A stretch of DNA of 64,000 bases from a virus. Positions within the stretch are counted from its first letter, which is position 1. Each line of letters starts with the position of its first letter. The translations under genes and the position numbers were made by a program. The stretch spans positions 1-64,000 of the IMG/VR virus record IMGVR_UViG_3300035148_000415; one strand, given 5' to 3'. The notes under the pieces are model-generated. The model saw only the letters and a program-made list of their open reading frames with translations. It had not been told where the DNA came from and ran no database searches. This document shows, piece after piece, positions 1 through 64,000 of the stretch.

Positions 1-40
1 GGGCGAGCAGGACACGACCTACCACGGCGAGGAGGGGTGA
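1..40 (+). CDS. 3' end of an upstream gene cut by the window edge
   Basis: Frame from nt 2 (..GEQDTTYHGEEG*) has G/C at every third position; TGA 38-40 overlaps the next start (GTGATG). Confidence 0.35.
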   Translation, partial: GEQDTTYHGEEG

Positions 41-717
41 TGAGGACTCCCGACCAGGCGCTGGCCTACGCCCGCCGCTTCACCACCAACCGCGTCGGCA
101 TGTGCCTCTGGCACGTCCAGGACTGGTTCGGATCGCCGCACGTCTATCCCGACGCCTACTCGCAGGCGAAGGCCCTCCACCTGTACCAGGGCACGCCCCC
201 TCCAGGGGTGCCGGTGTTCTACGGCCCAGGCACGGGCAGCCGGTACGGGCATGTGGCCATCTCCGCCGGAGGGGGTCGCATCCGCTCCACCGACTGCCCC
301 TCGGAGGGAAGGGTCGGCGAGACCGACCTGAACTGGCCGCAGCGCCGCTGGGGCCACAACTACATCGGGTGGGCCCGCAACATCGGCGGCCAGGACATCC
401 CCGGCGCTCCGCAGCCGGGGCAGGTCCAGCAGCCGTCTTCCGGAGGCGACTGGTCCAAGGGCGACGTGTACCAGGACAAGCTGCACCCGGGCCAGCAGGA
501 TTCGGATTCTGTCCGCCGCCTCCAGTGGGTGCTGAACCAATGGTCGTTCCGTGGTGGCGTGGAACTCCCGATCACGGGGAACTACGGCCCGCAGACCGCC
601 AGCGAGGTGGCGAAGTTCCAGTCGCAGGTGTGCGGGGACGCGGGTGACGGTGCGATCGGACCGCGCCAGACGGACAAGCTGTTCGTCAAGGGCGGTCCTT
701 GGAACATCCACCGATGA
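40..717 (+). CDS. endolysin: papain-like NlpC/P60-CHAP peptidase/amidase domain plus peptidoglycan-binding domain
   Basis: Catalytic-type Cys in VGMCLWHV and His in RYGHVAIS; C-terminal PG_binding_1-like repeat (VRRLQWVLN..TGNYGPQTASEVAKFQ..GDGAIGPRQT); ATG 40 preferred over GTG 37 by spacing from GGAGG 31-35. Confidence 0.8.
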   Translation: MRTPDQALAYARRFTTNRVGMCLWHVQDWFGSPHVYPDAYSQAKALHLYQGTPPPGVPVFYGPGTGSRYGHVAISAGGGRIRSTDCPSEGRVGETDLNWPQRRWGHNYIGWARNIGGQDIPGAPQPGQVQQPSSGGDWSKGDVYQDKLHPGQQDSDSVRRLQWVLNQWSFRGGVELPITGNYGPQTASEVAKFQSQVCGDAGDGAIGPRQTDKLFVKGGPWNIHR

Positions 718-731
718 CCGCCGGCTGAGCA

Positions 732-1028
732 GTGCCGATCGACAAGGATGTCGAGCTGCGCACCAGCGTGCTGCACACGCCGACTGCCGAGGAGTTGGCA
801 CGTGTACGCGCCCTGGTGCGCAGGTTCGTCCCGGCCGACCAGGTCGATGATGTGGACGACGTCCTCGGCCTCACGCAGCGGCCGGCTGCTCCGTATGCGA
901 GAAGGTCCGACGCCTACTGCAAGAACGGGCACAGACGGACCGGCGAGAACACCAAGTACCGCAAGAACGGCGTCAAGTACTGCAACGACTGCGTGGTCGC
1001 AAGGGAGACGGCGCGCACCAAGGGTTGA
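732..1028 (+). CDS. zinc-ribbon protein, function unknown
   Basis: 98-aa ORF with high GC3; C-terminal CKNGH..(17 aa)..CNDC Cys/His cluster of the kind seen in HNH/EndoVII-like DNA-binding modules. Confidence 0.6.
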   Translation: MPIDKDVELRTSVLHTPTAEELARVRALVRRFVPADQVDDVDDVLGLTQRPAAPYARRSDAYCKNGHRRTGENTKYRKNGVKYCNDCVVARETARTKG

Positions 1029-1034
1029 CAGGTG

Positions 1035-1184
1035 TCAATCCGCGTCGTCCAAGGAGAAGTCGTGCATGTCCTCCTCGTACCTGTCGATCACTCCGAGCAC
1101 TGTCCTGACGTACATCCATGTCGCTGCCAGCGCCGCTGAAACACCGATCCAGCATGCGAACACTGCCATAACCTTCCAAACCAT
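1035..1184 (-). CDS. small single-pass membrane protein (only convincing minus-strand gene)
   Basis: ATG at 1184 preceded by GGAAGGGG with 6-nt spacer; MVWKVMAVFACWIGVSAALAATWMYV forms one TM helix, acidic C-tail; GC3 coding-like but lower than neighbours; ORF-track start 1220 lacks an SD. Confidence 0.55.
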   Translation of the reverse strand: MVWKVMAVFACWIGVSAALAATWMYVRTVLGVIDRYEEDMHDFSLDDAD

Positions 1185-1266
1185 CGTTGACCCCTTCCGA
1201 AGAACATCCTGACACAACACGCTGCAAATGCTAGTCGCAGCAGCAAAAGCCCACTAGTGTGTTCCT

Positions 1267-1605
1267 ATGAGCAGCGAACCGGATATCAACAGCAACGGCA
1301 ACTATGGCGCAGCGGGCCGCTCAACCCCCACAGTGCGGCAGGACGGCGGCGAATGGATCGATCCGCCGAGCACGGCGAGAGGGAGAGGGGGCAATTCGCA
1401 CTCGGAGTCCGCAGCGCTCGCCAGGTCGCGCCCGGGCGAGTGGTTGAAGCTTCCGGGCACGTTCTCGTCCAGCGTCTCCACCTGCATGCGGAAGGGCATG
1501 TACGTGTCGTTCAGAGAGCCCGGCGAATGGGAGGTCACGTCGCGCGCCGCTGGCGGCGGCCGTAGCTTCATCTGGGTCCGGTACGTGGGGAAGACCCGTG
1601 ACTGA
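1267..1605 (+). CDS. hypothetical protein
   Basis: 112-aa ATG ORF, very high GC3, first + strand gene after the divergent gap 1185-1266. Confidence 0.65.
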   Translation: MSSEPDINSNGNYGAAGRSTPTVRQDGGEWIDPPSTARGRGGNSHSESAALARSRPGEWLKLPGTFSSSVSTCMRKGMYVSFREPGEWEVTSRAAGGGRSFIWVRYVGKTRD

Positions 1606-2074
1606 CGTTCCCGGGACGACCGGCATCGAGCAGGTGATCGTCCGCAACAGTGCGAGATGCCTCACCTGCGGGGACGAGATCGAGTCCTGGACCCGCCACG
1701 ACTTCGTGACCTGCTCGTGCGGAGCGCTCTCGGTGGACGGCGGCACCTCGTACCTGCGGCGGGTCCTGCGGGAGGAGGGCAGGGACGGCGGGGTCGAGGA
1801 CACCTCGATCATGGCCCCGGAGGAGGACCGCCACCACCTCCTGGAGCATTCGGAGATCCGACTGGGCGGGGTACATCACTCCGCCAGATGCGAGGGCAGG
1901 CCGTGCCCGATCCACAACAGGTCGAACCATGCACTCCGGTCGTGGCCCCAGGTCTGGCACAAGGGACGGGTGATGCGGGTGTGCGAGCACGGGGCGTGGC
2001 ACAAGGACCCTGACGAGCGGGGGCAGAAGCGCTGCATCCGTTGCGACGGCTGCTGCAAGAAGGAGGCGGTATGA
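1598..2074 (+). CDS. Cys/His-rich zinc-binding protein, function unknown
   Basis: GTG start overlapping upstream gene by 8 nt; clusters CLTCGD..CSCG and CPIH..CEHG..CIRCDGCC. Confidence 0.65.
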   Translation: MTDVPGTTGIEQVIVRNSARCLTCGDEIESWTRHDFVTCSCGALSVDGGTSYLRRVLREEGRDGGVEDTSIMAPEEDRHHLLEHSEIRLGGVHHSARCEGRPCPIHNRSNHALRSWPQVWHKGRVMRVCEHGAWHKDPDERGQKRCIRCDGCCKKEAV

Positions 2075-2265
2075 GCATCAGGAGCGGTGTCTTCGTGACC
2101 ATGAGCACGGACGACACGCATCGGATCAACGTCACAAGGACGAACCGCGGATTCATGGTCGACGTCGAGGACGAGTCGCACTGGGCCGCGCTCACCCTCG
2201 ACGATTCACAGGCGGGAATCCTCGCCGCCTGGATGCAGGAGCGGCTGAAGGAGGGGCGGGGATGA
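2071..2265 (+). CDS. hypothetical protein (tandem paralog 1)
   Basis: ATGA overlap with upstream stop, AGGAGG SD; RINVTRTNRGFMVDVEDE..LDDSQAGILAAWMQERLKEG aligns with next gene. Confidence 0.6.
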   Translation: MSIRSGVFVTMSTDDTHRINVTRTNRGFMVDVEDESHWAALTLDDSQAGILAAWMQERLKEGRG

Positions 2266-2453
2266 GCGTCAGGGATCAACTGATCATCGACGGGGACGAC
2301 GAGCGGAGCCTGCTGATCCGCGAGACGAAGCACGGCTTCCTGTTCGACGTGTACGAGGACGGCGTCTACTCGTCGACGGACCTCACGACCGAGCAGGCCG
2401 CGCTGGTCGTGAAGTGGCTGCGCGACAGGATCGAAGGGACGGACGAGGGGTGA
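2262..2453 (+). CDS. hypothetical protein (tandem paralog 2)
   Basis: ATGA overlap; SLLIRETKHGFLFDVYED..LTTEQAALVVKWLRDRIEG aligns with previous gene. Confidence 0.6.
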   Translation: MSVRDQLIIDGDDERSLLIRETKHGFLFDVYEDGVYSSTDLTTEQAALVVKWLRDRIEGTDEG

Positions 2454-2677
2454 ACGTCGGACTCGCGCTCGCGATCGCGTACATCGCCGGCTTCATCGCC
2501 TGGAGCGTCGCCTGGGCGATGGCTGCGGACAGGGCGCGCTGCCTCCGCGACAGGGAGGGGCTGCGCACCGCCGCGAGGATGGTGTTCCTCAGCCCGGTCT
2601 GGCCCGTCATGGCGGTGCTGATGGCTGTCTTCGGACTGGTCGGGCTGTGGCGGGACGCGGATTGGAGGCGGCGGTGA
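2450..2677 (+). CDS. small membrane protein (two hydrophobic helices)
   Basis: GTGA overlap; VGLALAIAYIAGFIAWSVAWAMA and VFLSPVWPVMAVLMAVFGLVGLW. Confidence 0.55.
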   Translation: MNVGLALAIAYIAGFIAWSVAWAMAADRARCLRDREGLRTAARMVFLSPVWPVMAVLMAVFGLVGLWRDADWRRR

Positions 2678-2841
2678 TGAGCGGATGCAGGGCCGTGCTG
2701 AACATCGCTGGAGAGCACTACCCGTGCGACATGCTGTGCGTGGACCGCGACGGCAATCCCACCTCCGGCCACGAGGGCTGGGCCCACGGCAACAGGGACG
2801 CGCAGGCCATCTGGACATGCGGCGGCGAGGAGGGGGACTGA
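2677..2841 (+). CDS. hypothetical protein
   Basis: TGATG overlap with upstream stop (GTG 2674 also possible); high GC3. Confidence 0.5.
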   Translation: MSGCRAVLNIAGEHYPCDMLCVDRDGNPTSGHEGWAHGNRDAQAIWTCGGEEGD

Positions 2842-3050
2842 TGGACCACGAGAAGTCCGACATGTTGCAGGTCGTCGCGATGTGCGTCGGCATCGTACTC
2901 GTCGTCGCCACGATCGTGGCAGGGGTCGTGTACAACATCGACGCCAGCAAGGAGGGTGAGACCGCGATCGTGGAGGCCTGCGTCTCCAACGGCGGCTCCT
3001 GGGTCGCAGGACCGAACGGATTCGAATGCGTGCAGGAGGGGCTGCGGTGA
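2841..3050 (+). CDS. small membrane protein (one TM helix)
   Basis: TGATG overlap; MLQVVAMCVGIVLVVATIVAGVVY hydrophobic helix. Confidence 0.55.
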   Translation: MDHEKSDMLQVVAMCVGIVLVVATIVAGVVYNIDASKEGETAIVEACVSNGGSWVAGPNGFECVQEGLR

Positions 3051-3214
3051 GCGACCTCAACGCAACGATCGAGGAGCTGCAAGTGCTGGTCTACGACCTG
3101 GAGGCCACGTTCGTCGCTGTGCGCGGCGTGCCCGCCACCTACATCGCGGACGTGAACCGCACCGCCGCCAGGCTGCAAGCCGTCGTCGACCGACTGAAGG
3201 AGGAGGAGTCATGA
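3047..3214 (+). CDS. hypothetical protein
   Basis: GTGA overlap with upstream stop; 55 aa, helical/coiled composition. Confidence 0.5.
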   Translation: MSDLNATIEELQVLVYDLEATFVAVRGVPATYIADVNRTAARLQAVVDRLKEEES

Positions 3215-4242
3215 GCAGGGCGCTCGCGACCATCGCGACCATCGGGGAGATCCACCCGCACCCCGACGCGGACAGGCTGGAGATCGCCACCGTCCGGGGC
3301 TGGAGGGCCGTCGTCCAGAAGGGCGTGTTCCATCCCACGCAGACCGTGCTGTACATCGAGCCTGACGCATTCCTCCTCGACCACGAGCCGCGCTTCGCGT
3401 TCCTCGTGAACAGGTCCATGCGCAAGGCGCCGGACGGGAAGCACGGCCACGTCCTGCGCACCGTGCGCCTGCGCGGCGTCGTCTCACAGGGCCTCGTCAT
3501 GGACCTCGCTGAATGGCCGGAGCTGGACGGGTACGAGGTCGGCGACGACGTGACCTCCCTGCTCCCGATCCGCTTGTGGGAGCCTCCGGTCCCCCTCGGA
3601 TCGAAGCTGGCGGGGAAGTTCCCCGGCCACCTGCCGAAGACCGACGAGGAGCGCATCCAGAACGTCGAGCAGCACCGTCTCGACGCCCTGACCCACGCCG
3701 AGCTGATCGTGGTGACGGAGAAGGTGGACGGCACCAGCATCACCGTCTGGCTGAAGGGAGACGGGACCCTCGGCATCGCCGGCCGGAACTGGGAGCTGGA
3801 TCCGGACTGCAACACGTACCGCGCCGTCGCGGACACGCAGGCCGCACGGTGGATCGCGGAGTCCGACGGGACGTGGGCGGTGCAGGGCGAACTCGTCGGC
3901 CCCGGCATCCAGGGGAACCCGCTGAAGCTGCAGGGGCAGCGGCTGATGCTGTTCAACGTGCTGCGGCACGGCAGGAACCTGTCCCGCCACGACTGGCCGT
4001 TCGACCTGGCCCTGGAGTCGGTGCCGATCCGCAGGACGTTCGTGAAGGGCTACACGTTCGGCGTCCCGATCACCGACCGCGACTGGTGGCTGGAGTTCGC
4101 GGACGGGCTGACCAGCACTATCGAGGGGACCGGGGAGCAGGTCCTGTCGGAGGGCGTCGTGATCCGCTCCTACGACAGGGACGGACAGACCGACTCGTTC
4201 AAGGCGATCAGCGCCACCTACCTGCTGAAGGGGGACCGGTGA
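3211..4242 (+). CDS. ATP-dependent RNA ligase, DraRnl/NgrRnl (Rnl5, DRB0094) architecture
   Basis: Nucleotidyltransferase motifs I EKVDGTS, III VQGELVG, IV EGVVIRS, V FKAIS; about 110-aa N-terminal extension and no C-terminal domain; ATGA overlap start. Confidence 0.8.
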   Translation: MSRALATIATIGEIHPHPDADRLEIATVRGWRAVVQKGVFHPTQTVLYIEPDAFLLDHEPRFAFLVNRSMRKAPDGKHGHVLRTVRLRGVVSQGLVMDLAEWPELDGYEVGDDVTSLLPIRLWEPPVPLGSKLAGKFPGHLPKTDEERIQNVEQHRLDALTHAELIVVTEKVDGTSITVWLKGDGTLGIAGRNWELDPDCNTYRAVADTQAARWIAESDGTWAVQGELVGPGIQGNPLKLQGQRLMLFNVLRHGRNLSRHDWPFDLALESVPIRRTFVKGYTFGVPITDRDWWLEFADGLTSTIEGTGEQVLSEGVVIRSYDRDGQTDSFKAISATYLLKGDR

Positions 4243-4577
4243 GTGCAAACATCTACACCCACCCGGAGGCGTACGGCCTCACCGTCGTCGCCGACGTGGA
4301 GGCGGCCAGCGGCTACGAGTTCGACACGTTCGTGATCTGGAGGGACAAGACCGGCGCCTTCTGGTGGGCGCAGGACCAGGGCTGCTCCTGCCCCGTCCCG
4401 TTCGACGGCAAGGACCTGTCGAACCTGCCGTCGGGGAGCCTGAAGGACGCGATCACCGACCTGAAGGCGTGGATGGCCGAGAGTCCCGGGTCGAACCGCA
4501 CGTACGAGGGACGGCTGGCGCTCGACAAGCTGATCCACGAGACGTCGATCCGGCTGGTCGAGGAGGGGCGGCCATGA
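4239..4577 (+). CDS. hypothetical protein (GCSCPVPF motif)
   Basis: GTGA overlap; 112 aa, high GC3. Confidence 0.55.
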   Translation: MSANIYTHPEAYGLTVVADVEAASGYEFDTFVIWRDKTGAFWWAQDQGCSCPVPFDGKDLSNLPSGSLKDAITDLKAWMAESPGSNRTYEGRLALDKLIHETSIRLVEEGRP

Positions 4578-5116
4578 GGCGCATCGACGACCAGGCCGTG
4601 AGCCGCGCCTACTGGGAGTGGCTGCGCGCGGCGAACCCGTGGCTGCCGCCGTACGAAAGACTCACCACCGCCCTCTTCAGCCTCAACATCTCCACGCGCG
4701 ATCTGGAGATGAAGGTCTCCCTGGACTGGCCGTCCGAACCTTTCCAGTTCGACCCTTGGGAGGAGGCGCTGGAACGGGAAGGCTGCACCGAGTTGGCATG
4801 GGACGGCCATCTCGCAGCTGTCCTCCGATGGCTCAGCGGCGCACTGGAGGGCAGGGAGGGAGGCTTCCCGTACCGGATCTACCTGTTGCGAGCGGCGGCC
4901 CACATCCGCGCGATGGCACCGGAGGGGACGAAGTGGGAGGAGCCGGCCCTCCTCGTCCCCGGTGGGGACCGGCCGCGTCTGCGCAGCGTCGTGCAGTCGC
5001 TGCTCGAAGCCGATACAGGTCGTTGCTACCAGAACGAGGGCAGCGTCACCTACCACCTCGTCAGCGCGGAAGCGTCACTGCACGCCCTGTGGCTCGCAGC
5101 GGAGGAGAAGCCATGA
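4574..5116 (+). CDS. hypothetical protein
   Basis: ATGA overlap; 180 aa, high GC3. Confidence 0.6.
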   Translation: MRRIDDQAVSRAYWEWLRAANPWLPPYERLTTALFSLNISTRDLEMKVSLDWPSEPFQFDPWEEALEREGCTELAWDGHLAAVLRWLSGALEGREGGFPYRIYLLRAAAHIRAMAPEGTKWEEPALLVPGGDRPRLRSVVQSLLEADTGRCYQNEGSVTYHLVSAEASLHALWLAAEEKP

Positions 5117-5220
5117 ACCGGCACGCACTGCGGCACTGGACGCAGGTGATGCCCGGGTGCGCCTGGTGCGGGTCGGTGTTCCCGGTCCACCGATGCCACA
5201 TGGAGGAGGATCGGCGATGA
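5113..5220 (+). CDS. hypothetical mini zinc-finger-like peptide (35 aa)
   Basis: ATGA overlaps at both ends; CAWC..HRCH. Confidence 0.4.
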   Translation: MNRHALRHWTQVMPGCAWCGSVFPVHRCHMEEDRR

Positions 5221-5426
5221 GGATCGACGGCAGGCCCGACGGGGCCGACTTCCGGCTCATGACTGGGTGCTGGGGACTCATGCACAGGAACGGAGTCCCG
5301 TCCCTATGGAGGTACGACGGATCTGAGTGGTCGTACCTCACCGACCTCGATACCGACCTGGCCAACCTGGTCAAGATGCTCGACCACTACCGCAGGACCG
5401 CACCGCGCAACAAGGAGGAGCAGTGA
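5217..5426 (+). CDS. hypothetical protein
   Basis: ATGA overlap; 69 aa. Confidence 0.5.
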   Translation: MRIDGRPDGADFRLMTGCWGLMHRNGVPSLWRYDGSEWSYLTDLDTDLANLVKMLDHYRRTAPRNKEEQ

Positions 5427-5584
5427 GCAAGAAGCGCAAGAAGAGCAGGAAGCAGAACGTCGTCGTGGTCATGGTGAAGGGCAAGCGCGGCAAGCGCGGC
5501 CTCGACGGGCCGCCAGGCCCTCCCGGACCGATGGGTCCGCGCGGGATCGACTACGTCCACGGCCAGGAGGAGTGGGTCAAGTGA
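5423..5584 (+). CDS. 53-aa basic protein with a collagen-like (G-X-Y)x8 tract
   Basis: GTGA overlap; GKR GKR GLD GPP GPP GPM GPR GID at aa 20-43 (nt 5480-5551). Confidence 0.5.
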   Translation: MSKKRKKSRKQNVVVVMVKGKRGKRGLDGPPGPPGPMGPRGIDYVHGQEEWVK

Positions 5585-5856
5585 GCAGCACCGTCTGGAA
5601 GTACCCGCTGCAAGTCGCCGACGAGCAGACCATCTACGTCCCCTCCGATCCGCGCGTCCTGCACCTCGAGATGCAGCACCAGCAGCCGTGCATGTGGCTC
5701 CTGGTCGATCCGGAGAAGGAGCGGATGAAGATGAAGATCAGGATCATCGGCACCGGATGGGCCCCGGTCGACACGACGCTGTGGGTCTACCTCGGCACCT
5801 ACATGGAGCAGGGCGGGCGACTCGTCTGGCACTACTTCTGGGACAGGAGCCTCTGA
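5581..5856 (+). CDS. conserved-looking phage protein of unknown function
   Basis: GTG 5581 has 9-nt spacing from GGAGGA (GTG 5572 has none); VWKYPL.. N-terminus, GTGW and VWHYFW motifs. Confidence 0.6.
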   Translation: MSSTVWKYPLQVADEQTIYVPSDPRVLHLEMQHQQPCMWLLVDPEKERMKMKIRIIGTGWAPVDTTLWVYLGTYMEQGGRLVWHYFWDRSL

Positions 5857-6098
5857 TGGCCGAGGTCGGAAGGCGCGACATCGTCGCGGCAGCGGCGCTC
5901 GTCAGCATCGGGAGGCACATCATGCACCTCGACAACGAGTGGGACGACGGGTCGGACGCCCCATCCGTGCTCTCGGTGCGGCGCGGCCCGGGCGGCGCCG
6001 TCTACGACGCCGCCGTCGAGTTCGACGACGGGTCGAAGGCGACCGCCATCATCACCATCATCATCACCGGTGCCGAACCTGCGGAGGAGAAGCGATGA
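5856..6098 (+). CDS. hypothetical protein
   Basis: TGATG overlap; 80 aa. Confidence 0.5.
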   Translation: MAEVGRRDIVAAAALVSIGRHIMHLDNEWDDGSDAPSVLSVRRGPGGAVYDAAVEFDDGSKATAIITIIITGAEPAEEKR

Positions 6099-6235
6099 TC
6101 GACCCGGTCGCATACCGCCACATCACATCGCTGGGTCGGATGCTCGTGGATCAGGGGCACCTCACGGAGTACGGGCTTCGAATGCTCGACGCCGTGGTCA
6201 TCGAAGAATCCGGCAAGTGGGAGGAGAAGCAATGA
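6095..6235 (+). CDS. hypothetical protein
   Basis: ATGA overlaps both ends; 46 aa. Confidence 0.45.
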   Translation: MIDPVAYRHITSLGRMLVDQGHLTEYGLRMLDAVVIEESGKWEEKQ

Positions 6236-6777
6236 GGTACGTGTTCCTGGACACCGAGACGACCAGCCTCGACCGCTACAAGCGGCAGATCTGGGACCTG
6301 GCCTACATCATCCGCGACCCCGGCAACGGGCACGACGACACGGAGCGGCAATTCTTCTTCAGCGCCAGCCTGAAGGACGCCGACCCGATCTCCCTGAACA
6401 TCGGGCGCTACTACGAGCGGCACCCGAAGCCGTACTACATGTACGGAGGGAACTCCCATTACGAGGCCGATGCGCTGCGCGAGGTTGCGGAGGACCTGCG
6501 AGGGGCCACCATCGTCGGGGCGGTGCCGTCGTTCGACGAGGAGACGCTGGCGAAGATGCTGCACAAGCGGCTGGGCCTGCAGCCGACCTGGCGCTATCAC
6601 CTCGTCGACATCGAGACGCTGGTCGCAGGACATCTCGGAGTGCTTCCGCCGTGGAACTACGACGAGATCATCAGGGCGACCGACCTCCCGCCCATCACGG
6701 ACAGGGAGCGGCACACCGCGATCGGAGACGCCCGCACCGTGCGCGACCTCTGGGACTGGTGGGTGCAGTTGCGATGA
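6232..6777 (+). CDS. DEDDh 3'-5' exonuclease (DnaQ-like)
   Basis: ExoI FLDTETTS, ExoII VPSFDEETL, ExoIII HTAIGDARTV (H-x4-D). Confidence 0.85.
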   Translation: MRYVFLDTETTSLDRYKRQIWDLAYIIRDPGNGHDDTERQFFFSASLKDADPISLNIGRYYERHPKPYYMYGGNSHYEADALREVAEDLRGATIVGAVPSFDEETLAKMLHKRLGLQPTWRYHLVDIETLVAGHLGVLPPWNYDEIIRATDLPPITDRERHTAIGDARTVRDLWDWWVQLR

Positions 6778-6944
6778 GCGGGATGCGGTGGAAGCACGAG
6801 ATGAACGAGCGCGCCCTGGACTCCATCCGGCCGGACTGCTGCGGCCCCGTTGACGGGGTCTGGGAGCCTTCCAAGGGGTACTGGGTGTGCGAGTACCACT
6901 GCGGCTACAACGACGGCCTGAACGACTGCCGGGACCCCTCCTGA
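6774..6944 (+). CDS. Cys-rich hypothetical protein
   Basis: ATGA overlap; DCCGP..VCEYHCGYNDGLNDC. Confidence 0.5.
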   Translation: MSGMRWKHEMNERALDSIRPDCCGPVDGVWEPSKGYWVCEYHCGYNDGLNDCRDPS

Positions 6945-7219
6945 TGCCCAGCAGAAGGCAGAAGTACGAATGGCTGAAGGCCAACAGCACCGAGGGCTGG
7001 CGCGACCTGTTCGAGTTCTCCTCCATCACCGGGTTCAAGCACCGGTGCAAGGTCTGCGGCCAGACAGGGTACCTGGAGGGAGGGGCCAACCCCTCCCCGC
7101 ACTCCTGGTCCATCAGCCACCTCATGGGCCACTCCCCGTGCCCCACCTGCGGGAAGCGGTTCACCGCAGCAGGGATGCCCCTCCACATCGCCAAGATGCA
7201 TGGCGGGAGCGCCGGTTGA
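6944..7219 (+). CDS. zinc-finger protein, function unknown
   Basis: TGATG overlap; CKVC..(32 aa)..CPTC. Confidence 0.55.
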   Translation: MPSRRQKYEWLKANSTEGWRDLFEFSSITGFKHRCKVCGQTGYLEGGANPSPHSWSISHLMGHSPCPTCGKRFTAAGMPLHIAKMHGGSAG

Positions 7220-7232
7220 ATCGGCAGAGCAT

Positions 7233-7305
7233 CTCCGCGTAGCTCAGTGGATAGAGCAACGGCCTCCTAAGCCGTCGGTCGCAGGTTCGAGTCCTGCCGC
7301 GGAGG
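7233..7305 (+). tRNA. tRNA-Arg, anticodon CCT (reads AGG)
   Basis: Hand-folded cloverleaf: acceptor CTCCGCG/CGCGGAG, D stem GCTC/GAGC, anticodon stem ACGGC/GCCGT with loop CTCCTAA, variable CGGTC, T arm GCAGG-TTCGAGT-CCTGC, discriminator G; no encoded CCA. Confidence 0.9.
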
Positions 7306-7354
7306 CGAACCTCCAGTACCGCGCAGCGCCTAGACTCTGCGCAACGGACGAAAG

Positions 7355-9052
7355 GTGTCTGAAGTGACGATGCAGCCGGGCGTTCCGATCCACGACCTCA
7401 ACCAGTCGGCCGGCGACCAGACCTCGGACCTCGCTGAGGTCGAGGCGCTGAGCCGCATCGTCCCGATGAAGCCGCTCGGCATCAGCGGCCTGAACAGGAA
7501 CGTCGGGTATGTCACCGAGGAGTTCCTTCCGGCTCTGAAGGGCCAGAAGGCGGCGAAGATCTACAACGAGATGCTGGCGAACAGCCCGTTGATCGGTGCT
7601 TCGGTGTCGACGATCGAGATGCTGCTGAAGAACATCTCGTGGGAGGTGGTGGCTCCGAGCGAGAGCGACGGCGCGAAGCAGGGCGAAGAGGTGCTCCGAA
7701 TGTCCATGGACGAGATGGACACCGGGTGGTCGGACTTCATCGCGGAGGCGCTGTCGTTCATCTGGTACGGATGGGCGTTCTTCGAGACGACGTACGCCCG
7801 CAGCAGCGGAGCCGTCGTCTGGGCGGACATGTCGGTCCGTGCGCAGGAGACGCTTGTGCGCTGGGTGTTCGACGACCTCGGCAGGGCCGTCGGGATGGTC
7901 CAGTCGGCTGCGCCGAACTACGCGTTCAGGACCATCCCGTTGAGCCGGGGCGTCCATATCCGCAACAGGAGCCGCAAGCGCAACCCGGAGGGCATCAGTG
8001 CGCTGCGCAACGCCTACGAGCCCTGGTACTACAGCAAGCGGATGATGCAGATCGAGGCGATCGGCCTTGAGCGGGACCTGGCCGGCCTGCCGATCATGTG
8101 GCTGCCCGCCGACCTGCTGCGCGACTCGGACAAGAACCCGAACAAGAGGAAGCAGGTCGACCAGTTCACGAAGCTCGTCCGGTCCGTGCGCCGCGACGCC
8201 AACGAGGGCCTGGTGCTGCCGTTGGAGTACGACAGCGACACCAAGCAGAAGAGGTACGAGTTCCAGCTGCTGAACTCCGGCGGTGGCAGGCAGTTCGACA
8301 CCAACAGCATCATCAACCGGTACGAGCAGCGCATGCTGCAGGCGATGATGACCGACTTCATCATGCTCGGGGCGCTGTCGAAGACCGGTTCGTACGCGAT
8401 GCACCTGGACAAGACCGGCATGCTGCGAGCAGCGCTGAACGGACACGCCTCCGCGATCGCAGAGGCCCTGAACCGCCAGGCGGTGCCGAAGCTGATGGCG
8501 ATGAACTCGATCCAGAAGCAGGATTGGCCGAAGATCGTCCCGTCCGACGTCGATGCGCCGAACCTGGGCGAGCTGGCGCAGTTCATGGGCGCGATGGCGC
8601 AGATGGGCATGCAGTTCTTCCCGGATCCCGACATCGAGGCGTTCGTGCGGAAGAGCGCCAGGATGCCGGAGCTCAGCGACTCCGAGCGCGAGGTCAGGAC
8701 GTCGGAGAAGGCGAAGACGGACATCACCAGGTTCATCGGCGTTCAGAGCGCACTGCTGCAGGCGAAGGCGCAGATCAGGGAGGCTTCGGCCCAGGAGGAC
8801 CAGTCCATGTCGATCTCCTCGGACCCCGCCGCCGAGCGCGACGCGCTCGCGCTCATGCAGCAGGGACCGCAGGGAGGCCCTGAGCAGCAGGCGCAGCAGG
8901 CCGCCCAGGAGCAGGCCCAGCAGCAGGCCCAGCAGGACCAGCAGGCCCAGCAGCAGGAGAAGCACGACATGGCGATGGCGCAGCAGCGGCAGAAGATGGA
9001 TCTCGCCGCCGAGAAGCAGAAGGCGCAACTGCAACAAGCGCGCAAGAAGTAG
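7355..9052 (+). CDS. portal protein (candidate)
   Basis: 565-aa first large gene of the head module, upstream of protease/scaffold/capsid genes; Gln/Ala-rich C-terminal tail; start ambiguous (GTG 7355, GTG 7364, ATG 7370). Confidence 0.65.
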   Translation: MSEVTMQPGVPIHDLNQSAGDQTSDLAEVEALSRIVPMKPLGISGLNRNVGYVTEEFLPALKGQKAAKIYNEMLANSPLIGASVSTIEMLLKNISWEVVAPSESDGAKQGEEVLRMSMDEMDTGWSDFIAEALSFIWYGWAFFETTYARSSGAVVWADMSVRAQETLVRWVFDDLGRAVGMVQSAAPNYAFRTIPLSRGVHIRNRSRKRNPEGISALRNAYEPWYYSKRMMQIEAIGLERDLAGLPIMWLPADLLRDSDKNPNKRKQVDQFTKLVRSVRRDANEGLVLPLEYDSDTKQKRYEFQLLNSGGGRQFDTNSIINRYEQRMLQAMMTDFIMLGALSKTGSYAMHLDKTGMLRAALNGHASAIAEALNRQAVPKLMAMNSIQKQDWPKIVPSDVDAPNLGELAQFMGAMAQMGMQFFPDPDIEAFVRKSARMPELSDSEREVRTSEKAKTDITRFIGVQSALLQAKAQIREASAQEDQSMSISSDPAAERDALALMQQGPQGGPEQQAQQAAQEQAQQQAQQDQQAQQQEKHDMAMAQQRQKMDLAAEKQKAQLQQARKK

Positions 9053-9061
9053 TCTGCTTCC

Positions 9062-9520
9062 ATGGGCAACCAGATCGTCGACCAGAAGGACTGGTCTGAG
9101 AAGCAGCGCAGGATCACCGATGCGACGACAGGCATCACCGCGCTCGGCGCGGGTGCTCTCGGCGCCGCGATCGCCGGGAAGACGAAGACGGCGGGGAAGG
9201 TGCTTCCGAAGAAGGTCCACCGGGCGCTGAGGTCCGGCAAGGCCGACGATGTGAGGAACAGCATCGCGCTCGCATCGATGCTCGGAGGCGTCTATTCGGG
9301 CATCAACTGGTCGAAGAAGCTGCGCAGCGATGCGCAGTCGCCTCCTGAAGGCACCCCTGCCGCCCAGCGGGAGGCTATGCGCAGGGCCGTGAACTACGCG
9401 GCAGCGATGGATATCGAGAAGGGCATCGTGCCGTCCTCGATCATGCCGACGATCAGGGGCCTGCGGATGCGCAGGTCCTACTACCGCAGGACGCCGCTTC
9501 CGCGGCCCAGGAGGGCATAG
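9062..9520 (+). CDS. basic protein with Gly/Ala-zipper segment
   Basis: 152 aa; ITALGAGALGAAIAGKTKTAGK followed by basic residues. Confidence 0.6.
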   Translation: MGNQIVDQKDWSEKQRRITDATTGITALGAGALGAAIAGKTKTAGKVLPKKVHRALRSGKADDVRNSIALASMLGGVYSGINWSKKLRSDAQSPPEGTPAAQREAMRRAVNYAAAMDIEKGIVPSSIMPTIRGLRMRRSYYRRTPLPRPRRA

Positions 9521-9522
9521 CG

Positions 9523-12500
9523 ATGGATCGTGATGTGGTGCTGGACGTTCTCTTCGCGAAGGCGATGGCGGACGAGTGGGTCGCGGGCGTCGATGCGCTC
9601 GCAGAGCTGTGCAAGTCGCTGGACCGTTGCGAACGCGCGATCGCGGCGAAGGGGCTGCTGCGCGCCTATGCGAACGCCATGTCCCGCGGGGATGTGGAGA
9701 AGATGCACGAGCTGTCCGACGCGATGGACGGGGTCGTGATCGGCAAGGCGTTCGAGCTGTTCAACTTCCAGACCGGGGCCCGGGAGGTCGAGGTCGTCAG
9801 GGACAGCAAGGGGAGGTTCAGCAGGTACTTGGCGAACTCCCAGTCGAAGGTGGCCCCGAAGTCGGTCGATCCTGACGAGAAGCGCAAGAGGGGCGACTAT
9901 GTGGCGTCGATCTCCGGCGCCCGGATGGAGCGCCTGAACACCGACCTCGCAGGAGGAACCCCGAACTCCATGTCGGCGAACGGCATCGATCAGCAGATGG
10001 TGCAGAGGGGCAGGGAGGACGCCGGGAGGATCAGGGCGATCAACGAGTTCCAGGACGAGCTGCTCGGGCTGTTCGGGAACAACAAGGACGTCATGGTCGT
10101 GATCCAGGGCGAGCAGATGGCTGGCAACCCCGGGGACGTCGTGACGCTCGGACTGCAGGAGCCGGTGAACGATCAGGCGCTCGCAGCGGCCGGCGGCGAC
10201 TCCAGGCTGATGATGGGGCTCAGGCCGAATGCGGCTCCGGATACCCGCGAGAAGTTCGAGATGTTCAACCAGTTGATCGACTCCGGTATCAGGCCCGATG
10301 TGGCCGGGGAACTGGTCAACAGCGGCAACGGCGCCGGAGCGGCGGCAAGGGTCGGCAATGCGCTGATGCAGTACACGGGCGCCGCGCCGAGCAAGACGAG
10401 CCAGAAGGCGATCCGCCACTTCCAGACTGCGGATGCGCTCGGCTCCTACTTCATGCGTTCCGGGCAGCCGCAGCTGATGGCTGCAGGAACCGCGCTGAAG
10501 AACGTGGCGGCGATGGGCGGAAAGCTGAACGAGAGCCACTACCAGCTCGCCGAGCGGATGAACTACCGGTTCCGCGGGATGAAGGACAACCTCCCGCAGC
10601 TGTTCACCGAGTCGATGGCCTCCGGTCCGCACAGGGTGGCGACGGCGCTGTTCAACGACCCGAACCTCGGACCGCAGCGGTGGGCCGAGATCAGGGACAA
10701 GGTGTTCTCGCAGCCGGCCAGGAGGGAGCGGGCGCTCTCTACCGACAAGGGCGGCAACGTGCAGTTCTCCGACACCACTGCCGCGATCGCGTCGTACATG
10801 GATCGCAACCCCAGGTTCACCAACAGGATGTCTCCGCGAGACTTCGTCGACAGGTTCGTCGGCGATATCGCCGTGACGTCGCTGATCCCGGAGATCCCGG
10901 CGGACAAGCGCGCGGTCGAACTGGGCCAGCAGGCGGGTTTCGGCGTACCGTCGTCGGGCATCATCATCCGGTCGGACGGGCAGGCGAAGGAGATGTACCG
11001 GGGCGTGGGCGAAGACCACTACCTGCCGTTCTCCGCGAAGGCGCTCCCCGAGCTGCGCGATGCGCAGTACGTCAGGACGAGGGTTCTCGGAGGCCACACC
11101 GGCGAGGACATCACGACGCTCGTAGCGTCCGGTGCGAGGCGCGCCACGGTCGTTTCAGGATCCGGCGTGTTCTCCATCGAGTTGAAGCCGAACACGTCCC
11201 TGGTGGGCCGTATGGCCCAGCCCGAGGTTGCTGCGATGGGGGAGCGGTACGAACGCATCCTCGACAAGTTGTCGTCGAGCGGGATCTATGCGGTCGATCT
11301 GCCGAACGAGACGATGACGGAGCTGCGCCGGAAGGCCGCCGAGTTCACCGGGAAGATGCCGGAGGACGAGGAGTACAAGACGCACCTCACGAAACTGGTG
11401 ACGAAGGCGAGGGCGCAGGCCGCGCAGATCACGCAGGAGGACATCGACAGCATCACCGAGCGCGTCGACGCGCAGATGGAGCTCGACACGTCGGCGCAGT
11501 CTCCGCAGCAGAAGGCGCGCCTGAGGGACGAGCTGCTGAAGGACGCGATGCAGGACAAGGAGAACGAGAAGGTCAGGACGCTCTCCTTGAACGGCGAGGG
11601 GTACGCGCTGGCGCTGGAGACGCTGAGGATGCAGTACCCGTCGATCATCGCGAACGTGGAGTACGAGTCCATCAACGACTTCGTCAAGAACAGGGAGCTC
11701 GGAGGAGTCCTCGACCGTGCAGCGGTGACGATCAGGAACCGCAGGAACGCCAAGGACAGCGGCCTGGTGAAGCCGGGGCAGACGTCCGCGTTCGCCGGCA
11801 ACAAGAAGTGGAGCGACGAGCGGCTGGAGGCGAGCAGGGCCGAGGTGCTCTCCTCGGTCGTCCGCAGGGCGGCTGCAGCTGCAGAACCGGCCGCCGCTGC
11901 GAACGCCGCTGAGCCCGGTGGTGAAGCCGCAGGCGCCGCTGCTCCCGGCGGTGCTGCTGCGAACGCGGCGGCGGCGGCGAGGGCGGGGACGCTCCCTGCA
12001 GCCGCAGGCGGTGCCGATGCTGCTGCGGCCCCTTCGCGCGGGACCGGGGCGACCGTCGCGACGCTGCGCACGACGATGGACAAGTCCACCGAGAACGCGC
12101 TGAACGCGGGCGCATCCAAGCTGTCCGGCCTGCTGGTGGCCGACGGGGTGTCGGTGGATCAGATATCGGGCAAGAAGTTCCTCGACATGCTGATCGACGA
12201 CGATCCGAACAGCGATGCGGAGGACGCGAAGCAGCCCCGCAGGGCGCAGAAGGCGTGGGCGCAGGCCATACCGACGGCGAAGCGCGGGTACTTCACCGGA
12301 TCGATCAGCGGCTCCGCGCTCAGCGGCCTCGGCGCCGGGGTCACCGACCCTGTCGGCATGGAGCATTCGATGCGGTCTCCGGAGGGGATCGTCGGAGTCA
12401 TGTACGCGACCTTCGCCGGGAACAAGCACCTGCTCGCAGGGCTGCAGCACGACCAGTCGGTCAGCCCTGCTGCATCCGCGCTCAGCGAGGACCAGAAGGC

Positions 12501-13182
12501 GGAGCTCGGCGCTGCTGTCGACGAACTGGCGTCGTTGCAGCTGATGCACTCGGGCGCCACCACTTCCCAGGCCTCCGAGAAGCTCGACGAGGTGACCCCG
12601 TCGTTCTTCGTGAGGCCCGAGTACCTGCGTTTCGTCGAGCAGAACATCCAGTCCGGCGGCTTGCCGGAGCAGTTGGCGAACCTCGAGAAGGTGTTGAACG
12701 ACGACAGCGCGCCGGAGACCGCTCAGAGGAAGAGGGCGGCGGCAGGAGCTCTGGACCTGCTCAAGGGCGACGACAAGTTCCGCAGCGAGGTCATGCACGG
12801 CACCGATATCAGCGCCGACCCGTTCGAGGGTCTGAGCGTGCTCGGGCTGCTGGCCCTCCAGTCGAAGATCCAGCAGGAGATCAACGCAGCGACGCCGTCC
12901 GGAACCGGCAGGGGGAAGGCGCTGATCGAAGCGCTGGGCATCGATTTCTCGTCCATCGGATCCACGGACCAGCCTGCGCTGCTCAAGGCGAAGCAGGATG
13001 CGTACAAGCAGTACCAGGACGCCATCGGCGCGGAGTACGTGTACCGGCTGATGGGGGGTGGTGATGTCGGCCCAAAAGTACTAGGGCAGCACAGGGGGAG
13101 GCTGTCCAAGAACAGCGACCTGGTGGAGGAGTTCCTCCGGCTGACTCGGGAAAGCCCTCCGTCGCTGGTTCCGCGAGCGTAG
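9523..13182 (+). CDS. giant head-module protein (1219 aa), function unknown
   Basis: Uninterrupted high-GC3 ORF directly after portal region; Ala-rich linker about nt 11870-12060; no catalytic motif recognised. Confidence 0.75.
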   Translation: MDRDVVLDVLFAKAMADEWVAGVDALAELCKSLDRCERAIAAKGLLRAYANAMSRGDVEKMHELSDAMDGVVIGKAFELFNFQTGAREVEVVRDSKGRFSRYLANSQSKVAPKSVDPDEKRKRGDYVASISGARMERLNTDLAGGTPNSMSANGIDQQMVQRGREDAGRIRAINEFQDELLGLFGNNKDVMVVIQGEQMAGNPGDVVTLGLQEPVNDQALAAAGGDSRLMMGLRPNAAPDTREKFEMFNQLIDSGIRPDVAGELVNSGNGAGAAARVGNALMQYTGAAPSKTSQKAIRHFQTADALGSYFMRSGQPQLMAAGTALKNVAAMGGKLNESHYQLAERMNYRFRGMKDNLPQLFTESMASGPHRVATALFNDPNLGPQRWAEIRDKVFSQPARRERALSTDKGGNVQFSDTTAAIASYMDRNPRFTNRMSPRDFVDRFVGDIAVTSLIPEIPADKRAVELGQQAGFGVPSSGIIIRSDGQAKEMYRGVGEDHYLPFSAKALPELRDAQYVRTRVLGGHTGEDITTLVASGARRATVVSGSGVFSIELKPNTSLVGRMAQPEVAAMGERYERILDKLSSSGIYAVDLPNETMTELRRKAAEFTGKMPEDEEYKTHLTKLVTKARAQAAQITQEDIDSITERVDAQMELDTSAQSPQQKARLRDELLKDAMQDKENEKVRTLSLNGEGYALALETLRMQYPSIIANVEYESINDFVKNRELGGVLDRAAVTIRNRRNAKDSGLVKPGQTSAFAGNKKWSDERLEASRAEVLSSVVRRAAAAAEPAAAANAAEPGGEAAGAAAPGGAAANAAAAARAGTLPAAAGGADAAAAPSRGTGATVATLRTTMDKSTENALNAGASKLSGLLVADGVSVDQISGKKFLDMLIDDDPNSDAEDAKQPRRAQKAWAQAIPTAKRGYFTGSISGSALSGLGAGVTDPVGMEHSMRSPEGIVGVMYATFAGNKHLLAGLQHDQSVSPAASALSEDQKAELGAAVDELASLQLMHSGATTSQASEKLDEVTPSFFVRPEYLRFVEQNIQSGGLPEQLANLEKVLNDDSAPETAQRKRAAAGALDLLKGDDKFRSEVMHGTDISADPFEGLSVLGLLALQSKIQQEINAATPSGTGRGKALIEALGIDFSSIGSTDQPALLKAKQDAYKQYQDAIGAEYVYRLMGGGDVGPKVLGQHRGRLSKNSDLVEEFLRLTRESPPSLVPRA

Positions 13183-13244
13183 GCGCTGCTTCCGATCCCG
13201 GCATCGACCCCAAGACGGATGCGGTCCCGACGCCGCACGGCGAG

Positions 13245-14231
13245 GTGAGCGATGTCGACTACACGAAGAGGCCGAGGTACGTCGAGATCCAGGAGGAGAT
13301 CGCCGCGCTGCCCGGCATGCGCAGCGTGAAGGGCAAGGTGAACAGGCTCGTCGAGCAGGCGATGATGAACAAGGCGCGCGCTGCGGCCGGCATGCCGGTT
13401 GAGCCGACGTCGAACAACATGATCCTCACCGGCAACCCCGGCACCGGCAAGACGACGGTGACCAGGAAGATGGGCGAGTTGATGTTCGAGCTCGGCCTGT
13501 CGAAGTCTCCCCAGGTGGTGCAGCTGACGCGCGCGGACCTGGTGGGTGAGTTCGTGAACCAGGCCGCGGAGAACGCCAACAAGGTGCTGACGAAGAACCG
13601 GGGCAAGACGATCTTCATCGACGAGGCGTACACCCTGTACAACGGACCGCAGGACCACGAGGGCAGGCAGGTCGTGGACGAACTGATGCGGCTGGCCGAG
13701 GAGTACAGGGAAGACACTCCGATCATCCTCGCCGGGTACGAGGACGAGATGGACCGGATGGTCGCCGTCAACCCCGGCATGAAGTCGAGGTTCCCCGGGA
13801 GGATGGACCTTCCCGATTACACCCCGCAGGAGAAGGCCCAGGTGATGCACTACATCGTCGGGCAGGCGAACAGGACGTACGAGTCCCCTGCGGTGAAGAA
13901 GAGGGTCGCTGCGTACGCCGCGTCGGTGCCGAGCGTCGGCGAGCACGGCAACGCCAGGGCGGTGAGGAACTTCTACGACGCGATGCGCGAAGCGCAGGCG
14001 GCGCGGCTGATGGGCGGCAAGAACCTGACGCCGCAGGTCCTGTCGACGTTCACCGCCGAGGACGCCGATGCCGCCGCGTTCATCATGGGGCTCGAGCCGA
14101 TCAGGACCGTGCGCGGTACGAAGGCTCCGAATCCTGCGGCCAGAGCTCGCAGGGAGGGGTACCGCCGCAGGGTAGGGTCGGCTGGACCAGGGAGGAAAGA
14201 TGCAGTGGTGGCGGGAGCCGGACTGGCGTGA
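13245..14231 (+). CDS. AAA+ ATPase of the CbbX/SpoVK/EccA family
   Basis: Walker A LTGNPGTGKTTV, Walker B TIFIDEAYTL, ILAGYEDEMDRM..NPGMKSRF family signature; GTG start; 3' end overlaps next gene by 32 nt. Confidence 0.85.
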   Translation: MSDVDYTKRPRYVEIQEEIAALPGMRSVKGKVNRLVEQAMMNKARAAAGMPVEPTSNNMILTGNPGTGKTTVTRKMGELMFELGLSKSPQVVQLTRADLVGEFVNQAAENANKVLTKNRGKTIFIDEAYTLYNGPQDHEGRQVVDELMRLAEEYREDTPIILAGYEDEMDRMVAVNPGMKSRFPGRMDLPDYTPQEKAQVMHYIVGQANRTYESPAVKKRVAAYAASVPSVGEHGNARAVRNFYDAMREAQAARLMGGKNLTPQVLSTFTAEDADAAAFIMGLEPIRTVRGTKAPNPAARARREGYRRRVGSAGPGRKDAVVAGAGLA

Positions 14232-17200
14232 CACGGCGCAGCTGGTGGACGACCCCGCCATGGCGCGCATGGTGCTGGTCGCAGCAGCGTCGCAGGCCGA
14301 CCTGACCGGCCCCGACTACGGCTGCGAGGAGCTGGCGAAGGCCTGCGAGGACCAGGATGTCGTCTTCGCCTTCAACCGTGCCGGGGACGATGCTTCGTAC
14401 GCCTCGTGCGCAGCCGACGCCGTCGACACCTACGCGACGATGGTTTCGGTGCTCGGATCGCACGGGCTCCCTGCTTCTATCGCTGCGGACAGGGCTGCGC
14501 TGGTGTTCGGCCTCCCGTCGGTGGATCAGCAGTACGTCAAGTTCGCCAAGGAGGTTGCATGCCCGGACGACGTGCTGCGCGCAGCGGCGGACGAGGCGCT
14601 GGTCCGGGCGTTCGCAGGGTTCGCCAGGGAGGCTGTTGCGAAGACCGATCGCCCGTGGGACGAATCGGAAGTCGTCAGGGACGAACTGGGGAGGTTCGCG
14701 GAGGAGTCCGACGACAAGGCTGCGAGGTACCGGATCATCAACGGGCGCAAGTACGCGATCTCCGAGAAGGCGGCGCTGAACGAGAAGAGGGATTCAGCCG
14801 GGGACGCCGGGGACGCGGCGCAGGAGGCCGATGATGCGGCGATGCTGGCGTTCGCGCAGGAGGAGCGGCTGCGCGAGGAGCAGAGGCAGAAGCGCAAGGA
14901 CCGCAGGAAGCGGAAGTTGAAGCAGTACAGCCAGCACCAGGAGCTGGAGCGGCAGGCCGCTCAGGACGCCGCCAGGGCGAGGGAGGTGCGGCGCCAGAAG
15001 GAGGAGGCTGCGAAGGCGAAGGTGGAGGCCGAGAGGCGGGCCAGCGAAGCGGCCGAGCGGTCGGCGCAGGTCAGGATCGCCAACCGCGGGAAGACGCTCG
15101 CATCCCTGGACTCCGAGCAGAAGAAGGTCCTGAGGGCGTTCAGGCAGCTGCGTGCGCTTCCGCCCGGTGAGAGGAGGCTGCGCAACATCAGGATGCTGGA
15201 GACGATGAAGGGCAGCGCCGCTTCTGCAGGCGGCGGATCCGGCGGCGGGGACGGCGAGAGCGACCTCAAGAAGGTCATGGGCGGCGTCATCGACGAGATC
15301 GGGAACATCAGCCTCCTGGGGACGGTCGATGGCGACAAGCTGACGTTCGACCAGATCGAGCAGGGCGGAACGATAGTCCTCAGCGGAGCCGGTTCGAACG
15401 GAGGCGACGTCCGCGTTGCGATCAAGGACAGGAACGACGCGGTTCTCATGTCGAGGCTGCTGTTCATGACGAAAAGGGGCACGGCGGTTACGGACTACGG
15501 GTCGCTGATGCCCGTTCTCGGGAACGAGGTCGTCTCCAACGCTATCGACAGCGTCTACAGCATGCTCTCGGTCTACGACGCGAAGGCGCCCGAATACGGC
15601 GGCGGCGGCGCCGGGGAGCGGGAGGAGCTCGCCAAGAAGGCCCTGGAGAACATCGGGGATTCGCTGGTCAAACAGTTCCTCGAGTCCGGCAAGGGCGACG
15701 GTTCGATCATCCTGACGTCAGGGGGACGGGCCTTCCTCGTCGACATCACCAAGCTCTTCAAAGGCTTGACTCCGAAGGTCCAGGTGGTCGACGGGCAGTC
15801 GGTGCTGACGGTCACGGCCGCGCCGCCGCCGGCCGAGCATGGCGACGACATGTTCAACAGCTACGCGGATGGCGGATGGTTCAGGTTCGACGCCGATGGG
15901 AAGAACGAAGGGGCGGAGCCGGTAGGTGCTTTCAGCGCCTTCGAGTACGCGACCGGCGGCCCGGGGATCACGTTCTCCGTCGACCCCGACGGCCTGGTGA
16001 ACACATCTACCGAGGGCGGCGCCGTCAAGAAGAGCGCAGTGCTATGGGACGAGTCGGAAGTCGTCAGGGACGAATTGGGGCGGTTCGCCGAGGAGGACGG
16101 CGAGAAGCCTGCCGTGCGCAACGTCGGAGGCCGCAAGGTCCTGGTGGCTGTCAGGGCGGGAGACTCGGCGGCCGAGGCGGGCGCTGCAGCGGCGGGCGCT
16201 GCTGGGGACGAGCTCGCAAGGCGCAGGGCTGTGAGGGCGAAAAGGCAGCGGCAGCACTCGGAACTCGTGCGAGCGGAGCAGCAGGACCGCTTGCGCGCAG
16301 CAGCCATGGCGGAGCGGCGCACCGGGCAGCAGGACGGCGGACCGCACGTCCTGAGAAGGGCTCCGCAGATGCTGGACGCATCCGCCGACCGGACCGGGCT
16401 CAGCACCAGGGCGAGCGTGTTCCTGGAAGTGCTCGAGGAGCGCGATCGGATGCGCGCCGACCGGGTGCTGGGCGCGCTGCCGGACGCGGAGCTCTCCATG
16501 ATGGCGGCGATGAGGCTGCGGGAGAGGTACAAGGCGATGGCGCTGGAGGACCAGGAGGAGAATTCGGGCTTCCTCGCGAGTTTCGGCGAAAGGGCGCGGC
16601 GTGCCAGGGAGGCGGCGCTGGAAGAGGCGGTGGCGCAGGCCAAGAAGGGCGAGGGCCTCGCGTTCGCCGAGAAGGTGGTCGCCGAGGAGAAGAAGCTGCT
16701 GGTCAAGCGGCCGCAGTCTGTTGCGCTCGCCGAGTCGCTGCCGAAAGTGTCGTCCAGGTCTGCACCGCTGGCCGCCATGGGGCGGAAGATCGGCGAGGAG
16801 CAGAAGGAGGGGCGCAGGACGGCTGCTGTCGAAGAGGCTCCGGGCGTCATCGGGCTGGAGGGGTCCGCGCACAACAACGTCACCCGTCTGATAGGCGACA
16901 ACCTCGACTACATCAAGCAGAGGCTGGAGGAGGGCGAGCCTGTCTCTGTGACCTTCAACAGGGACTCCCTCGGCGGCGCTCCGCTCCGTGGAGGTTCGCT
17001 GGTGCCGAAGCTGTGGGCGCGCCACTTCGACAGCGGAGGCGCAGAGCCGGCGGCGTCCGCCGCACCGGCCTCTGCCGCGGCTGCGTCCGGCGGCATCTCG
17101 TACGCGCCTCCGCAGGAGGGCGCGGCGGCAAGTGCGACCGGCGGCGGGGACACCTCCGATGCGCGCCTGGAGGATGCGAGGGCACGGGCGGTGTACTTCA

Positions 17201-17433
17201 CCAGGGATGCGATGACGAACCTGGTCGATGCGCTGAAGCTGCTGGACGAGGACGATGTATCGGTGACGATGGATGTGCTCAGCGGCGAGGGGACGTGGGA
17301 CAGCCCGATCGACCTCGACAGGCCCGAGGAGACGGAACAGGTCGGAGGGCGCAGGACCGTGCTGAAGTCCGACGCCCGGCGCAGGCTGCGACTGGTACGG
17401 ATAGAATCGCGCAAGGAGGCTGCCGATGACTAG
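14200..17433 (+). CDS. giant head-module protein (1077 aa) with duplicated WDESEVVRDELGRFAEE motif and charged coiled-coil tracts
   Basis: ATG with GGGAGGAAAG SD; motif at aa 153 and 616; KR/E-rich stretches. Confidence 0.75.
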   Translation: MQWWREPDWRDTAQLVDDPAMARMVLVAAASQADLTGPDYGCEELAKACEDQDVVFAFNRAGDDASYASCAADAVDTYATMVSVLGSHGLPASIAADRAALVFGLPSVDQQYVKFAKEVACPDDVLRAAADEALVRAFAGFAREAVAKTDRPWDESEVVRDELGRFAEESDDKAARYRIINGRKYAISEKAALNEKRDSAGDAGDAAQEADDAAMLAFAQEERLREEQRQKRKDRRKRKLKQYSQHQELERQAAQDAARAREVRRQKEEAAKAKVEAERRASEAAERSAQVRIANRGKTLASLDSEQKKVLRAFRQLRALPPGERRLRNIRMLETMKGSAASAGGGSGGGDGESDLKKVMGGVIDEIGNISLLGTVDGDKLTFDQIEQGGTIVLSGAGSNGGDVRVAIKDRNDAVLMSRLLFMTKRGTAVTDYGSLMPVLGNEVVSNAIDSVYSMLSVYDAKAPEYGGGGAGEREELAKKALENIGDSLVKQFLESGKGDGSIILTSGGRAFLVDITKLFKGLTPKVQVVDGQSVLTVTAAPPPAEHGDDMFNSYADGGWFRFDADGKNEGAEPVGAFSAFEYATGGPGITFSVDPDGLVNTSTEGGAVKKSAVLWDESEVVRDELGRFAEEDGEKPAVRNVGGRKVLVAVRAGDSAAEAGAAAAGAAGDELARRRAVRAKRQRQHSELVRAEQQDRLRAAAMAERRTGQQDGGPHVLRRAPQMLDASADRTGLSTRASVFLEVLEERDRMRADRVLGALPDAELSMMAAMRLRERYKAMALEDQEENSGFLASFGERARRAREAALEEAVAQAKKGEGLAFAEKVVAEEKKLLVKRPQSVALAESLPKVSSRSAPLAAMGRKIGEEQKEGRRTAAVEEAPGVIGLEGSAHNNVTRLIGDNLDYIKQRLEEGEPVSVTFNRDSLGGAPLRGGSLVPKLWARHFDSGGAEPAASAAPASAAAASGGISYAPPQEGAAASATGGGDTSDARLEDARARAVYFTRDAMTNLVDALKLLDEDDVSVTMDVLSGEGTWDSPIDLDRPEETEQVGGRRTVLKSDARRRLRLVRIESRKEAADD
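14656..14706 (+). repeat. 51-nt intragenic repeat, copy 1
   Basis: tgggacgaatcggaagtcgtcagggacgaactggggaggttcgcggaggag; 47/51 identical to copy 2. Confidence 0.9.
16045..16095 (+). repeat. 51-nt intragenic repeat, copy 2
   Basis: tgggacgagtcggaagtcgtcagggacgaattggggcggttcgccgaggag, same reading frame as copy 1. Confidence 0.9.
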
Positions 17434-18067
17434 CAAGATCGCGGAGCTGATGTCCGCGGATCCCGTGGTGAAGAGCCTCATGCTCGAGGTGTTCGGCAAG
17501 TCTGACGCCGGGACGATCGACACGGTGATGCGCTCTTCGAACAGGGTCGTGGTGTCCAAGACGGCCTCCGCGCCTCCTGCGAGGCTCCGCCTGTCGGTTG
17601 CCGCCCCGGAACCGGCGGCCGCAGCGGTCTCCAAGGGGGACGACGCAGGGGACCTCGAGGACATCACCGTCACAACGGAGTTCTCCAAGACCGATGACGA
17701 GCGGCGCACCGTGTTCGGGTGGGCGTCGATCACCGAGGTGAACGGCGAGCCTGTCGTGGACAGGCAGGGCGACATCATGGACATCGAGGAGTTGTCGAAG
17801 TCGGCGTACGAGTACGTGGTGTCGTCCAGGAAGGGCGGGCACCAGCACAAGCGCTCAGAGACCGGGGAGCCGCTGCAGGTGTCCGACATGATCGAGTCGG
17901 TGGTGTTCACCCCGGAGAAGATCGAGAAGATGGGGCTGCCGCCGAGCACGCCGATCGGATGGTGGGTCGGCTACAAGGTGCGCGACGACGAGATCTGGAA
18001 GGCCGTCAAGGACGGGGAGATCACCGGGTTCTCCGTGCACGGGAAGGGCAGAAGGGTCAAGGTGTAG
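17426..18067 (+). CDS. prohead protease, XkdF-like (Peptidase_S78_2-type)
   Basis: C-terminal two-thirds matches the B. subtilis XkdF pattern from memory: RTVFGWASI..VDRQGDIM..EEL..AYEYV..H....IESVVF..DDEIWKAVKDGEITGFSVHG. Confidence 0.75.
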   Translation: MTSKIAELMSADPVVKSLMLEVFGKSDAGTIDTVMRSSNRVVVSKTASAPPARLRLSVAAPEPAAAAVSKGDDAGDLEDITVTTEFSKTDDERRTVFGWASITEVNGEPVVDRQGDIMDIEELSKSAYEYVVSSRKGGHQHKRSETGEPLQVSDMIESVVFTPEKIEKMGLPPSTPIGWWVGYKVRDDEIWKAVKDGEITGFSVHGKGRRVKV

Positions 18068-18069
18068 CG

Positions 18070-18627
18070 ATGCCTGCCGACGAGACGCTCATGTGGAGGG
18101 CGAACCCGGTCTCTGCTGCGAACATGTTCGCTTCTGCGGCAAACTACAACCACGTGTACAGGACGCGCTGGCTGCGACGGAAGAGGCCCGGAGTGACACA
18201 GGCGAACGCTCTGCTGACCGTTTACACGCCGCTGCACTACGGGACGGGGTCGGTGCTCATCGGAAAGGCCGACTGCTTCGAGGAGAGCCTGACGACCGTG
18301 TCGAAGATCTCGGAGAACGAGCGCAGGATCTCTCTCGCCACGAGCGCCGGCGGAGCCATCGCCGCTCCTGGCCTGATGTACATGGCCGTTCGCAGTGCGA
18401 AGAACAACGAGGGCGGCGTGCCGCGCGCGATGGCGAGGCTCGCCGGGACGAACAAGCACACGAAGAACACCAAGGCCGGGAAGAAGCTGAAGCGGCTGGC
18501 CGACAAGCTCGACTCGCCGAAGTCGTTGCGGTGGAAGCGCGCCGCGCTCGCTGCCGGAGCGGGAGGCGTCGCTCTGCAGGGCCTGAACAGCCTCGGTGAC
18601 AGCATCACGGCGAGGGCGATGTCGTGA
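18070..18627 (+). CDS. basic protein with two Gly/Ala-zipper segments
   Basis: 185 aa; SLATSAGGAIAAPGLMYMAV and RAALAAGAGGVALQGLNSLG. Confidence 0.6.
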   Translation: MPADETLMWRANPVSAANMFASAANYNHVYRTRWLRRKRPGVTQANALLTVYTPLHYGTGSVLIGKADCFEESLTTVSKISENERRISLATSAGGAIAAPGLMYMAVRSAKNNEGGVPRAMARLAGTNKHTKNTKAGKKLKRLADKLDSPKSLRWKRAALAAGAGGVALQGLNSLGDSITARAMS

Positions 18628-18694
18628 CCGGTGCGGAACTTGTGCGGTGTGTGGTTGACTCGCCGAGAAGGATCATTCCGAATGGAGCGGCGCT

Positions 18695-19477
18695 ATGGTG
18701 ACGAAGTTGGAGGCGATGACCTTCGACGAGGTTTCGCTCGTGCGTAGACCTGCGAACCAGCACGCATCTATTGTGTTCAGCAAGGCGGATGAAGGAGACG
18801 ACATGCCGGGCATTCTGTTCACCGAGGACGGCGTCGAGGTGGATATCGACGACCTGGAGATCGGAACCGAGATCGAGCTGGACGACGGGCAGATCTACAC
18901 CGTGGTCGCGGCCGACGACGAAGGCGACGAGGGCTACGAGCAGCTCGAGTTCGAAGGCGCGGATGCCGACTACGGGAAGTCCGAGGACTACGCGGCCGTC
19001 ATCGCGAAGGCCTATGAAGCCGCAGTCACCGACGAGGAGCGGTCGGAGCTGCTCGGCCATGTCGCGAAGAGCGCCGCTCTGGCGAAGGCCCAGGCGGATG
19101 CCGCTGTGCAGGCGCTGGCCGCGCAGGAGGACGCCGAAACCTTGAACTGGTGCATCAGCAAGGCCGACGAGTACGGGTTCGCGGGGAACCGGACAGAGAT
19201 GTTCGGCGTGTGCATCGCGAAGATGATGACCGTCCTTGACGACGACGAGCTCGGCCTGATGGGCGACATCTTCAAGTCGTTCTCCGACCTGATCGACATG
19301 ACCAACATCGGTGTCGAGTCCTCGGGCTCGTCCGACGTCATGGACCTCGTCCACTCGGCGGCCGGCGACATCGTGAAGAGCTCCGAGGGCGCCCTGTCGC
19401 CGGAGCAGGCCATGGCAGCAGCCTTCGAGGCTAACCCCGAGCTGTACGCGCTCTACCTGGACGAGAAGGGAATCTGA
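18695..19477 (+). CDS. scaffolding protein (candidate)
   Basis: Very acidic 260-aa helical protein between protease and capsid genes; N-terminal EVSLVRRPANQHA motif resembles the N-terminal motif of XkdF/protease-scaffold families. Confidence 0.65.
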   Translation: MVTKLEAMTFDEVSLVRRPANQHASIVFSKADEGDDMPGILFTEDGVEVDIDDLEIGTEIELDDGQIYTVVAADDEGDEGYEQLEFEGADADYGKSEDYAAVIAKAYEAAVTDEERSELLGHVAKSAALAKAQADAAVQALAAQEDAETLNWCISKADEYGFAGNRTEMFGVCIAKMMTVLDDDELGLMGDIFKSFSDLIDMTNIGVESSGSSDVMDLVHSAAGDIVKSSEGALSPEQAMAAAFEANPELYALYLDEKGI

Positions 19478-19479
19478 CC

Positions 19480-19899
19480 GTGGCTTACTCGGAGCAGCTT
19501 GAAAGGCGGACGTACCTCGCGGGCCCGTCCGTGGTGAAGTGGGTCGGAGTCCCCGGCATGCCGGGCTCCATCGAGCCGAACGTCGGCACCCAGTACCTTC
19601 TCGTCAAGCTCGATACCGCGAACAAGGACGTCGTCGAGCTCGCCACCGGTGCAGCCGGGGAGGTCGTCGTCGGAGTGACCACCACGAAGTCGCAGCATCC
19701 GAAGATGCCTGTGGCCGTGGCGTTCTCCGGCCGCGTCCCCGTGCAGGCCGGCGCGGCGCTGGCGTACGGCGACTACGTCAAGCCCGGACCCGGCGGCCAG
19801 GCCGTCGTCGGTACCAAGGCTGACGGAATCGGGATGGTCGTCGAAGCAGCTTCGGCGAAGGGCGTTCTCGCCACGATCGAACTTTCGCTGGGAAGGTGA
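19480..19899 (+). CDS. head decoration protein (DUF2190-like)
   Basis: 139-aa Gly/Val/Ala-rich beta-type protein immediately upstream of a gpE-like capsid gene; GTG start. Confidence 0.65.
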   Translation: MAYSEQLERRTYLAGPSVVKWVGVPGMPGSIEPNVGTQYLLVKLDTANKDVVELATGAAGEVVVGVTTTKSQHPKMPVAVAFSGRVPVQAGAALAYGDYVKPGPGGQAVVGTKADGIGMVVEAASAKGVLATIELSLGR

Positions 19900-19906
19900 C
19901 TGAGAA

Positions 19907-20887
19907 ATGACACAGCCAGTTGGCGGCGACCTCCATGTCGATCAGGTTCTGACGAACTTCTCGGTCGCGTGGTCGCAGAGCACGAACGACTTCATCTCGA
20001 GCAAGGTGTTCCCGCGCCTGCCGGTGGACAAGCGGACCGACCGCTACAGGGTCTACAACAGGGCGCAGATGCGTTCCGTCGGAGGCGTGTTCAAGCGCGC
20101 TCCCGGCACCGAGTCCCGCGGGATCGGCTGGACGTCCACGCACGAGACCTACCACGTCGACCCGTACGCGGTGCATGTCGACCTCGACGACCAGACGTTG
20201 GCCGAGGCCGATGATCCGCTGAAGCTGCCGAGGCAGGCGACCTCGCTCATCACTCAGCGCCTGCTGCTGAGCAAGGAGCTCGACTGGCACGAGAAGTTCT
20301 TCAAGCCCGGCGTGTGGGACAACGAGCCGACTCCTGCCGAGATGTGGGACGACGCCGCGTCGGATCCGATCAGCGAGGTCGGGCACTGGGTCGACCAGTT
20401 CGCGCTGCAGAACGCGAAGGCCCCGAACGTCATGATCATCGGGGTCGACGTGTGGCGCGCGCTGCGCAACCACCCCGACCTCGTGGACAGGATCAAGTAC
20501 ACGCAGCGCGGCCTGGTCACGGCAGACCTCATCGGCGCGGCGTTCGAGATCCCGACCATCCTCGTGTCGCGCGCGTCCTGGGTTCCCGACTACGAGGAGC
20601 GCGGGTCCGCGAAGGAGGACAACGACAACGCCCCCGACTTCAGGTACATCACCAACCCCAAGGGCATCCTCCTGACGTATTCGACGGATACGCCGCAGGA
20701 CATGGAGCCTCTTGCGGGCCTGTCGATCACCTGGAAGGGCTACTTCGCCGGCAACTCCCAGGGGATCCGCATCAAGCGGTTCCGCCAGGAGGCCATCGAG
20801 TCCGATCGCATCGAGGGCATGATCACCTACGAGCACCGTCAGGTCGCTCCTAGCATGGGGCTTTACGTAGACCAACTGGTTGCCTGA
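19907..20887 (+). CDS. major capsid protein, lambda gpE-like family
   Basis: 326 aa; size, position and N-terminal VDQVLTNFSVAW..SKVFPRLPV.. pattern typical of Phage_cap_E proteins. Confidence 0.8.
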   Translation: MTQPVGGDLHVDQVLTNFSVAWSQSTNDFISSKVFPRLPVDKRTDRYRVYNRAQMRSVGGVFKRAPGTESRGIGWTSTHETYHVDPYAVHVDLDDQTLAEADDPLKLPRQATSLITQRLLLSKELDWHEKFFKPGVWDNEPTPAEMWDDAASDPISEVGHWVDQFALQNAKAPNVMIIGVDVWRALRNHPDLVDRIKYTQRGLVTADLIGAAFEIPTILVSRASWVPDYEERGSAKEDNDNAPDFRYITNPKGILLTYSTDTPQDMEPLAGLSITWKGYFAGNSQGIRIKRFRQEAIESDRIEGMITYEHRQVAPSMGLYVDQLVA

Positions 20888-21738
20888 TGTCTGTGGACGA
20901 CAGGAACTGGGCACGCCCAGTCGTCTACAAGGTGCGTAGGCGGTGCTCGATACACGGTGTCGCGCACCAGCCTGGCGACGTGCTGACCGATGATGTCGCT
21001 TCCACGCTGAACCTGAACAGGCTGGTGTCCAGCGGCGTGCTCACCGTCGTCCTCGATCCGTACTTCAGGCGCGGGTACGACGAGGGCGTCCAGCCGATGC
21101 CTGTCACCGTCCCTCCGGGGAAGCGGCCGAGGGCGCTGGCGACGCAGGCGACGGCGGGAACTCCGGGATCGTTCGGCAGCGGCAGGGTTCCTTCGAACCT
21201 AGGTGAGATGACCGGAGTCACCGCAGTCCCGGCCAACGCCTGGAGCCCCACCGAGCGCGTGGTGCTGGGCGACGGGTCGAAGGCGCGATGGACCGGGACC
21301 GCGTGGGCGGCCTGGATCACTCCGCTGGCCTCGATCGCCGTCACCCCTGCGACCGCGACGCTGGCGACCACCACGGGGACGCAGCAGCTGGCTGCTGCTC
21401 CGGTCCCCGCGGACGCTCCGCTGGGGACGGTGGCATGGACGTCGTCCGATCCGACCAAGGCGACGGTGGGAGGCTCCACCGGCCTCGTCACCGGCGTCGC
21501 AGCGGGTACGGTCACGATCACCGCGGCTTCGGGCAGCGCCCGTGGTACGGCCACGATCACTGTTCCTGCAGCGGCTCCTGCTCCTGCTCCTCCGCCGGAC
21601 CAGCTGAGCGACGGGCCGGGCTCCTCGGAGGATGTCGTCGTCGAGGTGTCGAAGGACCCCGAGACGGCGTCGAAGAAGCGCCGCAGCCGCTCCTCTGCGG
21701 ATAGTGTTGTCCCAGTGCAGGAAGGACCTGCCGAGTAG
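20887..21738 (+). CDS. Ig-like (Big_2) domain protein, probable capsid/virion surface protein
   Basis: Big_2-like IAVTPATATL..GTQQL..VAWTSSDPTKATV..GLVTGVAAGTVTITA..GTATITV at nt 21328-21564; Pro/Ala linker. Confidence 0.7.
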   Translation: MSVDDRNWARPVVYKVRRRCSIHGVAHQPGDVLTDDVASTLNLNRLVSSGVLTVVLDPYFRRGYDEGVQPMPVTVPPGKRPRALATQATAGTPGSFGSGRVPSNLGEMTGVTAVPANAWSPTERVVLGDGSKARWTGTAWAAWITPLASIAVTPATATLATTTGTQQLAAAPVPADAPLGTVAWTSSDPTKATVGGSTGLVTGVAAGTVTITAASGSARGTATITVPAAAPAPAPPPDQLSDGPGSSEDVVVEVSKDPETASKKRRSRSSADSVVPVQEGPAE

Positions 21739-21747
21739 GAGGTCCCG

Positions 21748-21945
21748 ATGGGCAGCCGCAGAACGGCCGGCAACGTCCGTGGAACGACGCTCGCGCTCGG
21801 TCCGGACGCGTACGTCGTGCAGAAGTCGTTCGCGTTCAAGGGTGTCGGGTACAGGCCCGGGGATCCTGTCAGCGAGGACGTGTTCAACCACAGGCGCTTC
21901 GAGAACCTCGTGTCCTCGGGGATGGTGAAGGCGGTGCGAAGGTGA
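21748..21945 (+). CDS. small protein paralogous to the N-terminal domain of 20887-21738
   Basis: GVGYRPGDPVSEDV..FENLVSSGMV vs GVAHQPGDVLTDDV..LNRLVSSGVL. Confidence 0.55.
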   Translation: MGSRRTAGNVRGTTLALGPDAYVVQKSFAFKGVGYRPGDPVSEDVFNHRRFENLVSSGMVKAVRR

Positions 21946-23789
21946 CCAGCAGGCAGATCGTGTCCGAGTCCGGGTTCGTGATCGGGCATTTCGATCCGAA
22001 GGACGACAGGCCGGTCATCACCGACGTGATGCTCGGGGAGTCCTACGCATCGGCGCTGGAGGTCGTGTTCTCCAAGTCGACCACCGGCCAGCAGACGGCT
22101 GCGACCACTGCTGCCGCTGCCACTGCTGCAGCTGCTGGCGCCGCTGCGGCCACGGCGGCTGCCAAGAAGAAGGGCGAGAAGGTCGCGGGCGATCCGCGCC
22201 CCACTCCTCCTGCTCCGAACCTGGATGACAAGAAGCGTGCCGAGAACTACGCGCGGAAGCGCGAAGAGAGGCGGCGCAAGGCGAGGTCCGAGCGCGTCGG
22301 GTCGTGGCGCGGGATGGGCAGGGAGATCGGCGAGCGCAGGCTGACTGCCCTGATGAACCTCGATGCCGAGGTCAACTCCAAGCGCGCGGTCTCGGACCGC
22401 TACTGGTCCGGCGCAGGGCAGCAGCCGAAGCAGGGCCTGGTCGCCGACATCATGCCGAAGACCCGCACGGGGAAGATCGCCCTCGCGGCAGCGGTGCCCG
22501 CAGCGGTCCTCGCGTACGGGAACAGGGAGCGGCTCGGCAGGCAGTACGGCAGGAGCAGGGATGTCAGGAGGTACCGTCCGGCCTCCCCGTACTACGACCG
22601 CGGCATCGGCAAGTCCGACCTCTCCGATGTGTCGAAGGTGTTCGGCTCCACCGAGCGCATCACCCGCAAGGCGAAGAAGCTCGAGCTGAAGAACGCCGCA
22701 ACGGAGCGGCTGGCTGCCGCCGAGCAGCGCAAGCGCCTGAAGGGTCCGGTGCCTCCCAGCGCCTACGAGAACCGCATGGCCGTGGCTCGCGATCTGCGCA
22801 GCCTCCTGCCTGCGTCGAGGACCGGGAAGATCGCACTGGTGGCCGCCGCACCGGCGCTCGTGGCCGCGTCGAGGATCAACAAGGGCGTGCTGTCGTCCGC
22901 CGCAGGGCGCGTCGGTGCGAAGGTGAAGGCCGTGTACCCCGCCGAGTCCATCAAGGAGTTCCGCACCGGCCTCGGACACAAGTACCGGGGCGAGGAGCTG
23001 TACCCGGGCACCCCGGCGAAGACCGAGTTGAAGTACGTGGAGAAGCCGGACGGGACCACCGGCAAGCGCAGGCAGCGCGTCGAGGTGTCGCCGGCAGTTC
23101 CCGAGGAGTGGGGCCGGGCGCAGAAGTACGGAGGAAGGAAGGCCGATGCGAAGCAGAAGGCGGCCACGCCGACTCCTCAGGAGCGCGTCGCGTCCGTGAC
23201 TCCGGCGGACGTCACCGCTGCGGCCATGGCTGCTGGAGGGGCGTACAAGTTCCTGGCCATGCGCAGGGCCGCGAAGATCGCTGCGAAGAACCAGGCGCTG
23301 CGCGAGGCGGCGGACCGGAGGATGATGCGCAGGGCCGTGGCGTACGGCGTACCGGCGACTGCCGCTGCGTACGGGGCGAGCAGGATGCTCACTCCGGACA
23401 GGGTGGAGAAGGGCTTCGTCGGTTCTGCGATGGGGCGCAACTTCCGCTCCGCACGTGCGGCCCGCGCTGCTGCAGCGGCCCCTGCCGCTCCGCAGCCGAA
23501 GGCCTGGGACGACATGAACTTCGGGGAGAAGCTCGTCCACGGGTCCGGCAAGGCGGCGGAGGCCGTGGAGGGCATCACCGCCACGATGGCGCAGACGTCG
23601 CGGAACATCAACCGTTCCGTGCTGGACCTCAGGAAGGCGCGGCAGGGGCTGTACACCCCTGGTCCGAAGCGGCCTCCGATGACCACCGAGCGGAAGCTCG
23701 CCCTCGCAGGCGGAGCGCTGGCCGGAGGGGCGGGGTACAGCATGTACAGGAACAACAAGGCCAAGGGCTACCAGCAGCAGTTGGGGTGA
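21942..23789 (+). CDS. very basic Ala-rich protein (615 aa) with repeated Gly/Ala hydrophobic segments
   Basis: GTGA overlap; RTGKIALAAAVPAAVLAY and RTGKIALVAAAPALVAAS repeats, LALAGGALAGGAGYSMY near C-terminus. Confidence 0.7.
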   Translation: MTSRQIVSESGFVIGHFDPKDDRPVITDVMLGESYASALEVVFSKSTTGQQTAATTAAAATAAAAGAAAATAAAKKKGEKVAGDPRPTPPAPNLDDKKRAENYARKREERRRKARSERVGSWRGMGREIGERRLTALMNLDAEVNSKRAVSDRYWSGAGQQPKQGLVADIMPKTRTGKIALAAAVPAAVLAYGNRERLGRQYGRSRDVRRYRPASPYYDRGIGKSDLSDVSKVFGSTERITRKAKKLELKNAATERLAAAEQRKRLKGPVPPSAYENRMAVARDLRSLLPASRTGKIALVAAAPALVAASRINKGVLSSAAGRVGAKVKAVYPAESIKEFRTGLGHKYRGEELYPGTPAKTELKYVEKPDGTTGKRRQRVEVSPAVPEEWGRAQKYGGRKADAKQKAATPTPQERVASVTPADVTAAAMAAGGAYKFLAMRRAAKIAAKNQALREAADRRMMRRAVAYGVPATAAAYGASRMLTPDRVEKGFVGSAMGRNFRSARAARAAAAAPAAPQPKAWDDMNFGEKLVHGSGKAAEAVEGITATMAQTSRNINRSVLDLRKARQGLYTPGPKRPPMTTERKLALAGGALAGGAGYSMYRNNKAKGYQQQLG

Positions 23790-23795
23790 TGCGCC

Positions 23796-24308
23796 ATGCC
23801 TATCCCGGAGAGCGCGGACAGGTGCACGTACAGCGGCGATCCTTCGACGACGCTGCGCGATCAGGTGCGGTTCTGGTCGCAGGACACCGATCCGAACTTC
23901 TGGCTGCTGACGGATTGGGAGATCGATTACCTGATCGAGTTCAACACGCTGAACACCACGGACGACCCGCTGTGGATCGCCTCTGTCGCATGCACGGTGA
24001 TCGCCAGCAAGTTCACCCGCGAGGTGTCGGTGAGCGCCGACGGGGTGAGCGTGGACGTCGGATCGCTGCAGCGGAAGTACCTCGACCTCGCAGCTTCGCT
24101 GCGCGACGCGTTCGACGAGACGAACGGCAATGTCGAGCTGCCGACGCTGGCGCTGCCGATGGCGACGTGGGCCAGGGACTGGTCCTCGCCGCCGCTGCTG
24201 TTCGGCATCGGCATGAGCGACAACTTCGAAGCGGGCCTGCAGGACTACGGGTGGCGCAGGCTCGGACTCTCCCCGATACCTTCGGACAGGGTCGAGGAGG
24301 AGTTCTGA
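23796..24308 (+). CDS. head-tail connector/adaptor (candidate)
   Basis: Synteny (first of four small genes before major tail); LRDQVRFWSQDTD..LLTDWEIDYLI pattern resembles gp6-like connectors. Confidence 0.5.
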   Translation: MPIPESADRCTYSGDPSTTLRDQVRFWSQDTDPNFWLLTDWEIDYLIEFNTLNTTDDPLWIASVACTVIASKFTREVSVSADGVSVDVGSLQRKYLDLAASLRDAFDETNGNVELPTLALPMATWARDWSSPPLLFGIGMSDNFEAGLQDYGWRRLGLSPIPSDRVEEEF

Positions 24309-24733
24309 TGGCGGCGCTCGGCACCGGGCTGGTGAACCATCAGCTGGTGTCACAGTTCGTGCGCAGGTACACGCGCTCCAACATGACGGCGGCGGTGCGG
24401 GTCTGGCGCGGTTCGCACCCGGACGCCTCTGTGCTCTACGAGGGCCCTGCGAGGGTCGCGCTGCTGGCCGGGGCCGTGCAGATGGGGTTCGGCGACGAGC
24501 CGCAGTACATGGTCTCAGGGACGGTGTACATCCCGCGCGAGGATCCGGCGACGGGCGTGCTGCTCGACGTGATGGTGAACGACACCGTGGTGGTGCTGTC
24601 CCAGCAGGACCCTGCCGCGGTGGGGCGCACGATGCGCGTGATGCACGTGAACGCCGCAGGGCAGTGGAACAGCTCCATCGAGCTGTCGGTGATGGGTGCC
24701 GAGCCGTCTCCGACGGGGACGCACAGGGGGTGA
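24308..24733 (+). CDS. head-tail joining / head closure protein (candidate)
   Basis: TGATG overlap; 141 aa; synteny only. Confidence 0.45.
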   Translation: MAALGTGLVNHQLVSQFVRRYTRSNMTAAVRVWRGSHPDASVLYEGPARVALLAGAVQMGFGDEPQYMVSGTVYIPREDPATGVLLDVMVNDTVVVLSQQDPAAVGRTMRVMHVNAAGQWNSSIELSVMGAEPSPTGTHRG

Positions 24734-24734
24734 C

Positions 24735-25037
24735 GTGGAGATCGCAGCGATGGTGGCCGACCTCGAGCGCGCCATGGAGGAGCACAAGCGCGCCGCAGTG
24801 GACGGGGCCAGGAGGGCCGCGGAGGCGATGAAGGCCGCTGCGGACGCCCTCGCATCCCCCGCGTACGGCATCAGGGTCAATGCCAGGATCACCCCGCTCG
24901 ACGCCGGGGCGAGGTTGGACGTGTCCGTGCGGAAGTCGCCCAACGGCGTGGGCACGGTGTTCGGAGGCACGCAGGCGGTGGCTGCCGAGGTGAAGCGCCG
25001 GGCTGACGCTGTTGCGAAGGGGGACGGTCTTGTTTGA
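24735..25037 (+). CDS. neck/tail completion protein (candidate)
   Basis: GTG start 1 nt after upstream stop; 100 aa; synteny only. Confidence 0.45.
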   Translation: MEIAAMVADLERAMEEHKRAAVDGARRAAEAMKAAADALASPAYGIRVNARITPLDAGARLDVSVRKSPNGVGTVFGGTQAVAAEVKRRADAVAKGDGLV

Positions 25038-25497
25038 CATCGGCATCGTGACCGACGAGGTGCTGGAGCACCTCGAGAACGCCATGGCCCCGTTGATGGT
25101 GGGGGACGGCGTCGCACCGGCCGCAGCAGGCTGGATCGAGGGGACGCCGAACTCCGAGGCCGGGTTCGTGGAGTACCTGGTGCTGAAGTACGCGGGATCG
25201 GCGGGCGGCGAGTTGGCGAACACCCCGCTGTGCTCGACGAACCCGGTCCTGTACCGGGTCGGCTATTCGCTGGCGTCGTACGCGCTGGACCGGAGGGGCG
25301 CGGACGCGCTCGCGGAGGCGAGCAGGGACGCCCTGGCCCTGCTGCCGGGGAGGTCGTCCGGCGGGGGCGACAGCACGTGGGCGTCGGTCGGTGCGTGGAT
25401 GGACTCGTTCTCCGGCGCGTCGAGGGACGACTCCACGAATCCGAAGCTGTGGACCGCGTCCACCAACTTCCATCTGAACGTGGCAAGGAACCGATGA
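25030..25497 (+). CDS. tail terminator (candidate)
   Basis: TTG 25030 (or TTG 25012) overlapping upstream stop; 155 aa immediately upstream of major tail gene. Confidence 0.45.
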   Translation: MFDIGIVTDEVLEHLENAMAPLMVGDGVAPAAAGWIEGTPNSEAGFVEYLVLKYAGSAGGELANTPLCSTNPVLYRVGYSLASYALDRRGADALAEASRDALALLPGRSSGGGDSTWASVGAWMDSFSGASRDDSTNPKLWTASTNFHLNVARNR

Positions 25498-25537
25498 GTA
25501 CAGGTACTGTTCCAGCAAGGCGAGAAGGAGAACTGAC

Positions 25538-26059
25538 ATGCGCGTAATCCCCAACGAGGAATCGTGGATCGGTTTCCTCCCGGACGTACTGCCCGCTGAC
25601 CTGTGCGCACCGACCGTGGCGGAGATCGGTGAATGCATCGACCTGACGTGCCTCACGTCGAGCATCAACGCGTCCGCGCAGGGCAACACGATCCCCACTC
25701 CGAGCCTCTGCACACTGTTCGAGACCTCGGTCCCCGGCACCAGCCAGGCGACGTTCCAGGCCGAGTTCTACCGCGACGGCGAGCTCGACTCGGGTTCCCC
25801 GCCCAAGCCGATCGACCTGGCGTGGAACACCCTCCCCCGCAAGGCCAAGGGCTGCTTCATCATCGCCAGGTTCGGCGTCCCCAAGGACGCAACCACGCAC
25901 ATGCCCATGCCGATCGCCGGAACCCCGGTGGAGTGCTGGCCGGTGGAGATCACCTCGCGCGGAGCGGGCCCGATGGCTTCCGGGACGCCGTTGGCCTTCA
26001 CCTGCGTCGCGGCCATCAACGTCGAGCCGTGCGAGGACGCCGTCGTGAAGGGTCCATGA
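25538..26059 (+). CDS. major tail protein
   Basis: 173 aa, AAGGAGAA SD in an unusually low-GC leader, followed by a strong hairpin and then the G/G-T chaperone pair and tape measure. Confidence 0.7.
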   Translation: MRVIPNEESWIGFLPDVLPADLCAPTVAEIGECIDLTCLTSSINASAQGNTIPTPSLCTLFETSVPGTSQATFQAEFYRDGELDSGSPPKPIDLAWNTLPRKAKGCFIIARFGVPKDATTHMPMPIAGTPVECWPVEITSRGAGPMASGTPLAFTCVAAINVEPCEDAVVKGP

Positions 26060-26073
26060 CCTTCGACACACCG

Positions 26074-26103
26074 TCAGAGCCGCGCACTTGTGCGCGGCTC
26101 TGA
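26074..26103 (+). terminator. perfect 14-bp stem hairpin after major tail gene
   Basis: TCAGAGCCGCGCAC-tt-GTGCGCGGCTCTGA; no clear U-tract. Confidence 0.6.
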
Positions 26104-26126
26104 TACTTGTAGGGCATGATGTTCGT

Positions 26127-26504
26127 ATGACGCAGAAGAAGCCTATTACGTTTGAATCGCTCATCGAGCAGAAGTTGCCGACCTCCAAGGTGACCGTGTG
26201 CGGAGTCGAGTTCGAGCTGCGTGCGCAGTCTTCGCGGACGCTGGACGACCTGATCACCAAGTACCCGCCCGAGAAGGACAGCTCGGAATCCTTCGGCGAC
26301 GGGCTGAGGTTCGAGCTGGTCGCGCTGTCCGTGACGAACGTCGAGCTGACGACCGAGCAGGCGAAGGAGCTCCTCGAGACCTGGGCCAGGCCCGACGTCG
26401 TGAAGCTGCAGTCGGCGGTGTTCGAGCTGAACTGGCTCGGATCGGAGGCCAAGCAGGTCCCTTTGTCAGGGACAGGATCCGAAGAGACTCCAGGTACGCC
26501 CTAG
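26127..26504 (+). CDS. tail assembly chaperone (gpG-like)
   Basis: 125-aa acidic protein between major tail and tape measure; contains slippery site near its 3' end. Confidence 0.8.
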   Translation: MTQKKPITFESLIEQKLPTSKVTVCGVEFELRAQSSRTLDDLITKYPPEKDSSESFGDGLRFELVALSVTNVELTTEQAKELLETWARPDVVKLQSAVFELNWLGSEAKQVPLSGTGSEETPGTP

Positions 26505-26833
26505 AGCTGAAGTGGTGCTCCGACCACGGGCTTCCGCATTCGCAGCTGCTGGAGTGGGACCCGGTGGACCGCGTGAAGCTGCTCGCGTGGCTGTCCGAGG
26601 AGTCCGAGAGGTGCCAGATGTGCGGCACGTCTGCGTACGAGTGGGAGTCCGACCCGTACTTCTACGCCCCTTCGGTCCACGTGTGCCAGGGGTGCGCGAT
26701 GAAGGAGAACTCCAGGGAGTCCGCCAGGGACGTCCCCGGCGGTACTGTGGTGCTGCTGTCGGGCGCTGCGAAGAAGGCTGAGCTGCAGCGCCAGGCCGAG
26801 CTGTACAGGGCTTCGCGGAAGAGGGACCGATGA
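26127..26833 (+). CDS. tail assembly chaperone, -1 frameshift fusion (gpG-T-like); join 26127..26465,26465..26833
   Basis: -1 frame is open from 26198 to 26833 and continues ..FVRDRIRRDSRYALELKW..; ends in ATGA overlap with tape measure start. Confidence 0.75.
26459..26465 (+). promoter_or_regulatory. -1 programmed ribosomal frameshift slippery heptamer C CCT TTG
   Basis: X XXY YYZ phase verified against the gpG frame (..K Q V P L S..). Confidence 0.75.
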
Positions 26834-29800
26834 CCGATTACACGGCCAACGTCAGCGCCGACTTCAGCGGGTACACGTCGTCCGTCCAACAGGCGATGGC
26901 CGTGACGAAGCAGTTCACCGCTGCGAACGACGGGCTCACCGCAGCGGCCGGGAAGGTGGCGACGAAGGCTATCGTCGGGTTCACCAACGTGCTCGGGCTG
27001 AACCAGAAGATGATGAAGGCCAACGTCGCGGAGGCTGCCAACTACCAGCAGGCGCTTGGGAAGGTCTCCGCGCAGGCGGTGGCGGCCGGCAAGTCCGTGT
27101 CCGAGGTGCAGAAGGCGACGAAGGACATCGCGAAGTCGCTCACCGGCAACATCGGCTCCGCGTCGGCCGCCGTCGGCTCGTCCCAGGGGATCCTGGGAAC
27201 CGCGTCGGTGAAGAACATCAAGGAGATGTCGAAGGCTCTGGTGGAGCTCGGCGCCGCATCGGGGGAGTCCGGCGCCCAGATCGGCGAGTACCTGGCGAGG
27301 TTCAGCAGGTCGTACGGCCAGATGCCTTCTGCGAAGGGGATCAGCGACCTCGGCGATTCGCTGGTGACCACTTCGGCCAAGTTCGGCACGTCGGCCACCG
27401 CGGTCGCCGGGTTCGCCAAGGAGATCGCCCCGTTCGCCAAGCAGGTCGGCCTGTCGCAGACGGCGGTCATCGGCCTGTCCACGTCGTTCGCGAAGATGGG
27501 CGAGGAGTCCCAGCGCGGGGCGAACGTGATGAACAAGGTGCTCTTGGACATCGACGCAGCGGCGCGCGAGGGGGCGCCGTCGCTGGGCGTGTACGCGGAC
27601 ACGCTGGGGAAGACGTACGCCGAGACTGCGAAGCTGGCGAAGGAGAACCCGGCCGAGTTCATCGTGTCGTTCGTGGAGAGCCTGGACAAGCAGGGGACCG
27701 GGGCGATCAGGACGCTGGAGGAGCTCGGGTTCGAAGGCGTGCGCACCCAGAAGGTGCTGAAGCAGCTGACCTCCGGCGGAGGCCTGCGCGAGCAGATCAC
27801 CACGGCGATGGAGTCCTACGGGACCGGGAGCGCCGGGAAGGCCGCCGAAGAGGCGATGGGAGGGCTGAACGAGTCCTCGTTGAAGCTGCAGGAGTCGCTC
27901 CGCCAGGTCATCGCGAACGGAGGGGCGCCGTTCCTCGGATGGCTCGAAGGAGTCACCGACGCGGCGAACTCGGCGGCCACAGCGGTGGAGAAGGTGACCA
28001 GCAGCACGGCGTGGGAGACCATGACCAGCGGCCTCGCGGCAGTGGTCGGAGTCGCCGGCATCGGCGGGATGGTCGCCGGGAAGATCATGACCGCCGGGAC
28101 CCTCGGGGCCGCGATCCCGTACATCCAGAGCATGGCCGGCGGGCGTATCGGGCAGTTGATGACGGGGATCAAGAACAACAGGGGGATGATCCTCGGCGGG
28201 GGCGCTGCCGCGATCGGCGCCGGGATGATGATGGACAACCCGTCCATGTCGATGATCGGCATGGCTGCCATGACTGCGGCGACCCTGTCGTCGGAGAAGC
28301 TGGCCGGACTGGTGCGCACCGGCATGTCCGGGTGGTTCGAGGACAGCCTGGACGCGCTGAACACCCCCGTGCAGGACTGGGGGAAGGGCAAGCACGGGCG
28401 CGCGGCGAGGCTGGAGCGGGAGTGGGACGACGTCGCCGGCAGGTACCGGGCGACCGCTTCCCAGGACCAGTTCGCCACGATCGCGAAGGCCATCAGGGAC
28501 GACGACTCCATGAGCAAGGAGGAGTTGAAGAAGTTCAAGCAGGCGGCGCGCAGGGTCGGGGCCGGAGGGAGGATCCCCACCGAGGTCGCGGAGCTGATGG
28601 CGGACTTCGCCACCGACGTGCGCACGAACGGCAGGGTCAGGTCGGACGCCATGCGCCGGATCGATGCGGTTCTGGAGGGCGTCCCGGAGTCCGAGGGCAG
28701 GGACCGGCTCGCCAGGATGGCGCGGCAGGGCGGCGGCTACGGAAGGTCGTTCGCATCCGGCGTCGCGCTGCAGGTGCGGAACATCCCGGCGCTGCTCGGC
28801 GCGATCGGCGCTCCGACCCTGATCGCAGGAGGGACGATCGGTGCGCTCGGTGCTGCTGCGTGGATGAACAAGCGCGGGGACGAGGTCGAGGAGAAGCGCA
28901 GGTCGACGAACCTGGAACTCGGTACCGGCGTGGCCGCTGCGTACGGCATGGTCGCACCGACGTTCGAAGGGATCGCGTCCTCCGGGCAGAAGCTGACGGG
29001 GACGTTCGACAAGCTGTCCGAGGCCTTCGCCAAGGGCCTGCAGGACTCCGGAGGGATGACGGGGAGGCTGTCGTACTCGCAGTTCGCCGCCGTCGAGACC
29101 AGGGACAAGCCCTCTGTCGACCTGCAGTTCCAGAACCGCAGGTTCCTGTGGCAGACGACCGGCAGCCAGATGACGAGCAAGCAGGCGGTCTCCGAGCTGA
29201 TCGCCGCGTACGGGGCCGTGCTGACGCCGCAGGGGCTGGCCGCGATGACGACCGACCTGAAGGCCCAGGGCAAGACGTACGACGAAGTGACGAAGGCCAT
29301 CGGCGCCTACACGGAGGCCGTCACCGGCGAGGGCGGGGCACTGCGCGCCGTCGTGGAGGACTACGCGCGGAACCAGCCCAACCGCATGCCGTGGGAGGCG
29401 GAGACGTGGTCCGAGGCGCTGAAGCGGTGGAGCTCGGACTTCCAGGGGAGCGACCAGCAGAAGCAGCTGCAGCTGATCGAAGAGCTGAAGAGGGCCGCAC
29501 CGGGCCTGACGACCGAGCAGATGGACAACATCTGGAAGGACTTCGCCGAGGCGCTGGGGCTGAACCCCGATGCGGGCCCCGGGCTGAAGGGCGGGGCCGC
29601 GCTGACCGGTCCCGGGTACCAGGGCCCTGGCGGGACCGGTCCTCAGCCCGGGAAGCAGGAGGAGCCCAAGGGCGAGACGGTTGAGGAGTACAACCGCCGC
29701 AAGAGCGACGAATGGCAGATGAAGACCATCGGCCGCCTGTACGGGGACTTCGAGGAGAAGTACAGGGCGATGTTCTCCGGCAACCCCACCGGACCGCTCG

Positions 29801-32265
29801 GGGCGGCGCTGAACAGGATCGCCCTGGAGACCAGCGCGGAGCAGACCGGCGTGCCCCTGTTCCCCGGTTCCCCCGAGTGGCAACGCGCCCAGACGGCGAA
29901 CAGGGGGAACGACCAGAACCTCATCGCCGCCATAGAGGGGCTGTCGCAGGCCACGGAGAAGTGGGGCGAGGAGAACATCGCCGGGAACCTGCAGGAGTCG
30001 ATGAAGAACGTGTCGCAGTGGCTGACCGCCGGCGGCGGCATCTCCGGTGCGCAGGCGTACAACCGGCAGCTGCTGATGGAGCCGACGAACGTCGGGACGA
30101 AGGGGAGCCTGCAGCTGCAGGCGGGGATGCTGGCGCTGGGCAGTGCCGTCGAGATCGCCGGGATGGACCCGTACGCGCAGATCAAGTCGAAGCAGACGGA
30201 CGCCGCGGTGAGGCTCGGGGAGGCGCAGCGGGAGCTGAACGCCGGGAACACCTCGGCCGAGGTGAACAACCAGTACAAGCAGGCGATGGACGACCTGTTC
30301 TCGCTGCGCGCCGACGAAGTCTCCTTCCTGCAGGGGGTGGTGAAGGCCGGAAGGCAGCTGCAGACCAGCCTCCGCTACTCGGAGGAGGACTGGCAGACCA
30401 GCCGCAGGTACGCGAAGGAGGACTACAGCACGCAGCGCGCGCAGGCGGCGGAGCAGTTCGCGACGCAGCAGCGGTACGCGCAGGAGGCGTACCAGCGCCA
30501 GTCGATGTACATGGAGGAGGACTACCAGCAGCAGATGCTGCGCTCCGACCGCGAGTACTACAAGCAGCGCCTGTACCAGGCGGACGACTACGCGAAGGGG
30601 ATGCGCCGCAGGATGGAGGATGCGGCCAAGGGGATGATGGACCCGTTCCAGCGCATCGCCGTCGAATCGACGTGGTCCGGCGAGGGGCTGGTGGCGAACC
30701 TGGCCGAGCAGGAGCAGCAGATCAGGGAGCAGATCGCGAACCTGGACGAACTGCGCAACCAGGGGGTGTCGCAGAGCGCCATCGACATCCTCGGCCTGAA
30801 CGATCCCGGCAAGGCGCAGCAGCTGAACAGGCTGCTGGGCGACATCGCCGCCGGCGGCAACGACATCGTGTCGTCCCTGAACTCCGCCGCGCAGGCCAGG
30901 GGCGAATTGGCCGGAGGGCTGTTCTCCGCCGAGAACGACATGGGCACGCGCAGGATGGAGGAGGACTACAACACCGCGATGAACCGCATGGCCGAGGCGA
31001 GGAAGACGTTCCTCTCGGACTCGGCGGCGGACTACGACAAGGCCAGGCGCCGGTCGCAGGAGGCGTTCGAGACGTCGCAGCGGCAGGCCAGGGAGTCGTT
31101 CGACACCTCGATGAGGTACATGGAGCAGGCGCACCAGCGTTCGCTGACCAGGATGGACGAGGCGCACGCCACCTCCGTGAGACGGGCCAGGGAGCAGTTC
31201 GAGGAGCAGTTCATCGGGATCACGTCCGACTACGAGACCCTTGCGAAGACCGCCACCGCCATGCTCAACGGGGAGACCGTGGAGTGGGGCGGGATCATCA
31301 CCCGCGGCACGGACACGATGCGAGAGGCGTTCAAGACGAACGCCGGCGAGCTCGGCTCGCTGTGGGCCGAGTCGTTCACCAAATCGCTGGAGGACCAGTT
31401 CGGGGCCGACTCGGCGGTGATCGACGCGGTGAAGAACGCCCTGCTGCTGGTCGGTTCGCTGGTCGGAGGGGGCGGGCCGCGCCCTGGGGATTCGGTGTTC
31501 GAGGACCTGACAGGCACGCCGAACGGTTCGGCGGGCGGGCCGACGTGGGTCGTGGGCGGGAAGGGCTGGTTCAACACCAGCAACTACTACGGGAGGCCCA
31601 GCGGCAACTACAAGGCCGGCCACCACACCGGGGCAGACGTGGCTGCGGAGGTCGGTACGCCGATCTTCTCGACGATCTCCGGCAAGGTGGTGAAGGCCGG
31701 ATGGGACGGGGCGTACGGCAACGCCGTGTACGTGGAGGGCCTCAACGGGATCACGGTGCTGTACGCGCACATGTCGTCGGTCGGCACGGTGGCGGGCGCG
31801 ACGGTGGCCAGGGGCACGCCGATCGGGCGCGTCGGGAGCACCGGGAACTCCAACGGTCCGCACGTCCATGTCGAGGCCAGGTCGGCGACCATGGCGGGGT
31901 ACCCGGGGTACGGCTCGGACGTGAACCCGCTGCCGTACATGTGGGCGGGCGGCATCGTCAACCGCGCCACGACGGCGGTGATCGGAGAGGGAGGGTACGG
32001 GGAGGCCGTGATCCCGCTGAACCACCGCGGGATCGACGTCTTGAGCCAGGCGCTCGCCAGGGCGTACGGCTCCAGGGCGCTGCAGCAGGCGGCCCTGGGC
32101 GAGCGCGGGCCGCAGAACGTGACGTACGTGGTGACCGAGGACCATTCGGTGAACGTGAACGGCTCGGTCGAGGTGGTGTCCTCCGATCCGGAGCGCATCG
32201 GGCGCGAGTTGGAGAGGATGGCCAGGAGCAGGGCGCTGCTGTCTCCTAGCAGGAGGAACCGATGA
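26830..32265 (+). CDS. tape measure protein (1811 aa) with C-terminal M23 peptidase domain
   Basis: Longest ORF, after G/G-T; Ala/Gly-rich TM-like segments, long Q/E/R/Y-rich helical repeats. Confidence 0.9.
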   Translation: MTDYTANVSADFSGYTSSVQQAMAVTKQFTAANDGLTAAAGKVATKAIVGFTNVLGLNQKMMKANVAEAANYQQALGKVSAQAVAAGKSVSEVQKATKDIAKSLTGNIGSASAAVGSSQGILGTASVKNIKEMSKALVELGAASGESGAQIGEYLARFSRSYGQMPSAKGISDLGDSLVTTSAKFGTSATAVAGFAKEIAPFAKQVGLSQTAVIGLSTSFAKMGEESQRGANVMNKVLLDIDAAAREGAPSLGVYADTLGKTYAETAKLAKENPAEFIVSFVESLDKQGTGAIRTLEELGFEGVRTQKVLKQLTSGGGLREQITTAMESYGTGSAGKAAEEAMGGLNESSLKLQESLRQVIANGGAPFLGWLEGVTDAANSAATAVEKVTSSTAWETMTSGLAAVVGVAGIGGMVAGKIMTAGTLGAAIPYIQSMAGGRIGQLMTGIKNNRGMILGGGAAAIGAGMMMDNPSMSMIGMAAMTAATLSSEKLAGLVRTGMSGWFEDSLDALNTPVQDWGKGKHGRAARLEREWDDVAGRYRATASQDQFATIAKAIRDDDSMSKEELKKFKQAARRVGAGGRIPTEVAELMADFATDVRTNGRVRSDAMRRIDAVLEGVPESEGRDRLARMARQGGGYGRSFASGVALQVRNIPALLGAIGAPTLIAGGTIGALGAAAWMNKRGDEVEEKRRSTNLELGTGVAAAYGMVAPTFEGIASSGQKLTGTFDKLSEAFAKGLQDSGGMTGRLSYSQFAAVETRDKPSVDLQFQNRRFLWQTTGSQMTSKQAVSELIAAYGAVLTPQGLAAMTTDLKAQGKTYDEVTKAIGAYTEAVTGEGGALRAVVEDYARNQPNRMPWEAETWSEALKRWSSDFQGSDQQKQLQLIEELKRAAPGLTTEQMDNIWKDFAEALGLNPDAGPGLKGGAALTGPGYQGPGGTGPQPGKQEEPKGETVEEYNRRKSDEWQMKTIGRLYGDFEEKYRAMFSGNPTGPLGAALNRIALETSAEQTGVPLFPGSPEWQRAQTANRGNDQNLIAAIEGLSQATEKWGEENIAGNLQESMKNVSQWLTAGGGISGAQAYNRQLLMEPTNVGTKGSLQLQAGMLALGSAVEIAGMDPYAQIKSKQTDAAVRLGEAQRELNAGNTSAEVNNQYKQAMDDLFSLRADEVSFLQGVVKAGRQLQTSLRYSEEDWQTSRRYAKEDYSTQRAQAAEQFATQQRYAQEAYQRQSMYMEEDYQQQMLRSDREYYKQRLYQADDYAKGMRRRMEDAAKGMMDPFQRIAVESTWSGEGLVANLAEQEQQIREQIANLDELRNQGVSQSAIDILGLNDPGKAQQLNRLLGDIAAGGNDIVSSLNSAAQARGELAGGLFSAENDMGTRRMEEDYNTAMNRMAEARKTFLSDSAADYDKARRRSQEAFETSQRQARESFDTSMRYMEQAHQRSLTRMDEAHATSVRRAREQFEEQFIGITSDYETLAKTATAMLNGETVEWGGIITRGTDTMREAFKTNAGELGSLWAESFTKSLEDQFGADSAVIDAVKNALLLVGSLVGGGGPRPGDSVFEDLTGTPNGSAGGPTWVVGGKGWFNTSNYYGRPSGNYKAGHHTGADVAAEVGTPIFSTISGKVVKAGWDGAYGNAVYVEGLNGITVLYAHMSSVGTVAGATVARGTPIGRVGSTGNSNGPHVHVEARSATMAGYPGYGSDVNPLPYMWAGGIVNRATTAVIGEGGYGEAVIPLNHRGIDVLSQALARAYGSRALQQAALGERGPQNVTYVVTEDHSVNVNGSVEVVSSDPERIGRELERMARSRALLSPSRRNR
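31582..31899 (+). other. LytM/M23 metallopeptidase domain inside tape measure
   Basis: HHTGAD (HxxxD, nt 31621-31638) and HVHVE (HxH, nt 31861-31875) with GSTGNSNGPH between. Confidence 0.85.
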
Positions 32266-32699
32266 TCAACGTGCTCGTCGAAGACCCGGCGGCTGTGGGA
32301 GGGTGGCTCGCCCTGCAGCAGCCGGAGATCGGGTTGAAGCTCGGCCCCGACACGTTCGCCGCCACGCAGGCGACGCTGAAGAGGACGACGGCGACCAACG
32401 CGTTCTCCCCGGGGACGTTCACGCTGCGGGCCGACCCGGACACGACGACGGAGACGGTGTCCGTGTACGTCTCGGACGGGTCCGTGGCTGCGAGGGACGC
32501 GAAGGTGGAGCACCTGCTCTCACTGTTCGGGAGGATACGGTTCCTCCTGAGGAAGGTCTCCGAGACGGGGACCCTCGAGATGGTCGGCCAGGCGTCTGAC
32601 TACGCGCTGAACAACCAGCGGGAGTTCCTGCACGCCGGGATCACGCTGATCACGTTCAGCGTGCCGGTGCTCCCGTACCGCAGGACGGTGGTGGAATGA
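32262..32699 (+). CDS. minor tail protein
   Basis: ATGA overlap with tape measure stop; 145 aa; synteny. Confidence 0.55.
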   Translation: MINVLVEDPAAVGGWLALQQPEIGLKLGPDTFAATQATLKRTTATNAFSPGTFTLRADPDTTTETVSVYVSDGSVAARDAKVEHLLSLFGRIRFLLRKVSETGTLEMVGQASDYALNNQREFLHAGITLITFSVPVLPYRRTVVE

Positions 32700-33094
32700 T
32701 CTCCTCGACGATGAGCCAGGCGCTGCTCCGGTCGGTGTTCACCGACCTCTCCTCCCCGTACCGGCAGCACGGGTTCGCATTCTCGCTGCACACGGACGCG
32801 AACCCCGGAGGCGCGAGCACGGAGATCGAGTCGGTGACGTACTCCAGGGTGCTGTACGGCCACGGGGAGTCCTACTGGAGCATCGGGTCCAGGTCGGCGA
32901 CGAACCGCGCCGAGATCCTGTTCCCCGCCACCGGCGACACGGAGATGTGGCCGGCGGTGCGCGCGCTCGGGCTGTGGGACGTGAGGACCGGGGCGTTCAT
33001 GTGGGGCGTGGCGTTCGACATCGGGTCGTACGTGGTCGGCACCGGCGACAGGCTGTCGGTGCCCGTGAACGGGCTGGTGATGAGCCTTGGCTAG
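32696..33094 (+). CDS. minor tail protein (paralog of 36216-36590)
   Basis: ATGA overlap; FSLHTDANPGG..NRAEILFPA..LGLWD..NGLVMSLG aligns with VSLHVAEPSS..NRSEIVFQG..VSLDP..NTIKLIIG. Confidence 0.55.
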   Translation: MISSTMSQALLRSVFTDLSSPYRQHGFAFSLHTDANPGGASTEIESVTYSRVLYGHGESYWSIGSRSATNRAEILFPATGDTEMWPAVRALGLWDVRTGAFMWGVAFDIGSYVVGTGDRLSVPVNGLVMSLG

Positions 33095-33956
33095 CACGGT
33101 GCCGCTGAGGGCGACGTACGGACGGGTGCCGACGACGGAGTCGTCGGTGGCGATGGTCGTGCGCGCGCCGGACCGGGCGCTGTTCGAGGCGCGGACCAGG
33201 GCGGCGCGCATCGATGTCTCCCCATACCGGCTGAACAGGGGGGAGTACGTCGTAGAAGGCCCGTCAGTGGTCCTGCAAGCCGTTTTCAACGGGATGTACT
33301 CGGATATGCCTGACACCAGTTGGAGGGCCGTGGCGGGGCCTGACGCGCCGCTGTGGGCCGGAGCAGACGCCGCTGCCCTGTGGCCGAGCGCCAGCGCGTC
33401 GCCGAACGTCAACCTGGTCGGCCAGCAGTCGGGCGTCGCGGAGATCGTGCGGAACATGAAGGCCGATCTCTCCTCCGCCAGGGAGTACACGGTGGCGAGG
33501 ACTTCCGAGGGCTCGTCGTGGGGCACCGCGTGGCCCGCCACGAGGACCGCGTGGCTCGTGATGTCGGCGAGGCTCCCGCAGACCAGGAGGAACGGGGACG
33601 TGATGTCGCTGTCCCTCCTCGGGGACCCGCTGAAGGTGTCGACGAAGGGGGACCTGCTGTCGGTGTCGTTCAGGGACGTGGACCTCGGCTCCTGCGAGAG
33701 GAGCAACAACGATTACTCGGTGACAACAGTGGCTCTAGGGGTGGATACAGATACTGCTTATATGTATTTGAAGGAAGGGGGCGTGTTCACCTCGTACAGG
33801 TGGATCACCAAGTACAGCGGGCTCGTGGTGACCGGCCTGGAGATCGGCGGGGCCTCCAGCCCGGAGATGCTGGTGTACGCGGCCTCCGCAGGGGACGGCG
33901 GCCCTTCGGCGTGCAGGAGGGTGTTCGACATGTTCACGGGGTTCCTGTCGTGCTGA
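33087..33956 (+). CDS. minor tail protein (distal tail candidate)
   Basis: TTG start overlapping upstream gene; 289 aa; synteny. Confidence 0.5.
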   Translation: MASTVPLRATYGRVPTTESSVAMVVRAPDRALFEARTRAARIDVSPYRLNRGEYVVEGPSVVLQAVFNGMYSDMPDTSWRAVAGPDAPLWAGADAAALWPSASASPNVNLVGQQSGVAEIVRNMKADLSSAREYTVARTSEGSSWGTAWPATRTAWLVMSARLPQTRRNGDVMSLSLLGDPLKVSTKGDLLSVSFRDVDLGSCERSNNDYSVTTVALGVDTDTAYMYLKEGGVFTSYRWITKYSGLVVTGLEIGGASSPEMLVYAASAGDGGPSACRRVFDMFTGFLSC

Positions 33957-36211
33957 CCTACGGAGGAAGGGGCTATCCGGACTCGGTCCACGCGGACACC
34001 GAGGTCAACGGGGCGTGGTCGGTGCTGGTGCACACTTCCGACCGCGGTCTCGTGGACATCACGTCCGTCAGAGGTGCGCTCACCGAGATCAAGTCGATGT
34101 CCACCACGGACCCGTTCGGTCCTGCCGCCGCGTCGCTGGTGTTCCCGGCGCTGACGATGCTGGACTCCATCGGCGAGGGCGACCTCTCCTGGTGGCGGCC
34201 CGGGGCCGGTATCGACATCGTCTGGTCGTCGGAGTCGGTCAGGATCGCGGGCCCCAGGAGCGAGGTCCGCTGGGAGGGGTACATCGCGGGCGACTCCTCC
34301 TCGATGAGCGACTCCTCGGGGACGATGGAGATGACGCTGAAAGGGGCGCTGCTCGGGTGCGACAACACCCTGGCCATGCCCGAGTACCAGCAGAGGCCGT
34401 ACACCTTCGAGTACGCGGTGCAGCGCCAGCTCGACAAGTGCAGGGCCAACGGCGTGCACATCGGGGAGCTGGTGGTCCGCTGGCCCCAGTGGTGGTCGAA
34501 GCGGTACGTCCCAGGCACCGGCGACCAGTGGTGGATGGTCCCGGTCGGGGTGTCCGAGGGCGACCTGTGGACCGGGATGGTCACGAGGGAGACCGGCCAG
34601 TTCGAACCTGCCATGTCGAACTACATCAACGGCCTGCTGCAGTCGATGCACACCGAGCAGGGGCAGTTCACCCTGATGCTCGACCCCGGCAGGGTCCCGG
34701 TGCTGATGCACCGGGACAGGACGTCGCCGCAGGCCGACTGCGAGATCGACCTGATCACGCCGGGCGTGGCCATCGACCTCTCCTGCGACTACGAGACGAA
34801 GGCCAACGTCGTGTACGGGTCCGGCCGCGGGCTGGACGGGATCGCGTTCTCCAACATGCAGTTCTACGCGAACGGCGGCCAGGCGTACTACACGCCGTTC
34901 GCCTACCACCCGTCCGTCCATCCTCCGAGGCCGGCGCACATCGGCTCCCACGCCGGGATCCCGATCAGGAGGGAGGTCTCGCTGAAGTTCTACGAGGGGA
35001 TGTCGCCGCTGGAAGCCGCAAGGGCCTCCGAGCTGTACCGCCAGCGGTTCTCGGCCGCCGGGTGGACCGGCCAGATCAACATGACGACCGACCCGTACGT
35101 GGAGTCACCGGACGGGTCGAGGACGACGTTCCCGCGCCATGCGCTGCAGGCCGGCGACTCGATCAGGGTTCCGCACCTGTTCGGCAGGCAGGCAGGGGCG
35201 CTGTTCCACGTGACGCAGGCGTCCCACGACATCGCCGGAGGGCGCACGACGCTGACCGTCGACACGGTGTTCCGCGACAGGCTCACCTCGGACGAGGTGC
35301 GGCTGCGCGGCAGGGACGCGCTGACCGACGCGGTGACGCTCACCACCGGCCAGTACACGCCGAACGTCCGCGACCAGATGCTCCCGTGGGGCCCGGACTC
35401 CGGCTACGTCCCGGTGACCAGCAGGCTGCTGTTCGACGACGCCGCCAGGGACGACCAGGTGCGGGGCATGGACCAGTTCCCCTGGGAGGAGGCGACCCTG
35501 TCCCGTCCTCCATCGGACCCGAGGTGGGAGTCGTCGTACGTGAGGATCCCGGCGGCGGACCGCGAGGACCTGAGGAACAACTGGAACTGTCCGGAGCGCG
35601 ATGTCAGGTCCACCGTGATCCAACTGGCCCAGGCCGGATCGATCCAGCTGCTGCAGGTGATGGCGGTCGACAGGTCGGGGCGCAGGATGAAGGTCCCGTT
35701 CCACATCAGCTTCTACATGAACCACTCGGTCACCGCGGCCGACATGCCGAAGCTGGACGGCATGGACTGGGCGCACCCGCTGTTCGGGGTGAAGGTCGGT
35801 CCGTACCCGTTCTTCCCCGGCGCGTGGGAGCAGATCAACACCGACGGCAGCAAGCCGGCCAACGGGCAGCTGGTGGTCCCGGCGCCGAATGCGGGGATGA
35901 TCGCGGGGTGGGGCACGCAGACCGTCCCCGCCGGGTACCACCCTGGAGACCCCAGGCAGGGGCAGGAGCCGACGGGCCTGCTGTCGGTGCAGGAGGCGTT
36001 CTCGTGGGACGTCGCAGGGTTCCAGAAGGACTTCAACCCGTACCAGGGCGCCGAGAACTCGTTCGTCGCACCGAACAAGGGGTCCGGGATAGCCGGCGTG
36101 ATGATCTACTGCGACTCGGAGTGGGACGAGCGCAGCAAGAGCCTTGTTCCCCGGGACAGGGACGTCTACTTCATCGCGAGGCTGTTCCGGGCGCCTCCGG
36201 GGAACGGATAG
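33950..36211 (+). CDS. large minor tail protein, probable tail tip/hub
   Basis: GTG 33950 overlapping upstream stop; 753 aa; position after tape measure and distal tail genes. Confidence 0.6.
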   Translation: MLTYGGRGYPDSVHADTEVNGAWSVLVHTSDRGLVDITSVRGALTEIKSMSTTDPFGPAAASLVFPALTMLDSIGEGDLSWWRPGAGIDIVWSSESVRIAGPRSEVRWEGYIAGDSSSMSDSSGTMEMTLKGALLGCDNTLAMPEYQQRPYTFEYAVQRQLDKCRANGVHIGELVVRWPQWWSKRYVPGTGDQWWMVPVGVSEGDLWTGMVTRETGQFEPAMSNYINGLLQSMHTEQGQFTLMLDPGRVPVLMHRDRTSPQADCEIDLITPGVAIDLSCDYETKANVVYGSGRGLDGIAFSNMQFYANGGQAYYTPFAYHPSVHPPRPAHIGSHAGIPIRREVSLKFYEGMSPLEAARASELYRQRFSAAGWTGQINMTTDPYVESPDGSRTTFPRHALQAGDSIRVPHLFGRQAGALFHVTQASHDIAGGRTTLTVDTVFRDRLTSDEVRLRGRDALTDAVTLTTGQYTPNVRDQMLPWGPDSGYVPVTSRLLFDDAARDDQVRGMDQFPWEEATLSRPPSDPRWESSYVRIPAADREDLRNNWNCPERDVRSTVIQLAQAGSIQLLQVMAVDRSGRRMKVPFHISFYMNHSVTAADMPKLDGMDWAHPLFGVKVGPYPFFPGAWEQINTDGSKPANGQLVVPAPNAGMIAGWGTQTVPAGYHPGDPRQGQEPTGLLSVQEAFSWDVAGFQKDFNPYQGAENSFVAPNKGSGIAGVMIYCDSEWDERSKSLVPRDRDVYFIARLFRAPPGNG

Positions 36212-36215
36212 CACC

Positions 36216-36590
36216 ATGCAGTCGATACCTGTGATCACCACCACCGGGAAGGAGGCTGTGGCCTCCGCGATCGCCGCGATGCCCATGTGGGTGTCCCTCC
36301 ATGTGGCGGAGCCGTCCTCGATCGATCCGACCGCGACCATGGTGAACACGTCCGGGCCGACCGCGGTGCCCGTCTCGTGGGACGTGCACGGATCGGTGCT
36401 CTCGAACCGCTCGGAGATCGTGTTCCAGGGCGTCGCACCGGACTCCGTGGTGTCGTGGGTGGCGGTGTCGCTGGACCCTGATGCGAACAGGATCGCGTTC
36501 TACGGCGACCTCGCCGACTCCGTCTACGGATCAGGTTCGTGGTCGTCCTTCACACTTGGGCCAAACACGATAAAACTGATCATCGGATAG
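36216..36590 (+). CDS. minor tail protein (paralog of 32696-33094)
   Basis: ATG 36216, 124 aa; last gene of the tail module. Confidence 0.55.
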   Translation: MQSIPVITTTGKEAVASAIAAMPMWVSLHVAEPSSIDPTATMVNTSGPTAVPVSWDVHGSVLSNRSEIVFQGVAPDSVVSWVAVSLDPDANRIAFYGDLADSVYGSGSWSSFTLGPNTIKLIIG

Positions 36591-36592
36591 GC

Positions 36593-36622
36593 TTGCGTAG
36601 CGAAAGTTCATTGTGATAGGGT
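36593..36622 (+). promoter_or_regulatory. candidate promoter of the replication module
   Basis: TTGCGT (36593-36598), 18-nt spacer, TGa-TAGGGT (36617-36622) in a low-GC 150-bp gap. Confidence 0.45.
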
Positions 36623-36738
36623 GCGTTTAACGCATTGGGAGGAGGTATGCCCTCTTCCGATGGATGCGTGAGGCTCAGGTCTAGGATTGCGATCCCAGAT
36701 GCTGGGCCTTTTGTGTGCCCGCAGTCGGAAGGATTCGA

Positions 36739-37941
36739 ATGGAACCGACCAGGAAGACCCTGAACACCATCACCACGGACTGGTTCGCAGCCGTCCTCTT
36801 CGACGAAGGAGCGGGCTGGCTGCTCCACCGGGCCGTCTACAGGAAGGGAGTCGCGAAGGAGTTCGATCCGCTCTTCAACTGGATCAACCGGTGCTACGAG
36901 TCGACCGGCGAGACGCCCTCCTACTCCACCACGACGGACCGGTGGCCGAAGTTCGAATGGCCCCGCCAGCCGCTGCCGGTGGAGTTCGCCACGTTGGAGC
37001 TGGGAGAGGCCTATCGCAGATGGGAGCTCGTCTCGTACGCCGTCGAGCTCGACCGGCTGCTGCGCGACGGGACTCCGAACGAGGCCTGGGAGCACGCCAA
37101 GTCGTTCACGTCCCAGGCTGTGAAAGGCAGCACGGCGCGCGGCATCGAGCTGAACGACCCGATGCTCTACATCGACACCGTCAACGACGGCATCGAGGTC
37201 CCGTCGATGGGAGCGGCCATGTCTGGCCGCAAGATCCACCGATCGGACTTCATCCTCATCGCCGCGCGGACGAACGTCGGCAAGTCGTGGCTGCTGCTCA
37301 TGATGGCGATGGACGCGATCAAGCAGGGCTGGGACGTCGTCTTCTACTCGCTGGAGATGGCGGCGTCGGACCAGGCGAAACGGGTCAAGGCGCTGCTCGG
37401 AGGCAAGGACCCGATCGCCTGGATCAAGAAGCAGCCAGGTCACCTGTACGTCGTCGACCAGCGGGAGTCGGGGCACGGCTACACGCCGTCCGACCTCGTC
37501 AAGCGCGTCGACCAGGGGTCGCGCACGATGATCGTCGTCGACTACGGGGAGCTGCTGCGCCCCGACACCGGAGGCCGTTCGACCGAGGGCTGGAACAAGA
37601 GCGCCGAGGTCAGCCAGGCCCTGCAGAACGTGGCGAAGTACGTGGAGGTTCCCGTCGTCGCCGCGGTGCAGGACAACAGGCAGGCGGTCGGAGTCACCAG
37701 GCCCGGAGTGGAGACGCTGTCCGGGTCCGACTACTGGGGCAGGGACGCGGACCTCGTGCTGAGGCTCCGCGACGAGAGCGGCGAACCGCCGGGATCAGGA
37801 CCGACGAGGGTTCTCGATGTGGTCAAATCCCGGCACTCGGGCAACAGGGAGCCGTCGTACTTCGACTTCCGGCTCGAGCACGGGGGCATCCGTCTGATCG
37901 ACCGCATGGAGTACGCGGTCCTCAACTCGAAGGAGGGCTAG
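36739..37941 (+). CDS. dnaB: DnaB-like replicative helicase
   Basis: RecA-fold C-terminal domain: Walker A AARTNVGKS, Walker B MIVVDYGELL, ..AAVQDNRQ; GGAAGGA SD; GTG 36715 alternative start. Confidence 0.8.
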   Translation: MEPTRKTLNTITTDWFAAVLFDEGAGWLLHRAVYRKGVAKEFDPLFNWINRCYESTGETPSYSTTTDRWPKFEWPRQPLPVEFATLELGEAYRRWELVSYAVELDRLLRDGTPNEAWEHAKSFTSQAVKGSTARGIELNDPMLYIDTVNDGIEVPSMGAAMSGRKIHRSDFILIAARTNVGKSWLLLMMAMDAIKQGWDVVFYSLEMAASDQAKRVKALLGGKDPIAWIKKQPGHLYVVDQRESGHGYTPSDLVKRVDQGSRTMIVVDYGELLRPDTGGRSTEGWNKSAEVSQALQNVAKYVEVPVVAAVQDNRQAVGVTRPGVETLSGSDYWGRDADLVLRLRDESGEPPGSGPTRVLDVVKSRHSGNREPSYFDFRLEHGGIRLIDRMEYAVLNSKEG

Positions 37942-37998
37942 ATGGGATTCCTCATCCCGCTCGCACTGCTGGTGACGATCCTGATCCGCGTCAAATGA
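37942..37998 (+). CDS. 18-aa hydrophobic micropeptide (MGFLIPLALLVTILIRVK)
   Basis: AGGAGG SD 5 nt upstream, starts right after helicase stop, stop overlaps next ATG (ATGA); 14/17 GC3. Confidence 0.4.
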   Translation: MGFLIPLALLVTILIRVK

Positions 37999-38207
37999 GC
38001 GGGATCGTCGGCGCAGTGCTCAAACTCGCCGAGACTGCCGCGGTGGAACTCGTCGGGGACGGCACCGCCGTCCTCACGAAGACCATCAAGAGCATGACCG
38101 GCAAGCGCCTCGACATCGTCGTGGCGGTCCAGATCAAGACCCGTGACAAGGAGGAGGTGGACACATCATGGGTGCAATCACGCTTGTCCCAGTCTTCCCA
38201 GGACTGA
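37995..38207 (+). CDS. hypothetical protein
   Basis: 70 aa; ATGA coupling; overlaps next gene by 40 nt. Confidence 0.45.
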   Translation: MSGIVGAVLKLAETAAVELVGDGTAVLTKTIKSMTGKRLDIVVAVQIKTRDKEEVDTSWVQSRLSQSSQD

Positions 38208-39142
38208 TCAACGAGGAGCAGAACACCTTCGGCCTCCATCTGCTGATGGGGCCGGACTTCGTGGACTTCATGGAGGAGCCGGTAGGGCTCATCCCGGTGG
38301 AGGTCGACTACGAGCTCACGATGTCTCCGAAGCACCAGTGGATGGAGTTCTACTCCGAGGTGTTCGGTGTGTACAACCAGGGCAAGAAGGAATGGCACCT
38401 GATCGACTGGGAGGAGGTCACCCGCAACGACGAACTGGCCGGCGCATGGATGTCATGGGTCGAATCGCTCTACAAGCACCCGCGGCTCCCCAAGCACGGC
38501 CCAGCCAGGGACTTCCTCGTGCGGCTGACGTTCGACTCCCACCGGCTGCTGCCGGTGAGGGTGCAGCAGACGGCGTGCGAGATCTGCGCCCAGGCCGGGA
38601 ACGGATGGACGATCATCATCAGGGACGCGGTGATGTTCGCCAGGGACAGCGGAGTGGCGTCGACGGCGGGGATGAAGCGCTCGTGGAACCCCTTGTGGCC
38701 GAACAGCGTCGAAGTGTCCCTGTGCAACGAGTCCCACTTCTTCAGGGAGGAGCGCGCCAATGAGCTCCTGTCGGAGATGTGGTCGGAGACGTGGGAGGAC
38801 TGGTACGAGCCGGCCGACATGCCCGACGAGATGCCCGACTGGGCGACGGTGATGTCGACCAACGACCAGATCGCCACGGACTTCATGGAGATGTTCGAGC
38901 AGGGCGCGTACGACGAGTCCGACATCGAGACCCAGTCGACGCACATGCGCTGCTGGCACCCGCCGGAATGGCTGCTCCCGACGTTCAAGCAGACCTGCGC
39001 CGACGTCCAGCCGGACTTCAGCCAGTGGTACGGCGAGCAGTTCGGCCTCAACGCCTGGTCCGCCTACGAGCAGGGCCTGCGCAGGGAGCTGCGCAACAGG
39101 GCCACCTCTTTCGCGCTCCCGCAGAAACCGGAAGCAGCCTGA
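38168..39142 (+). CDS. hypothetical protein (324 aa, acidic Trp-rich C-terminal half)
   Basis: GGAGGAGG SD; high GC3. Confidence 0.65.
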   Translation: MGAITLVPVFPGLINEEQNTFGLHLLMGPDFVDFMEEPVGLIPVEVDYELTMSPKHQWMEFYSEVFGVYNQGKKEWHLIDWEEVTRNDELAGAWMSWVESLYKHPRLPKHGPARDFLVRLTFDSHRLLPVRVQQTACEICAQAGNGWTIIIRDAVMFARDSGVASTAGMKRSWNPLWPNSVEVSLCNESHFFREERANELLSEMWSETWEDWYEPADMPDEMPDWATVMSTNDQIATDFMEMFEQGAYDESDIETQSTHMRCWHPPEWLLPTFKQTCADVQPDFSQWYGEQFGLNAWSAYEQGLRRELRNRATSFALPQKPEAA

Positions 39143-39960
39143 TGGCGCGCTCCTGGAAGTCGATGCGCGAAGCGATCGAACACGGGCGCGGAGTCGAGCG
39201 CCCGTTCTGCTGCCCGGTCCACGGCGACAGGAACGCCTCGGCGTCGGTCAACGTGGAGAAGGGCGTCTGGGTGTGCTACGCGTGCGGTGCGAGCGGGAAG
39301 ACCGAGGACGGCAAGCACGACCTCAACTACATCCCGCTGATGCAGGACGCCCCGATCCCTGCACTGCCTCCGCTGGCCATCAGGTACACCAACAACCTGC
39401 TCGGCTACGGGACCTACTGGGCGACCAGGTACGGGACCGAGGTGGCCGAGCTGTTCGCCACAGGGGTCGACCCGGTGACGGGCAGGCCCACGGTGCCGAT
39501 CCACGACGAGCTCGGCACCACCGTGCACGGGTTCCTCCAGAGGAGGCTGCCCGGAGAGGAGGGAGGGAAGTACATCTACCCGACCGGGGTCCCTGTCAGC
39601 AGGCTGCTGTTCGGCCACCACCTGGTGCCGTCGAACCTGGAGCTGCTGGTGCTCGTCGAGGGCGCTTCCGACGTGATGGCGCTGCACAGCTGGGGAGTCC
39701 CCTCCGGTGCGGCGGTCGTCGGGGTGTACGGTGCGGGCCTCCACTCGGTGCAGGCCGACCTCGTCAAGGGGCTGTCGCCCCACCGCGTGCTGTGCGCCAT
39801 GGACGCCGACGACGCCGGAAGGCAGGCGAACACGCGCAGCATGCTGCACATGCAGAACCGCCGCGTCGGAGCTTCGCGCTTCGATTGGTGGTCGCAGTTC
39901 GGGGTCAACGACCCCGGGGATCTGAAGGAGGATCCATGGAAGATCCTGATGGCCGCGTAG
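39142..39960 (+). CDS. dnaG: DnaG-like primase (CHC2 zinc finger + TOPRIM)
   Basis: CCPVHGDRNASASV..WVCYAC zinc finger; TOPRIM LVEGASD and MDADDAG. Confidence 0.85.
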   Translation: MARSWKSMREAIEHGRGVERPFCCPVHGDRNASASVNVEKGVWVCYACGASGKTEDGKHDLNYIPLMQDAPIPALPPLAIRYTNNLLGYGTYWATRYGTEVAELFATGVDPVTGRPTVPIHDELGTTVHGFLQRRLPGEEGGKYIYPTGVPVSRLLFGHHLVPSNLELLVLVEGASDVMALHSWGVPSGAAVVGVYGAGLHSVQADLVKGLSPHRVLCAMDADDAGRQANTRSMLHMQNRRVGASRFDWWSQFGVNDPGDLKEDPWKILMAA

Positions 39961-40340
39961 CGCGGCTGAAGGAGCTGTCGGAGTGCTACTTGGCCGAGGT
40001 CGCGAACATGGAGCGCGCCCAGGCCGAGCTGGAACTCATCAAGGCGCAGATGCAGGAGGTCCAGGGTCCTGGCCTCGACCGGTTCGACATCGACCTCGGC
40101 GACATCGTCGTCATCGTCGGATCCCGCGCGAAGTCCCGCAAGGTGAACGTCGTCGCACTGCAGCGCGCAGGCGTGAAGAAGGAGGAGTTCTCCACCATCA
40201 CGCCGTCGATCGCCGCATTCAACGCCATGTGCGAGCGGCGCGGCTGGGGAGAGGCAGAGGCGTCCGCCTACCTCATCATCGACCCCGAGAAGGTGCAGAG
40301 GGTCTCTGTACGCAAGAAGAGCGAGGAGAACGAGTCATGA
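39936..40340 (+). CDS. hypothetical protein with N-terminal coiled coil
   Basis: 134 aa; GGAGGA SD; overlaps primase 3' end by 25 nt. Confidence 0.5.
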   Translation: MEDPDGRVARLKELSECYLAEVANMERAQAELELIKAQMQEVQGPGLDRFDIDLGDIVVIVGSRAKSRKVNVVALQRAGVKKEEFSTITPSIAAFNAMCERRGWGEAEASAYLIIDPEKVQRVSVRKKSEENES

Positions 40341-41317
40341 GCGACACCACCACCGAAGATCAGGTGCAGGCCGGAGACATCGGCTTCGACACCGACGAGC
40401 TGTTCCAGACGAAGGCGGTCACCCTCGACGACTTCGCCGGGGAGCGCGACTACGAGTACCCGCTGACCGCCTTCATCCCCAAGTCCTACGGCACCTCCGG
40501 GGACGACGCGGCGGTGTGGATCATCCCCGACATCAACGACGTCGTCGTCGTGCGCCAGATCAAGATGTTCGAGACCACCTTCATCCCGAAGGTGCCTCCG
40601 GCGTACAACGTCCTCTACTGCCGCGTGGACCGCACCAACCGCCCCAACCTCACGGACTTCCAGGACCAGGTCCGGCAGTCCGTCGTGTCGCAGTACAAGG
40701 GGAAGGACGGCCTCGTCCCGCTCCAGCAGGTCTACCTGCTCCCCGTCATCAGGAAGCTCCCCGTGAAGCAGGACGCGCCGCCCGTCGTCGGTTCCAAGGA
40801 CGAGTGGGCGCCCGCCATCGCTGAGGTCGGAGTCACGGCCTACGCGGAGATCAAGCGGGCCATCGCAACCGCCGACGACCTGTCCGACGGGCGCATCACC
40901 CCGTTGACCAGGCCGATGCGGATCTGGAAGTCCGGACAGCGCGAGATCACGGTGAAGTTCGACCGCAACTCCGACGCCGACGTCCCCGCGCTGATCAAGG
41001 AGCACCGCAAGAACCTCCAGCTCGAGCCTCGCGAGTACGTGAAGCTGCGGGCCACCCATACGGAGGCCTACCTGCGCGCCCAGTGGGCCGCGTACAAGTC
41101 CGGCGGGTCGCCGGTCGCGGCGCACACCGAGATCAGCGACCGGGAGCGGTACGTCGAGGCGGTCATGAACATGACCACCGCACAGATGAAGGCGCTGCTC
41201 CAGCAGCACGGCATCTCCATCGCAGGTGCGAAGGCGAAGCCCGGGCTGATCGAGCTGATGCTGGACAACCGCGACGCGTGCGAGGCCGAGGTCCTGGCCT
41301 CCACCGTTCCGTTCTAG
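40337..41317 (+). CDS. replication-module protein with C-terminal SAP-like DNA-binding motif
   Basis: ATGA overlap; C-terminus TAQMKALLQQHGISIAGAKAKPGLIELMLDN resembles SAP / Rho-N helix-extension-helix. Confidence 0.55.
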   Translation: MSDTTTEDQVQAGDIGFDTDELFQTKAVTLDDFAGERDYEYPLTAFIPKSYGTSGDDAAVWIIPDINDVVVVRQIKMFETTFIPKVPPAYNVLYCRVDRTNRPNLTDFQDQVRQSVVSQYKGKDGLVPLQQVYLLPVIRKLPVKQDAPPVVGSKDEWAPAIAEVGVTAYAEIKRAIATADDLSDGRITPLTRPMRIWKSGQREITVKFDRNSDADVPALIKEHRKNLQLEPREYVKLRATHTEAYLRAQWAAYKSGGSPVAAHTEISDRERYVEAVMNMTTAQMKALLQQHGISIAGAKAKPGLIELMLDNRDACEAEVLASTVPF

Positions 41318-41385
41318 ACGACGAGCAGTGCTGCGGGGAGGGGGCTCCGGCCCCCTCCCCGCTCCGCGCTGGGAAGGAGGAGTCG

Positions 41386-44013
41386 ATGAAGACGTTCTAC
41401 TCGATCCACCACCACTCCAGGTACTCGCTCATGGACGGCAGGGGAACCGTGGCCGACCACGTGCGCAGGGCGAAGGAGCTGGGGTACCCGGCCCTTGCAC
41501 TGACCGACCACGGCACGATGGCGGGAGCCGTCGAGCTGTACAGGGAGTGCAAGAGGAACGGGATCGTCCCGCTGCCCGGCATCGAGGCCTACGCCTCGTA
41601 CGGGCTGAAGACCAGGAAGACGTTCCACCTCGGCCTGGTGGCCACCACGGAGCAGGGGTACCTGAACCTCGTGACCATCAACAACGCCATGGCGCGCGAC
41701 TTCTACTACAAGCCCATCCTCGACCTCACGAGGATCGGGGACCTGCCCACGGAGGGCGTCGTGCTCACCACCGGGTGCTTCTTCGGAGTTGCGATGTCCG
41801 CATCGCGCGTCGACCCGGAAGCACCGCTGAACGTCATCAGCACGCTGGCCGACTACTTCGACGTGTACGTCGAGGCGCAGTGCCACGGCATCGAGGACGA
41901 GGACCACGACGACGTCGAGGACCAGTACAAGGCCCTGGCGTGGGCGAAGCAGCTGGGCCTGCCCATGGTCATCGGGCAGGACTGCCACTACGTGTACAAG
42001 ACCGACAGGAACCATCACGATACGATGAAGCGCCTCGGATCGTGGAACGACGATCCTGACAGCGCCATCTTCCCGGGCGAGTACGGCTACCACCTGCAAT
42101 CGGAGGAGGAGCTGCGCGCCCAGTTCGAGCCGGAGGTGTGGAGGGAGGGGCTGAAGGGGCTGTCGCAGATCCTCGCCGGCGCCGACATGTCGATCCCTCC
42201 GCTGGACAAGTTCGATCCGGTGATCATCAGCCGGCCGGACGAGGAGCAGGAGATCGTGCAGCTGGTCCTCGGATCGGACAGGATGCCGCCCGCGGACCAC
42301 CCCGACCACCAGGAGTACCGGGATCGGGTCGATCAGGAGCTCGACGTCATCAGCGGGTTCGGGTTCACCGGGTACATGCTGCTGGTGAAGGAGATCACCG
42401 ACTTCATGAGGAGCAGGTCGATCACGTACAACGTCCGCGGCTCCGCGGCCGGTTCGCTGGTCTGCTACCTGCTCGGGATCAGCAAGCTGGACCCGATCGC
42501 GTGGGACCTGCTCTTCGACCGGTTCCTCTCGCGCAACCGCGCGAAGCTGCCGGACATCGACCTCGACGTCGACTCCAGCCGACGGCCGGAGGTGCTGGAG
42601 CATCTGCGCCGCACCTACGTCGTCACGGGGATCTGCCAGTACTCGACGCTCGGCATCGTCGACTACGACGGCCGCTTCAAAGGGTCGGCGCTGCAGAAGT
42701 GGAAGCAGGCCCAGCGGAAGACGGGCGGTAGCGAGGTGGCCGACAGGCGGGTGTTCGAGGAGCTCGAGCTGATGACCAGGGACGACGCGATCCTCGCAAC
42801 GAGGGGCGCGCACCCTTCCGGGTACATCGTCGCGCCGGACGAGAAGTCGATGAGGTGGATGCCGCTGGGCGTCATCGGATCGGCGAAGGACTACGACAGG
42901 TTCGTCACCGCGTTCGACCAGGACTCCGCGGAGGCCATGGGGTACATCAAGGTCGACGTGCTCGGACTGAAAGCCATGCACGCCGTCGACGTGTGCCTGT
43001 CGGAGATAGAGCGCTCCACCGGGAAGAGGATCGAGCTCGAAGACATCCCGCTCGACGACGCCGACGTCTACACGATCATCGGCGACGGCATGACCTCCGG
43101 CGTGTTCCAGCTCGAGGGATGGGCGGCGAAGAAGGGGTGCGTATCGTTGAAGCCGAAGCGCATCGAAGAGATCATCGCGGCGATGGCGCTGTTCCGGCCG
43201 GCCGCGATGGACTCGGGAGCGACCGAGCTGTACGTGAAGCGGTCGCGCAGCGCACGCTCCTCCGCGAAGCCGCAGGACTACGTCAAGGCGTTCCACCCGG
43301 ACATCGCAGACGTGATCCGCCCGACCTACGGCGTGCTGGTGTACCAGGAGCAGGTCATCGAGATCCTCAAGGCCCTGCAGTTCGGCCCGGACGAGCTCGG
43401 CGACGCGCTGAAGGCGATCAAGGCGTCGAACAGCAAGGTCCACGGAGCACAGGAGATCGTGCGCCGGCTGCTCGAAGACGTGCACGGGAAGGCGGAGGCC
43501 CGCGGTTGGTCGGTGGTGGACGAGCAGTGGCTGGAGAACGCCTTCAAGGCGTACGCCAACTACGGCTTCAACATGGCCCATGCCACCGCGTACGGGATCC
43601 TCGCCTACCAGACCGCCTGGCTCTCGTTCCACTACCCGGCGGAGTTCTGGAAAGGCATGATCACGGCGCACGGCAAGGACGACGAGAAGGTGGCCGAGTA
43701 CACCGACCAACTGGCTTCGCGCATGTTCACGCGCATGCCGGTCGACGTGAACTACTCGGGAGTCACCATCAGGGTCAACGGCAAGCGCAGGTGGATCCAC
43801 CCGGCCCTCACCACCATCCCCGGCATCGGGGAGAACACGGCGAGGGCCATCGAGGCGGCGGCTCCGTTCGACGACATCGCGGACTTCGCGACGAAGCTGA
43901 ACGGGTCGTGCGTCTCGGGGATCAAGGGCCTGCTTGCCGGTGAAGCCCCGGAGGAGTGCTCCGGGGCGGTGAGGGTGCTGGCGACCGCCGGCGCCCTCAG
44001 GTCGCTCATCTGA
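41386..44013 (+). CDS. dnaE: DNA polymerase III alpha subunit-like (DnaE-type, PHP domain), 875 aa
   Basis: N-terminal PHP motifs IHHHSRYSLMDG, LTDHGTMAG, GIEAY; GFxGYMLLV and palm/fingers-like region; shorter than cellular DnaE. Confidence 0.85.
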   Translation: MKTFYSIHHHSRYSLMDGRGTVADHVRRAKELGYPALALTDHGTMAGAVELYRECKRNGIVPLPGIEAYASYGLKTRKTFHLGLVATTEQGYLNLVTINNAMARDFYYKPILDLTRIGDLPTEGVVLTTGCFFGVAMSASRVDPEAPLNVISTLADYFDVYVEAQCHGIEDEDHDDVEDQYKALAWAKQLGLPMVIGQDCHYVYKTDRNHHDTMKRLGSWNDDPDSAIFPGEYGYHLQSEEELRAQFEPEVWREGLKGLSQILAGADMSIPPLDKFDPVIISRPDEEQEIVQLVLGSDRMPPADHPDHQEYRDRVDQELDVISGFGFTGYMLLVKEITDFMRSRSITYNVRGSAAGSLVCYLLGISKLDPIAWDLLFDRFLSRNRAKLPDIDLDVDSSRRPEVLEHLRRTYVVTGICQYSTLGIVDYDGRFKGSALQKWKQAQRKTGGSEVADRRVFEELELMTRDDAILATRGAHPSGYIVAPDEKSMRWMPLGVIGSAKDYDRFVTAFDQDSAEAMGYIKVDVLGLKAMHAVDVCLSEIERSTGKRIELEDIPLDDADVYTIIGDGMTSGVFQLEGWAAKKGCVSLKPKRIEEIIAAMALFRPAAMDSGATELYVKRSRSARSSAKPQDYVKAFHPDIADVIRPTYGVLVYQEQVIEILKALQFGPDELGDALKAIKASNSKVHGAQEIVRRLLEDVHGKAEARGWSVVDEQWLENAFKAYANYGFNMAHATAYGILAYQTAWLSFHYPAEFWKGMITAHGKDDEKVAEYTDQLASRMFTRMPVDVNYSGVTIRVNGKRRWIHPALTTIPGIGENTARAIEAAAPFDDIADFATKLNGSCVSGIKGLLAGEAPEECSGAVRVLATAGALRSLI

Positions 44014-44047
44014 GCGGCATCGGATCGATGGGGAGAGGAGAACCCGT

Positions 44048-44503
44048 ATGTCCGCAAGCAATGGAATGATCCTCACCGAGGAGCTCGCAGTAGCGATCCT
44101 CGAGTGGGACAACGCCCTGTTCGAGGTATGGCAGGTCTACCGCCACGCCTCTGCAGCAACATCGGTGCTGGCAGGGATCAACATGTCCATCTGCGCCCGC
44201 TCCGCCGGGCGCATCGTGACGGACATCCGCGACCAGTTGGTCAGCGGGGAGCTCGTCGCGAGGATGTCGAGGCTGCACGCCGAGAAGCACCCGTGCCTCA
44301 CGTCCCCGGTAGAGATGGAGATGTTCAGGCAGTTCACGAACATCGCAGTGCCGTACCTCTTCTGGACTCAGGACGGCACGCCGGAGAGGGAGCAGCTCTG
44401 GGGCCAGGTGCGTACCTGGCTCGACGCCGCGGAGTCCGCGGTCGCAGCAGCACAGGAGCCCGAGCAGGGCGACAACGAGGAAGGGGCCAGCGATGGTCGC
44501 TGA
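44048..44503 (+). CDS. hypothetical protein
   Basis: 151 aa, GGAGAGGAG SD. Confidence 0.6.
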   Translation: MSASNGMILTEELAVAILEWDNALFEVWQVYRHASAATSVLAGINMSICARSAGRIVTDIRDQLVSGELVARMSRLHAEKHPCLTSPVEMEMFRQFTNIAVPYLFWTQDGTPEREQLWGQVRTWLDAAESAVAAAQEPEQGDNEEGASDGR

Positions 44504-45518
44504 CATCTACAAGGACCGGTTCGTCGGAGTGGAGCCCGCGTGGCACCGCATCGGCACGGCGATCGAGCCGGGCACCGGCTCACAGGCAGCCATGGCCGCA
44601 GCCGGCATGACCGACTGGAACGTGCGCTGCATCCCGCTGGAGATCCCCGGGGTCGACGGCAAGGGGCTGTACGTCATCGTCCGCAACGAGGACGGCGGGG
44701 CGATCGTGGCTTCGGAGACGATGGTCGAGGGAGGGTACGTCCCCATCTCGAACGAGGAGATCTTCCGCGACATCGTCGAGCTGATGGCGGGGCACGGCCT
44801 CCCCGTGGACGCCGCAGGCGTCCTGGGCAGGCTCGGGAACCGCGCGTTCATGACGTTCGACGCGGGCCGCACCGAGATGCCCGGCAACGAGGAGTACGAG
44901 CGCTACATCGTCGCCATCGCCAACCACACCGGCCGCGATTCCGCGCTGCTGCTGCGGACCGGGATCAGGGTGGTGTGCCGCAACACGGAGGAGGCCGCGA
45001 AGCGCACCTCGCGGTCCATCGTCACCATCCCGCACAACCGTGCGGCGATCGACAGGTTCTACGAGAACGCGCAGGACGGGCGGATGGTGCTCGGCATGGT
45101 CGCCGAGTACGACAAGAACCTGGAGCGGCTGTCGGCGGCGCTGCAGAGCTACCCGTTCGACGCCGTCCAGTGGAAGGCGATGATCGACCGTTGGACGGTG
45201 CTCCAGCCGGAGCCGAGCACGATGCGCAAGGCCGACAACATCGAGCGCGCCAGGGAGAAGCTGCTCGACGCCTGGCTGGTCGAGTCCCGCAACGCGGAGA
45301 AGCTCGGCCAGCCGTACGTCTCGCTGTGGACCGCGAGGCAGGCCATCAGCACCTACGCGCTGCACCTCTCGCGCGGTTCGCAGCGGCAGCACGACATGAG
45401 GCAGATGCGGATCGCAACCGGCCAGACCGTCCCCGTGATGGAGACCCTGAACGGCCTGCTGGCCGAGCAGGTCTCCAAGTCCCCCCGGCTCGCCGGGGCA
45501 GGGGTGTGGTTGCGGTGA
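44493..45518 (+). CDS. DUF932-like phage/plasmid protein
   Basis: 341 aa; N-terminal AWHRIGT..AGMTDWNV and overall pattern recalled from DUF932/TIGR03299 proteins. Confidence 0.55.
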   Translation: MVADIYKDRFVGVEPAWHRIGTAIEPGTGSQAAMAAAGMTDWNVRCIPLEIPGVDGKGLYVIVRNEDGGAIVASETMVEGGYVPISNEEIFRDIVELMAGHGLPVDAAGVLGRLGNRAFMTFDAGRTEMPGNEEYERYIVAIANHTGRDSALLLRTGIRVVCRNTEEAAKRTSRSIVTIPHNRAAIDRFYENAQDGRMVLGMVAEYDKNLERLSAALQSYPFDAVQWKAMIDRWTVLQPEPSTMRKADNIERAREKLLDAWLVESRNAEKLGQPYVSLWTARQAISTYALHLSRGSQRQHDMRQMRIATGQTVPVMETLNGLLAEQVSKSPRLAGAGVWLR

Positions 45519-45520
45519 TC

Positions 45521-46264
45521 ATGACCAAGACCGGGGCGTTCACCGGCTACATCTCGTGGATCCGCGACGGCGGCTCGTGGTCGGAGCGGACGCTGGAGAT
45601 CATCGAGCACTCGATGTCCCAGGACGCCAACAGCGCGAAGTCCGACGGCACGGGGCGGTTCCGCCCCTCGCTCATCGGCGACCCGTGCGACCGCAAGCAG
45701 CTGCTGTCGTACCTGTTCGCAGATTCGTCCGCGTTCAACGGCAACTGGTACACGTGGTCGGGCACCTGGCTCCACCTGGCGTTCCAGACGTACCTGCTGG
45801 AGAAGTTCCCGGACAGCGTGCGCATCGAGCACAAGATCGCTCCTGATCGCGGCAGGACGGGCGTCACCGGCAAGGCCGACTGGTACTGGTACGGGCCCGA
45901 TGCCGAGCCGTCCTTCGGGCAGCTCATCAGGGGGCCGCACCTGGGAGACTACAAGACGGCGACCTCGATCGAGCGCGTCTCGGAGTCGCCGAACGCGGTG
46001 CACGTCGACCAGCTGCTGTACGAGATGTTCACGATCAACGTGCGCAGGGCCTACCTGGTGTACCAGGTGCGGTCCCACGGGCAGATGGTCGGCTGGGAGT
46101 TGGAGGCGGAGGATGCGGACCTGGAGCGCGTCAGCTCCAAGCTCGCGCGCCTCCAGCGCTATGCGGACGGCAGGGTCCTGCCGGACCATCTCACCGAATG
46201 CCTGTCGCACAGCGGCGCTTACACCAAGTGCGACTTCGCCGAGAGGTGCATGGAGGAGTTGTGA
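45521..46264 (+). CDS. Cas4/RecB-family PD-(D/E)xK exonuclease with 4-Cys cluster
   Basis: GKADWYWY .. GDYKT (D..D-x-K), QLLY (QxxxY); Cys56 plus C227-x8-C236-x5-C242 as in Cas4 Fe-S nucleases; GTG 45515 alternative start. Confidence 0.75.
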   Translation: MTKTGAFTGYISWIRDGGSWSERTLEIIEHSMSQDANSAKSDGTGRFRPSLIGDPCDRKQLLSYLFADSSAFNGNWYTWSGTWLHLAFQTYLLEKFPDSVRIEHKIAPDRGRTGVTGKADWYWYGPDAEPSFGQLIRGPHLGDYKTATSIERVSESPNAVHVDQLLYEMFTINVRRAYLVYQVRSHGQMVGWELEAEDADLERVSSKLARLQRYADGRVLPDHLTECLSHSGAYTKCDFAERCMEEL

Positions 46265-46626
46265 TGCTGTTCAACAAGAAGCAGGGGGCGGCGGCGGAGC
46301 TGAAGACCGCCGCCCCCGTCCCCGGGGCCGTCATGCCCCGGATGTCCGAGGAGGCCCTGGGCGCCGCGCTGGCACATGCCCGCGGCGGTCCGGCCACGGC
46401 GCTGCTGCGCTACACGGGCGACCACTACGAACTGGTGGTCGGAGCCTTCGAAGTCGTCAACGACCAGGACGGGTGGATCTCGTACTGGGTCGGGGACCGT
46501 CTCGTCGCCACGATCGGGAGTGCCGGGGAACCGGTCCCGGTCCCGGCGCTGTTCTGCCTCAGGCCGGACTACGTCTTCCCGTTCGCGCAGTTGACGACGG
46601 AGACTCTGGAGCCGTTCCGGCGATGA
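46264..46626 (+). CDS. hypothetical protein
   Basis: TGATG overlap; 120 aa. Confidence 0.55.
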   Translation: MLFNKKQGAAAELKTAAPVPGAVMPRMSEEALGAALAHARGGPATALLRYTGDHYELVVGAFEVVNDQDGWISYWVGDRLVATIGSAGEPVPVPALFCLRPDYVFPFAQLTTETLEPFRR

Positions 46627-46880
46627 ACATGGTCGGGAACGCGCTGGCGTCGAGGGTCGCATCGGAGTACCTGGAGTCCAGGCCCGGGGCGACCGTCGTC
46701 GGATACAGCACCGGCAGGTCTCACCTCGTGGACGAGAGCGGTGCGGCCCTGTGCGGCTCGTACCTCTCTCCGCGCAACATCTCCAGGCAGTCGACGAGGG
46801 ACCCCCACCCGGTCCTCGGATCGGGCTGGTGCTACTCGTGCCTGGGCAACGCACTGAAGATCATGGGAGGGAAACAATGA
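46623..46880 (+). CDS. hypothetical protein
   Basis: ATGA overlap; 85 aa. Confidence 0.5.
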   Translation: MNMVGNALASRVASEYLESRPGATVVGYSTGRSHLVDESGAALCGSYLSPRNISRQSTRDPHPVLGSGWCYSCLGNALKIMGGKQ

Positions 46881-47407
46881 GCATGATCATCCGACCGGAG
46901 TGGCGCATCTACAACGGCCGCTACGGCAAGAACGTCGGGCTCGCGGACTGGGAGCTGAGCGAGACCCGCGAACTCACGACGGGCAAGATCGACGTCGTGC
47001 TCAAGACCCCGGCGAGCTACAAGACGGAGAAGGTCGACGACAAGGACGTCCTCGACCGCTTCTACGACTTGCTCCGGCTGTGCGCCGAGGACTACTCGTT
47101 CAGCAGGTTCGGGTTCCAGGCGGGCGGTCGCTGCGTCGTGGAATCGCCCACCGGCAATCCGCACGTCATGCAGGTGACGCATCTGATCGACGGCTCGGAC
47201 GGGAGCACGCCTCGTGTCGAGGTGGACTTCTCGATCCGCCGCGCACCGTTCGACGACATGGAGTTCGCGCTCGACACGGTCGCGGCGCTGGTCGGCACGT
47301 ACGACCCGGCGACGATCGCCGACTCGATCAAGCGGTTCCGCACCGTGGCGGAGCCGGCCGTGCACAAGCTGTTCGACGTCCTGTACGAGGCGAGGGCGCG
47401 GGCGTGA
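46877..47407 (+). CDS. hypothetical protein
   Basis: ATGA overlap; 176 aa. Confidence 0.6.
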   Translation: MSMIIRPEWRIYNGRYGKNVGLADWELSETRELTTGKIDVVLKTPASYKTEKVDDKDVLDRFYDLLRLCAEDYSFSRFGFQAGGRCVVESPTGNPHVMQVTHLIDGSDGSTPRVEVDFSIRRAPFDDMEFALDTVAALVGTYDPATIADSIKRFRTVAEPAVHKLFDVLYEARARA

Positions 47408-47682
47408 CCGTCGCCGACAGGCCCCTCGGGTACGAGGAGGCGTGGCGCCCGATCGGAAGCTCCCCGAAGGCGATGGCGTCGGTGAGGTTCACCGTCGCCA
47501 GCAGCAACGGGGAGGGGCAGGGGATGCACTGCACCTGCCTGCGCTGCGGCGATATGTTGTTCACCAGTTTCGGGAGCACCGGCGCCATGAACGAGGCGAA
47601 GCGCTTCCACCGGGAGGCTCACGCCAGGGGCCGGAGAGTAGGAGGTTCACCGGATGTCGAACGGGAACAGGAAGAAGGCTGA
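47404..47682 (+). CDS. hypothetical protein (CTCLRC motif)
   Basis: GTGA overlap; 92 aa. Confidence 0.5.
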   Translation: MTVADRPLGYEEAWRPIGSSPKAMASVRFTVASSNGEGQGMHCTCLRCGDMLFTSFGSTGAMNEAKRFHREAHARGRRVGGSPDVEREQEEG

Positions 47683-48001
47683 GCAGGGTCCGTTGTTCGT
47701 CAAGAACCTCGACTACGGCACCGTGATCACGTCCACGATCGACAGCGAGGGGAAGATGACGGTCACGTTCACCGACCCCGCCCACGGGACGAAGCTGATG
47801 CTCGAGACCGATCTGATCGTCCCGGGGTGCCTGGCGATCTCCGCCGAGATGTGCGGCATCCTGGTGTCCTCCCTCGTCCCGGCGATGGTGGAGGCGCTGC
47901 TGCACAAGGACCGCCCGGACGAGTGGACGGTGCTGCTCGGCGAGCGCCTCAGCACGATGGAGAAGCTCGACGAGTCCATCGAGGGCCGCAGGGATGGGTG
48001 A
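47654..48001 (+). CDS. hypothetical protein
   Basis: AGGAGG SD; 115 aa. Confidence 0.6.
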   Translation: MSNGNRKKAEQGPLFVKNLDYGTVITSTIDSEGKMTVTFTDPAHGTKLMLETDLIVPGCLAISAEMCGILVSSLVPAMVEALLHKDRPDEWTVLLGERLSTMEKLDESIEGRRDG

Positions 48002-48299
48002 CGCAGTCGTCGCGCTGCTGATCCTCCTGTGGTGCGCGTGGATCGTGGCGGTTGTCAACTCGTTGCGCAAGTTCGCCTCGAACAGGCGCGCCGAGCATTC
48101 CGACCGGATCCTCGAAGTCGATCCGGTCTACGCGGACGCGTTCCGCCGGCACCCTGCGTACAGGGACCGCAAGGGCCATCACCCGTGGAGGTGCGGGACC
48201 TGCTGGAGGGTGTTCGAGGACATGGAGGGGGAGCACTCCCCTCCGGTCCATTTCAGCCGCTACCACCGCCGCGCCCCTATAGGGCCTGACGATCTGTAG
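47994..48299 (+). CDS. membrane-anchored protein
   Basis: N-terminal AVVALLILLWCAWIVAVV helix; last gene before a strong terminator. Confidence 0.55.
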   Translation: MGDAVVALLILLWCAWIVAVVNSLRKFASNRRAEHSDRILEVDPVYADAFRRHPAYRDRKGHHPWRCGTCWRVFEDMEGEHSPPVHFSRYHRRAPIGPDDL

Positions 48300-48312
48300 C
48301 AGCTGGGCCAAC

Positions 48313-48344
48313 GGGCCGGTCCCGCCTTCGGGCGGGACCGGCCC
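48313..48344 (+). terminator. 14-bp GC stem, TTCG loop hairpin ending the replication module
   Basis: GGGCCGGTCCCGCC-ttcg-GGCGGGACCGGCCC, downstream ..gtctttccgtgtttc. Confidence 0.7.
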
Positions 48345-48381
48345 CGCGCGTCTTTCCGTGTTTCACGGGTAGTCTCGGCAT

Positions 48382-48849
48382 ATGGCCGACAACACTGCGC
48401 TCGAACTGGCCGACGAGCACGCCAAGCTGAGCGCCAGGATGCGGGAGGCCGAGCTCGTCCACCAGATGAGGGTCGAGGGGCACTCCTACGCGCGCATCGC
48501 GAAGTCGCTGCGCATCTCCCAGCTCACCGCCGGAAGGCTCCACAGGGAGCACCTGGAGCGGCTCCGCGAGCTCGAGTCGCTGGGTGCGCTCGAAGCATCG
48601 AGGAAGGTGCAGGAGGAGCGCTACGAGACGCTCCTGGCTGCCGTGTGGAAGCAGGCGATGGCCGGCGACCTGGCGGCGGTGTCGCAGTGCAGGCAGATCC
48701 TCGACTCGATCACGTCACGGGAGCTGAAGGTCACCGCTATGCTCACCAACGACGACGGGGACGGCAAGACCGTCACCATCGTCGCCGAGGGCTCCAGCGA
48801 CGAGTACATCAACGCTCTCAGAGAGATGGGCCAGGTGGTGCGCGCATGA
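48382..48849 (+). CDS. HTH DNA-binding protein, small-terminase-like
   Basis: VEGHSYARIAKSLRISQLTAGRL helix-turn-helix followed by helical oligomerisation-type region, pattern typical of actinophage TerS; no SD, possible leaderless start. Confidence 0.5.
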   Translation: MADNTALELADEHAKLSARMREAELVHQMRVEGHSYARIAKSLRISQLTAGRLHREHLERLRELESLGALEASRKVQEERYETLLAAVWKQAMAGDLAAVSQCRQILDSITSRELKVTAMLTNDDGDGKTVTIVAEGSSDEYINALREMGQVVRA

Positions 48850-49253
48850 GCAGGTACACGCTGACAGAGACCGACCTCGTGGCCACCGTCGGCATGGACT
48901 TCACGTTCCAGCTGTGGGTGGTCGACCATCGCGGGATGCCGCTCCCGCTGGAGCGGCCTGCGAAGATGACGGTCGTGGACAGGATCGGCCAGACGCTGTT
49001 CGAAACGGCCGACGGGCCTGCGGACAACACGGTCGAAGCGACCATCGCGCTGTCGACGGACAACGGCCTCGCCCAGGTGACCATCCCCAGGGCGCTGTCG
49101 GACGACTGGTTCCCGTCGATCCATTCGTGGGACCTCTGGGCCACCATCTACGACGGCGAGTCCCAGGGCAGCTTCCCCAAGGGGCAGCAGATCCCGCTGG
49201 CCCGGGGCAGGTTCATCATCCAGCCGCGCAACACCGTATTGGAGGACCAGTGA
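48846..49253 (+). CDS. hypothetical protein (beta-rich, fibre-cluster member)
   Basis: ATGA overlap; 135 aa. Confidence 0.55.
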   Translation: MSRYTLTETDLVATVGMDFTFQLWVVDHRGMPLPLERPAKMTVVDRIGQTLFETADGPADNTVEATIALSTDNGLAQVTIPRALSDDWFPSIHSWDLWATIYDGESQGSFPKGQQIPLARGRFIIQPRNTVLEDQ

Positions 49254-50308
49254 CGACATTGAGCCCGTTCAAGGAGGGCGCAGTCATCCACATCGCCCAG
49301 GGCGTGCTGCGCGGCGTCGGGCCGATGGGTCCGCGCGGATTCACGGGACCGGCCGGTCCGAGGGGCGAACAGGGGCCGCAGGGCGAGCAGCCGGAGATGG
49401 CCCCGGTCGCCGCATCGTTCAGCAGGTCCGCCACCGCGTCCCCGGCCAGCCCTGTCACGGACTGGCTGGTCCTGCAGATGGTCGCCGAGGGGTACAACGT
49501 CGGCGGAATGGCGATGCTGCGCCCGGAGGGGACGGTCGGCATCACCGGGAACCACCCGGACGGTGTCGCCGTCCTCGGGTCCCTGTCCGTCTCGCTGAGG
49601 ACGGCGTCCCCGTCCTCGGAGCAGCTGACGGTGGAGCTCGGGCTGTTCGCCGACGACGACCCGAATCCGTTCGCGTCCGACACGATCGTCCACACCACCG
49701 GGACGACCCCGGGCAGGTACTCGTTCTCCGGGGTGGGCCGCTTCGACTCCGGGGCGGTCATCTCGGCGAGGATGAGGCTCGCAGTGGCTCCGTCGTCCGC
49801 CGTGCTGGAGTGCACGTTCGCAGAACTTGCGCTGGCGAGGACCGGCGGGGCCCCTGGCGTGCAGGGGCCGCAGGGGCCTCCCGGGCTGAAGGGCGATCCC
49901 GGCCCGCAGGGGATCCCCGGCAACGCAGGCACCGGGTACGGGACGTTCGCAGGCATCAACGCTGCTGCCGACACGTATCCGGGGACGATCTCGGACAACG
50001 CCCAGGGCCTCCCGCTGCCGAGCGGGACCGACGTGCCGGCGATCCCTGCGATCTTCAAGACCATGTCGACCAGGCTCGCGAAGCTCGTCGTGCGCAGGCA
50101 CGCAGACCGCAACTCGATGATGAACGCTCCCGACAGCGAGGCCGGGCAGATCAACTACCTGGACTCGAACTCGGCGTTCATGGTCGAGAACATGCTGGCC
50201 GGGGTGAGGACGTACGCACCGCTGGCACAGGTCCTCTACGGGACCGGCGACCCTCCGTTGGGATCATGGCCGGCGGGCAGCGTCTACTTCAAAGTCACAT
50301 CGGCGTAG
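49250..50308 (+). CDS. collagen-like tail fibre protein
   Basis: GTGA overlap; (G-X-Y)x8 at nt 49319-49390 and about x9 at nt 49847-49936. Confidence 0.7.
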   Translation: MTTLSPFKEGAVIHIAQGVLRGVGPMGPRGFTGPAGPRGEQGPQGEQPEMAPVAASFSRSATASPASPVTDWLVLQMVAEGYNVGGMAMLRPEGTVGITGNHPDGVAVLGSLSVSLRTASPSSEQLTVELGLFADDDPNPFASDTIVHTTGTTPGRYSFSGVGRFDSGAVISARMRLAVAPSSAVLECTFAELALARTGGAPGVQGPQGPPGLKGDPGPQGIPGNAGTGYGTFAGINAAADTYPGTISDNAQGLPLPSGTDVPAIPAIFKTMSTRLAKLVVRRHADRNSMMNAPDSEAGQINYLDSNSAFMVENMLAGVRTYAPLAQVLYGTGDPPLGSWPAGSVYFKVTSA

Positions 50309-50311
50309 CCC

Positions 50312-51646
50312 ATGGCTTACAACATGTTCGTCGTCGGCGAAGACTTCGACCCGGACTGGCTGCCCGGATCGCCCGGCTCTCCGTCGCCGTTCCTCCCCGT
50401 GGAGGAGGCGTACCTCAACGACGGCCAATCATGGATGCGGGTCACCACCGGCTGGGTCGCCGGGGAGGACAACGCGCTCAAGGCGCTGTCCGGACACGTC
50501 GGCGCGCTGAGGGCGTCGGCCGCACCGACCAGGGACCACTACATCCGCGTCTCGTGGAGCACGTACGCGGCGGAGGCGACATCGGTCTGGGTCGACGGGG
50601 AGCAGGTCTGGTCCACGGACGACACGATCACCGCGAGCAACGGCAGCACGAGGACGGGCCCGTACGACCCGGGATCGATGCACACGGTGGAGGTCAGGGC
50701 GAAGGAGTACGACTCGGTCGTGGTGGAGTCCAGCGGTCCGATCCAGGTCACCATGGAGCAGATGCAGCCTCCGATGGGGCTGAGCATCACCGGCATAACG
50801 TCGACCAGCTGCACCATCTGGTGGACCCAGGATCCGCAGGCGAAGGACGTCTTCGTCTACGACGTGGACACCTCCACCAACCCGCACACCTTCACCCAGA
50901 TCGCGCACGTGTACGACAAGGGCTCCTGGACCCGGGAGGGCATGCAGTCGGGCAAGACGTACACGATGTGCATCAGGGCGAAGCACAGCTCCGGCATCCT
51001 CTCGCCGCCGTCCGCGTACGTCACCACGACGGCGCAGACCACCTTCCCCGCAGGTATCTACGTGTTCCAGGCGACCGTCGCCGACACCTGGATCATCGGG
51101 CCGAACCGGTGGCTCGGCCATGAGCAGCAGGCGCGCAACGAGCTGACGTCCGGCAATGCGATGCCGCTCCCGAACATCGAATGGGGCATGCGGGTCCTGG
51201 TGTTCGCCGGATACAGGGAGACGACCACCGGCAAGTCCATCGACGAGTTCTTCGCCAGCCATGGCGGGAACGTCACGGTGCGCGTGCAGCAGATCTCGAC
51301 GTACATCGCCAGGAAGAACACCGTGCACGGGCTGAACGAGCCGGTGCTGGCGAGATGGAGGCCGCACCACTACACCTCGATCCCGTCCCAGGCCCCGGTG
51401 CCGGACGAGTCTGTCGCCCCGTTCCAGGGCCCGCGGCTCGTGCGCGGGCAGGCGGAGTACGTGACGCTCCCGTCGTCCTGGAGCACCAAGTTCTTCCACA
51501 CGTCCTCCGGTGCGGCCGGGGCTCCGATGGAGGGCCTGGCGCTCGGATATCCGCAGCAGACCGGCTACGACTACACCGATTACATGGTCCACCCGTCCCT
51601 CGCCGACGAGCCGCGGCTGGGCGAGCTGAGGTTCCACGTATGGTGA
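50312..51646 (+). CDS. fibronectin type III domain protein, probable receptor-binding/fibre protein
   Basis: FN3-like PPMGLSITGITSTSCTIWWT..GKTYTMCIRAK..SPPSAYVTTT (nt 50768-51031), a second FN3-like unit upstream. Confidence 0.65.
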   Translation: MAYNMFVVGEDFDPDWLPGSPGSPSPFLPVEEAYLNDGQSWMRVTTGWVAGEDNALKALSGHVGALRASAAPTRDHYIRVSWSTYAAEATSVWVDGEQVWSTDDTITASNGSTRTGPYDPGSMHTVEVRAKEYDSVVVESSGPIQVTMEQMQPPMGLSITGITSTSCTIWWTQDPQAKDVFVYDVDTSTNPHTFTQIAHVYDKGSWTREGMQSGKTYTMCIRAKHSSGILSPPSAYVTTTAQTTFPAGIYVFQATVADTWIIGPNRWLGHEQQARNELTSGNAMPLPNIEWGMRVLVFAGYRETTTGKSIDEFFASHGGNVTVRVQQISTYIARKNTVHGLNEPVLARWRPHHYTSIPSQAPVPDESVAPFQGPRLVRGQAEYVTLPSSWSTKFFHTSSGAAGAPMEGLALGYPQQTGYDYTDYMVHPSLADEPRLGELRFHVW

Positions 51647-51906
51647 GCGCCGAGGAGAAGTGGGCGAACAGGATCCAGACGTCGGAGATCCTGGGGGTGT
51701 CGCTCCATGCGATCTCCCTGCTCGCCAGGGACAACAAGCTGAAGCCGGACTGCATCACGTGCGGGCGCATCCGCTGGCTCCGTTCGGAGCTTGCGCAGCG
51801 CAGGCAGGAGCTGAGGGACCACCTTCGGAGTCGCTATCCTGACAAGACCGATGAGTTGATAATCGAGGACGAAGATGCTAAGATAGGTGTGTCGGGAACA
51901 GGATGA
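51643..51906 (+). CDS. excisionase/MerR-type HTH DNA-binding protein
   Basis: GTGA overlap; IQTSEILGVSLHAISLLARDNKL..IRWLRSEL. Confidence 0.6.
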   Translation: MSAEEKWANRIQTSEILGVSLHAISLLARDNKLKPDCITCGRIRWLRSELAQRRQELRDHLRSRYPDKTDELIIEDEDAKIGVSGTG

Positions 51907-52044
51907 CCCGCAGGTACTGCACCTGTGGATGCTCTCCAGATCCCGTACCACCGCCCGAAAGGGCGAGGCCTCGCAACATTCCACCGGTCCTCACGGATAG
52001 ATGGAATGCGGGGCTTTTGCATTGTCCGATGTACATGCACACAG

Positions 52045-52074
52045 TTGCATATTCGGACGCAATAGTGGTATAAT
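52045..52074 (+). promoter_or_regulatory. promoter P1 (consensus sigma-70/SigA type, extended -10)
   Basis: TTGCAT, 18-nt spacer, TGg-TATAAT; TATAATAGAGATAACG (52069-52084) identical to P2. Confidence 0.65.
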
Positions 52075-52110
52075 AGAGATAACGCAAAGGGATTAACCAT
52101 CCCCGCGTGA

Positions 52111-52140
52111 GGCCCGGAAACGACCCGTTTCCGGGCCTTT
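52111..52140 (+). terminator. leader hairpin with short U run between P1 and first gene
   Basis: GGCCCGGAAAC-gaccc-GTTTCCGGGCC followed by TTT; about 37 nt downstream of the -10, 26 nt upstream of ATG 52166. Confidence 0.5.
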
Positions 52141-52165
52141 CCTATACCCCGGGAAGGGGGGCGAA

Positions 52166-52534
52166 ATGGGCGAGAAGCCCATCTTGAAGCCCATACCGAT
52201 CGGCTCCAAGCCGGTCTATGTGGGCGAAGGAGTGAGATTCCGCATGGATTGGGCAGACCCAATCCACCACCCGCTCGTCTGGGAGGAGACCGGCAAGAAC
52301 GGTCGACTCCAAGAGCGGATGGAGATCCGCTTCATCGGGACGATCCTCGACGACGACGGCGAGTGGGCCGACCGGCCCACCTGCCTCGTCTTCCGGGGGA
52401 TGGAGTGGAAGGCCTTGCAGGCTTCTCTGGCTGCACAGGCCTCGAACCCGTTCGTCGTGTTCGATCCGAAGGAACTGGACAGCTGGTACGCCAGCTGCAC
52501 AGGTCCGGGGCAGATCGAGGTCATCAGGATCTGA
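52166..52534 (+). CDS. hypothetical protein
   Basis: GGGAAGGGGGG SD; 122 aa; high GC3. Confidence 0.65.
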   Translation: MGEKPILKPIPIGSKPVYVGEGVRFRMDWADPIHHPLVWEETGKNGRLQERMEIRFIGTILDDDGEWADRPTCLVFRGMEWKALQASLAAQASNPFVVFDPKELDSWYASCTGPGQIEVIRI

Positions 52535-52617
52535 GGATCCTGATGGCCACCCCCGCGTCGTGAGGGCGACGTTAAACAGGCCTTAGGCCCTCAGCGTCCT
52601 GCATCCATCGATGCGGG
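52523..52617 (+). repeat. structured intergenic element, copy 1 (partial architecture)
   Basis: Hairpins ATCAGGATC-tgag-GATCCTGAT, TGAGGGC..19 nt..GCCCTCA, CCTGCATC-catc-GATGCGGG. Confidence 0.7.
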
Positions 52618-52676
52618 GGTGGCACGCGAGAAGCGTCCTCCGGCGAAGAACCGGACATCTTCCGAAAGGGAACAGC

Positions 52677-53015
52677 ATGAATAAGAAGTCGGTCAAGAAG
52701 ACCGCCCGCACCGCGGCGACCGGTCTCGGCTACGCAGCCGCTGCTGCGGCGATCTTCGGGTCGGCGTACATCGAGGCCGTCAACGGCCTCGAGGCCGGGC
52801 GGGAGAGGGTCGCGGCACTGTGCCGCGACTTCGACTCCGCCCAGCGGGGCGACCGGTTCCAGGTGGTGGGGGACCACCGCACTGTCACGGTCATCGCCGG
52901 CCAGGGGCGGATCGATCCGGCGGGTCACACCGCCATGATCGACGGCCTCTACGTGGGCGGGGTCGTCGAGTACCGGGTCTTCCGGTACGGACGGTTGGTC
53001 CGCACCGTCAGCTGA
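52677..53015 (+). CDS. hypothetical protein with N-terminal Ala-rich hydrophobic segment
   Basis: GAAAGGGAA SD; MNKKSVKKTARTAATGLGYAAAAAAIFGSAYI.. Confidence 0.6.
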   Translation: MNKKSVKKTARTAATGLGYAAAAAAIFGSAYIEAVNGLEAGRERVAALCRDFDSAQRGDRFQVVGDHRTVTVIAGQGRIDPAGHTAMIDGLYVGGVVEYRVFRYGRLVRTVS

Positions 53016-53022
53016 GACGGTG

Positions 53023-53151
53023 CACGGCCGGATGTCCGCCACATCCAACATGCAGCATGCACGCTGCCGTCGTCAGGGCGACGTAAAAGAGGCCTCAGGC
53101 CCTGAGCGTGGATGCACGGCCCCCTCGATCAAGAGGGGGCCGTTCGCATCC
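53023..53151 (+). repeat. structured intergenic element, copy 2
   Basis: 27-nt and 24-nt blocks identical to copy 3; stems GGATGT/ACATCC, GCAGC/GCTGC, TCAGGGC/GCCCTGA, GGATGC-a-CGGCCCCCTC / GAGGGGGCCG-ttc-GCATCC. Confidence 0.75.
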
Positions 53152-53193
53152 GGTGGCGCGCGAAGAACGCGCGGTGAGTTCCGAGGAGGAACG

Positions 53194-53553
53194 ATGAGCA
53201 AGAGCAAGACGATCCCGTCGTTGGCCCAGATGAGGGCCGACAACGCCGAGGCTGCCGAGTGGGTCACCGACGAGGTGGGGCGCTACCGCGCCCACCGTGC
53301 CAACCGCCCCAACTGGAACGAGCACGCCTGCACCTGCTGCGGGCACCTGGAGTGCATCCGGTTCGAAGAGGAAAGCTGTAACTACGACGGATGCCCCAAG
53401 TGCAATACGGGGATCGGTGCGGAGTACTGCAGCCGCGGCAGCCACGAGTGGTCCTACCGTTCTCCTTACAGTGACATCCCGGCGGACTGCATCATCTGCG
53501 GTGCCTGGGATCTGAGGGACGAGGACGAGGACGACGAAGTCTGGTGGAACTGA
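53194..53553 (+). CDS. Cys-rich zinc-binding protein, acidic C-terminus
   Basis: GAGGAGGAA SD; CTCCGHLEC..C..CPKC..C..CIIC. Confidence 0.65.
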   Translation: MSKSKTIPSLAQMRADNAEAAEWVTDEVGRYRAHRANRPNWNEHACTCCGHLECIRFEEESCNYDGCPKCNTGIGAEYCSRGSHEWSYRSPYSDIPADCIICGAWDLRDEDEDDEVWWN

Positions 53554-53558
53554 CTCGT

Positions 53559-53676
53559 CACGGCCGGATGTCCGCCACATCCAACTGAGCCGGCAGTGTC
53601 CGGCCGTCGTCAGGGCGACGTAAAAGAGCCTCTTTGGCCCTGAGCGGGCCCGACACACCGATCCAGGTGCGTCGGG
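53559..53676 (+). repeat. structured intergenic element, copy 3
   Basis: Stems GGATGT/ACATCC, GCCGG/CCGGC, TCAGGGC/GCCCTGA, CCCGAC-a-CACC / GGTG-c-GTCGGG. Confidence 0.75.
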
Positions 53677-53709
53677 TATGAGGAGCAGCAGATGATCTGT
53701 TTGATGCAT

Positions 53710-53738
53710 TTGAATATGCACGTTATCTCTGATATAAT
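53710..53738 (+). promoter_or_regulatory. promoter P2 (consensus sigma-70/SigA type, extended -10)
   Basis: TTGAAT, 17-nt spacer, TGa-TATAAT; shares 16-mer TATAATAGAGATAACG (53733-53748) with P1. Confidence 0.7.
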
Positions 53739-53747
53739 AGAGATAAC
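53722..53747. promoter_or_regulatory. perfect 9-bp inverted repeat bracketing the P2 -10 box (operator candidate)
   Basis: GTTATCTCT-gatataat-AGAGATAAC; P1 carries only the right half-site. Confidence 0.55.
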
Positions 53748-53859
53748 GAGGACGGAGAAAGTCTGCCCTCGCAAGAGGCCCTCGGCAAGCACGCCGGGGG
53801 CCTTACCCATGCCCGAGAAGGGCCTATCGGGGGTGAGCCCCCAGAGAGGAGCGACAGCA

Positions 53860-54078
53860 ATGTCCTCCAAGCGCATCAAGCGGCAGAAGCAGCAGCAGGC
53901 ACTGGCGGTCACCGCCGGTGTGGTCGAGGGGATGACCCTCGGCCTGCAGTTTGTTCTGCTCGTCCACACCGCGGCCTCCGTCATCGGAGAGAAGCGGGCG
54001 GCGATCAAGGCCCGCAAGTCCGCCGTCGAGAAGGCTCAGGCCTACCTCGCCACCGAGGCGGAAGCGCAGCAGCAGTAG
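53860..54078 (+). CDS. small protein with basic N-terminus and one hydrophobic helix
   Basis: AGAGAGGAG SD; MSSKRIKRQKQQQ..VVEGMTLGLQFVLLVHTAASVI.. Confidence 0.6.
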   Translation: MSSKRIKRQKQQQALAVTAGVVEGMTLGLQFVLLVHTAASVIGEKRAAIKARKSAVEKAQAYLATEAEAQQQ

Positions 54079-54091
54079 TTCACACGCCCAG

Positions 54092-54149
54092 GGGGCCGGA
54101 GAGCATCGATCCTGATGCTTCTCCGGCCCCTCCGGGCCCTCTTTTTTTT
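54092..54149 (+). terminator. intrinsic terminator with T8 tract
   Basis: GGGGCCGGAGAGCATC-gatcct-GATGCTTCTCCGGCCCC (one bulge), small GGCCC/GGGCC hairpin, then TTTTTTTT 54142-54149. Confidence 0.75.
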
Positions 54150-54174
54150 GCCCATCACGAGAGGAAGGAAGGGC

Positions 54175-54501
54175 ATGGAAGACGAATTCATCAACTTGAC
54201 CCCTCACAGGGTCCGACTGTTCGTCCGGGGGAGGGTCGTGTTCGACCTCCCACCGGCGGAGCGCGCGGCGCGCGTGGTGCGCGCCAGGAGGCTGGTCGGA
54301 AGAGTTCAGGGTTTCCCCGTATATGAGGAGACGGGCGAGGTGCAGGTCGTGAACCTGCCGCCGGCCCGTCGAGGTACCTGGTTCATCGCATCTCGTATCG
54401 TTCGCGACGCGCTGGAAGGACGGCCCGACGTGGTCGTCCCCTCGGGGATGATCGAGGGCCCTGACGGCAGGCCCGTCGGTTGCAGGGAAGTGGTGAGATG
54501 A
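54175..54501 (+). CDS. hypothetical protein
   Basis: GAGGAAGGAAGG SD; 108 aa. Confidence 0.6.
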   Translation: MEDEFINLTPHRVRLFVRGRVVFDLPPAERAARVVRARRLVGRVQGFPVYEETGEVQVVNLPPARRGTWFIASRIVRDALEGRPDVVVPSGMIEGPDGRPVGCREVVR

Positions 54502-55100
54502 CTCCCAACGAGTACGTCAAGATCGCAACATCCAACCGCATTGCGCAGCTCATCGCGTCATGCACGGGGCTGTCGACCAGCCTCGACATCGCGACATGCG
54601 ACATCGACGACCTCCCGTACGAGGTCCCGCTGAGCGCATCGGTCCTCCGCAGCATCGGGCTGATCTCGATGATCGCATCGAGAGCACGGTCACTGAAGAA
54701 GCGGATCATCCGCACGGATCCGGACGGGCGCAGCCACACCACGGTCGAGCAGCAGATGCACCGCATCGCTGCTCATCTGGAGACCGCCGCGAGGCTCCAG
54801 CTGGAGCTCTCCGACCTGACGATGCGGATCATGGCCGAGGCCGTGTACAGCGGCGCGACGGACGGCGACACGCTCGCCATGAGCCAGTTCAACGTCATCG
54901 CGGCCGAAGCAACAAGCGCGTCGCACGACGTCGCGCAGGTGCTGGAAGTCCTCATGGACCAGCTGTACGACGAGTGCAGGTGCAGCAGCTGTCGGCCCGA
55001 GTACTACCCGCCGTTCGACGGGCCGTACAAAACCACCACCACCACCACAGTCCCGTCCACCCCGGGCGGGCCTTCCAAGAAGGAGGAAGAACACCGATGA
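54498..55100 (+). CDS. hypothetical protein
   Basis: ATGA-type overlap; 200 aa; C-terminal CRCSSC and TTTTT tract. Confidence 0.6.
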   Translation: MTPNEYVKIATSNRIAQLIASCTGLSTSLDIATCDIDDLPYEVPLSASVLRSIGLISMIASRARSLKKRIIRTDPDGRSHTTVEQQMHRIAAHLETAARLQLELSDLTMRIMAEAVYSGATDGDTLAMSQFNVIAAEATSASHDVAQVLEVLMDQLYDECRCSSCRPEYYPPFDGPYKTTTTTTVPSTPGGPSKKEEEHR

Positions 55101-55570
55101 AAGTTCTACCGGAGGCGTCCTACGCCGCACTGATCATCTGGGCCATAGCAGGCCCGCTGCTGTTCTGGCGCGTCGCCAGTGTGCGGAACAGGAACATGTT
55201 CCGCACCACCTTCACAGGGACCTCGATCCTGTCCTCATGGGCGGACATCAGGGCCTACAACCCTTCGGAGGCCGTCGACGTGTTCTTCGACGGCCGTCAC
55301 GGCGCCGCCTTCTGCGTGACGACGGAGAAGGGGCACCACATTCGTGTGGAGCCCGAAGGACGCGTCGTCGTCGAGCAGTCCGGGTCGACAGTCATCGGCA
55401 GTTTCGTCGACGTCGAGTCGATCTACGGAACTCCATTCCTCATCATCGACGTCAACGACGGAGAGGACCTGGGCATCAGCACTGGGCTGTGGCGGTCGTT
55501 CCACGTCGTCGACGAGGCGGGCAGGGTCGAGAAGTACTTCGACCCGAGGTTCAACAAGGGGCGGTTGTGA
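55097..55570 (+). CDS. membrane-anchored hypothetical protein
   Basis: ATGA overlap; N-terminal YAALIIWAIAGPLLFW helix. Confidence 0.6.
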   Translation: MKVLPEASYAALIIWAIAGPLLFWRVASVRNRNMFRTTFTGTSILSSWADIRAYNPSEAVDVFFDGRHGAAFCVTTEKGHHIRVEPEGRVVVEQSGSTVIGSFVDVESIYGTPFLIIDVNDGEDLGISTGLWRSFHVVDEAGRVEKYFDPRFNKGRL

Positions 55571-55965
55571 ACCCCTTGCGCGCCGCGGTCGCGGCGCTCT
55601 CCGCAGTCCGCCCCCTGCACACCAGCGACGCCACCCCCAAGGTGCTCGCCTTCCTGGCAGGCGTCAGGGACTTCGACGAACTGGTCGGGGAGGACGAGCA
55701 CACCGTCCTCCTCGAGTGGAGGACGCAGGACGGGGCCGACTGGAGCGTGTACGCCCCTTCCGGCCACACCGAGGTCCGGTGCGACGGGCTCCTCGTCGCA
55801 TCGGGGTACTTCACAGGCTTGTCGGAGAAGGACGGCGCGCTGTCGGCCGTCCTTGAGGACGACCAGTTCAGCACGGCCGATACCATCCTCCCGATCGGGA
55901 GGGCCGTCAGGGCGCGCCTCGTCGCGATGTCCTACGGCGCGGCTGCGAGGACGAAAGCCCTGTGA
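55567..55965 (+). CDS. hypothetical protein
   Basis: GTGA overlap; 132 aa. Confidence 0.55.
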   Translation: MNPLRAAVAALSAVRPLHTSDATPKVLAFLAGVRDFDELVGEDEHTVLLEWRTQDGADWSVYAPSGHTEVRCDGLLVASGYFTGLSEKDGALSAVLEDDQFSTADTILPIGRAVRARLVAMSYGAAARTKAL

Positions 55966-55973
55966 GAGGCAGA

Positions 55974-56019
55974 GGCCCCTCCCCTTCGGGGGAGGGGCCC
56001 CACGCCCCCTTTTTTTTTT
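55974..56019 (+). terminator. intrinsic terminator with T10 tract
   Basis: GGCCCCTCCCC-ttcg-GGGGAGGGGCC (55974-55999), then T10 at 56010-56019. Confidence 0.75.
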
Positions 56020-56048
56020 GCCCTCTTCCGGGCCGCTGCGTCGCAGAA

Positions 56049-56090
56049 GTGTCTCAACATGTCACAGACGTGTCTCAACATGTCGCAGAC
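56049..56090 (+). repeat. 21-bp direct tandem repeat x2 (plus partial third unit)
   Basis: GTGTCTCAACATGTCACAGAC / GTGTCTCAACATGTCGCAGAC, then GTGTGTGAGG; preceded by GTCGCAGAA. Confidence 0.9.
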
Positions 56091-56174
56091 GTGTGTGAGG
56101 AGCGCCCGATAATCGGAACGCGGGACCGTACAAGGGTGGAGACCCACCAGGGGAAGAGCAAACCCGGGACAGCC

Positions 56175-56205
56175 TTGACACGGCCCTTGGAGCCGCTGCT
56201 AGGCT
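56175..56205 (+). promoter_or_regulatory. weak promoter candidate in the 530-bp non-coding gap
   Basis: TTGACA (56175-56180), 19-nt spacer (long), TAGGCT (56200-56205). Confidence 0.3.
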
Positions 56206-56244
56206 ATGGTCGCCGCCGACCATTACTACACCGTTACTTACCGT

Positions 56245-56273
56245 AATCGGCCCCCCCTCAAGGGGGGCCGATT
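56245..56273. other. perfect 12-bp GC-rich hairpin
   Basis: AATCGGCCCCCC-ctcaa-GGGGGGCCGATT; no U-tract on either strand. Confidence 0.6.
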
Positions 56274-56496
56274 CGTATGTACCAACAGCGGTTCCTACTA
56301 GTAGTCCTACCCGTAGACATGTCTTCGTGGAACACCCCTGCCCTGGGCCGTCCCGTGAGCGCCAGCGAACGGGGCAGCCCACCCATCAGTGGGGTGGGAT
56401 GAGCCGTTTGCTACAACGGGGCGCTGTTGATGCAAGGGGTGGATTCGGTACTATCAGAGCAACAAGGGCACAACGAGAGGGAAGGGGCCGGTTGCC

Positions 56497-56922
56497 ATGC
56501 GTACCCACTGCGGAACCAAGATCGACGCCCACCTCCACCCCGTGTCGGCGGGCACCAACCCCGTCGTGGCCGAGGCCCTGGAGTCCCTCTCCTCCGGCAT
56601 GTTCCTCCGGCAGGGGGAGGACCGCGCACGCGCGCTCCTCCTCCGTGTGCAGGAGCTGGACAAGGCGCTCTTCACCGAGCACCTGTTCAGGATCATGTCC
56701 CCCTACGGGGTCCATGCGGTGCTGCAGTCCCCCGACCTCCCCGAGCACGCCTTCTGCTACGGCCCCGACGACGGCACCAGCGCCCTGGCCAGGGCGAGGG
56801 AGGTGAGGGACATGCTCCTCCCGGCCGCCCTCGCCTCGTGGTCCACCCCGGACCACGTCCTGGCGCAGGTGGAGGTGCTGCTCAACAGTTCCTTGACGAG
56901 TGCGTGTTGTTGTGCATCTTGA
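56497..56922 (+). CDS. hypothetical protein
   Basis: GAGAGGGAAGGGG SD; 141 aa; very high GC3 except last about 12 codons. Confidence 0.65.
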   Translation: MRTHCGTKIDAHLHPVSAGTNPVVAEALESLSSGMFLRQGEDRARALLLRVQELDKALFTEHLFRIMSPYGVHAVLQSPDLPEHAFCYGPDDGTSALARAREVRDMLLPAALASWSTPDHVLAQVEVLLNSSLTSACCCAS

Positions 56923-56947
56923 CTCTCGGTGTAGTTATGCTGCACCT

Positions 56948-57076
56948 ATGAGCAGAATGTCCAACAGTTCGCCGGAGATCCTCTCCTGTTCCGGAAGCAT
57001 GTCGTTCTCCTTCAAGGGGTGGAGCATCTCCGTGCTGTTCGAGGACGGCAGGTTCAAGGTGGAGGGCTCCCAGTGA
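56948..57076 (+). CDS. possible 42-aa protein
   Basis: Not in ORF track (under 60 aa); high GC3; stop overlaps GTG 57073 of next gene (GTGA); no SD. Confidence 0.35.
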   Translation: MSRMSNSSPEILSCSGSMSFSFKGWSISVLFEDGRFKVEGSQ

Positions 57077-57273
57077 ACGTCGACGAGACCTTCTCCAGCG
57101 ATCCGGACCAGCTGATAGCGCCGAAGGACGCTGCGGCGATCTTCGGGGTGAGGGCGCTGACGGTCGCCCGCTGGGGCAAGTCCGGCAAGGTGCCGACCGT
57201 CGTCCTCCCCAACGGCAGGCGCATGTACAGCCGTCTGTGGTGCGAGGCCTACATGCGGGAGCAGGCCGTCTGA
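57073..57273 (+). CDS. excisionase-family/MerR-type HTH DNA-binding protein
   Basis: GGTGGAGGG SD; LIAPKDAAAIFGVRALTVARWGKSGKVPTVVLPNGRRMY; GTG 57019 alternative start. Confidence 0.65.
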   Translation: MNVDETFSSDPDQLIAPKDAAAIFGVRALTVARWGKSGKVPTVVLPNGRRMYSRLWCEAYMREQAV

Positions 57274-57357
57274 GACGCTGCCGGGCGGCCTGCTCCTTGT
57301 ATGCGTCGCACCGCATGCGTGCGGCATGATGAACCGTAGCCGGGCAGAGGAGCAGAC

Positions 57358-59034
57358 ATGGCAGCTCGATTCGATTACGGAGTGCTGGACGAGATCGCGA
57401 AGGCGCGCCTGCCCTGGCAGGACATGTCCTACGAGAACAACGGCAGGAGCATCCTGCCATGGGCCGACAACCGTGGCAGTATGCAGGCCGTCCTCGACGA
57501 GACGCGCTCCCGGATCGACGAGGCCAGGGTTGCGAACAGGGGTGCCGGCAGGCGCAGGCCCGCCGTGCCGAACCCGAACGCGCTCCCAGGCCCCGCCAGG
57601 CGCGCAGCGGCCGTGGCGGCACCTGCAGCGGCTGCGCCCGCGTACTTCGACATCCCCTCGCCGACCCCGAGGGGGTTCACGAACTTCGACCCGGCGGAGG
57701 CGCTGAGGACGGCGAACATCGAGGCCGCCAGGTATCCGCGTTCTGCGGTGCCCGTTGCAGCGCCCGCTCCTGCCCCAGTTGCCGCTCCGGTTGCCGCTCC
57801 CGCTCCCGCTCCCGCACCGGTCGCCGCCGCGCCTGCTGCGCAGGCCGCACCGGTCGTCGAGCAGCAGCCGACCAGGGCGCAGCTGCGCAGGGCCGCCTTC
57901 GACGCGGACCCTGAACGCGTCGCCGCAGCGCAGGAGAGCAGGGAGATGTCGGCGCTGCGCCGAGGGGGCGCCGCATCCGATGCGGCCCAGCAGCTGGCCA
58001 GGGGGCGCTCCCTGCTGGCCGAGGCTCCGTGGGCCCAGCCCCAGGGCTCTGCACCGCTAACTCCGACGGCCATCGCCGATGCTGCGAACGCCAGGCTGTC
58101 GGGCGCTCCTGCTCCGTCTGTTGCCGCTCCTGCTGCAGCCGCTCCGACCCACGTGCCCGCTGCTCCAGCTGCAGCCGCTCCTGCAGCACCCGCCGCGAAG
58201 CCTGCCGGCGGAGGGATCAAGGGGCTGCTGGAGCATGCCACTCCGAAGCGCATCGCTGGAGGCCTCGGCGTCGCAGGCGCCCTCGGCGCGGGAGCGATGC
58301 TCGGTCGGGGGCTGCTGAAGCGCAAGGCCGCCACCAAGGGCATCGGCGGCATGGCCGACAAGTACCTCGGCCAGTACGCCCCGATGGCCAGGAAGTACGC
58401 GCTCCCCGCAGCCGCCATCGGCGGAGGGGCGCTGGTGGCCAACAGCATGCTGAACAAGTCCGACTCCGACGACGGCTCGCTGGTCGCCCTGCGCTACGAG
58501 ATCGTCGAGAAGGCATCGCCCGAGGTGCGCCGGTACCGGCAGGAGGCGAGGCTGCTCGCTGCGAGGCAGGGGAGGCCGCAACTCCCCTACGGCAGGCTCG
58601 ACAAGGTCCCGCTGCGCGAGACCGTCGGCAGGGCGGCAGGCGCGGTGTCCGAGGCGAGCGGGGCGCTGAACAACGCGGTCGGCTTCATGCGCACCCCCGA
58701 GGGCCTGATCCTGAGCGACAACATCGCATCGGCGGGGAGCAGCGCGTCGGAGGCTGCGGGGAAGGTGCAGCAGGCCGCGGAATCGCTCGGCACCGCCCCG
58801 GCCAAGTCGGCGATGGCCAGGAAGATCGCCCTGGGGGCTGCGATCGGCGCTGCGAACGCAGGAGGGGCGCTCGGCGTCAAGGCGGCCGCAGGTCACAGGT
58901 CGAAGAAGGCTGCGCAGGAGGCTGCGAAGAGGGCTGCGGCGCAGGCGTCGATCAGGAACAGGGCCCTCATCGGTCTGGGGGCGGCGACCACGGCGCTGGC
59001 GGCGTCGAACGCCCTGCACCACAAGAAGGACTGA
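57358..59034 (+). CDS. Ala/Pro-rich basic protein (558 aa) with four Gly/Ala-zipper segments
   Basis: GAGGAGCAGAC SD; (A/P/V) tract nt 57745-57858; GGLGVAGALGAGAMLG, AAAIGGGALVA, LGAAIGAANAGGALG, LIGLGAATTALAA each followed by Lys/Arg. Confidence 0.7.
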   Translation: MAARFDYGVLDEIAKARLPWQDMSYENNGRSILPWADNRGSMQAVLDETRSRIDEARVANRGAGRRRPAVPNPNALPGPARRAAAVAAPAAAAPAYFDIPSPTPRGFTNFDPAEALRTANIEAARYPRSAVPVAAPAPAPVAAPVAAPAPAPAPVAAAPAAQAAPVVEQQPTRAQLRRAAFDADPERVAAAQESREMSALRRGGAASDAAQQLARGRSLLAEAPWAQPQGSAPLTPTAIADAANARLSGAPAPSVAAPAAAAPTHVPAAPAAAAPAAPAAKPAGGGIKGLLEHATPKRIAGGLGVAGALGAGAMLGRGLLKRKAATKGIGGMADKYLGQYAPMARKYALPAAAIGGGALVANSMLNKSDSDDGSLVALRYEIVEKASPEVRRYRQEARLLAARQGRPQLPYGRLDKVPLRETVGRAAGAVSEASGALNNAVGFMRTPEGLILSDNIASAGSSASEAAGKVQQAAESLGTAPAKSAMARKIALGAAIGAANAGGALGVKAAAGHRSKKAAQEAAKRAAAQASIRNRALIGLGAATTALAASNALHHKKD

Positions 59035-59039
59035 CTGCG

Positions 59040-61730
59040 ATGCCGTTCCGGTCGGAGAAGCAGCGCAGGTTCCTGTTCGCCCGGCATCCGGGCATCGCCA
59101 GGAGGTGGGCCGCGGAGGAGCGCATGTCGAAGGGGCTCGGCGACGTGATCGTCCCCAAGACGGTGTCCGACGCCATCGCCGCCCAGCACCCCGACGACTA
59201 CGACGCCAAGATCGAGGAGGCGAAGGAGTACTACCGCAAGGTGCGCGACATGCGCAGGGCCGAGATGGCCGAGGCGCGCAGGCCGAACGAGCTGGATCCT
59301 CCGCAGCCGGAACCGACCGCGCAGCAGGCGAAGAAGATCGTCTCCTCGGTCAAGCGGAAGAGGCACAGGTCGAAGAAGCCGACCGTGCGGCGCATGGTGC
59401 TGAACCCCTCTGCCACGTACAAGGGCCCGGTGCAGGAGGGGCAGACGAGCTCCCCGACCCCTGTGAAGCCGCCCGCCCCCTTCGGGCGCGCTCCGGTCAG
59501 GCCGTCCGCGCCCGTGGAGAAGTCGTACGTCCCGAGGGTCGGATGGGCGAGCGCCTCTGAGCTGTTCACCGGGCCGAACAGGGTGGCGAGCGCGAGGGAG
59601 GTGCTCGAAGAGCTGAAGGCCAGCAAGAAGTACGACCCTCCGAACATGCCGCGCCTCGACTTCGAACCGGACCAGCGCGCGCGCGTGATCCGCGAGGAGC
59701 CCTGGAAGCGGAAGGTGCGCACCATCACCGAAAGAGCCCCGCAGTGGGAGACCCTCTCGTCGCACCCGTCCCTGGCCTCGCGCAAGGCGTCGGCCGGAGC
59801 CGGGTGGTGGAGCGCCGTCGCCGCAAAGGACAAGCCTCCGCGCAGGTTCCGCAGAGGGGTCAGGACGGTCCTGGGAAGGGATCTGGAACGGCGCACCCAC
59901 TACCTGCGCAGGGTGCAGGAGGGCAGCGGACCGGCCCAGCTCCCCATCGGCGGTTCGACGCCGGTCATCACGGCGGACGACCTGGGGGCGGTCAAGAGGG
60001 TCGTCGGGCAGGGGCAGAGGACGAACACCTCCACGGAGGAGATCGGGGCGCACGAGGCGGCGCACTTCCTCAACCAGCCGAGGAGGCGCAGGCTCCGCCC
60101 GTCCAGCCCTGTGGTGGGGATGGCCCGCGCCCTCCAGAGGAACGAGAAGGTGAACCCGCAGGGGATGCGTCCGAACACGGATCCGGACATGATGCAGGCC
60201 AAACGCGAGGCGGCTGCGGACGCCATAGCGTCCAGGAAGCTCGGCAGGCGCATCGTGTCCGGCCATCTAGAGGACCCCGGGTACCCCGAGGCGCGCGCTG
60301 CGATCGAGGCGTCCATGGCGAGGTCCGATGCGAAGAAGCTCGTCCGGCAGCAGAAGCAGAGGGAGCTCGGGCAGCGTCAGCGTGAGGCGGCCCGTCGCAG
60401 CGTGGGCAAGTCGTACGGCTTCGCTGCTAGGATCGTGGCGCCTCCCCCGGCCCTTCCATCCCCCGTACAGAAGGCCGCCGGGGGCGGCCTCATGCTGTCC
60501 GACGGATCGTGGCGCAGGGACTCCGCGAAGCGCCCGGAGAAGAGGGCCCATTCCAGGGCGGCGGACAACGAGTACGTGCGCAGGCGGTTCGACGCCGAGC
60601 CGTTCGTCGAGCATGTTCCCGAGAACCCGCAGCACCGTTCGAACGATCCGTCGCAGGCCGAGCTCGCCCATCGCGACACCGTGGCGCGCAAGCAGGTCGA
60701 GGCCAGGGACAAGGCGTACCGGAAGCGGCAGAAGTACCTGCGCTCCAAGGGCCTGGTGGCGAAGCCGATGACGAGGGGCGCCACCGGCAGGCGCATCAAC
60801 AGCCCCTGGGGCGACGCGCAGGGCAACACGCTGCTGAAGAAGGCCGCAGTCCCTCGGAGGCTCATGGAGCATGCCGGCCGCAGGGCCGCCGAAAGGGCGT
60901 CGCGGGTCGCCGAGGGGGCGCTGCCCACCGGTTCGGAGATCGGCCCCGGGGTCAGGGTGAAGGGCCACGAGGTCCAGGACGGCGGCATGCTGTGGCCCAA
61001 GGTCAAGACGCACTTCGAGGATCCGGCGACCGGCAGGGAGGTCGGCGAGGCCTTCACGCTGACCATGCCGGGCAAGCGGTACATGGTGTCCTCGATGAGG
61101 CTCGACCCCGAGTACCGCGGGCACGGCGCAGGGCGCAGGGCGCAGCAGCAGTTCGTGGAGCATGCGAAGCGGTCGCGCGATGTGCGCCGCGCCTACTGGC
61201 TCGCCGCAGGGGACAGCCCGAGGAGCCATCAGGGCCTGTCCGGCGCGCGCGCGTGGCGCACGAAGGGCACGAGGTACGCGCGCGGCATCGGGCAGCTCTC
61301 CGATGCGGCCAACTTCACGGAGGTGAACCTCTCCGGGCAGTCGAGGGCGGCGCGGGCGAGGTACCGCGCCTATGTCGGCGCCACCAGGGCCGGAATCGTG
61401 CGCCCGTCGGCGCTGCAGGGCGACAAGGTCCCCAGGATGCTGAACGAGCAGACCGCCGATGCGCTGCGGAACAACCCGTGGGTCGCGTCGGTCCCCGGCA
61501 GGGCGCGGAAGCCCGAGCGCTACGTCGCCGGCGGCGCTGCGGCGCTGTACGGCGGGGCGAAGGGCGCGAAGATGCTCAAGGCCCGTTCCGCCGCGAAGCA
61601 CGCGCAGCAGAAGAAGAAGGATCTCGGCACCAGGGGCGCCGCCGCCGCTGCTGCCGCCGGTGCCGGGGCAGGTGCCGGTGCCGGGGTGCTTGCGCTGCGC
61701 CGCGGCCGCAGGGAGGACGGACGCTCGTGA
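59040..61730 (+). CDS. very basic 896-aa multi-motif (polyvalent-type) protein: HExxH and GNAT motif A
   Basis: N-terminus MPFRSEKQRRFLFA; IGAHEAAHF (nt 60051-60065); LDPEYRGHGAGRRAQQQFVEHAK (about nt 61095-61175); C-terminal Gly/Ala tract. Confidence 0.7.
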   Translation: MPFRSEKQRRFLFARHPGIARRWAAEERMSKGLGDVIVPKTVSDAIAAQHPDDYDAKIEEAKEYYRKVRDMRRAEMAEARRPNELDPPQPEPTAQQAKKIVSSVKRKRHRSKKPTVRRMVLNPSATYKGPVQEGQTSSPTPVKPPAPFGRAPVRPSAPVEKSYVPRVGWASASELFTGPNRVASAREVLEELKASKKYDPPNMPRLDFEPDQRARVIREEPWKRKVRTITERAPQWETLSSHPSLASRKASAGAGWWSAVAAKDKPPRRFRRGVRTVLGRDLERRTHYLRRVQEGSGPAQLPIGGSTPVITADDLGAVKRVVGQGQRTNTSTEEIGAHEAAHFLNQPRRRRLRPSSPVVGMARALQRNEKVNPQGMRPNTDPDMMQAKREAAADAIASRKLGRRIVSGHLEDPGYPEARAAIEASMARSDAKKLVRQQKQRELGQRQREAARRSVGKSYGFAARIVAPPPALPSPVQKAAGGGLMLSDGSWRRDSAKRPEKRAHSRAADNEYVRRRFDAEPFVEHVPENPQHRSNDPSQAELAHRDTVARKQVEARDKAYRKRQKYLRSKGLVAKPMTRGATGRRINSPWGDAQGNTLLKKAAVPRRLMEHAGRRAAERASRVAEGALPTGSEIGPGVRVKGHEVQDGGMLWPKVKTHFEDPATGREVGEAFTLTMPGKRYMVSSMRLDPEYRGHGAGRRAQQQFVEHAKRSRDVRRAYWLAAGDSPRSHQGLSGARAWRTKGTRYARGIGQLSDAANFTEVNLSGQSRAARARYRAYVGATRAGIVRPSALQGDKVPRMLNEQTADALRNNPWVASVPGRARKPERYVAGGAAALYGGAKGAKMLKARSAAKHAQQKKKDLGTRGAAAAAAAGAGAGAGAGVLALRRGRREDGRS

Positions 61731-62224
61731 TAGCCCTCGGCGTCGATTACTCCACGAAGAAGTGCGCGGTATCCGTGCTCTCGCCGTCCGGCGGCCTGGT
61801 CAGGTCCGTGCAGCTGCCCCGCAGGAGCACCGACATGCTGCGGAACCTCGAGCAGGTGTGGGCGTTCTTCGAGGAGATGGCGGTCGACGCCGCCGCAGGG
61901 CTGTCGGGACAGCCGTGCATGGTGGCGGTGGAGTCGCCGATCGTCGGCGGCTCGGGCGCTGCGAGCACGGCGATCGGCATGTCCATGGCGTGCGGCGGGA
62001 TCGTGCGCGCCGCCCAGTCGCTGTTCGGGGCCGACTGCGTGGGCCTGGTGTACCCGGCGTCGTGGAAGAAGCAGGTGTGCGGCAAGGGGAGCCTGGACAA
62101 GGAGCAGGTGTCGGCATGGCTGCTGCAGCACCGGCCCGACCTGTACCAGTTGTGCGCGAACGACGACGAGGTCGATGCGACGTGCCTCTCGCTGTGGGCG
62201 CTGAGCAGGGTGCCGGTGCCATGA
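61727..62224 (+). CDS. ruvC: RuvC-like Holliday junction resolvase
   Basis: GTGA overlap; IALGVDYS (Asp), VAVESP (Glu), NDDEVDATC (Asp) in RNase H-fold order; 165 aa. Confidence 0.7.
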   Translation: MIALGVDYSTKKCAVSVLSPSGGLVRSVQLPRRSTDMLRNLEQVWAFFEEMAVDAAAGLSGQPCMVAVESPIVGGSGAASTAIGMSMACGGIVRAAQSLFGADCVGLVYPASWKKQVCGKGSLDKEQVSAWLLQHRPDLYQLCANDDEVDATCLSLWALSRVPVP

Positions 62225-63021
62225 TGGTCGCATCGCAGGCTTGGAGGATCGGAATGCAGGACCTGGTCGAGTTCCGCAAGGCGGAGCAGAAGAAGGATCG
62301 CAGCCATCTCGGTTCGGCGGCGGCCGGTGCTGCCGGCACCGGGGTCGTCGGACTGGCGGCGCTGCCGGGTCCGCGCTCCCCGATGACGAACAGGGGCCGC
62401 GGCGTCCGCAGGGAGCTCGTGCGCTCGGCGCGCTTCGGAGGGCGCAAGAGGCTGAGCACCGCCAAGTTCGCCGAGATCAGCGGAGGGCGCGGGTACAGGC
62501 CGGACAACGACCAGTACACCGCCCGGATGGCCCAGGCGATGAAGAAGGGCAAGATCAAGCAGAACCGCATCATCCTCGACATCTACGACGACAACGTCGT
62601 GCAGCGAGACGGCGCGCACCGCGCCCACGCTGCGGCGATGCTGAACAGGAAGATCAAGGTCCGTGCGATCCGGCACAAGGGCGAGAAGGCTCCGAAGCAC
62701 ATCTCGGGGTTCAACGCGCTGAGGGACGAGTTCGTGCAGGGCGGCCAGAGGGCCAGGCTGAAGCGTCTCGCCCGCAGCGGCGGGCTCACGCAGCAGCAGC
62801 TCGCGCAGCTGGCCGAGCCGAAGGGCTCGAGGCTGTCGCAGCGGATCAAGGAGAAGGTCGCGGCGAAGTCGTCGCACGCCTCCTCCTCCGGGAAGCCGGT
62901 GAAGATCCTCGGCATGAGGAACCCGGTCGGAGCCGCGATCGCCGCCGGAACGGTCGGCGGCGGAGGCGCGCTGGCGGCGGCGCGCCGCAGGAGGGCCGGG
63001 GACGGCAGGACAAGGGGCTGA
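62221..63021 (+). CDS. ParB-like nuclease domain protein with Gly/Ala-zipper ends
   Basis: ATGA overlap; NRIILDIYDDNVVQRDGAHRAHAAAMLNRKIKVRAI (DGxHR ParB/Srx signature). Confidence 0.65.
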   Translation: MMVASQAWRIGMQDLVEFRKAEQKKDRSHLGSAAAGAAGTGVVGLAALPGPRSPMTNRGRGVRRELVRSARFGGRKRLSTAKFAEISGGRGYRPDNDQYTARMAQAMKKGKIKQNRIILDIYDDNVVQRDGAHRAHAAAMLNRKIKVRAIRHKGEKAPKHISGFNALRDEFVQGGQRARLKRLARSGGLTQQQLAQLAEPKGSRLSQRIKEKVAAKSSHASSSGKPVKILGMRNPVGAAIAAGTVGGGGALAAARRRRAGDGRTRG

Positions 63022-63028
63022 GGTCCGC

Positions 63029-64000
63029 GTGATCAGCTTCTCCCGCCCGCCATCGACGGACGACGAGCTGCACGCGGCTGTCAGCACGGTGTTCGGCATC
63101 GACATCCCCAGGGTGCAGGTGTGCGACGACCACGTCGCCCCGTTCACGGCGTTCAAGCACGCCTTCTTCGCCGAGAAGCCGAACGTCGCCCTGTGGTACG
63201 GCGCGCGCGGCACCGGCAAGTCGTACATGCTGGCCCTCCTGGGGCTGGCGAAGACGACGTTCCACATGTGCTCCACGACGATCCTGGGCGGCTCGATCCA
63301 CCAGTCGAACAACGTCTACAACCACATGGCCGCGATGATGCGCAGCCCCAACGCGCCCAACGAGCTGGTGTCGACGTTCACCAAGACCGTGCTGGAGTTC
63401 AACAACCACACCACCGTCGTCCCCCTGTCGGCGTCGCCGACCTCGGTCCGCGGCCCCCACCCGACGCTGCACCTGCTGGACGAGATCGACGAGATGGACT
63501 GGAACATCTACGTGTCCTCCCTCGGCCAGGCGCTGAAGCAGCCGAACGCCCTGGGCGTGGTGATGGACGAGTACGTGGTGAAGTCCTCCACCTGGCAGCG
63601 GGTGGACGGCACCTTCTCCAGGGTGCTGGAGGAGCACCGGGACAAGGGCCTGCCGGTGTTCACCTGGTGCTGGCGGGAGATGCTGAAGCCGCACGGCTGG
63701 ATGGACCACGACTACATCGAGCGCAAGCGCGCCTCGGTCCCCTCCGAGCTGTGGCGCATCGAGTACGAGCTCGGGGAGCCGTCCGGCGAGACCTCGGTGT
63801 TCGACATGCAGCGGCTGTCGGAGGTGTTCTTCGACGTGCCGGAGGACGAGGCGCTGAGCCGCCACAGCCAGCACGACGACCTGTGGGTGTACCAGGCCCC
63901 GAAGAGGTCGGCGTCGTACGCGATGGGCGTCGACCTGGCGAAGACGAAGGACTGGACGGTGGCGCTGGTGGCGCGCACCGACGTCTTCCCGCACGAGATC
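63029..64000 (+). CDS. terL: terminase large subunit, 5' part (runs off window end)
   Basis: Hand-translated; absent from ORF track because no stop in window. Walker A WYGARGTGKS, Walker B TLHLLDEIDE, coupling SST, start of nuclease domain YAMGVDLAKTKDWT; GTG start 8 nt after upstream stop. Confidence 0.85.
   Translation, partial: MISFSRPPSTDDELHAAVSTVFGIDIPRVQVCDDHVAPFTAFKHAFFAEKPNVALWYGARGTGKSYMLALLGLAKTTFHMCSTTILGGSIHQSNNVYNHMAAMMRSPNAPNELVSTFTKTVLEFNNHTTVVPLSASPTSVRGPHPTLHLLDEIDEMDWNIYVSSLGQALKQPNALGVVMDEYVVKSSTWQRVDGTFSRVLEEHRDKGLPVFTWCWREMLKPHGWMDHDYIERKRASVPSELWRIEYELGEPSGETSVFDMQRLSEVFFDVPEDEALSRHSQHDDLWVYQAPKRSASYAMGVDLAKTKDWTVALVARTDVFPHEI

Follow-up and report, generated by a model that had tools for sequence, protein, structure and literature searches.

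Two giant proteins and a CbbX/SpoVK/EccA-type AAA+ ATPase between the portal and prohead protease genes of an uncultured virus

The head module and its genes

The window (the whole stretch of DNA that was analysed, i.e. positions 1 to 64,000 of IMG/VR record IMGVR_UViG_3300035148_000415) carries a head module in which four genes separate the portal gene from that of the XkdF-type prohead protease (Table 1): a 152-aa protein, a first giant protein (giant 1), an AAA+ ATPase and a second giant protein (giant 2). This block (9062-17433) comprises 8,372 nt, or 13.1% of the window. Its ORFs all lie on the + strand and are real, with a GC3 of 0.87-0.93 that is typical of real genes within a 66% GC genome, which bears out the gene content, the coordinates and the 13 percent share of the window that a preliminary description of this DNA had given.

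The portal protein ends in a Q/A/E-rich C-terminal tail, and nearly every related locus with a complete portal gene has a conserved counterpart (E 1e-120 to 1e-159); in some relatives, Acb2/Tad1-type genes adjoin the portal gene. The 152-aa protein has a hydrophobic Gly/Ala-zipper helix at its N-terminus and a basic C-terminus (RRSYYRRTPLPRPRRA), and found no match in Pfam, PHROGs or NCBIfam. In many of the related loci that carry the ATPase (the AAA clade) its counterpart measures 388-1047 aa and has the same Gly-zipper start, and it is missing in loci where the portal gene directly adjoins giant 1.

Downstream of the block, the XkdF protease (73.1 bits versus a PF14550 gathering cut-off of 24) is encoded 5' of the scaffold and capsid genes, has an 80-aa N-terminal extension and starts within the end of giant 2, their start and stop codons overlapping. 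It was found in every related locus that extends that far. The scaffold-like protein contains the conserved sites YGKS[EA]D and IVKS, and 'KS[DEA]' is conserved both there and in the N-terminal extension of the protease, which makes these possible candidate protease sites. Between the protease and scaffold-like genes sits the gene of a 185-aa protein ('p200') that is extra to the preliminary description. The 139-aa gene can be likened, by position alone, to a gene of Arthrobacter phage Ottawa just 5' of the capsid gene that is annotated as 'head fiber protein'. The capsid protein is 33-36% identical to those of ValentiniPuff, Ottawa, RHEph19 and RDJL Phi 1. No gene in the window could be recognised as that of a large terminase subunit.

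Table 1. Features of the head module and its surroundings in the window
Feature	Position	Strand	Basis or remark
tRNA-Arg (anticodon CCT)	7233..7306	+	ARAGORN; just 5' of the portal gene; context, outside the module
Portal protein, Mu type	7355..9052	+	Pfam Portal_Mu PF06074 E 1.7e-26; phrog_113 E 9.5e-63
152-aa Gly/Ala-zipper protein	9062..9520	+	Kept in six close loci
Giant 1, 1219 aa	9523..13182	+	Large uncharacterised family
Giant 1 tag RDxxGRF (RDSKGRF), aa 93-99	9799..9819	+	Invariant in 9/9 homologues
Giant 1 conserved core, aa 410-760	10750..11802	+	Alpha/beta subdomain and helical bundle; AF2 and alignment
Giant 1 Ala/Gly/Pro-rich low-complexity linker, aa 783-838	11869..12036	+	Composition scan; variable in alignment
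AAA+ ATPase, 328 aa	13245..14231	+	PF00004 E 6.8e-12; AAA_lid_6 PF17866 E 7.8e-12
Giant 2, 1077 aa	14200..17433	+	Derived MuF (SPP1 gp7 family) protein without zinc-ribbon core, as judged by family HMMs
Giant 2 first tag copy AKTDRPWDESEVVRDELGRFAEE, RD at aa 160	14677..14697	+	Followed by a K/R/E-rich stretch
Giant 2 second tag copy VKKSAVLWDESEVVRDELGRFAEE, RD at aa 623	16066..16086	+	Followed by an R-rich stretch
Prohead protease, XkdF type	17426..18067	+	PF14550 E 2.6e-20
185-aa basic protein 'p200', Gly-zipper segments	18070..18627	+	HMM from four homologues, E 1e-52
260-aa acidic helical scaffold-like protein	18695..19477	+	D+E 22.7%; conserved across the clade
139-aa head protein, scaffold or decoration type	19480..19899	+	phrog_673 E 3.4e-10
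Major capsid protein	19907..20887	+	phrog_1005 E 2.1e-62

Distribution of the module and the AAA+ ATPase

The order portal, giant 1, (AAA+), giant 2, XkdF protease, scaffold, capsid is common to six close metagenomic contigs and recurs in about 80 IMG/VR viral contigs with GC contents of 41-71%, so that the arrangement is far beyond chance. In the 59 related loci that are complete between giant 1 and the protease, a second large ORF (547-1229 aa) comes after giant 1 and before the XkdF protease, and a portal gene lies upstream of giant 1 in every related locus that reaches it. All related loci have both giants, and always in this order. By its GC range, the module is wider than the actinophages, to which it had been tied at first. 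It was not found among INPHARED/GenBank phages or in any cultured relative, and neither the INPHARED phages nor the literature yielded a described system of such composition, in line with the preliminary description. Two cultured phages with which the capsid, scaffold and protease genes are shared, RDJL Phi 1 and RHEph19, have an ordinary MuF protein in this slot.

The ATPase consists of a single AAA module with a basic C-terminal tail. Among solved structures it matches CbbX (3syk, E 2.7e-43), to which it was aligned residue by residue, and EccA1 (9lur, E 3.5e-35). Its motifs are GNPGTGKT (Walker A), IDEAY (Walker B), NPGxxSRF and GNARxxRN. Thirty-four phage homologues keep Walker A, Walker B, the arginine-finger region and sensor-2, as well as the pore-loop aromatic residue that is reportedly important in CbbX; by its conserved catalytic motifs, the enzyme looks active. 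The NCBIfam models of SpoVK, EccA and CbbX match it about equally, and orthology to any named member was rejected, the scores being 194 bits versus an equivalog cut-off of 423 for SpoVK, 181 versus 467 for EccA and 176 versus 459 for CbbX. The alignment to the EccA model covers positions 269-551 only, the N-terminal TPR domain of EccA being absent from the 328-aa protein. Judged from these matches, the earlier assignment to the CbbX/SpoVK/EccA subfamily stands, with the ATPase on a separate phage branch.

Among 55 unique loci, the AAA+ gene is present in 28 and a MuF core (see below) in 22, while none has both and five have neither. A Fisher p-value overstates this exclusion, because it reflects few evolutionary events; in the giant 1 tree, the AAA-bearing loci form nearly one clade. 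Two natural fusions of giant 1 to the AAA+ protein (P0117 and L059), and the overlap of the AAA stop with the giant 2 start in six of seven loci, favour the proposal that the giants are what the ATPase works on. The ATPase is no fixed partner of the pair, as 27 of the 55 unique loci have both giants without an ATPase, meaning that the basic function of the giants does not need it.

The two giant proteins and their linear tag

Giant 1 has nine close homologues and 169 IMG/VR relatives, and an exhaustive profile search (E<=1e-3) collected 530 clusters at 50% identity, nearly all of 900-1300 aa; going by these searches, its family is large, undescribed and clade-wide. The protein itself found no match in Pfam, PHROGs or NCBIfam, and 40 sampled members of the family showed no Pfam domain apart from one AAA fusion. 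Mean column identity is 65% over aa 300-760 versus 50% for the whole protein. An AF2 model of the conserved core (46 sequences; pLDDT 92.5, pTM 0.89) found no significant match in the PDB (best E 0.48), and its sole strong match in BFVD was another member of the giant 1 family, a 1143-aa protein from an uncultured phage. The order of secondary structure in the model fits the a1-b1-b2-a2-b3-a3-b4-b5 of deaminase-like/JAB-like proteins, with RadC, tRNA deaminase and DYW deaminase at only E 0.8-3.6 in Foldseek. That fold has its metal ligands where helices 2 and 3 begin; as Cys is nowhere conserved and His at a single position, a deaminase-like metal site appears to be absent from the core. The strong conservation of the core could stem from a function in catalysis or assembly that has nothing to do with ejection. 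Giant 1 showed no similarity to MuF in sequence or profile: there was no PF04233 match even at E<=10 in 40 members, and hhalign against the MuF proteins of RDJL Phi 1 and RHEph19 gave a probability <1%, the one hint being weak local Foldseek matches to four 'minor capsid protein' models and nothing else.

For giant 2 a family could be named. Iterative HMM searches join 58 of the 59 'second large ORFs' into one giant 2 family, in which PF04233 (Phage_Mu_F) is passed by 21 of 50 members, e.g. with 34-40 bits versus a cut-off of 29.6 in L049, L057 and L060. An HMM for which AAA-clade N-termini alone were used matches 20 of the 22 MuF-positive proteins, with two collinear segments (E 3e-13 to 8e-6) either side of the MuF core; the reciprocal search from the MuF-positive clade to the AAA clade gives E 3.5e-9 to 2.5e-5, and the MuF core of the MuF-positive relatives, when used as query, returns PF04233 proteins exclusively. 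Giant 2 of the window itself has no PF04233 match at E<=1 and no match in Pfam, PHROGs or NCBIfam, and direct hhalign against the MuF-positive group gives a weak match (E 0.016, spanning 40 columns), so that its own link to MuF rests on the family-level HMMs. The gene lies in the head module, 3' of the portal gene, as the MuF rule asks: muf genes adjoin portal genes, and gp7 of SPP1, the MuF prototype, binds the portal and remains in the virion (PMC5576092).

By this family-level homology, giant 2 is a descendant of the MuF / SPP1 gp7 minor head protein. The MuF-core HMM found the zinc-ribbon core (W.TA.DER.C..C...HPNCRC) in no ORF of any AAA-clade locus, and giant 2 of the window, which was also aligned across six sequences, has four Cys only, all within the first 121 residues and none in the zinc-ribbon pattern; on the evidence of these sequences, the core is deleted from giant 2 in the clade of the window. 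The preliminary description had two unknown giants standing in place of MuF, and suggested structure and profile searches of both. These searches leave giant 1 without a known domain or a significant structural match for its core, whereas the giant 2 family leads to MuF, and the notion of a replacement falls. An effector domain was recognised in neither giant, nor in 40 (giant 1) and 50 (giant 2) relatives; MuF was the sole Pfam domain among the 50.

Both giants share a linear tag, K[SA]x[FW]xExxHPRDxxGRF, with WDESEVVRDELGRF as the version in the window. In giant 1 an invariant Lys75 lies upstream of it, and 108 of 152 family members have the tag under the strict pattern; low pLDDT in the AF2 model suggests that it is probably a linear peptide. 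Six-frame scans of 87 loci confine the tag to the two giants, and 70% of the copies, versus 14% of background, have K[SAT] 9-18 residues upstream. Outside the clade, EHPRDxxGRF is also encoded by about 50 IMG/VR contigs, where it stands directly after a MuF domain, is part of a portal-PBECR3 or MuF-2H fusion, or lies within residues 9-47 of a 160-1650-aa protein. The tag flanks, in unrelated phages, MuF/portal domains and fused nuclease or phosphoesterase effectors. HPRDxxGRF likewise follows the MuF domain directly in the MuF-positive relatives of giant 2, as it does in unrelated MuF proteins, while short MuF proteins are without it. Portal-/MuF-linked effector architectures have been described as virion-packaged polyvalent proteins (PMC5512222), and the company of MuF/portal-nuclease fusions elsewhere points to a portal-proximal, capsid-internal location.

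Possible roles and known systems

The block is best explained as an enlarged 'MuF slot' of the head-morphogenesis module in a widespread clade of uncultured siphophage-like viruses. Within it, we give an even chance to the giants being cargo inside the head that has its own AAA+ chaperone and is probably ejected. The tag would then dock the giants at the portal or inside the prohead, or mark them for the XkdF protease, and the giants would be built into the prohead and possibly cut into pieces. Their basic stretches could keep them beside the DNA, with which they would be expelled at infection. The CbbX/EccA-type AAA+ ATPase would be a later addition, made in one sub-clade only, where the MuF zinc-ribbon core had already been lost; as a hexameric pore-loop remodeller it may hold, partly unfold or deliver both giants while the head is assembled. 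A broader reading, which we regard as tentative and somewhat unlikely, is that HPRDxxGRF is a general, portable portal/capsid-interior targeting (maybe processing) tag that loads effectors in many unrelated tailed phages, and that loading of the two giants here depends on a dedicated CbbX/EccA-like AAA+ unfoldase replacing the lost MuF zinc-ribbon anchor. If true, this would be the first ATP-driven chaperone for protein-cargo loading into a phage capsid.

Alternatively, the giants may serve assembly only and not be ejected, as an internal core, portal-incorporation complex or auxiliary scaffold that the XkdF protease degrades and removes, with the AAA+ protein of one clade acting as a disassembly chaperone that extracts or recycles them. 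Such a role would suit their position among portal, protease and scaffold genes in every clade member, the lack of a recognised effector domain, the 'KS' sites common to the scaffold-like protein and the protease, and the fact that CbbX-type AAA+ proteins are remodellers. It is nevertheless unlikely in our view: a normal MuF alone suffices for head building in cultured phages whose capsid, scaffold and protease are homologous and whose genomes are of similar size, gp7 stays in the SPP1 virion (PMC5576092), and the portal-/MuF-fused nuclease and phosphoesterase effectors that the tag accompanies outside the clade make sense only if delivered. The AAA+ protein might also be delivered cargo itself: packaged along with giant 1 or as a fusion to it, it would be injected and then use host ATP, perhaps to pull in remaining polypeptides or DNA or to dismantle a host defence or envelope complex. 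The fusions imply that the ATPase goes with giant 1 in at least some lineages, the ATPase is intact, and a packaged ATPase could act only after ejection, as there is no ATP within the virion. This appears quite improbable, however, for a folded AAA+ module of ~36 kDa that would need to traverse the tail channel, is a separate, untagged protein in most loci and has no host-targeting domain such as the TPR of EccA.

There are two further explanations. In one, the ATPase and the giants are a mobile accessory (defence/anti-defence) cassette whose place in the head module is accidental and which does not contribute to morphogenesis. While the AAA+ gene is clade-specific, other phages (e.g. Emery and Adler) have SpoVK-like AAA+ genes outside their structural regions, and the Acb2/Tad1-type genes of some relatives lie beside the portal gene, this is very unlikely indeed given the constant order of the giants in every related locus at 41-71% GC, the homology of giant 2 to a head protein and the overlaps of neighbouring genes, which are probably translationally coupled. 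In the other, to which we give next to no weight, the ATPase belongs to the DNA-packaging machinery, as an accessory motor of terminase or portal. Its gene is close to that of the portal, and a large terminase subunit could not be recognised in the window, but its nearest relatives are protein remodellers and not DNA translocases, half of the clade packages DNA without it, and its fusion partner is giant 1 and not a portal or terminase protein.

Of the known systems, the polyvalent proteins and packaged effectors (P1 Dar, T4 Alt and internal proteins, MuF-/portal-fused PBECR and 2H; Iyer et al. 2017, PMC5512222) resemble the giants in their very large size and in their genes adjoining those of portal and MuF, and the portal-PBECR3 and MuF-2H fusions have the same tag. 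The giants differ in having none of the catalogued effector or LPD domains, of which a polyvalent protein has >=2 per polypeptide. Packaged effectors beside portal/MuF genes were inferred to be head-packaged and injected (PMC5512222); that paper makes no mention of AAA+ or SpoVK, and hence of a dedicated AAA+ partner. With MuF / SPP1 gp7, giant 2 shares the family, the slot between portal and protease and, as in MuF toxins, a long extension after the anchor region, but the window protein has two tag-plus-basic modules and no recognised toxin domain, and its gene is the fourth after the portal gene, where MuF is the first. The tag can be likened, by analogy only and not by sequence similarity, to the capsid-targeting sequences of T4 internal proteins and to encapsulin cargo-loading peptides, which are likewise short and portable and stand at the termini of, or between the modules of, unrelated proteins inside an HK97-fold shell; the T4 sequence doubles as a protease cleavage signal. 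Finally, the phage ATPase is like CbbX (the red-type Rubisco activase), EccA (ESX secretion) and SpoVK in fold (AAA and AAA_lid_6) and motifs, and unlike them it is encoded in a head module and sometimes fused to giant 1.

A conserved head module

The window, a phage-like stretch of 66% GC, has nearly all genes on the plus strand. All ORFs of the preliminary description, including the AAA+ ATPase between portal and protease, were confirmed at their coordinates, with a GC3 of 0.87-0.93. Giant 1 (the 1219-aa protein upstream of the ATPase), giant 2 (the 1077-aa protein downstream of it) and the 152-aa Gly-zipper protein have no match in Pfam, PHROGs or NCBIfam.

Features of the window and of related loci (L-numbers, mostly IMG/VR contigs)
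Feature	Sequence	Coordinates	Strand	Remarks
PG-binding protein	window	37-717		upstream of portal
RNA ligase with OB fold	window	2956-4242		upstream of portal
DUF7352 protein	window	5572-5856		upstream of portal
Exonuclease-like protein	window	6070-6777		upstream of portal
tRNA-Arg (anticodon CCT)	window	7233-7306		immediately 5' of portal gene
Mu-type portal	window	7355-9052	+	PF06074, E 1.7e-26
152-aa Gly-zipper protein	window	9062-9520	+	no family match
Giant 1, 1219 aa	window	9523-13182	+	no family match
AAA+ ATPase, 328 aa	window	13245-14231	+	PF00004 and AAA_lid_6
Giant 2, 1077 aa	window	14200-17433	+	no family match
XkdF protease	window	17426-18067	+	PF14550, E 2.6e-20
185-aa basic protein with Gly-zipper segments	window	18070-18627	+	between protease and scaffold-like gene
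Acidic scaffold-like protein	window	18695-19477	+	downstream of 185-aa gene
139-aa head protein	window	19480-19899	+	just before capsid gene
Capsid protein	window	19907-20887	+	after 139-aa gene
283-aa protein with Big_2 Ig-like domain	window	20887-21738		directly 3' of capsid gene; same layout in L003
Tape-measure protein, 1811 aa	window	26830-32265		M23 peptidase domain at C-terminus
1233-aa ORF	window	58029-61730		most GC-rich part of window (71%); no family match except GNAT below threshold
521-aa ORF	window	61747-63312	-	after 1233-aa ORF
Long Gly-zipper counterpart	L008	6314-8650		
Long Gly-zipper counterpart	L012	6473-8659		
Long Gly-zipper counterpart	L020	4698-7499		
Long Gly-zipper counterpart	L032	5651-8794		
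Long Gly-zipper counterpart	L048	6036-8750		
Acb2/Tad1 hairpin-domain gene	L003	186-344		just 5' of portal
Acb2/Tad1 hairpin-domain gene	L005	276-893		just 5' of portal
PBECR3 nuclease fused to portal, flanked by tag copies	L125	380-3619		outside the giant-bearing clade
PBECR3 nuclease fused to portal, flanked by tag copies	L095	4719-7241		outside the giant-bearing clade

The module is real, and it is conserved. A collection of 5.8 billion proteins contains nine homologues of giant 1. The window and the five homologue contigs examined share one gene order: the portal is followed by proteins of ~155 and ~1160 aa, the AAA+, a protein of 724-1249 aa and the XkdF protease, and then by proteins of ~200, ~260 and ~140 aa and the capsid protein. 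An exhaustive search with the giant 1 core profile gave 530 clusters (50% identity) at E<=1e-3 and 340 at E<=1e-30, almost all of the 530 being 900-1300 aa in length. An alignment-based scan of IMG/VR found 169 relatives, with 80 loci kept and compared through HMMs from the six close loci. In all contigs of sufficient length, giant 1 lies between the Mu-type portal and the XkdF protease, and the scaffold and capsid genes come next as in the close loci. Every locus with the whole interval has another large ORF, of 547-1229 aa, placed after giant 1 (or after the ATPase) and before the protease; by iterative HMM search, 58 of these 59 ORFs form one family with giant 2. The related loci range from 41 to 71% GC, and the clade is not confined to actinophages.

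The two giants of the window and two divergent giant 1 proteins found no match in DNA and protein searches of 50,697 GenBank phages, and scans of IMG/VR by each giant as a single protein returned nothing; the alignment-based scan alone succeeded. Among GTDB species genomes, a close-relative scan gave none, and a hand-written degenerate pattern a single contig of a Microlunatus MAG, in which giant 2 comes directly behind giant 1 and the ATPase is missing. Likely hosts of the high-GC branch include Actinomycetota, for instance Microlunatus.

Counterparts of the 152-aa Gly-zipper protein measure 388-1047 aa in many related loci and begin with the same Gly/Ala-rich hydrophobic helix, so that the interval from portal to protease holds three giant genes in some relatives; where giant 1 abuts the portal, no such gene is present. 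Two contigs, IMGVR_UViG_3300027749_000047 (136 kb; L023/L026) and IMGVR_UViG_3300028392_000043 (106 kb; L025/L027), each hold two diverged copies of the whole head module ~67 kb apart; each assembly probably joins two related phages, as a chimera or by concatenation. The 283-aa Big_2 protein of the window may be a decoration protein. The Acb2/Tad1 hairpin domain found in two close relatives is of the anti-CBASS/Thoeris sponge type; no such gene was recognised at the equivalent place in the window.

The giants and the ATPase

A Pfam scan of the giant 2 family found Phage_Mu_F (PF04233) in 21 of 50 members, and three of these loci scanned singly (L049, L057 and L060) scored 34-40 bits over residues ~187-284, against a cut-off of 29.6. 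The giant 2 of the window and five other members from the AAA clade (i.e. the loci with the ATPase) gave no PF04233 match at E<=1. In the MuF-positive proteins, an N-terminal segment that all share precedes the MuF zinc-ribbon core (W.TA.DER.C..C.P.H...HPNCRC), which is followed by 'SKA', [FW]xExxHPRGxxGRF and a basic stretch, in this order. An HMM from only the first 300 residues of the AAA-clade proteins detects 20 of 22 MuF-positive proteins (E 3e-13 to 8e-6), its matches being two collinear segments on either side of the MuF core. The search works in the reverse direction too; compared directly by hhalign, the two small alignments match weakly (E 0.016 over 40 columns). Since an HMM of the MuF core matches no ORF anywhere in the AAA-clade loci, the core was lost by deletion and not relocated. 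Used as a database query, this core returned PF04233 proteins only, some named 'SPP1 gp7 family head morphogenesis protein'. Family-level HMMs identify giant 2 as a derived MuF protein, and the idea that the giants stand instead of MuF does not hold, given PF04233 within the family and the homology of the flanks. In cultured phages with the capsid, scaffold and protease genes in common, among them RDJL Phi 1 and RHEph19, the same slot holds an ordinary MuF 'head morphogenesis' protein of 324-533 aa.

Giant 1 differs in this respect, as 40 diverse members showed no Pfam domain even at E<=10 (save one with a C-terminal AAA/AAA_lid_6) and hhalign against the MuF proteins of sister phages was negative; on these two grounds a MuF identity was rejected. 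AF2 modelled residues 1-1200 poorly from 9 sequences (pLDDT 58; Foldseek against PDB uninformative), and residues 410-760, the most conserved region, with a pLDDT of 92.5 and a pTM of 0.89 from a 46-sequence alignment. This core is predicted to consist of an alpha/beta subdomain, with its elements in the order a-b-b-a-b-a-b-b, and, C-terminal to it, a helical bundle. Foldseek against PDB gave nothing significant for it (best E 0.5-4, including RadC/JAB and tRNA or DYW deaminases); in BFVD the single strong match was a 1143-aa uncultured-phage protein of the same family (E 7e-24), next to weak local matches to four 'minor capsid protein' models. A PDB sequence search with both giant profiles yielded low-complexity noise or nothing. 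The invariant polar residues (S477, S478, D485, K489, E490, D498, H499, Y500, R518, R520, T526, E528, D529) suggest a binding or catalytic site, and no metal-ligand cysteines occur among the conserved residues of the core. Of the two proteins described as unknown, giant 1 keeps that status, its sequence defining a new family of ~1,100-aa proteins, conserved across the whole viral clade, with a confident but unmatched core fold and no annotation anywhere, while giant 2 is MuF-derived.

Among solved structures the ATPase matches CbbX (E 2.7e-43) and EccA1 (E 3.5e-35), and it scores about equally, far under the equivalog cut-offs, with the NCBIfam SpoVK, EccA and CbbX models. Walker A, Walker B, the NPGxxSRF region, GNARxxRN and the pore-loop aromatic are conserved in 34 unique phage homologues. 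In a neighbour-joining tree of the giant 1 core, the ATPase-bearing loci form essentially one clade (the exception being locus L047). The ATPase without the MuF core occurs in 28 unique loci, the MuF core without the ATPase in 22, neither in 5 and both in 0, counts that are phylogenetically non-independent, so that the exclusion is a pattern to explain and not a statistic. A dedicated ATPase is consequently not intrinsic to the giants, being optional within the clade (27 of 55 unique loci, i.e. 22 + 5, lack it). It is fused to giant 1 in the family member P0117 and in IMG/VR locus L059. These comparisons show an intact ATPase that is clade-specific, does not occur together with the MuF core and is in some cases joined to giant 1 in one polypeptide.

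Three possible precedents were rejected: the SpoVK-like ATPase of Brevibacillus phage Emery lies in a replication module and that of 'Mycobacterium phage Adler' adjoins FtsK/ESX-like genes, both thus outside head modules, and the AAA ATPase of Hardycor1 forms a pair with a vWA-MIDAS protein, away from the structural genes and in a combination typical of MoxR-type ATPases. A literature search for AAA+ proteins in head modules found nothing relevant.

A tag shared by both giants

Both giants carry a short linear motif (the tag) that accompanies portal and MuF fusions elsewhere. Giant 1 has one copy of its core, RDxxGRF (at aa 93), and giant 2 has two (at aa 160 and 623), within the context K[ST]D..WDESEVVRDELGRFAEE; six-frame translations of the window and the five close loci contain it nowhere else. 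A tag HMM run against all ORFs of 87 loci matched only the two giant families. More distant relatives have [ST]K[SA]x[FW]xExxHPRDxxG[RKQ]F followed by K/R-rich stretches, and K[SAT] precedes the tag by 9-18 residues in 70% of copies (14% background).

A DNA-pattern scan of IMG/VR for EHPRDxxGRF found 64 stretches, ~50 of them outside the giant-bearing clade. There a MuF domain is immediately followed by the tag in L096 and L138, and in L145 the tag comes after a fusion of MuF with a 2H phosphoesterase. One portal protein (L115) carries it C-terminal to the portal domain, and two others (L125, L095), fused to a PBECR3 nuclease, have a copy on either side of the nuclease in their N-terminal part. 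In further proteins, otherwise unrelated and 160-1650 aa long, it lies at residues 9-47. It is also seen inside a 2900-aa ORF (L114 1071-9770) and, in the form 'MARFSNLWDEAEHPRDRLGRF', right at the N-terminus of ~1600-aa proteins (L105 133-5049). Short MuF proteins end right after HPNCRC without the tag, which therefore goes with the extensions and not with the MuF fold itself. A motif-only protein search gave 58 candidates, none significant, and a literature search found no paper describing the tag. Being common to MuF-linked, portal-linked and free-standing proteins across many uncultured phages, the tag could be a general capsid-interior address label, in which case it would be useful to predict or engineer packaged cargo.

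Possible roles of the module

The proposal of a capsid-packaged or ejected cargo pair with an AAA+ chaperone remains the best-supported reading, once corrected for the MuF ancestry of giant 2, the optional ATPase and a clade that extends beyond actinophages. Accordingly worded, the giants would be capsid-internal proteins near the portal, docked or processed via the tag and probably ejected with the DNA, and the ATPase would act as their dedicated remodeller during assembly. 'KS[DEA]' sites are conserved in the protease extension and the scaffold-like protein; they resemble the K|S site at which HK97 gp5 is cleaved.

The alternative deserving most confidence is that the giants form a core serving assembly only, followed by the possibility that the ATPase is itself ejected and acts in the host. 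Less credible is that ATPase and giants are an unrelated accessory cassette; in 6 of 7 loci the giant 2 gene begins before the ATPase gene has ended. Least confidence goes to the ATPase as a packaging accessory. No large terminase subunit was recognised among the ORFs scanned across the 64-kb window, so the packaging genes lie away from the portal or are too divergent to recognise.

Proteins that travel with phage DNA include anti-defence enzymes, toxins and pilot proteins, and how such proteins are chosen and loaded is, to our knowledge, understood in detail only for T4 and a handful of others. With cargo and chaperone as the preferred reading, an AAA+ protein of the Rubisco-activase or ESX-chaperone type would have been recruited into head morphogenesis, sometimes fused to its presumed client. 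If the ATPase indeed loads or unfolds cargo, this would add an energy-dependent step to the loading of phage head proteins, so far regarded as passive co-assembly.

Portal- or MuF-linked effector architectures have been proposed as packaged and injected (PMC5512222), and the tag-bearing portal and MuF fusions outside the clade have these same architectures. Under the preferred reading the proteins would be of a kind already known (MuF- or portal-anchored and head-internal), with an undescribed giant family, an undescribed tag and an AAA+ partner as the additions.

Follow-up and report, generated by a model that had tools for sequence, protein, structure and literature searches.

Three pistol ribozymes in a small phage operon

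We analysed a stretch of DNA of 64,000 nucleotides (hereafter, the window) from IMG/VR virus record IMGVR_UViG_3300035148_000415, which represents an uncultured phage of high GC content (about 66%), probably an actinophage, and found that three intergenic elements of a small operon all belong, judged from their sequences, to a class already described, the pistol self-cleaving ribozyme. In the scenario that we favour, with a probability of roughly 0.85, pistol-class ribozymes are lodged in the spacers after genes A, B and C (Table 1) and are predicted to self-process the mRNA of the operon. The locus is a fresh example of a known RNA class, and neither the class nor the mechanism is new. The same phage was found in four JGI samples, among which the region shows no variation.

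Membership in the pistol family is evident from both sequence and structure. With cmscan, the Rfam Pistol ribozyme model (RF02679, gathering score 34.5 bits) matched all three elements on the + strand: copy 1 at 63.5 bits (E 7e-11), nearly twice the threshold, copy 2 at 36.6 bits, above the gathering score, in an alignment that truncates the 44-nt P3 of this copy, and copy 3 at 30.9 bits, slightly under 34.5 bits (E 0.002 in a local search). The original prediction knew of no described family for the elements and had named an Rfam match as evidence against itself; with two matches above the threshold and a third close to it, this part of the prediction does not stand. Our own covariance model, R1, scored copies 1, 2 and 3 at 67.9, 51.7 and 42.5 bits (E 2e-9 for copy 3), respectively. 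It was built from an alignment of 16 sequences (A2) in which P3 was trimmed to 6+4+6 nt, because MAFFT misaligned the 3′ halves of full-length pistols (A1); on A2, the pairing counted for P2 and P3 arises partly from the construction, and only the counts for P1 and the pseudoknot are independent tests. When the entire window was compared with Rfam 15 at E-values up to 1, nothing was retrieved beyond tRNA and the three Pistol matches, and no other self-cleaving ribozyme or cis-regulatory RNA family came near significance.

Table 1. Features of the small operon in the window and pistols of cultured actinophages
Feature	Position	Strand	Description
Promoter-like site P1	52045-52074	+	TTGCAT, 18-nt spacer, TGGTATAAT (extended -10)
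Gene A	52166-52534	+	122 aa, no known family; ORF, also called in JGI contigs
13-bp hairpin	52519-52548	+	Inverted repeat I9; spans gene A stop, directly 5′ of copy 1
Pistol copy 1	52556-52624	+	P1 52556-59/52568-71; pseudoknot 52562-67 with 52587-92; P2 52580-82/52621-23; P3 52597-52618; predicted scissile bond G52619^U52620; G40 equivalent G52594; purine-32 equivalent G52586
Small hairpin	52625-52635	+	CGC-GAGAA-GCG; 5 nt from predicted gene B mRNA 5′ end
Gene B	52677-53015	+	112 aa, hydrophobic N-terminal segment, no known family
Copy 2 accessory 5′ module	53023-53067	+	27-nt block with hairpin GGATGT-CCGCC-ACATCC (53030-53046)
Copy 2 module, second hairpin	53052-53067	+	GCAGC-ATGCAC-GCTGC
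Pistol copy 2	53068-53158	+	P1 53068-71/53080-83; pseudoknot 53074-79 with 53099-53104; P2 53092-94/53155-57; long P3 53109-53152 (44 nt); predicted scissile bond G53153^U53154; G40 equivalent G53106
Gene C	53194-53553	+	119 aa, several CxxC pairs (zinc-ribbon-like), no known family
Copy 3 accessory 5′ module	53559-53604	+	Same 27-nt block (hairpin 53566-53582)
Copy 3 module, second hairpin	53589-53604	+	GCCGG-CAGTGT-CCGGC
Pistol copy 3	53605-53683	+	P1 53605-08/53617-20; pseudoknot 53611-16 with 53637-42; P2 CCUC 53629-32 with GAGG 53680-83 (4 bp); P3 53648-53677; variant predicted scissile bond A53678^U53679; G40 equivalent G53644
Promoter-like site P2	53710-53748	+	TTGAAT, 17 nt, TGATATAAT; 10/12 with TG (promoter scan)
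Gene D	53860-54078	+	72 aa, hydrophobic
Intrinsic-terminator-like hairpin and T run	54088-54149	+	First such + strand site downstream of promoter-like P1
Pistol, Gordonia phage GMA7 (Getseptimavirus)	NC_028673.1 63082-63150	minus	RF02679 44.1 bits
Pistol, Gordonia phage GTE7 (Getseptimavirus)	NC_016166.1 63988-64056	minus	RF02679 48.1 bits
Pistol, Microbacterium phage Camille	MH153800.1 40017-40075	plus	RF02679 36.2 bits

Structure, covariation and predicted catalytic competence

The secondary structure of the window elements is that of the pistol class (RF02679; env25, Lysinibacillus sphaericus; Weinberg 2015, Harris 2015, PMC4604425). They share with it the helices P1, P2 and P3, a pseudoknot of 6 bp, an A-rich linker of 7 nt and, less certainly in copy 3, a scissile junction of 2 nt, as well as the conserved core UCGU..GGGCGA..AAA..UUAG-GCCC..AGCG, and are likewise intergenic and associated with phage genes. 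The class has been described as prevalent in Firmicutes and environmental DNA, whereas the window, at ~66% GC, is of probable actinophage origin. Purine-32, the G33-C41 pair, G40 and G42 (env25 numbering), which mutagenesis of the env25 pistol has shown to matter (PMC6154101), are kept in all three copies, as is the A-rich linker. The pseudoknot is fully paired (6/6) in each copy, as GAGGGC/GCCCUC in copy 1 and CAGGGC/GCCCUG in copies 2 and 3, and contributes about -10 kcal/mol in each case; constrained folding with the pseudoknot bases kept unpaired returned P1, P2 and P3 for every copy. In copies 1 and 2, P2 is just 3 bp, which is typical of the collected relatives, and the P3/P2 junction is GU, followed by GGC pairing with GCC, whereas copy 3 has AU; within the class, the GU junction is modestly conserved and the junction length is fixed (PMC4604425). 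The 44-nt P3 of copy 2 is unusually long for a pistol, and was recovered in full, together with the GU junction and GGC, by our own parse and constrained folding. The GC-rich hairpin originally noticed at the 3′ end of each copy is indeed present and corresponds to P3, but the boundaries of the elements had to be redrawn, with copy 1 spanning 52556-52624 rather than 52561-52593, and the 3′ ends of copies 2 and 3 moving from 53151 to 53158 and from 53676 to 53683, respectively.

An alignment of 40 sequences, consisting of the three window copies, pistols from viral contigs and those of three cultured actinophages, provides evidence of covariation. The pseudoknot was paired in 100% of the cells and P1 in 97.5%, and 4 of the 6 pseudoknot pairs show compensatory changes; these values were reached in 0 of 500 shuffles, and slid controls yielded 24-48%. 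Copy 1 has TGAGGGC/GCCCTCA where copies 2 and 3 have TCAGGGC/GCCCTGA, and this double change is confirmed: one pair of the pseudoknot is exchanged between G-C and C-G, which was found in copy 1 alone; the pairing is, however, not the simple hairpin stem for which it had been taken, but the pistol pseudoknot, which joins the loop of the first hairpin (P1) to the downstream junction. The earlier proposal that these are RNA elements with structure under selection holds.

Copy 3 is a variant that may be weak or inactive, given its sub-threshold score, the presence of U53635 at the A31 position, next to purine-32, which is A in all of the other 39 sequences of the 40-pistol alignment (A3), an additional G53647 preceding P3, the AU junction, and the location before a promoter-like site and not a gene. 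The AU junction recurs in three other pistols (L020, L025, L031). P2 and P3 of copy 3 were assigned by hand; the parser mis-assigned this copy.

The low score of copy 3 and the change at an otherwise invariant position also suit a scenario in which the elements are pistol-derived but non-catalytic, and function as stable structured spacers, 3′-exonuclease blocks or insulators between cistrons. The same can be said of the additional hairpins that surround all copies, and of the competing fold of copy 1, in which a 15-nt helix of 52546-52560 with 52609-52623 (93% complementary) would bury the scissile bond; in a nearest-neighbour calculation, this non-ribozyme fold is ~10 kcal/mol more stable (MFE -81.2 vs about -71 kcal/mol). 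Nevertheless, we consider a wholly non-catalytic set unlikely, because copies 1 and 2 retain all catalytic and pseudoknot positions and a GU junction of the correct length, copy 1 scores far above the Rfam threshold, and the compensatory change preserves the pseudoknot, which is relevant only to the ribozyme fold. If the copies are active ribozymes, as we favour, the competing helix implies that copy 1 would need to be cleaved co-transcriptionally, or may be partly held off.

Shared blocks and accessory modules

The original prediction drew attention to two blocks identical between copies 2 and 3, and both were recovered: the 27-nt block at 53023-53049 and 53559-53585, with 0 occurrences expected by chance, and the 24-nt block CGTCGTCAGGGCGACGTAAAAGAG at 53068-53091 and 53605-53628. 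A degenerate form of the latter matches copy 1 at 52556-52579 (0 matches in 100 shuffles). The covarying hairpin reported between the blocks likewise holds, with a 5-bp stem and 6-nt loop in both modules, directly abutting the 24-nt block. The accessory module of copy 2 lies outside the Rfam match and is absent from the pistol consensus. The 50 nt upstream of copy 1 have a predicted folding energy of -28.7 kcal/mol, with z = -6.8. On the 3′ side, the small hairpin behind copy 1 was seen in the fold of the 3′ product, and an analogous one, GCGCG-AAGAA-CGCGC, follows copy 2.

These accessory sequences, along with the C-GAUCNN-G motif common to two P3 loops and the loop of the operon terminator, might act via alternative folding or a phage-encoded RNA-binding protein. 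The pistols would then be conditional, with cleavage gated through alternative pairing or by a phage or host factor and the processing of the operon regulated; in copy 1, the 15-nt anti-P3/P2 strand is the candidate gate, and in copies 2 and 3 it is the 27-nt block together with the covarying hairpin. The dominance of the competing helix in the MFE of copy 1, the perfect conservation of the 27-nt block, and the adjoining hairpin, which is wholly replaced in sequence yet retains its geometry, are all in keeping with gating, and, if true, this would be the first naturally regulated pistol ribozyme. Yet we regard it as improbable. The alternative pairings are unlike in each copy and not conserved, leaving a conserved riboswitch-like alternative helix unsupported; one or two hairpins 5′ of P1 are common among other pistols but are unrelated in sequence, which fits generic 3′-end protection or folding insulation; and the 27-nt block gave no match in IMG/VR. 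The GATC hexaloop motif, which shows some excess, was noticed post hoc and set aside, given that GATC is 2.5-fold over-represented throughout the window.

Organization of the operon

The genes of the operon are small, and genes A, B and C belong to no known family: gene A matched neither Pfam nor PHROG families and had no homologue but itself among 5.8 billion proteins, the homologue search with gene C returned only itself, and a megablast search with the locus found no match among 50,697 phage records. Promoter-like site P1, which by its sequence is the putative promoter of the operon, is absent from the simple scan list, its -35 matching at only 3 of 6 positions. It has the 16-mer TATAATAGAGATAACG in common with promoter-like site P2, the -10 of which is bracketed by the inverted repeat CGTTATCTCT/AGAGATAACG. 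The gaps that hold the elements are non-coding, as originally described, but the placement between a stop codon and the next Shine-Dalgarno sequence breaks down at copy 3: the GAGGAG/ATG at 53680-53694 runs into the promoter-like AT-rich island, the next called gene begins at 53860, and there is no convincing gene start directly behind this copy.

As GC-rich intergenic hairpins downstream of a promoter-like site, the elements could be taken for transcription signals, either U-tract-less terminators or put/nut-like antitermination sites; we reject this very improbable reading because the + strand scan detected no terminator-like site at the three elements, the only such sites lying at 54122-54147, after gene D, because Rfam antitermination families were unmatched, and because the core is shared with unrelated phages of 34-60% GC, a conservation that the pistol consensus fully explains. 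Among the roles listed in the original prediction, processing or mRNA-stabiliser sites come close to the best explanation, whereas antitermination, termination and protein binding are without support.

Proposed processing of the polycistronic mRNA

The most likely function of the elements, we infer, is self-processing of the polycistronic mRNA. The operon would be transcribed from the sigma-70-like extended -10 promoter at about 52045-52074, with no terminator before 54088. Once transcribed, each spacer would fold into the P1 hairpin, the A-rich linker, P2 and the variable P3, with the loop of P1 pairing with the P2-P3 junction in the 6-bp pseudoknot. The 2′-OH of the nucleotide between P3 and P2 would then attack its own 3′ phosphate, cutting at the predicted bonds of copies 1 and 2 and, if copy 3 is active, also at its variant junction (Table 1), so that the polycistronic RNA would be converted into single-gene RNAs. 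In the upstream pieces, the compact body of the ribozyme and its stable P3 hairpin would stand directly before a terminal 2′,3′-cyclic phosphate, with two further hairpins contributed by copies 2 and 3; the downstream pieces would begin with a 5′-OH and a small hairpin, and would keep their ribosome-binding site intact, 40-57 nt before the start codon. The likely outcome is that the stability and translation of adjacent cistrons would be uncoupled; whether the 5′-OH end stabilises or destabilises the RNA would depend on the host RNases. The segments of genes B and C, each bounded by two ribozymes, would have 5′-OH and 2′,3′-cyclic-phosphate ends; such ends are substrates for RtcB-type ligation, which might yield circular mRNAs.

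Processing of polycistronic transcripts is a proposed role of bacterial ribozymes, but the role of most bacterial and phage self-cleaving ribozymes is still unsettled, and a biological role has been established for no pistol (PMC6765202). The window presents a compact natural case, in which a single promoter-like site precedes three tiny genes, each followed by a ribozyme, and the self-processing idea is therefore testable on about 1.7 kb of DNA. A close parallel comes from clustered prophage hammerheads that flank genes, where polycistronic RNAs of ~2 kb were cleaved in vitro (Perreault et al. 2011, PMC3088659). As in the window, several ribozymes occupy successive intergenic gaps of one transcription unit, lie on either side of individual genes or short gene blocks whose function is unknown, and have the same proposed role of converting a long phage transcript into gene-length mRNAs. 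The hammerheads, however, represent another ribozyme class, and in vitro cleavage has been shown for their native transcripts, whereas cleavage in the window is predicted from sequence.

Pistols in other phages

Neither the host range nor the arrangement of the window pistols is unique, given the pistols of Gordonia phages GMA7 and GTE7 and Microbacterium phage Camille, and the multi-pistol clusters in other viral contigs. The pistols of the three cultured phages, which are unannotated in their genomes, resemble those of the window in that they are associated with high-GC actinobacterial hosts (as is probable for the window phage) and are located in intergenic regions, on the coding strand, among small hypothetical genes. 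The entire GMA7 genome contains one pistol copy vs three in the window, and beyond the ribozyme core no nucleotide similarity of the three phages to the window is detectable. These phages are tractable in culture and, with pistols scoring above the threshold, offer an experimental route that is lacking for the uncultured phage of the window. A search with the exact 24-nt core pattern returned nothing from IMG/VR, and from genome and metagenome collections only three unrelated pistols.

Four IMG/VR contigs (L028, L006, L027 and L017) each carry 2-3 pistols on one strand, 400-900 nt apart, with one or two small ORFs in every inter-pistol gap, as in the window; by contrast, their GC content is 34-41%, their flanking genes are unrelated, and they lack the 27-nt block. 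Furthermore, the order of a stop codon, a pistol, a small hairpin, and a Shine-Dalgarno sequence with a start codon is repeated in three unrelated loci (L033, L034 and L035). The record of the first of these loci is titled as an uncultured Merdimonas sp. MAG.

Three pistol ribozymes in a phage operon

When the region was scanned against all 4227 Rfam families, the only family matched was the Pistol ribozyme (RF02679; gathering score 34.5), which was found 3 times on the plus strand, and a search of the whole 64-kb window with E values up to 1 yielded a tRNA as the sole additional match. The original prediction, which had itself suggested an Rfam scan, knew of no described family matching these intergenic elements; the RF02679 matches to all 3 refute this novelty. 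Its description of the elements is accurate, and it was correct that their structure is selected. Judged by sequence and predicted structure, the 3 elements are members of the pistol ribozyme class, beyond mere resemblance; new here are 3 added members of a class that was already known.

Pistol matches and operon features
Feature	Position	Strand	Details
Copy 1, Rfam match	52556-52624	+	63.5 bits
Copy 2, Rfam match	53068-53141	+	36.6 bits
Copy 3, Rfam match	53605-53681	+	30.9 bits
Gordonia phage GMA7 pistol (L039)	5001-5069 = NC_028673.1 63082-63150	minus	44.1 bits, above Rfam threshold
Gordonia phage GTE7 pistol (L041)	5001-5069 = NC_016166.1 63988-64056	minus	48.1 bits, above Rfam threshold
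Microbacterium phage Camille pistol (L040)	5001-5059 = MH153800.1 40017-40075		36.2 bits, above Rfam threshold
Promoter-like site 1, extended -10	52045-52074	+	16-mer TATAATAGAGATAACG, common to site 2
Promoter-like site 2, extended -10	53710-53748	+	TATAATAGAGATAACG
Gene A			122 aa; pistol 1 follows
Gene B			112 aa; followed by a pair of hairpins and pistol 2
Gene C			119 aa; followed by a pair of hairpins and pistol 3
Gene D	start 53860		72 aa (JGI gene caller); after second promoter-like site
Terminator-like site	about 54088-54149	+	first on plus strand in operon

Copies 2 and 3 share, as originally described, an identical 27-nt block, CACGGCCGGATGTCCGCCACATCCAAC (53023-53049 and 53559-53585), which occurs exactly twice in the window with none expected from shuffles, and a 24-nt block, CGTCGTCAGGGCGACGTAAAAGAG (at 53068 and 53605), of which copy 1 carries a variant, CGTCGTGAGGGCGACGTTAAACAG, at 52556; the degenerate 24-nt pattern has 3 matches in the window versus 0 in 100 shuffles. 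In pistol terms, this block holds the A-rich linker as well as P1 and its loop. TCAGGGC and GCCCTGA are indeed paired, but in place of a simple stem they form the pseudoknot that joins the P1 loop to the P2-P3 junction, and its covariation (GAGGGC...GCCCUC in copy 1 versus CAGGGC...GCCCUG in copies 2 and 3) holds. The different GC-rich hairpin noted at the 3′ end of each element is the variable P3.

The Rfam alignment of copy 2 cuts short its 44-nt P3, and the remainder was placed by inspection and a simple parser: P3 at 53109-53152, the junction G53153-U53154, and GGC 53155-57 pairing with GCC 53092-94, an arrangement exactly matching that of copy 1 (P3 52597-52618, junction G52619-U52620, GGC 52621-23 paired with GCC 52580-82). 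Pistol cleavage falls inside a two-nucleotide junction, the identity of which "varies somewhat" while its length is fixed (Harris et al., PMC4604425), and the structure and mutagenesis of env25 implicate purine-32, the G33-C41 pair, G40 and G42 (PMC6154101), which are kept in all 3 copies (UUAG/UCAG/UUUG-G-CCCUNAG-C-G). Folding with the pseudoknot bases constrained as single-stranded produced P1, P2 and P3 in each copy, and the pseudoknot is calculated to be worth about -10 kcal/mol per copy, so that the ribozyme fold is competitive with the unconstrained minimum free energy (MFE) fold of the isolated element.

Between the 27-nt and 24-nt blocks sit the covarying hairpins GCAGC-ATGCAC-GCTGC (53052-53067) and GCCGG-CAGTGT-CCGGC (53589-53604), which, as predicted, differ in sequence and retain the same 5-bp stem and 6-nt loop; the chance of keeping this geometry through full sequence replacement is below about 1% for a random 16-mer, an estimate from n = 2. 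Because hairpins immediately 5′ of P1 are frequent in other pistol loci but show no sequence relation, we regard this hairpin as accessory and structure-selected, for 3′-end protection or folding insulation. Its membership in a larger conserved motif was set aside on the same grounds.

Support from relatives

A degenerate core pattern recovered 32 IMG/VR loci with 34-60% GC. Our covariance model, R1, was built from 16 sequences with P3 trimmed because MAFFT failed to align this variable helix; it retrieved exactly the 3 window copies (67.9, 51.7 and 42.5 bits), with the next match at 10 bits. Forty pistols, among them the 3 window copies and 3 from cultured actinophages, were then aligned under guidance of the model. 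In this alignment the pseudoknot, which was absent from the guiding structure, is paired in 240/240 cells and shows compensatory changes at 4 of its 6 pairs, and P1 is paired in 97.5% of cells, values reached by none of 500 shuffles; a partner-sliding control gave 24-48% pairing. At the first pseudoknot pair, copy 1 alone in this set has G-C, which is the "double compensatory change" of the original prediction. The P2 and P3 pair counts on the trimmed 16-sequence alignment are partly circular, because the parser demanded pairing, and were excluded from the support.

The arrangement of 3 ribozymes in a phage operon is already documented for phage ribozymes. Clustered prophage hammerheads flank genes and cut native polycistronic RNAs in vitro (PMC3088659); the ribozymes here likewise flank phage genes, and their cleavage is predicted. 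Low-GC IMG/VR contigs with 2-3 pistols on one strand share the layout of the window: L028 carries 3 flanking small-gene blocks (10957-11026, 11859-11928 and 12692-12743), L006 has 3 matches (4284-4328, 5411-5480 and 6241-6310), L027 has 2 (8424-8489 and 8824-8892), and L017 has 2 to 3, with one or two small ORFs per inter-pistol gap in L028 and L027, for which ORFs were listed. The unrelated pistols L033-L035 show the same order of stop codon, pistol, hairpin and SD.

The pistols of GMA7, GTE7 and Camille all lie in unannotated gaps, and Gordonia phages Amore2 and HayZem gave the same BLAST match. GTE7 differs from GMA7 by a compensatory G-C to A-U pseudoknot change, and the GMA7 genome holds one pistol only, in contrast to 3 in the window. 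At the sequence level, the actinophage host group is thus not unprecedented for pistols; within the literature searched, no paper naming both pistol ribozymes and actinophages was found. The finding points to tractable cultured actinophages carrying pistols, and the locus lends itself well to testing what phage ribozymes are for.

Proposed mechanism

From the established chemistry of the family (PMC4604425, PMC6154101) and the layout, self-cleavage at each spacer during transcription would yield single-gene RNAs. The 5′ products would have a 2′,3′-cyclic phosphate end, located at the base of both P3 and the compact ribozyme body, with added end protection from the accessory hairpins preceding it in copies 2 and 3 and from a 13-bp hairpin in copy 1. 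The 3′ products, starting 57 and 40 nt ahead of start codons, would carry a 5′-OH, a short hairpin (CGC-GAGAA-GCG or GCGCG-AAGAA-CGCGC) and then the SD. Whether a 5′-OH stabilises or destabilises downstream RNA would depend on the RNase E and RNase J complement of the host.

In copy 1, the pistol is enclosed by 15-nt arms with 93% complementarity (52546-52560 and 52609-52623), the second of which covers the scissile junction along with the 3′ strands of both P3 and P2, so that this helix would bury the scissile bond. The MFE fold of the full spacer uses it (-81.2 kcal/mol versus about -71 for the ribozyme-compatible fold including the pseudoknot), putting it ahead by about 10 kcal/mol. The cleaved 5′ product is predicted to refold with its 3′ end fully paired in a long GC-rich helix. 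The competing helix could represent an off-state or, alternatively, serve as a clamp once cleavage has occurred; no conserved equivalent was found in copies 2 and 3.

Copy 3, in our view, is pistol-derived but of uncertain activity. It scores under the gathering threshold (30.9 versus 34.5 bits), carries U53635 at a position that is A in the remaining 39 aligned pistols, has an additional nucleotide, G53647, separating P3 from the catalytic GCG, and has an AU rather than GU junction, as do 3 comparison loci (L020, L025 and L031). Its P2 3′ strand, GAGG (53680-83), lies within an SD-like GAGGAG (53680-53694 region) followed by ATG 53692. This ATG opens a 128-aa ORF (53692-54078) crossing an AT-rich promoter-like island. 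Since the called gene starts further downstream, this ORF is probably not genuine; if it is real, the copy 3 fold would sequester its ribosome-binding site.

Phage, host and operon

The window is phage DNA of about 66% GC with all genes on one strand; the encoded products include a tape-measure protein that contains an M23 peptidase domain and a major head protein (PHROG 1005, E 2e-62). The uncultured phage was found in 4 JGI samples at ≥99.96% identity, and no GenBank phage exceeds 36% identity to its capsid. The homologues of its DUF932 protein are nearly all in Mycobacterium, Streptomyces, Arthrobacter, Gordonia and Microbacterium phages, and these capsid and DUF932 affinities make an actinobacterial host likely. 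A tRNA-Arg (anticodon CCT) is encoded at 7233-7306.

Genes A-D matched no family in Pfam or PHROG, and protein searches found no homologue of A or C. Just upstream, 51640-51906 encodes an 88-aa product with weak HTH_17 and excisionase-like matches, which might regulate the promoters beside it. The promoter-like islands (52045-52084 and 53710-53748) are AT-rich in this 66% GC genome, and both are followed by 5′ UTR hairpins; at site 2, the -10 is bracketed by an inverted repeat made up of CGTTATCTCT and AGAGATAACG, operator-like in appearance. Six-nucleotide GAUCNN loops closed by C-G belong to P3 of copies 2 (GAUCAA, 53127-53132) and 3 (GAUCCA, 53660-53665) and to the terminator hairpin of the operon (GAUCCU, 54108-54113). 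Across the whole window, GATC occurs 479 times versus 192 predicted from base composition, a 2.5-fold excess.
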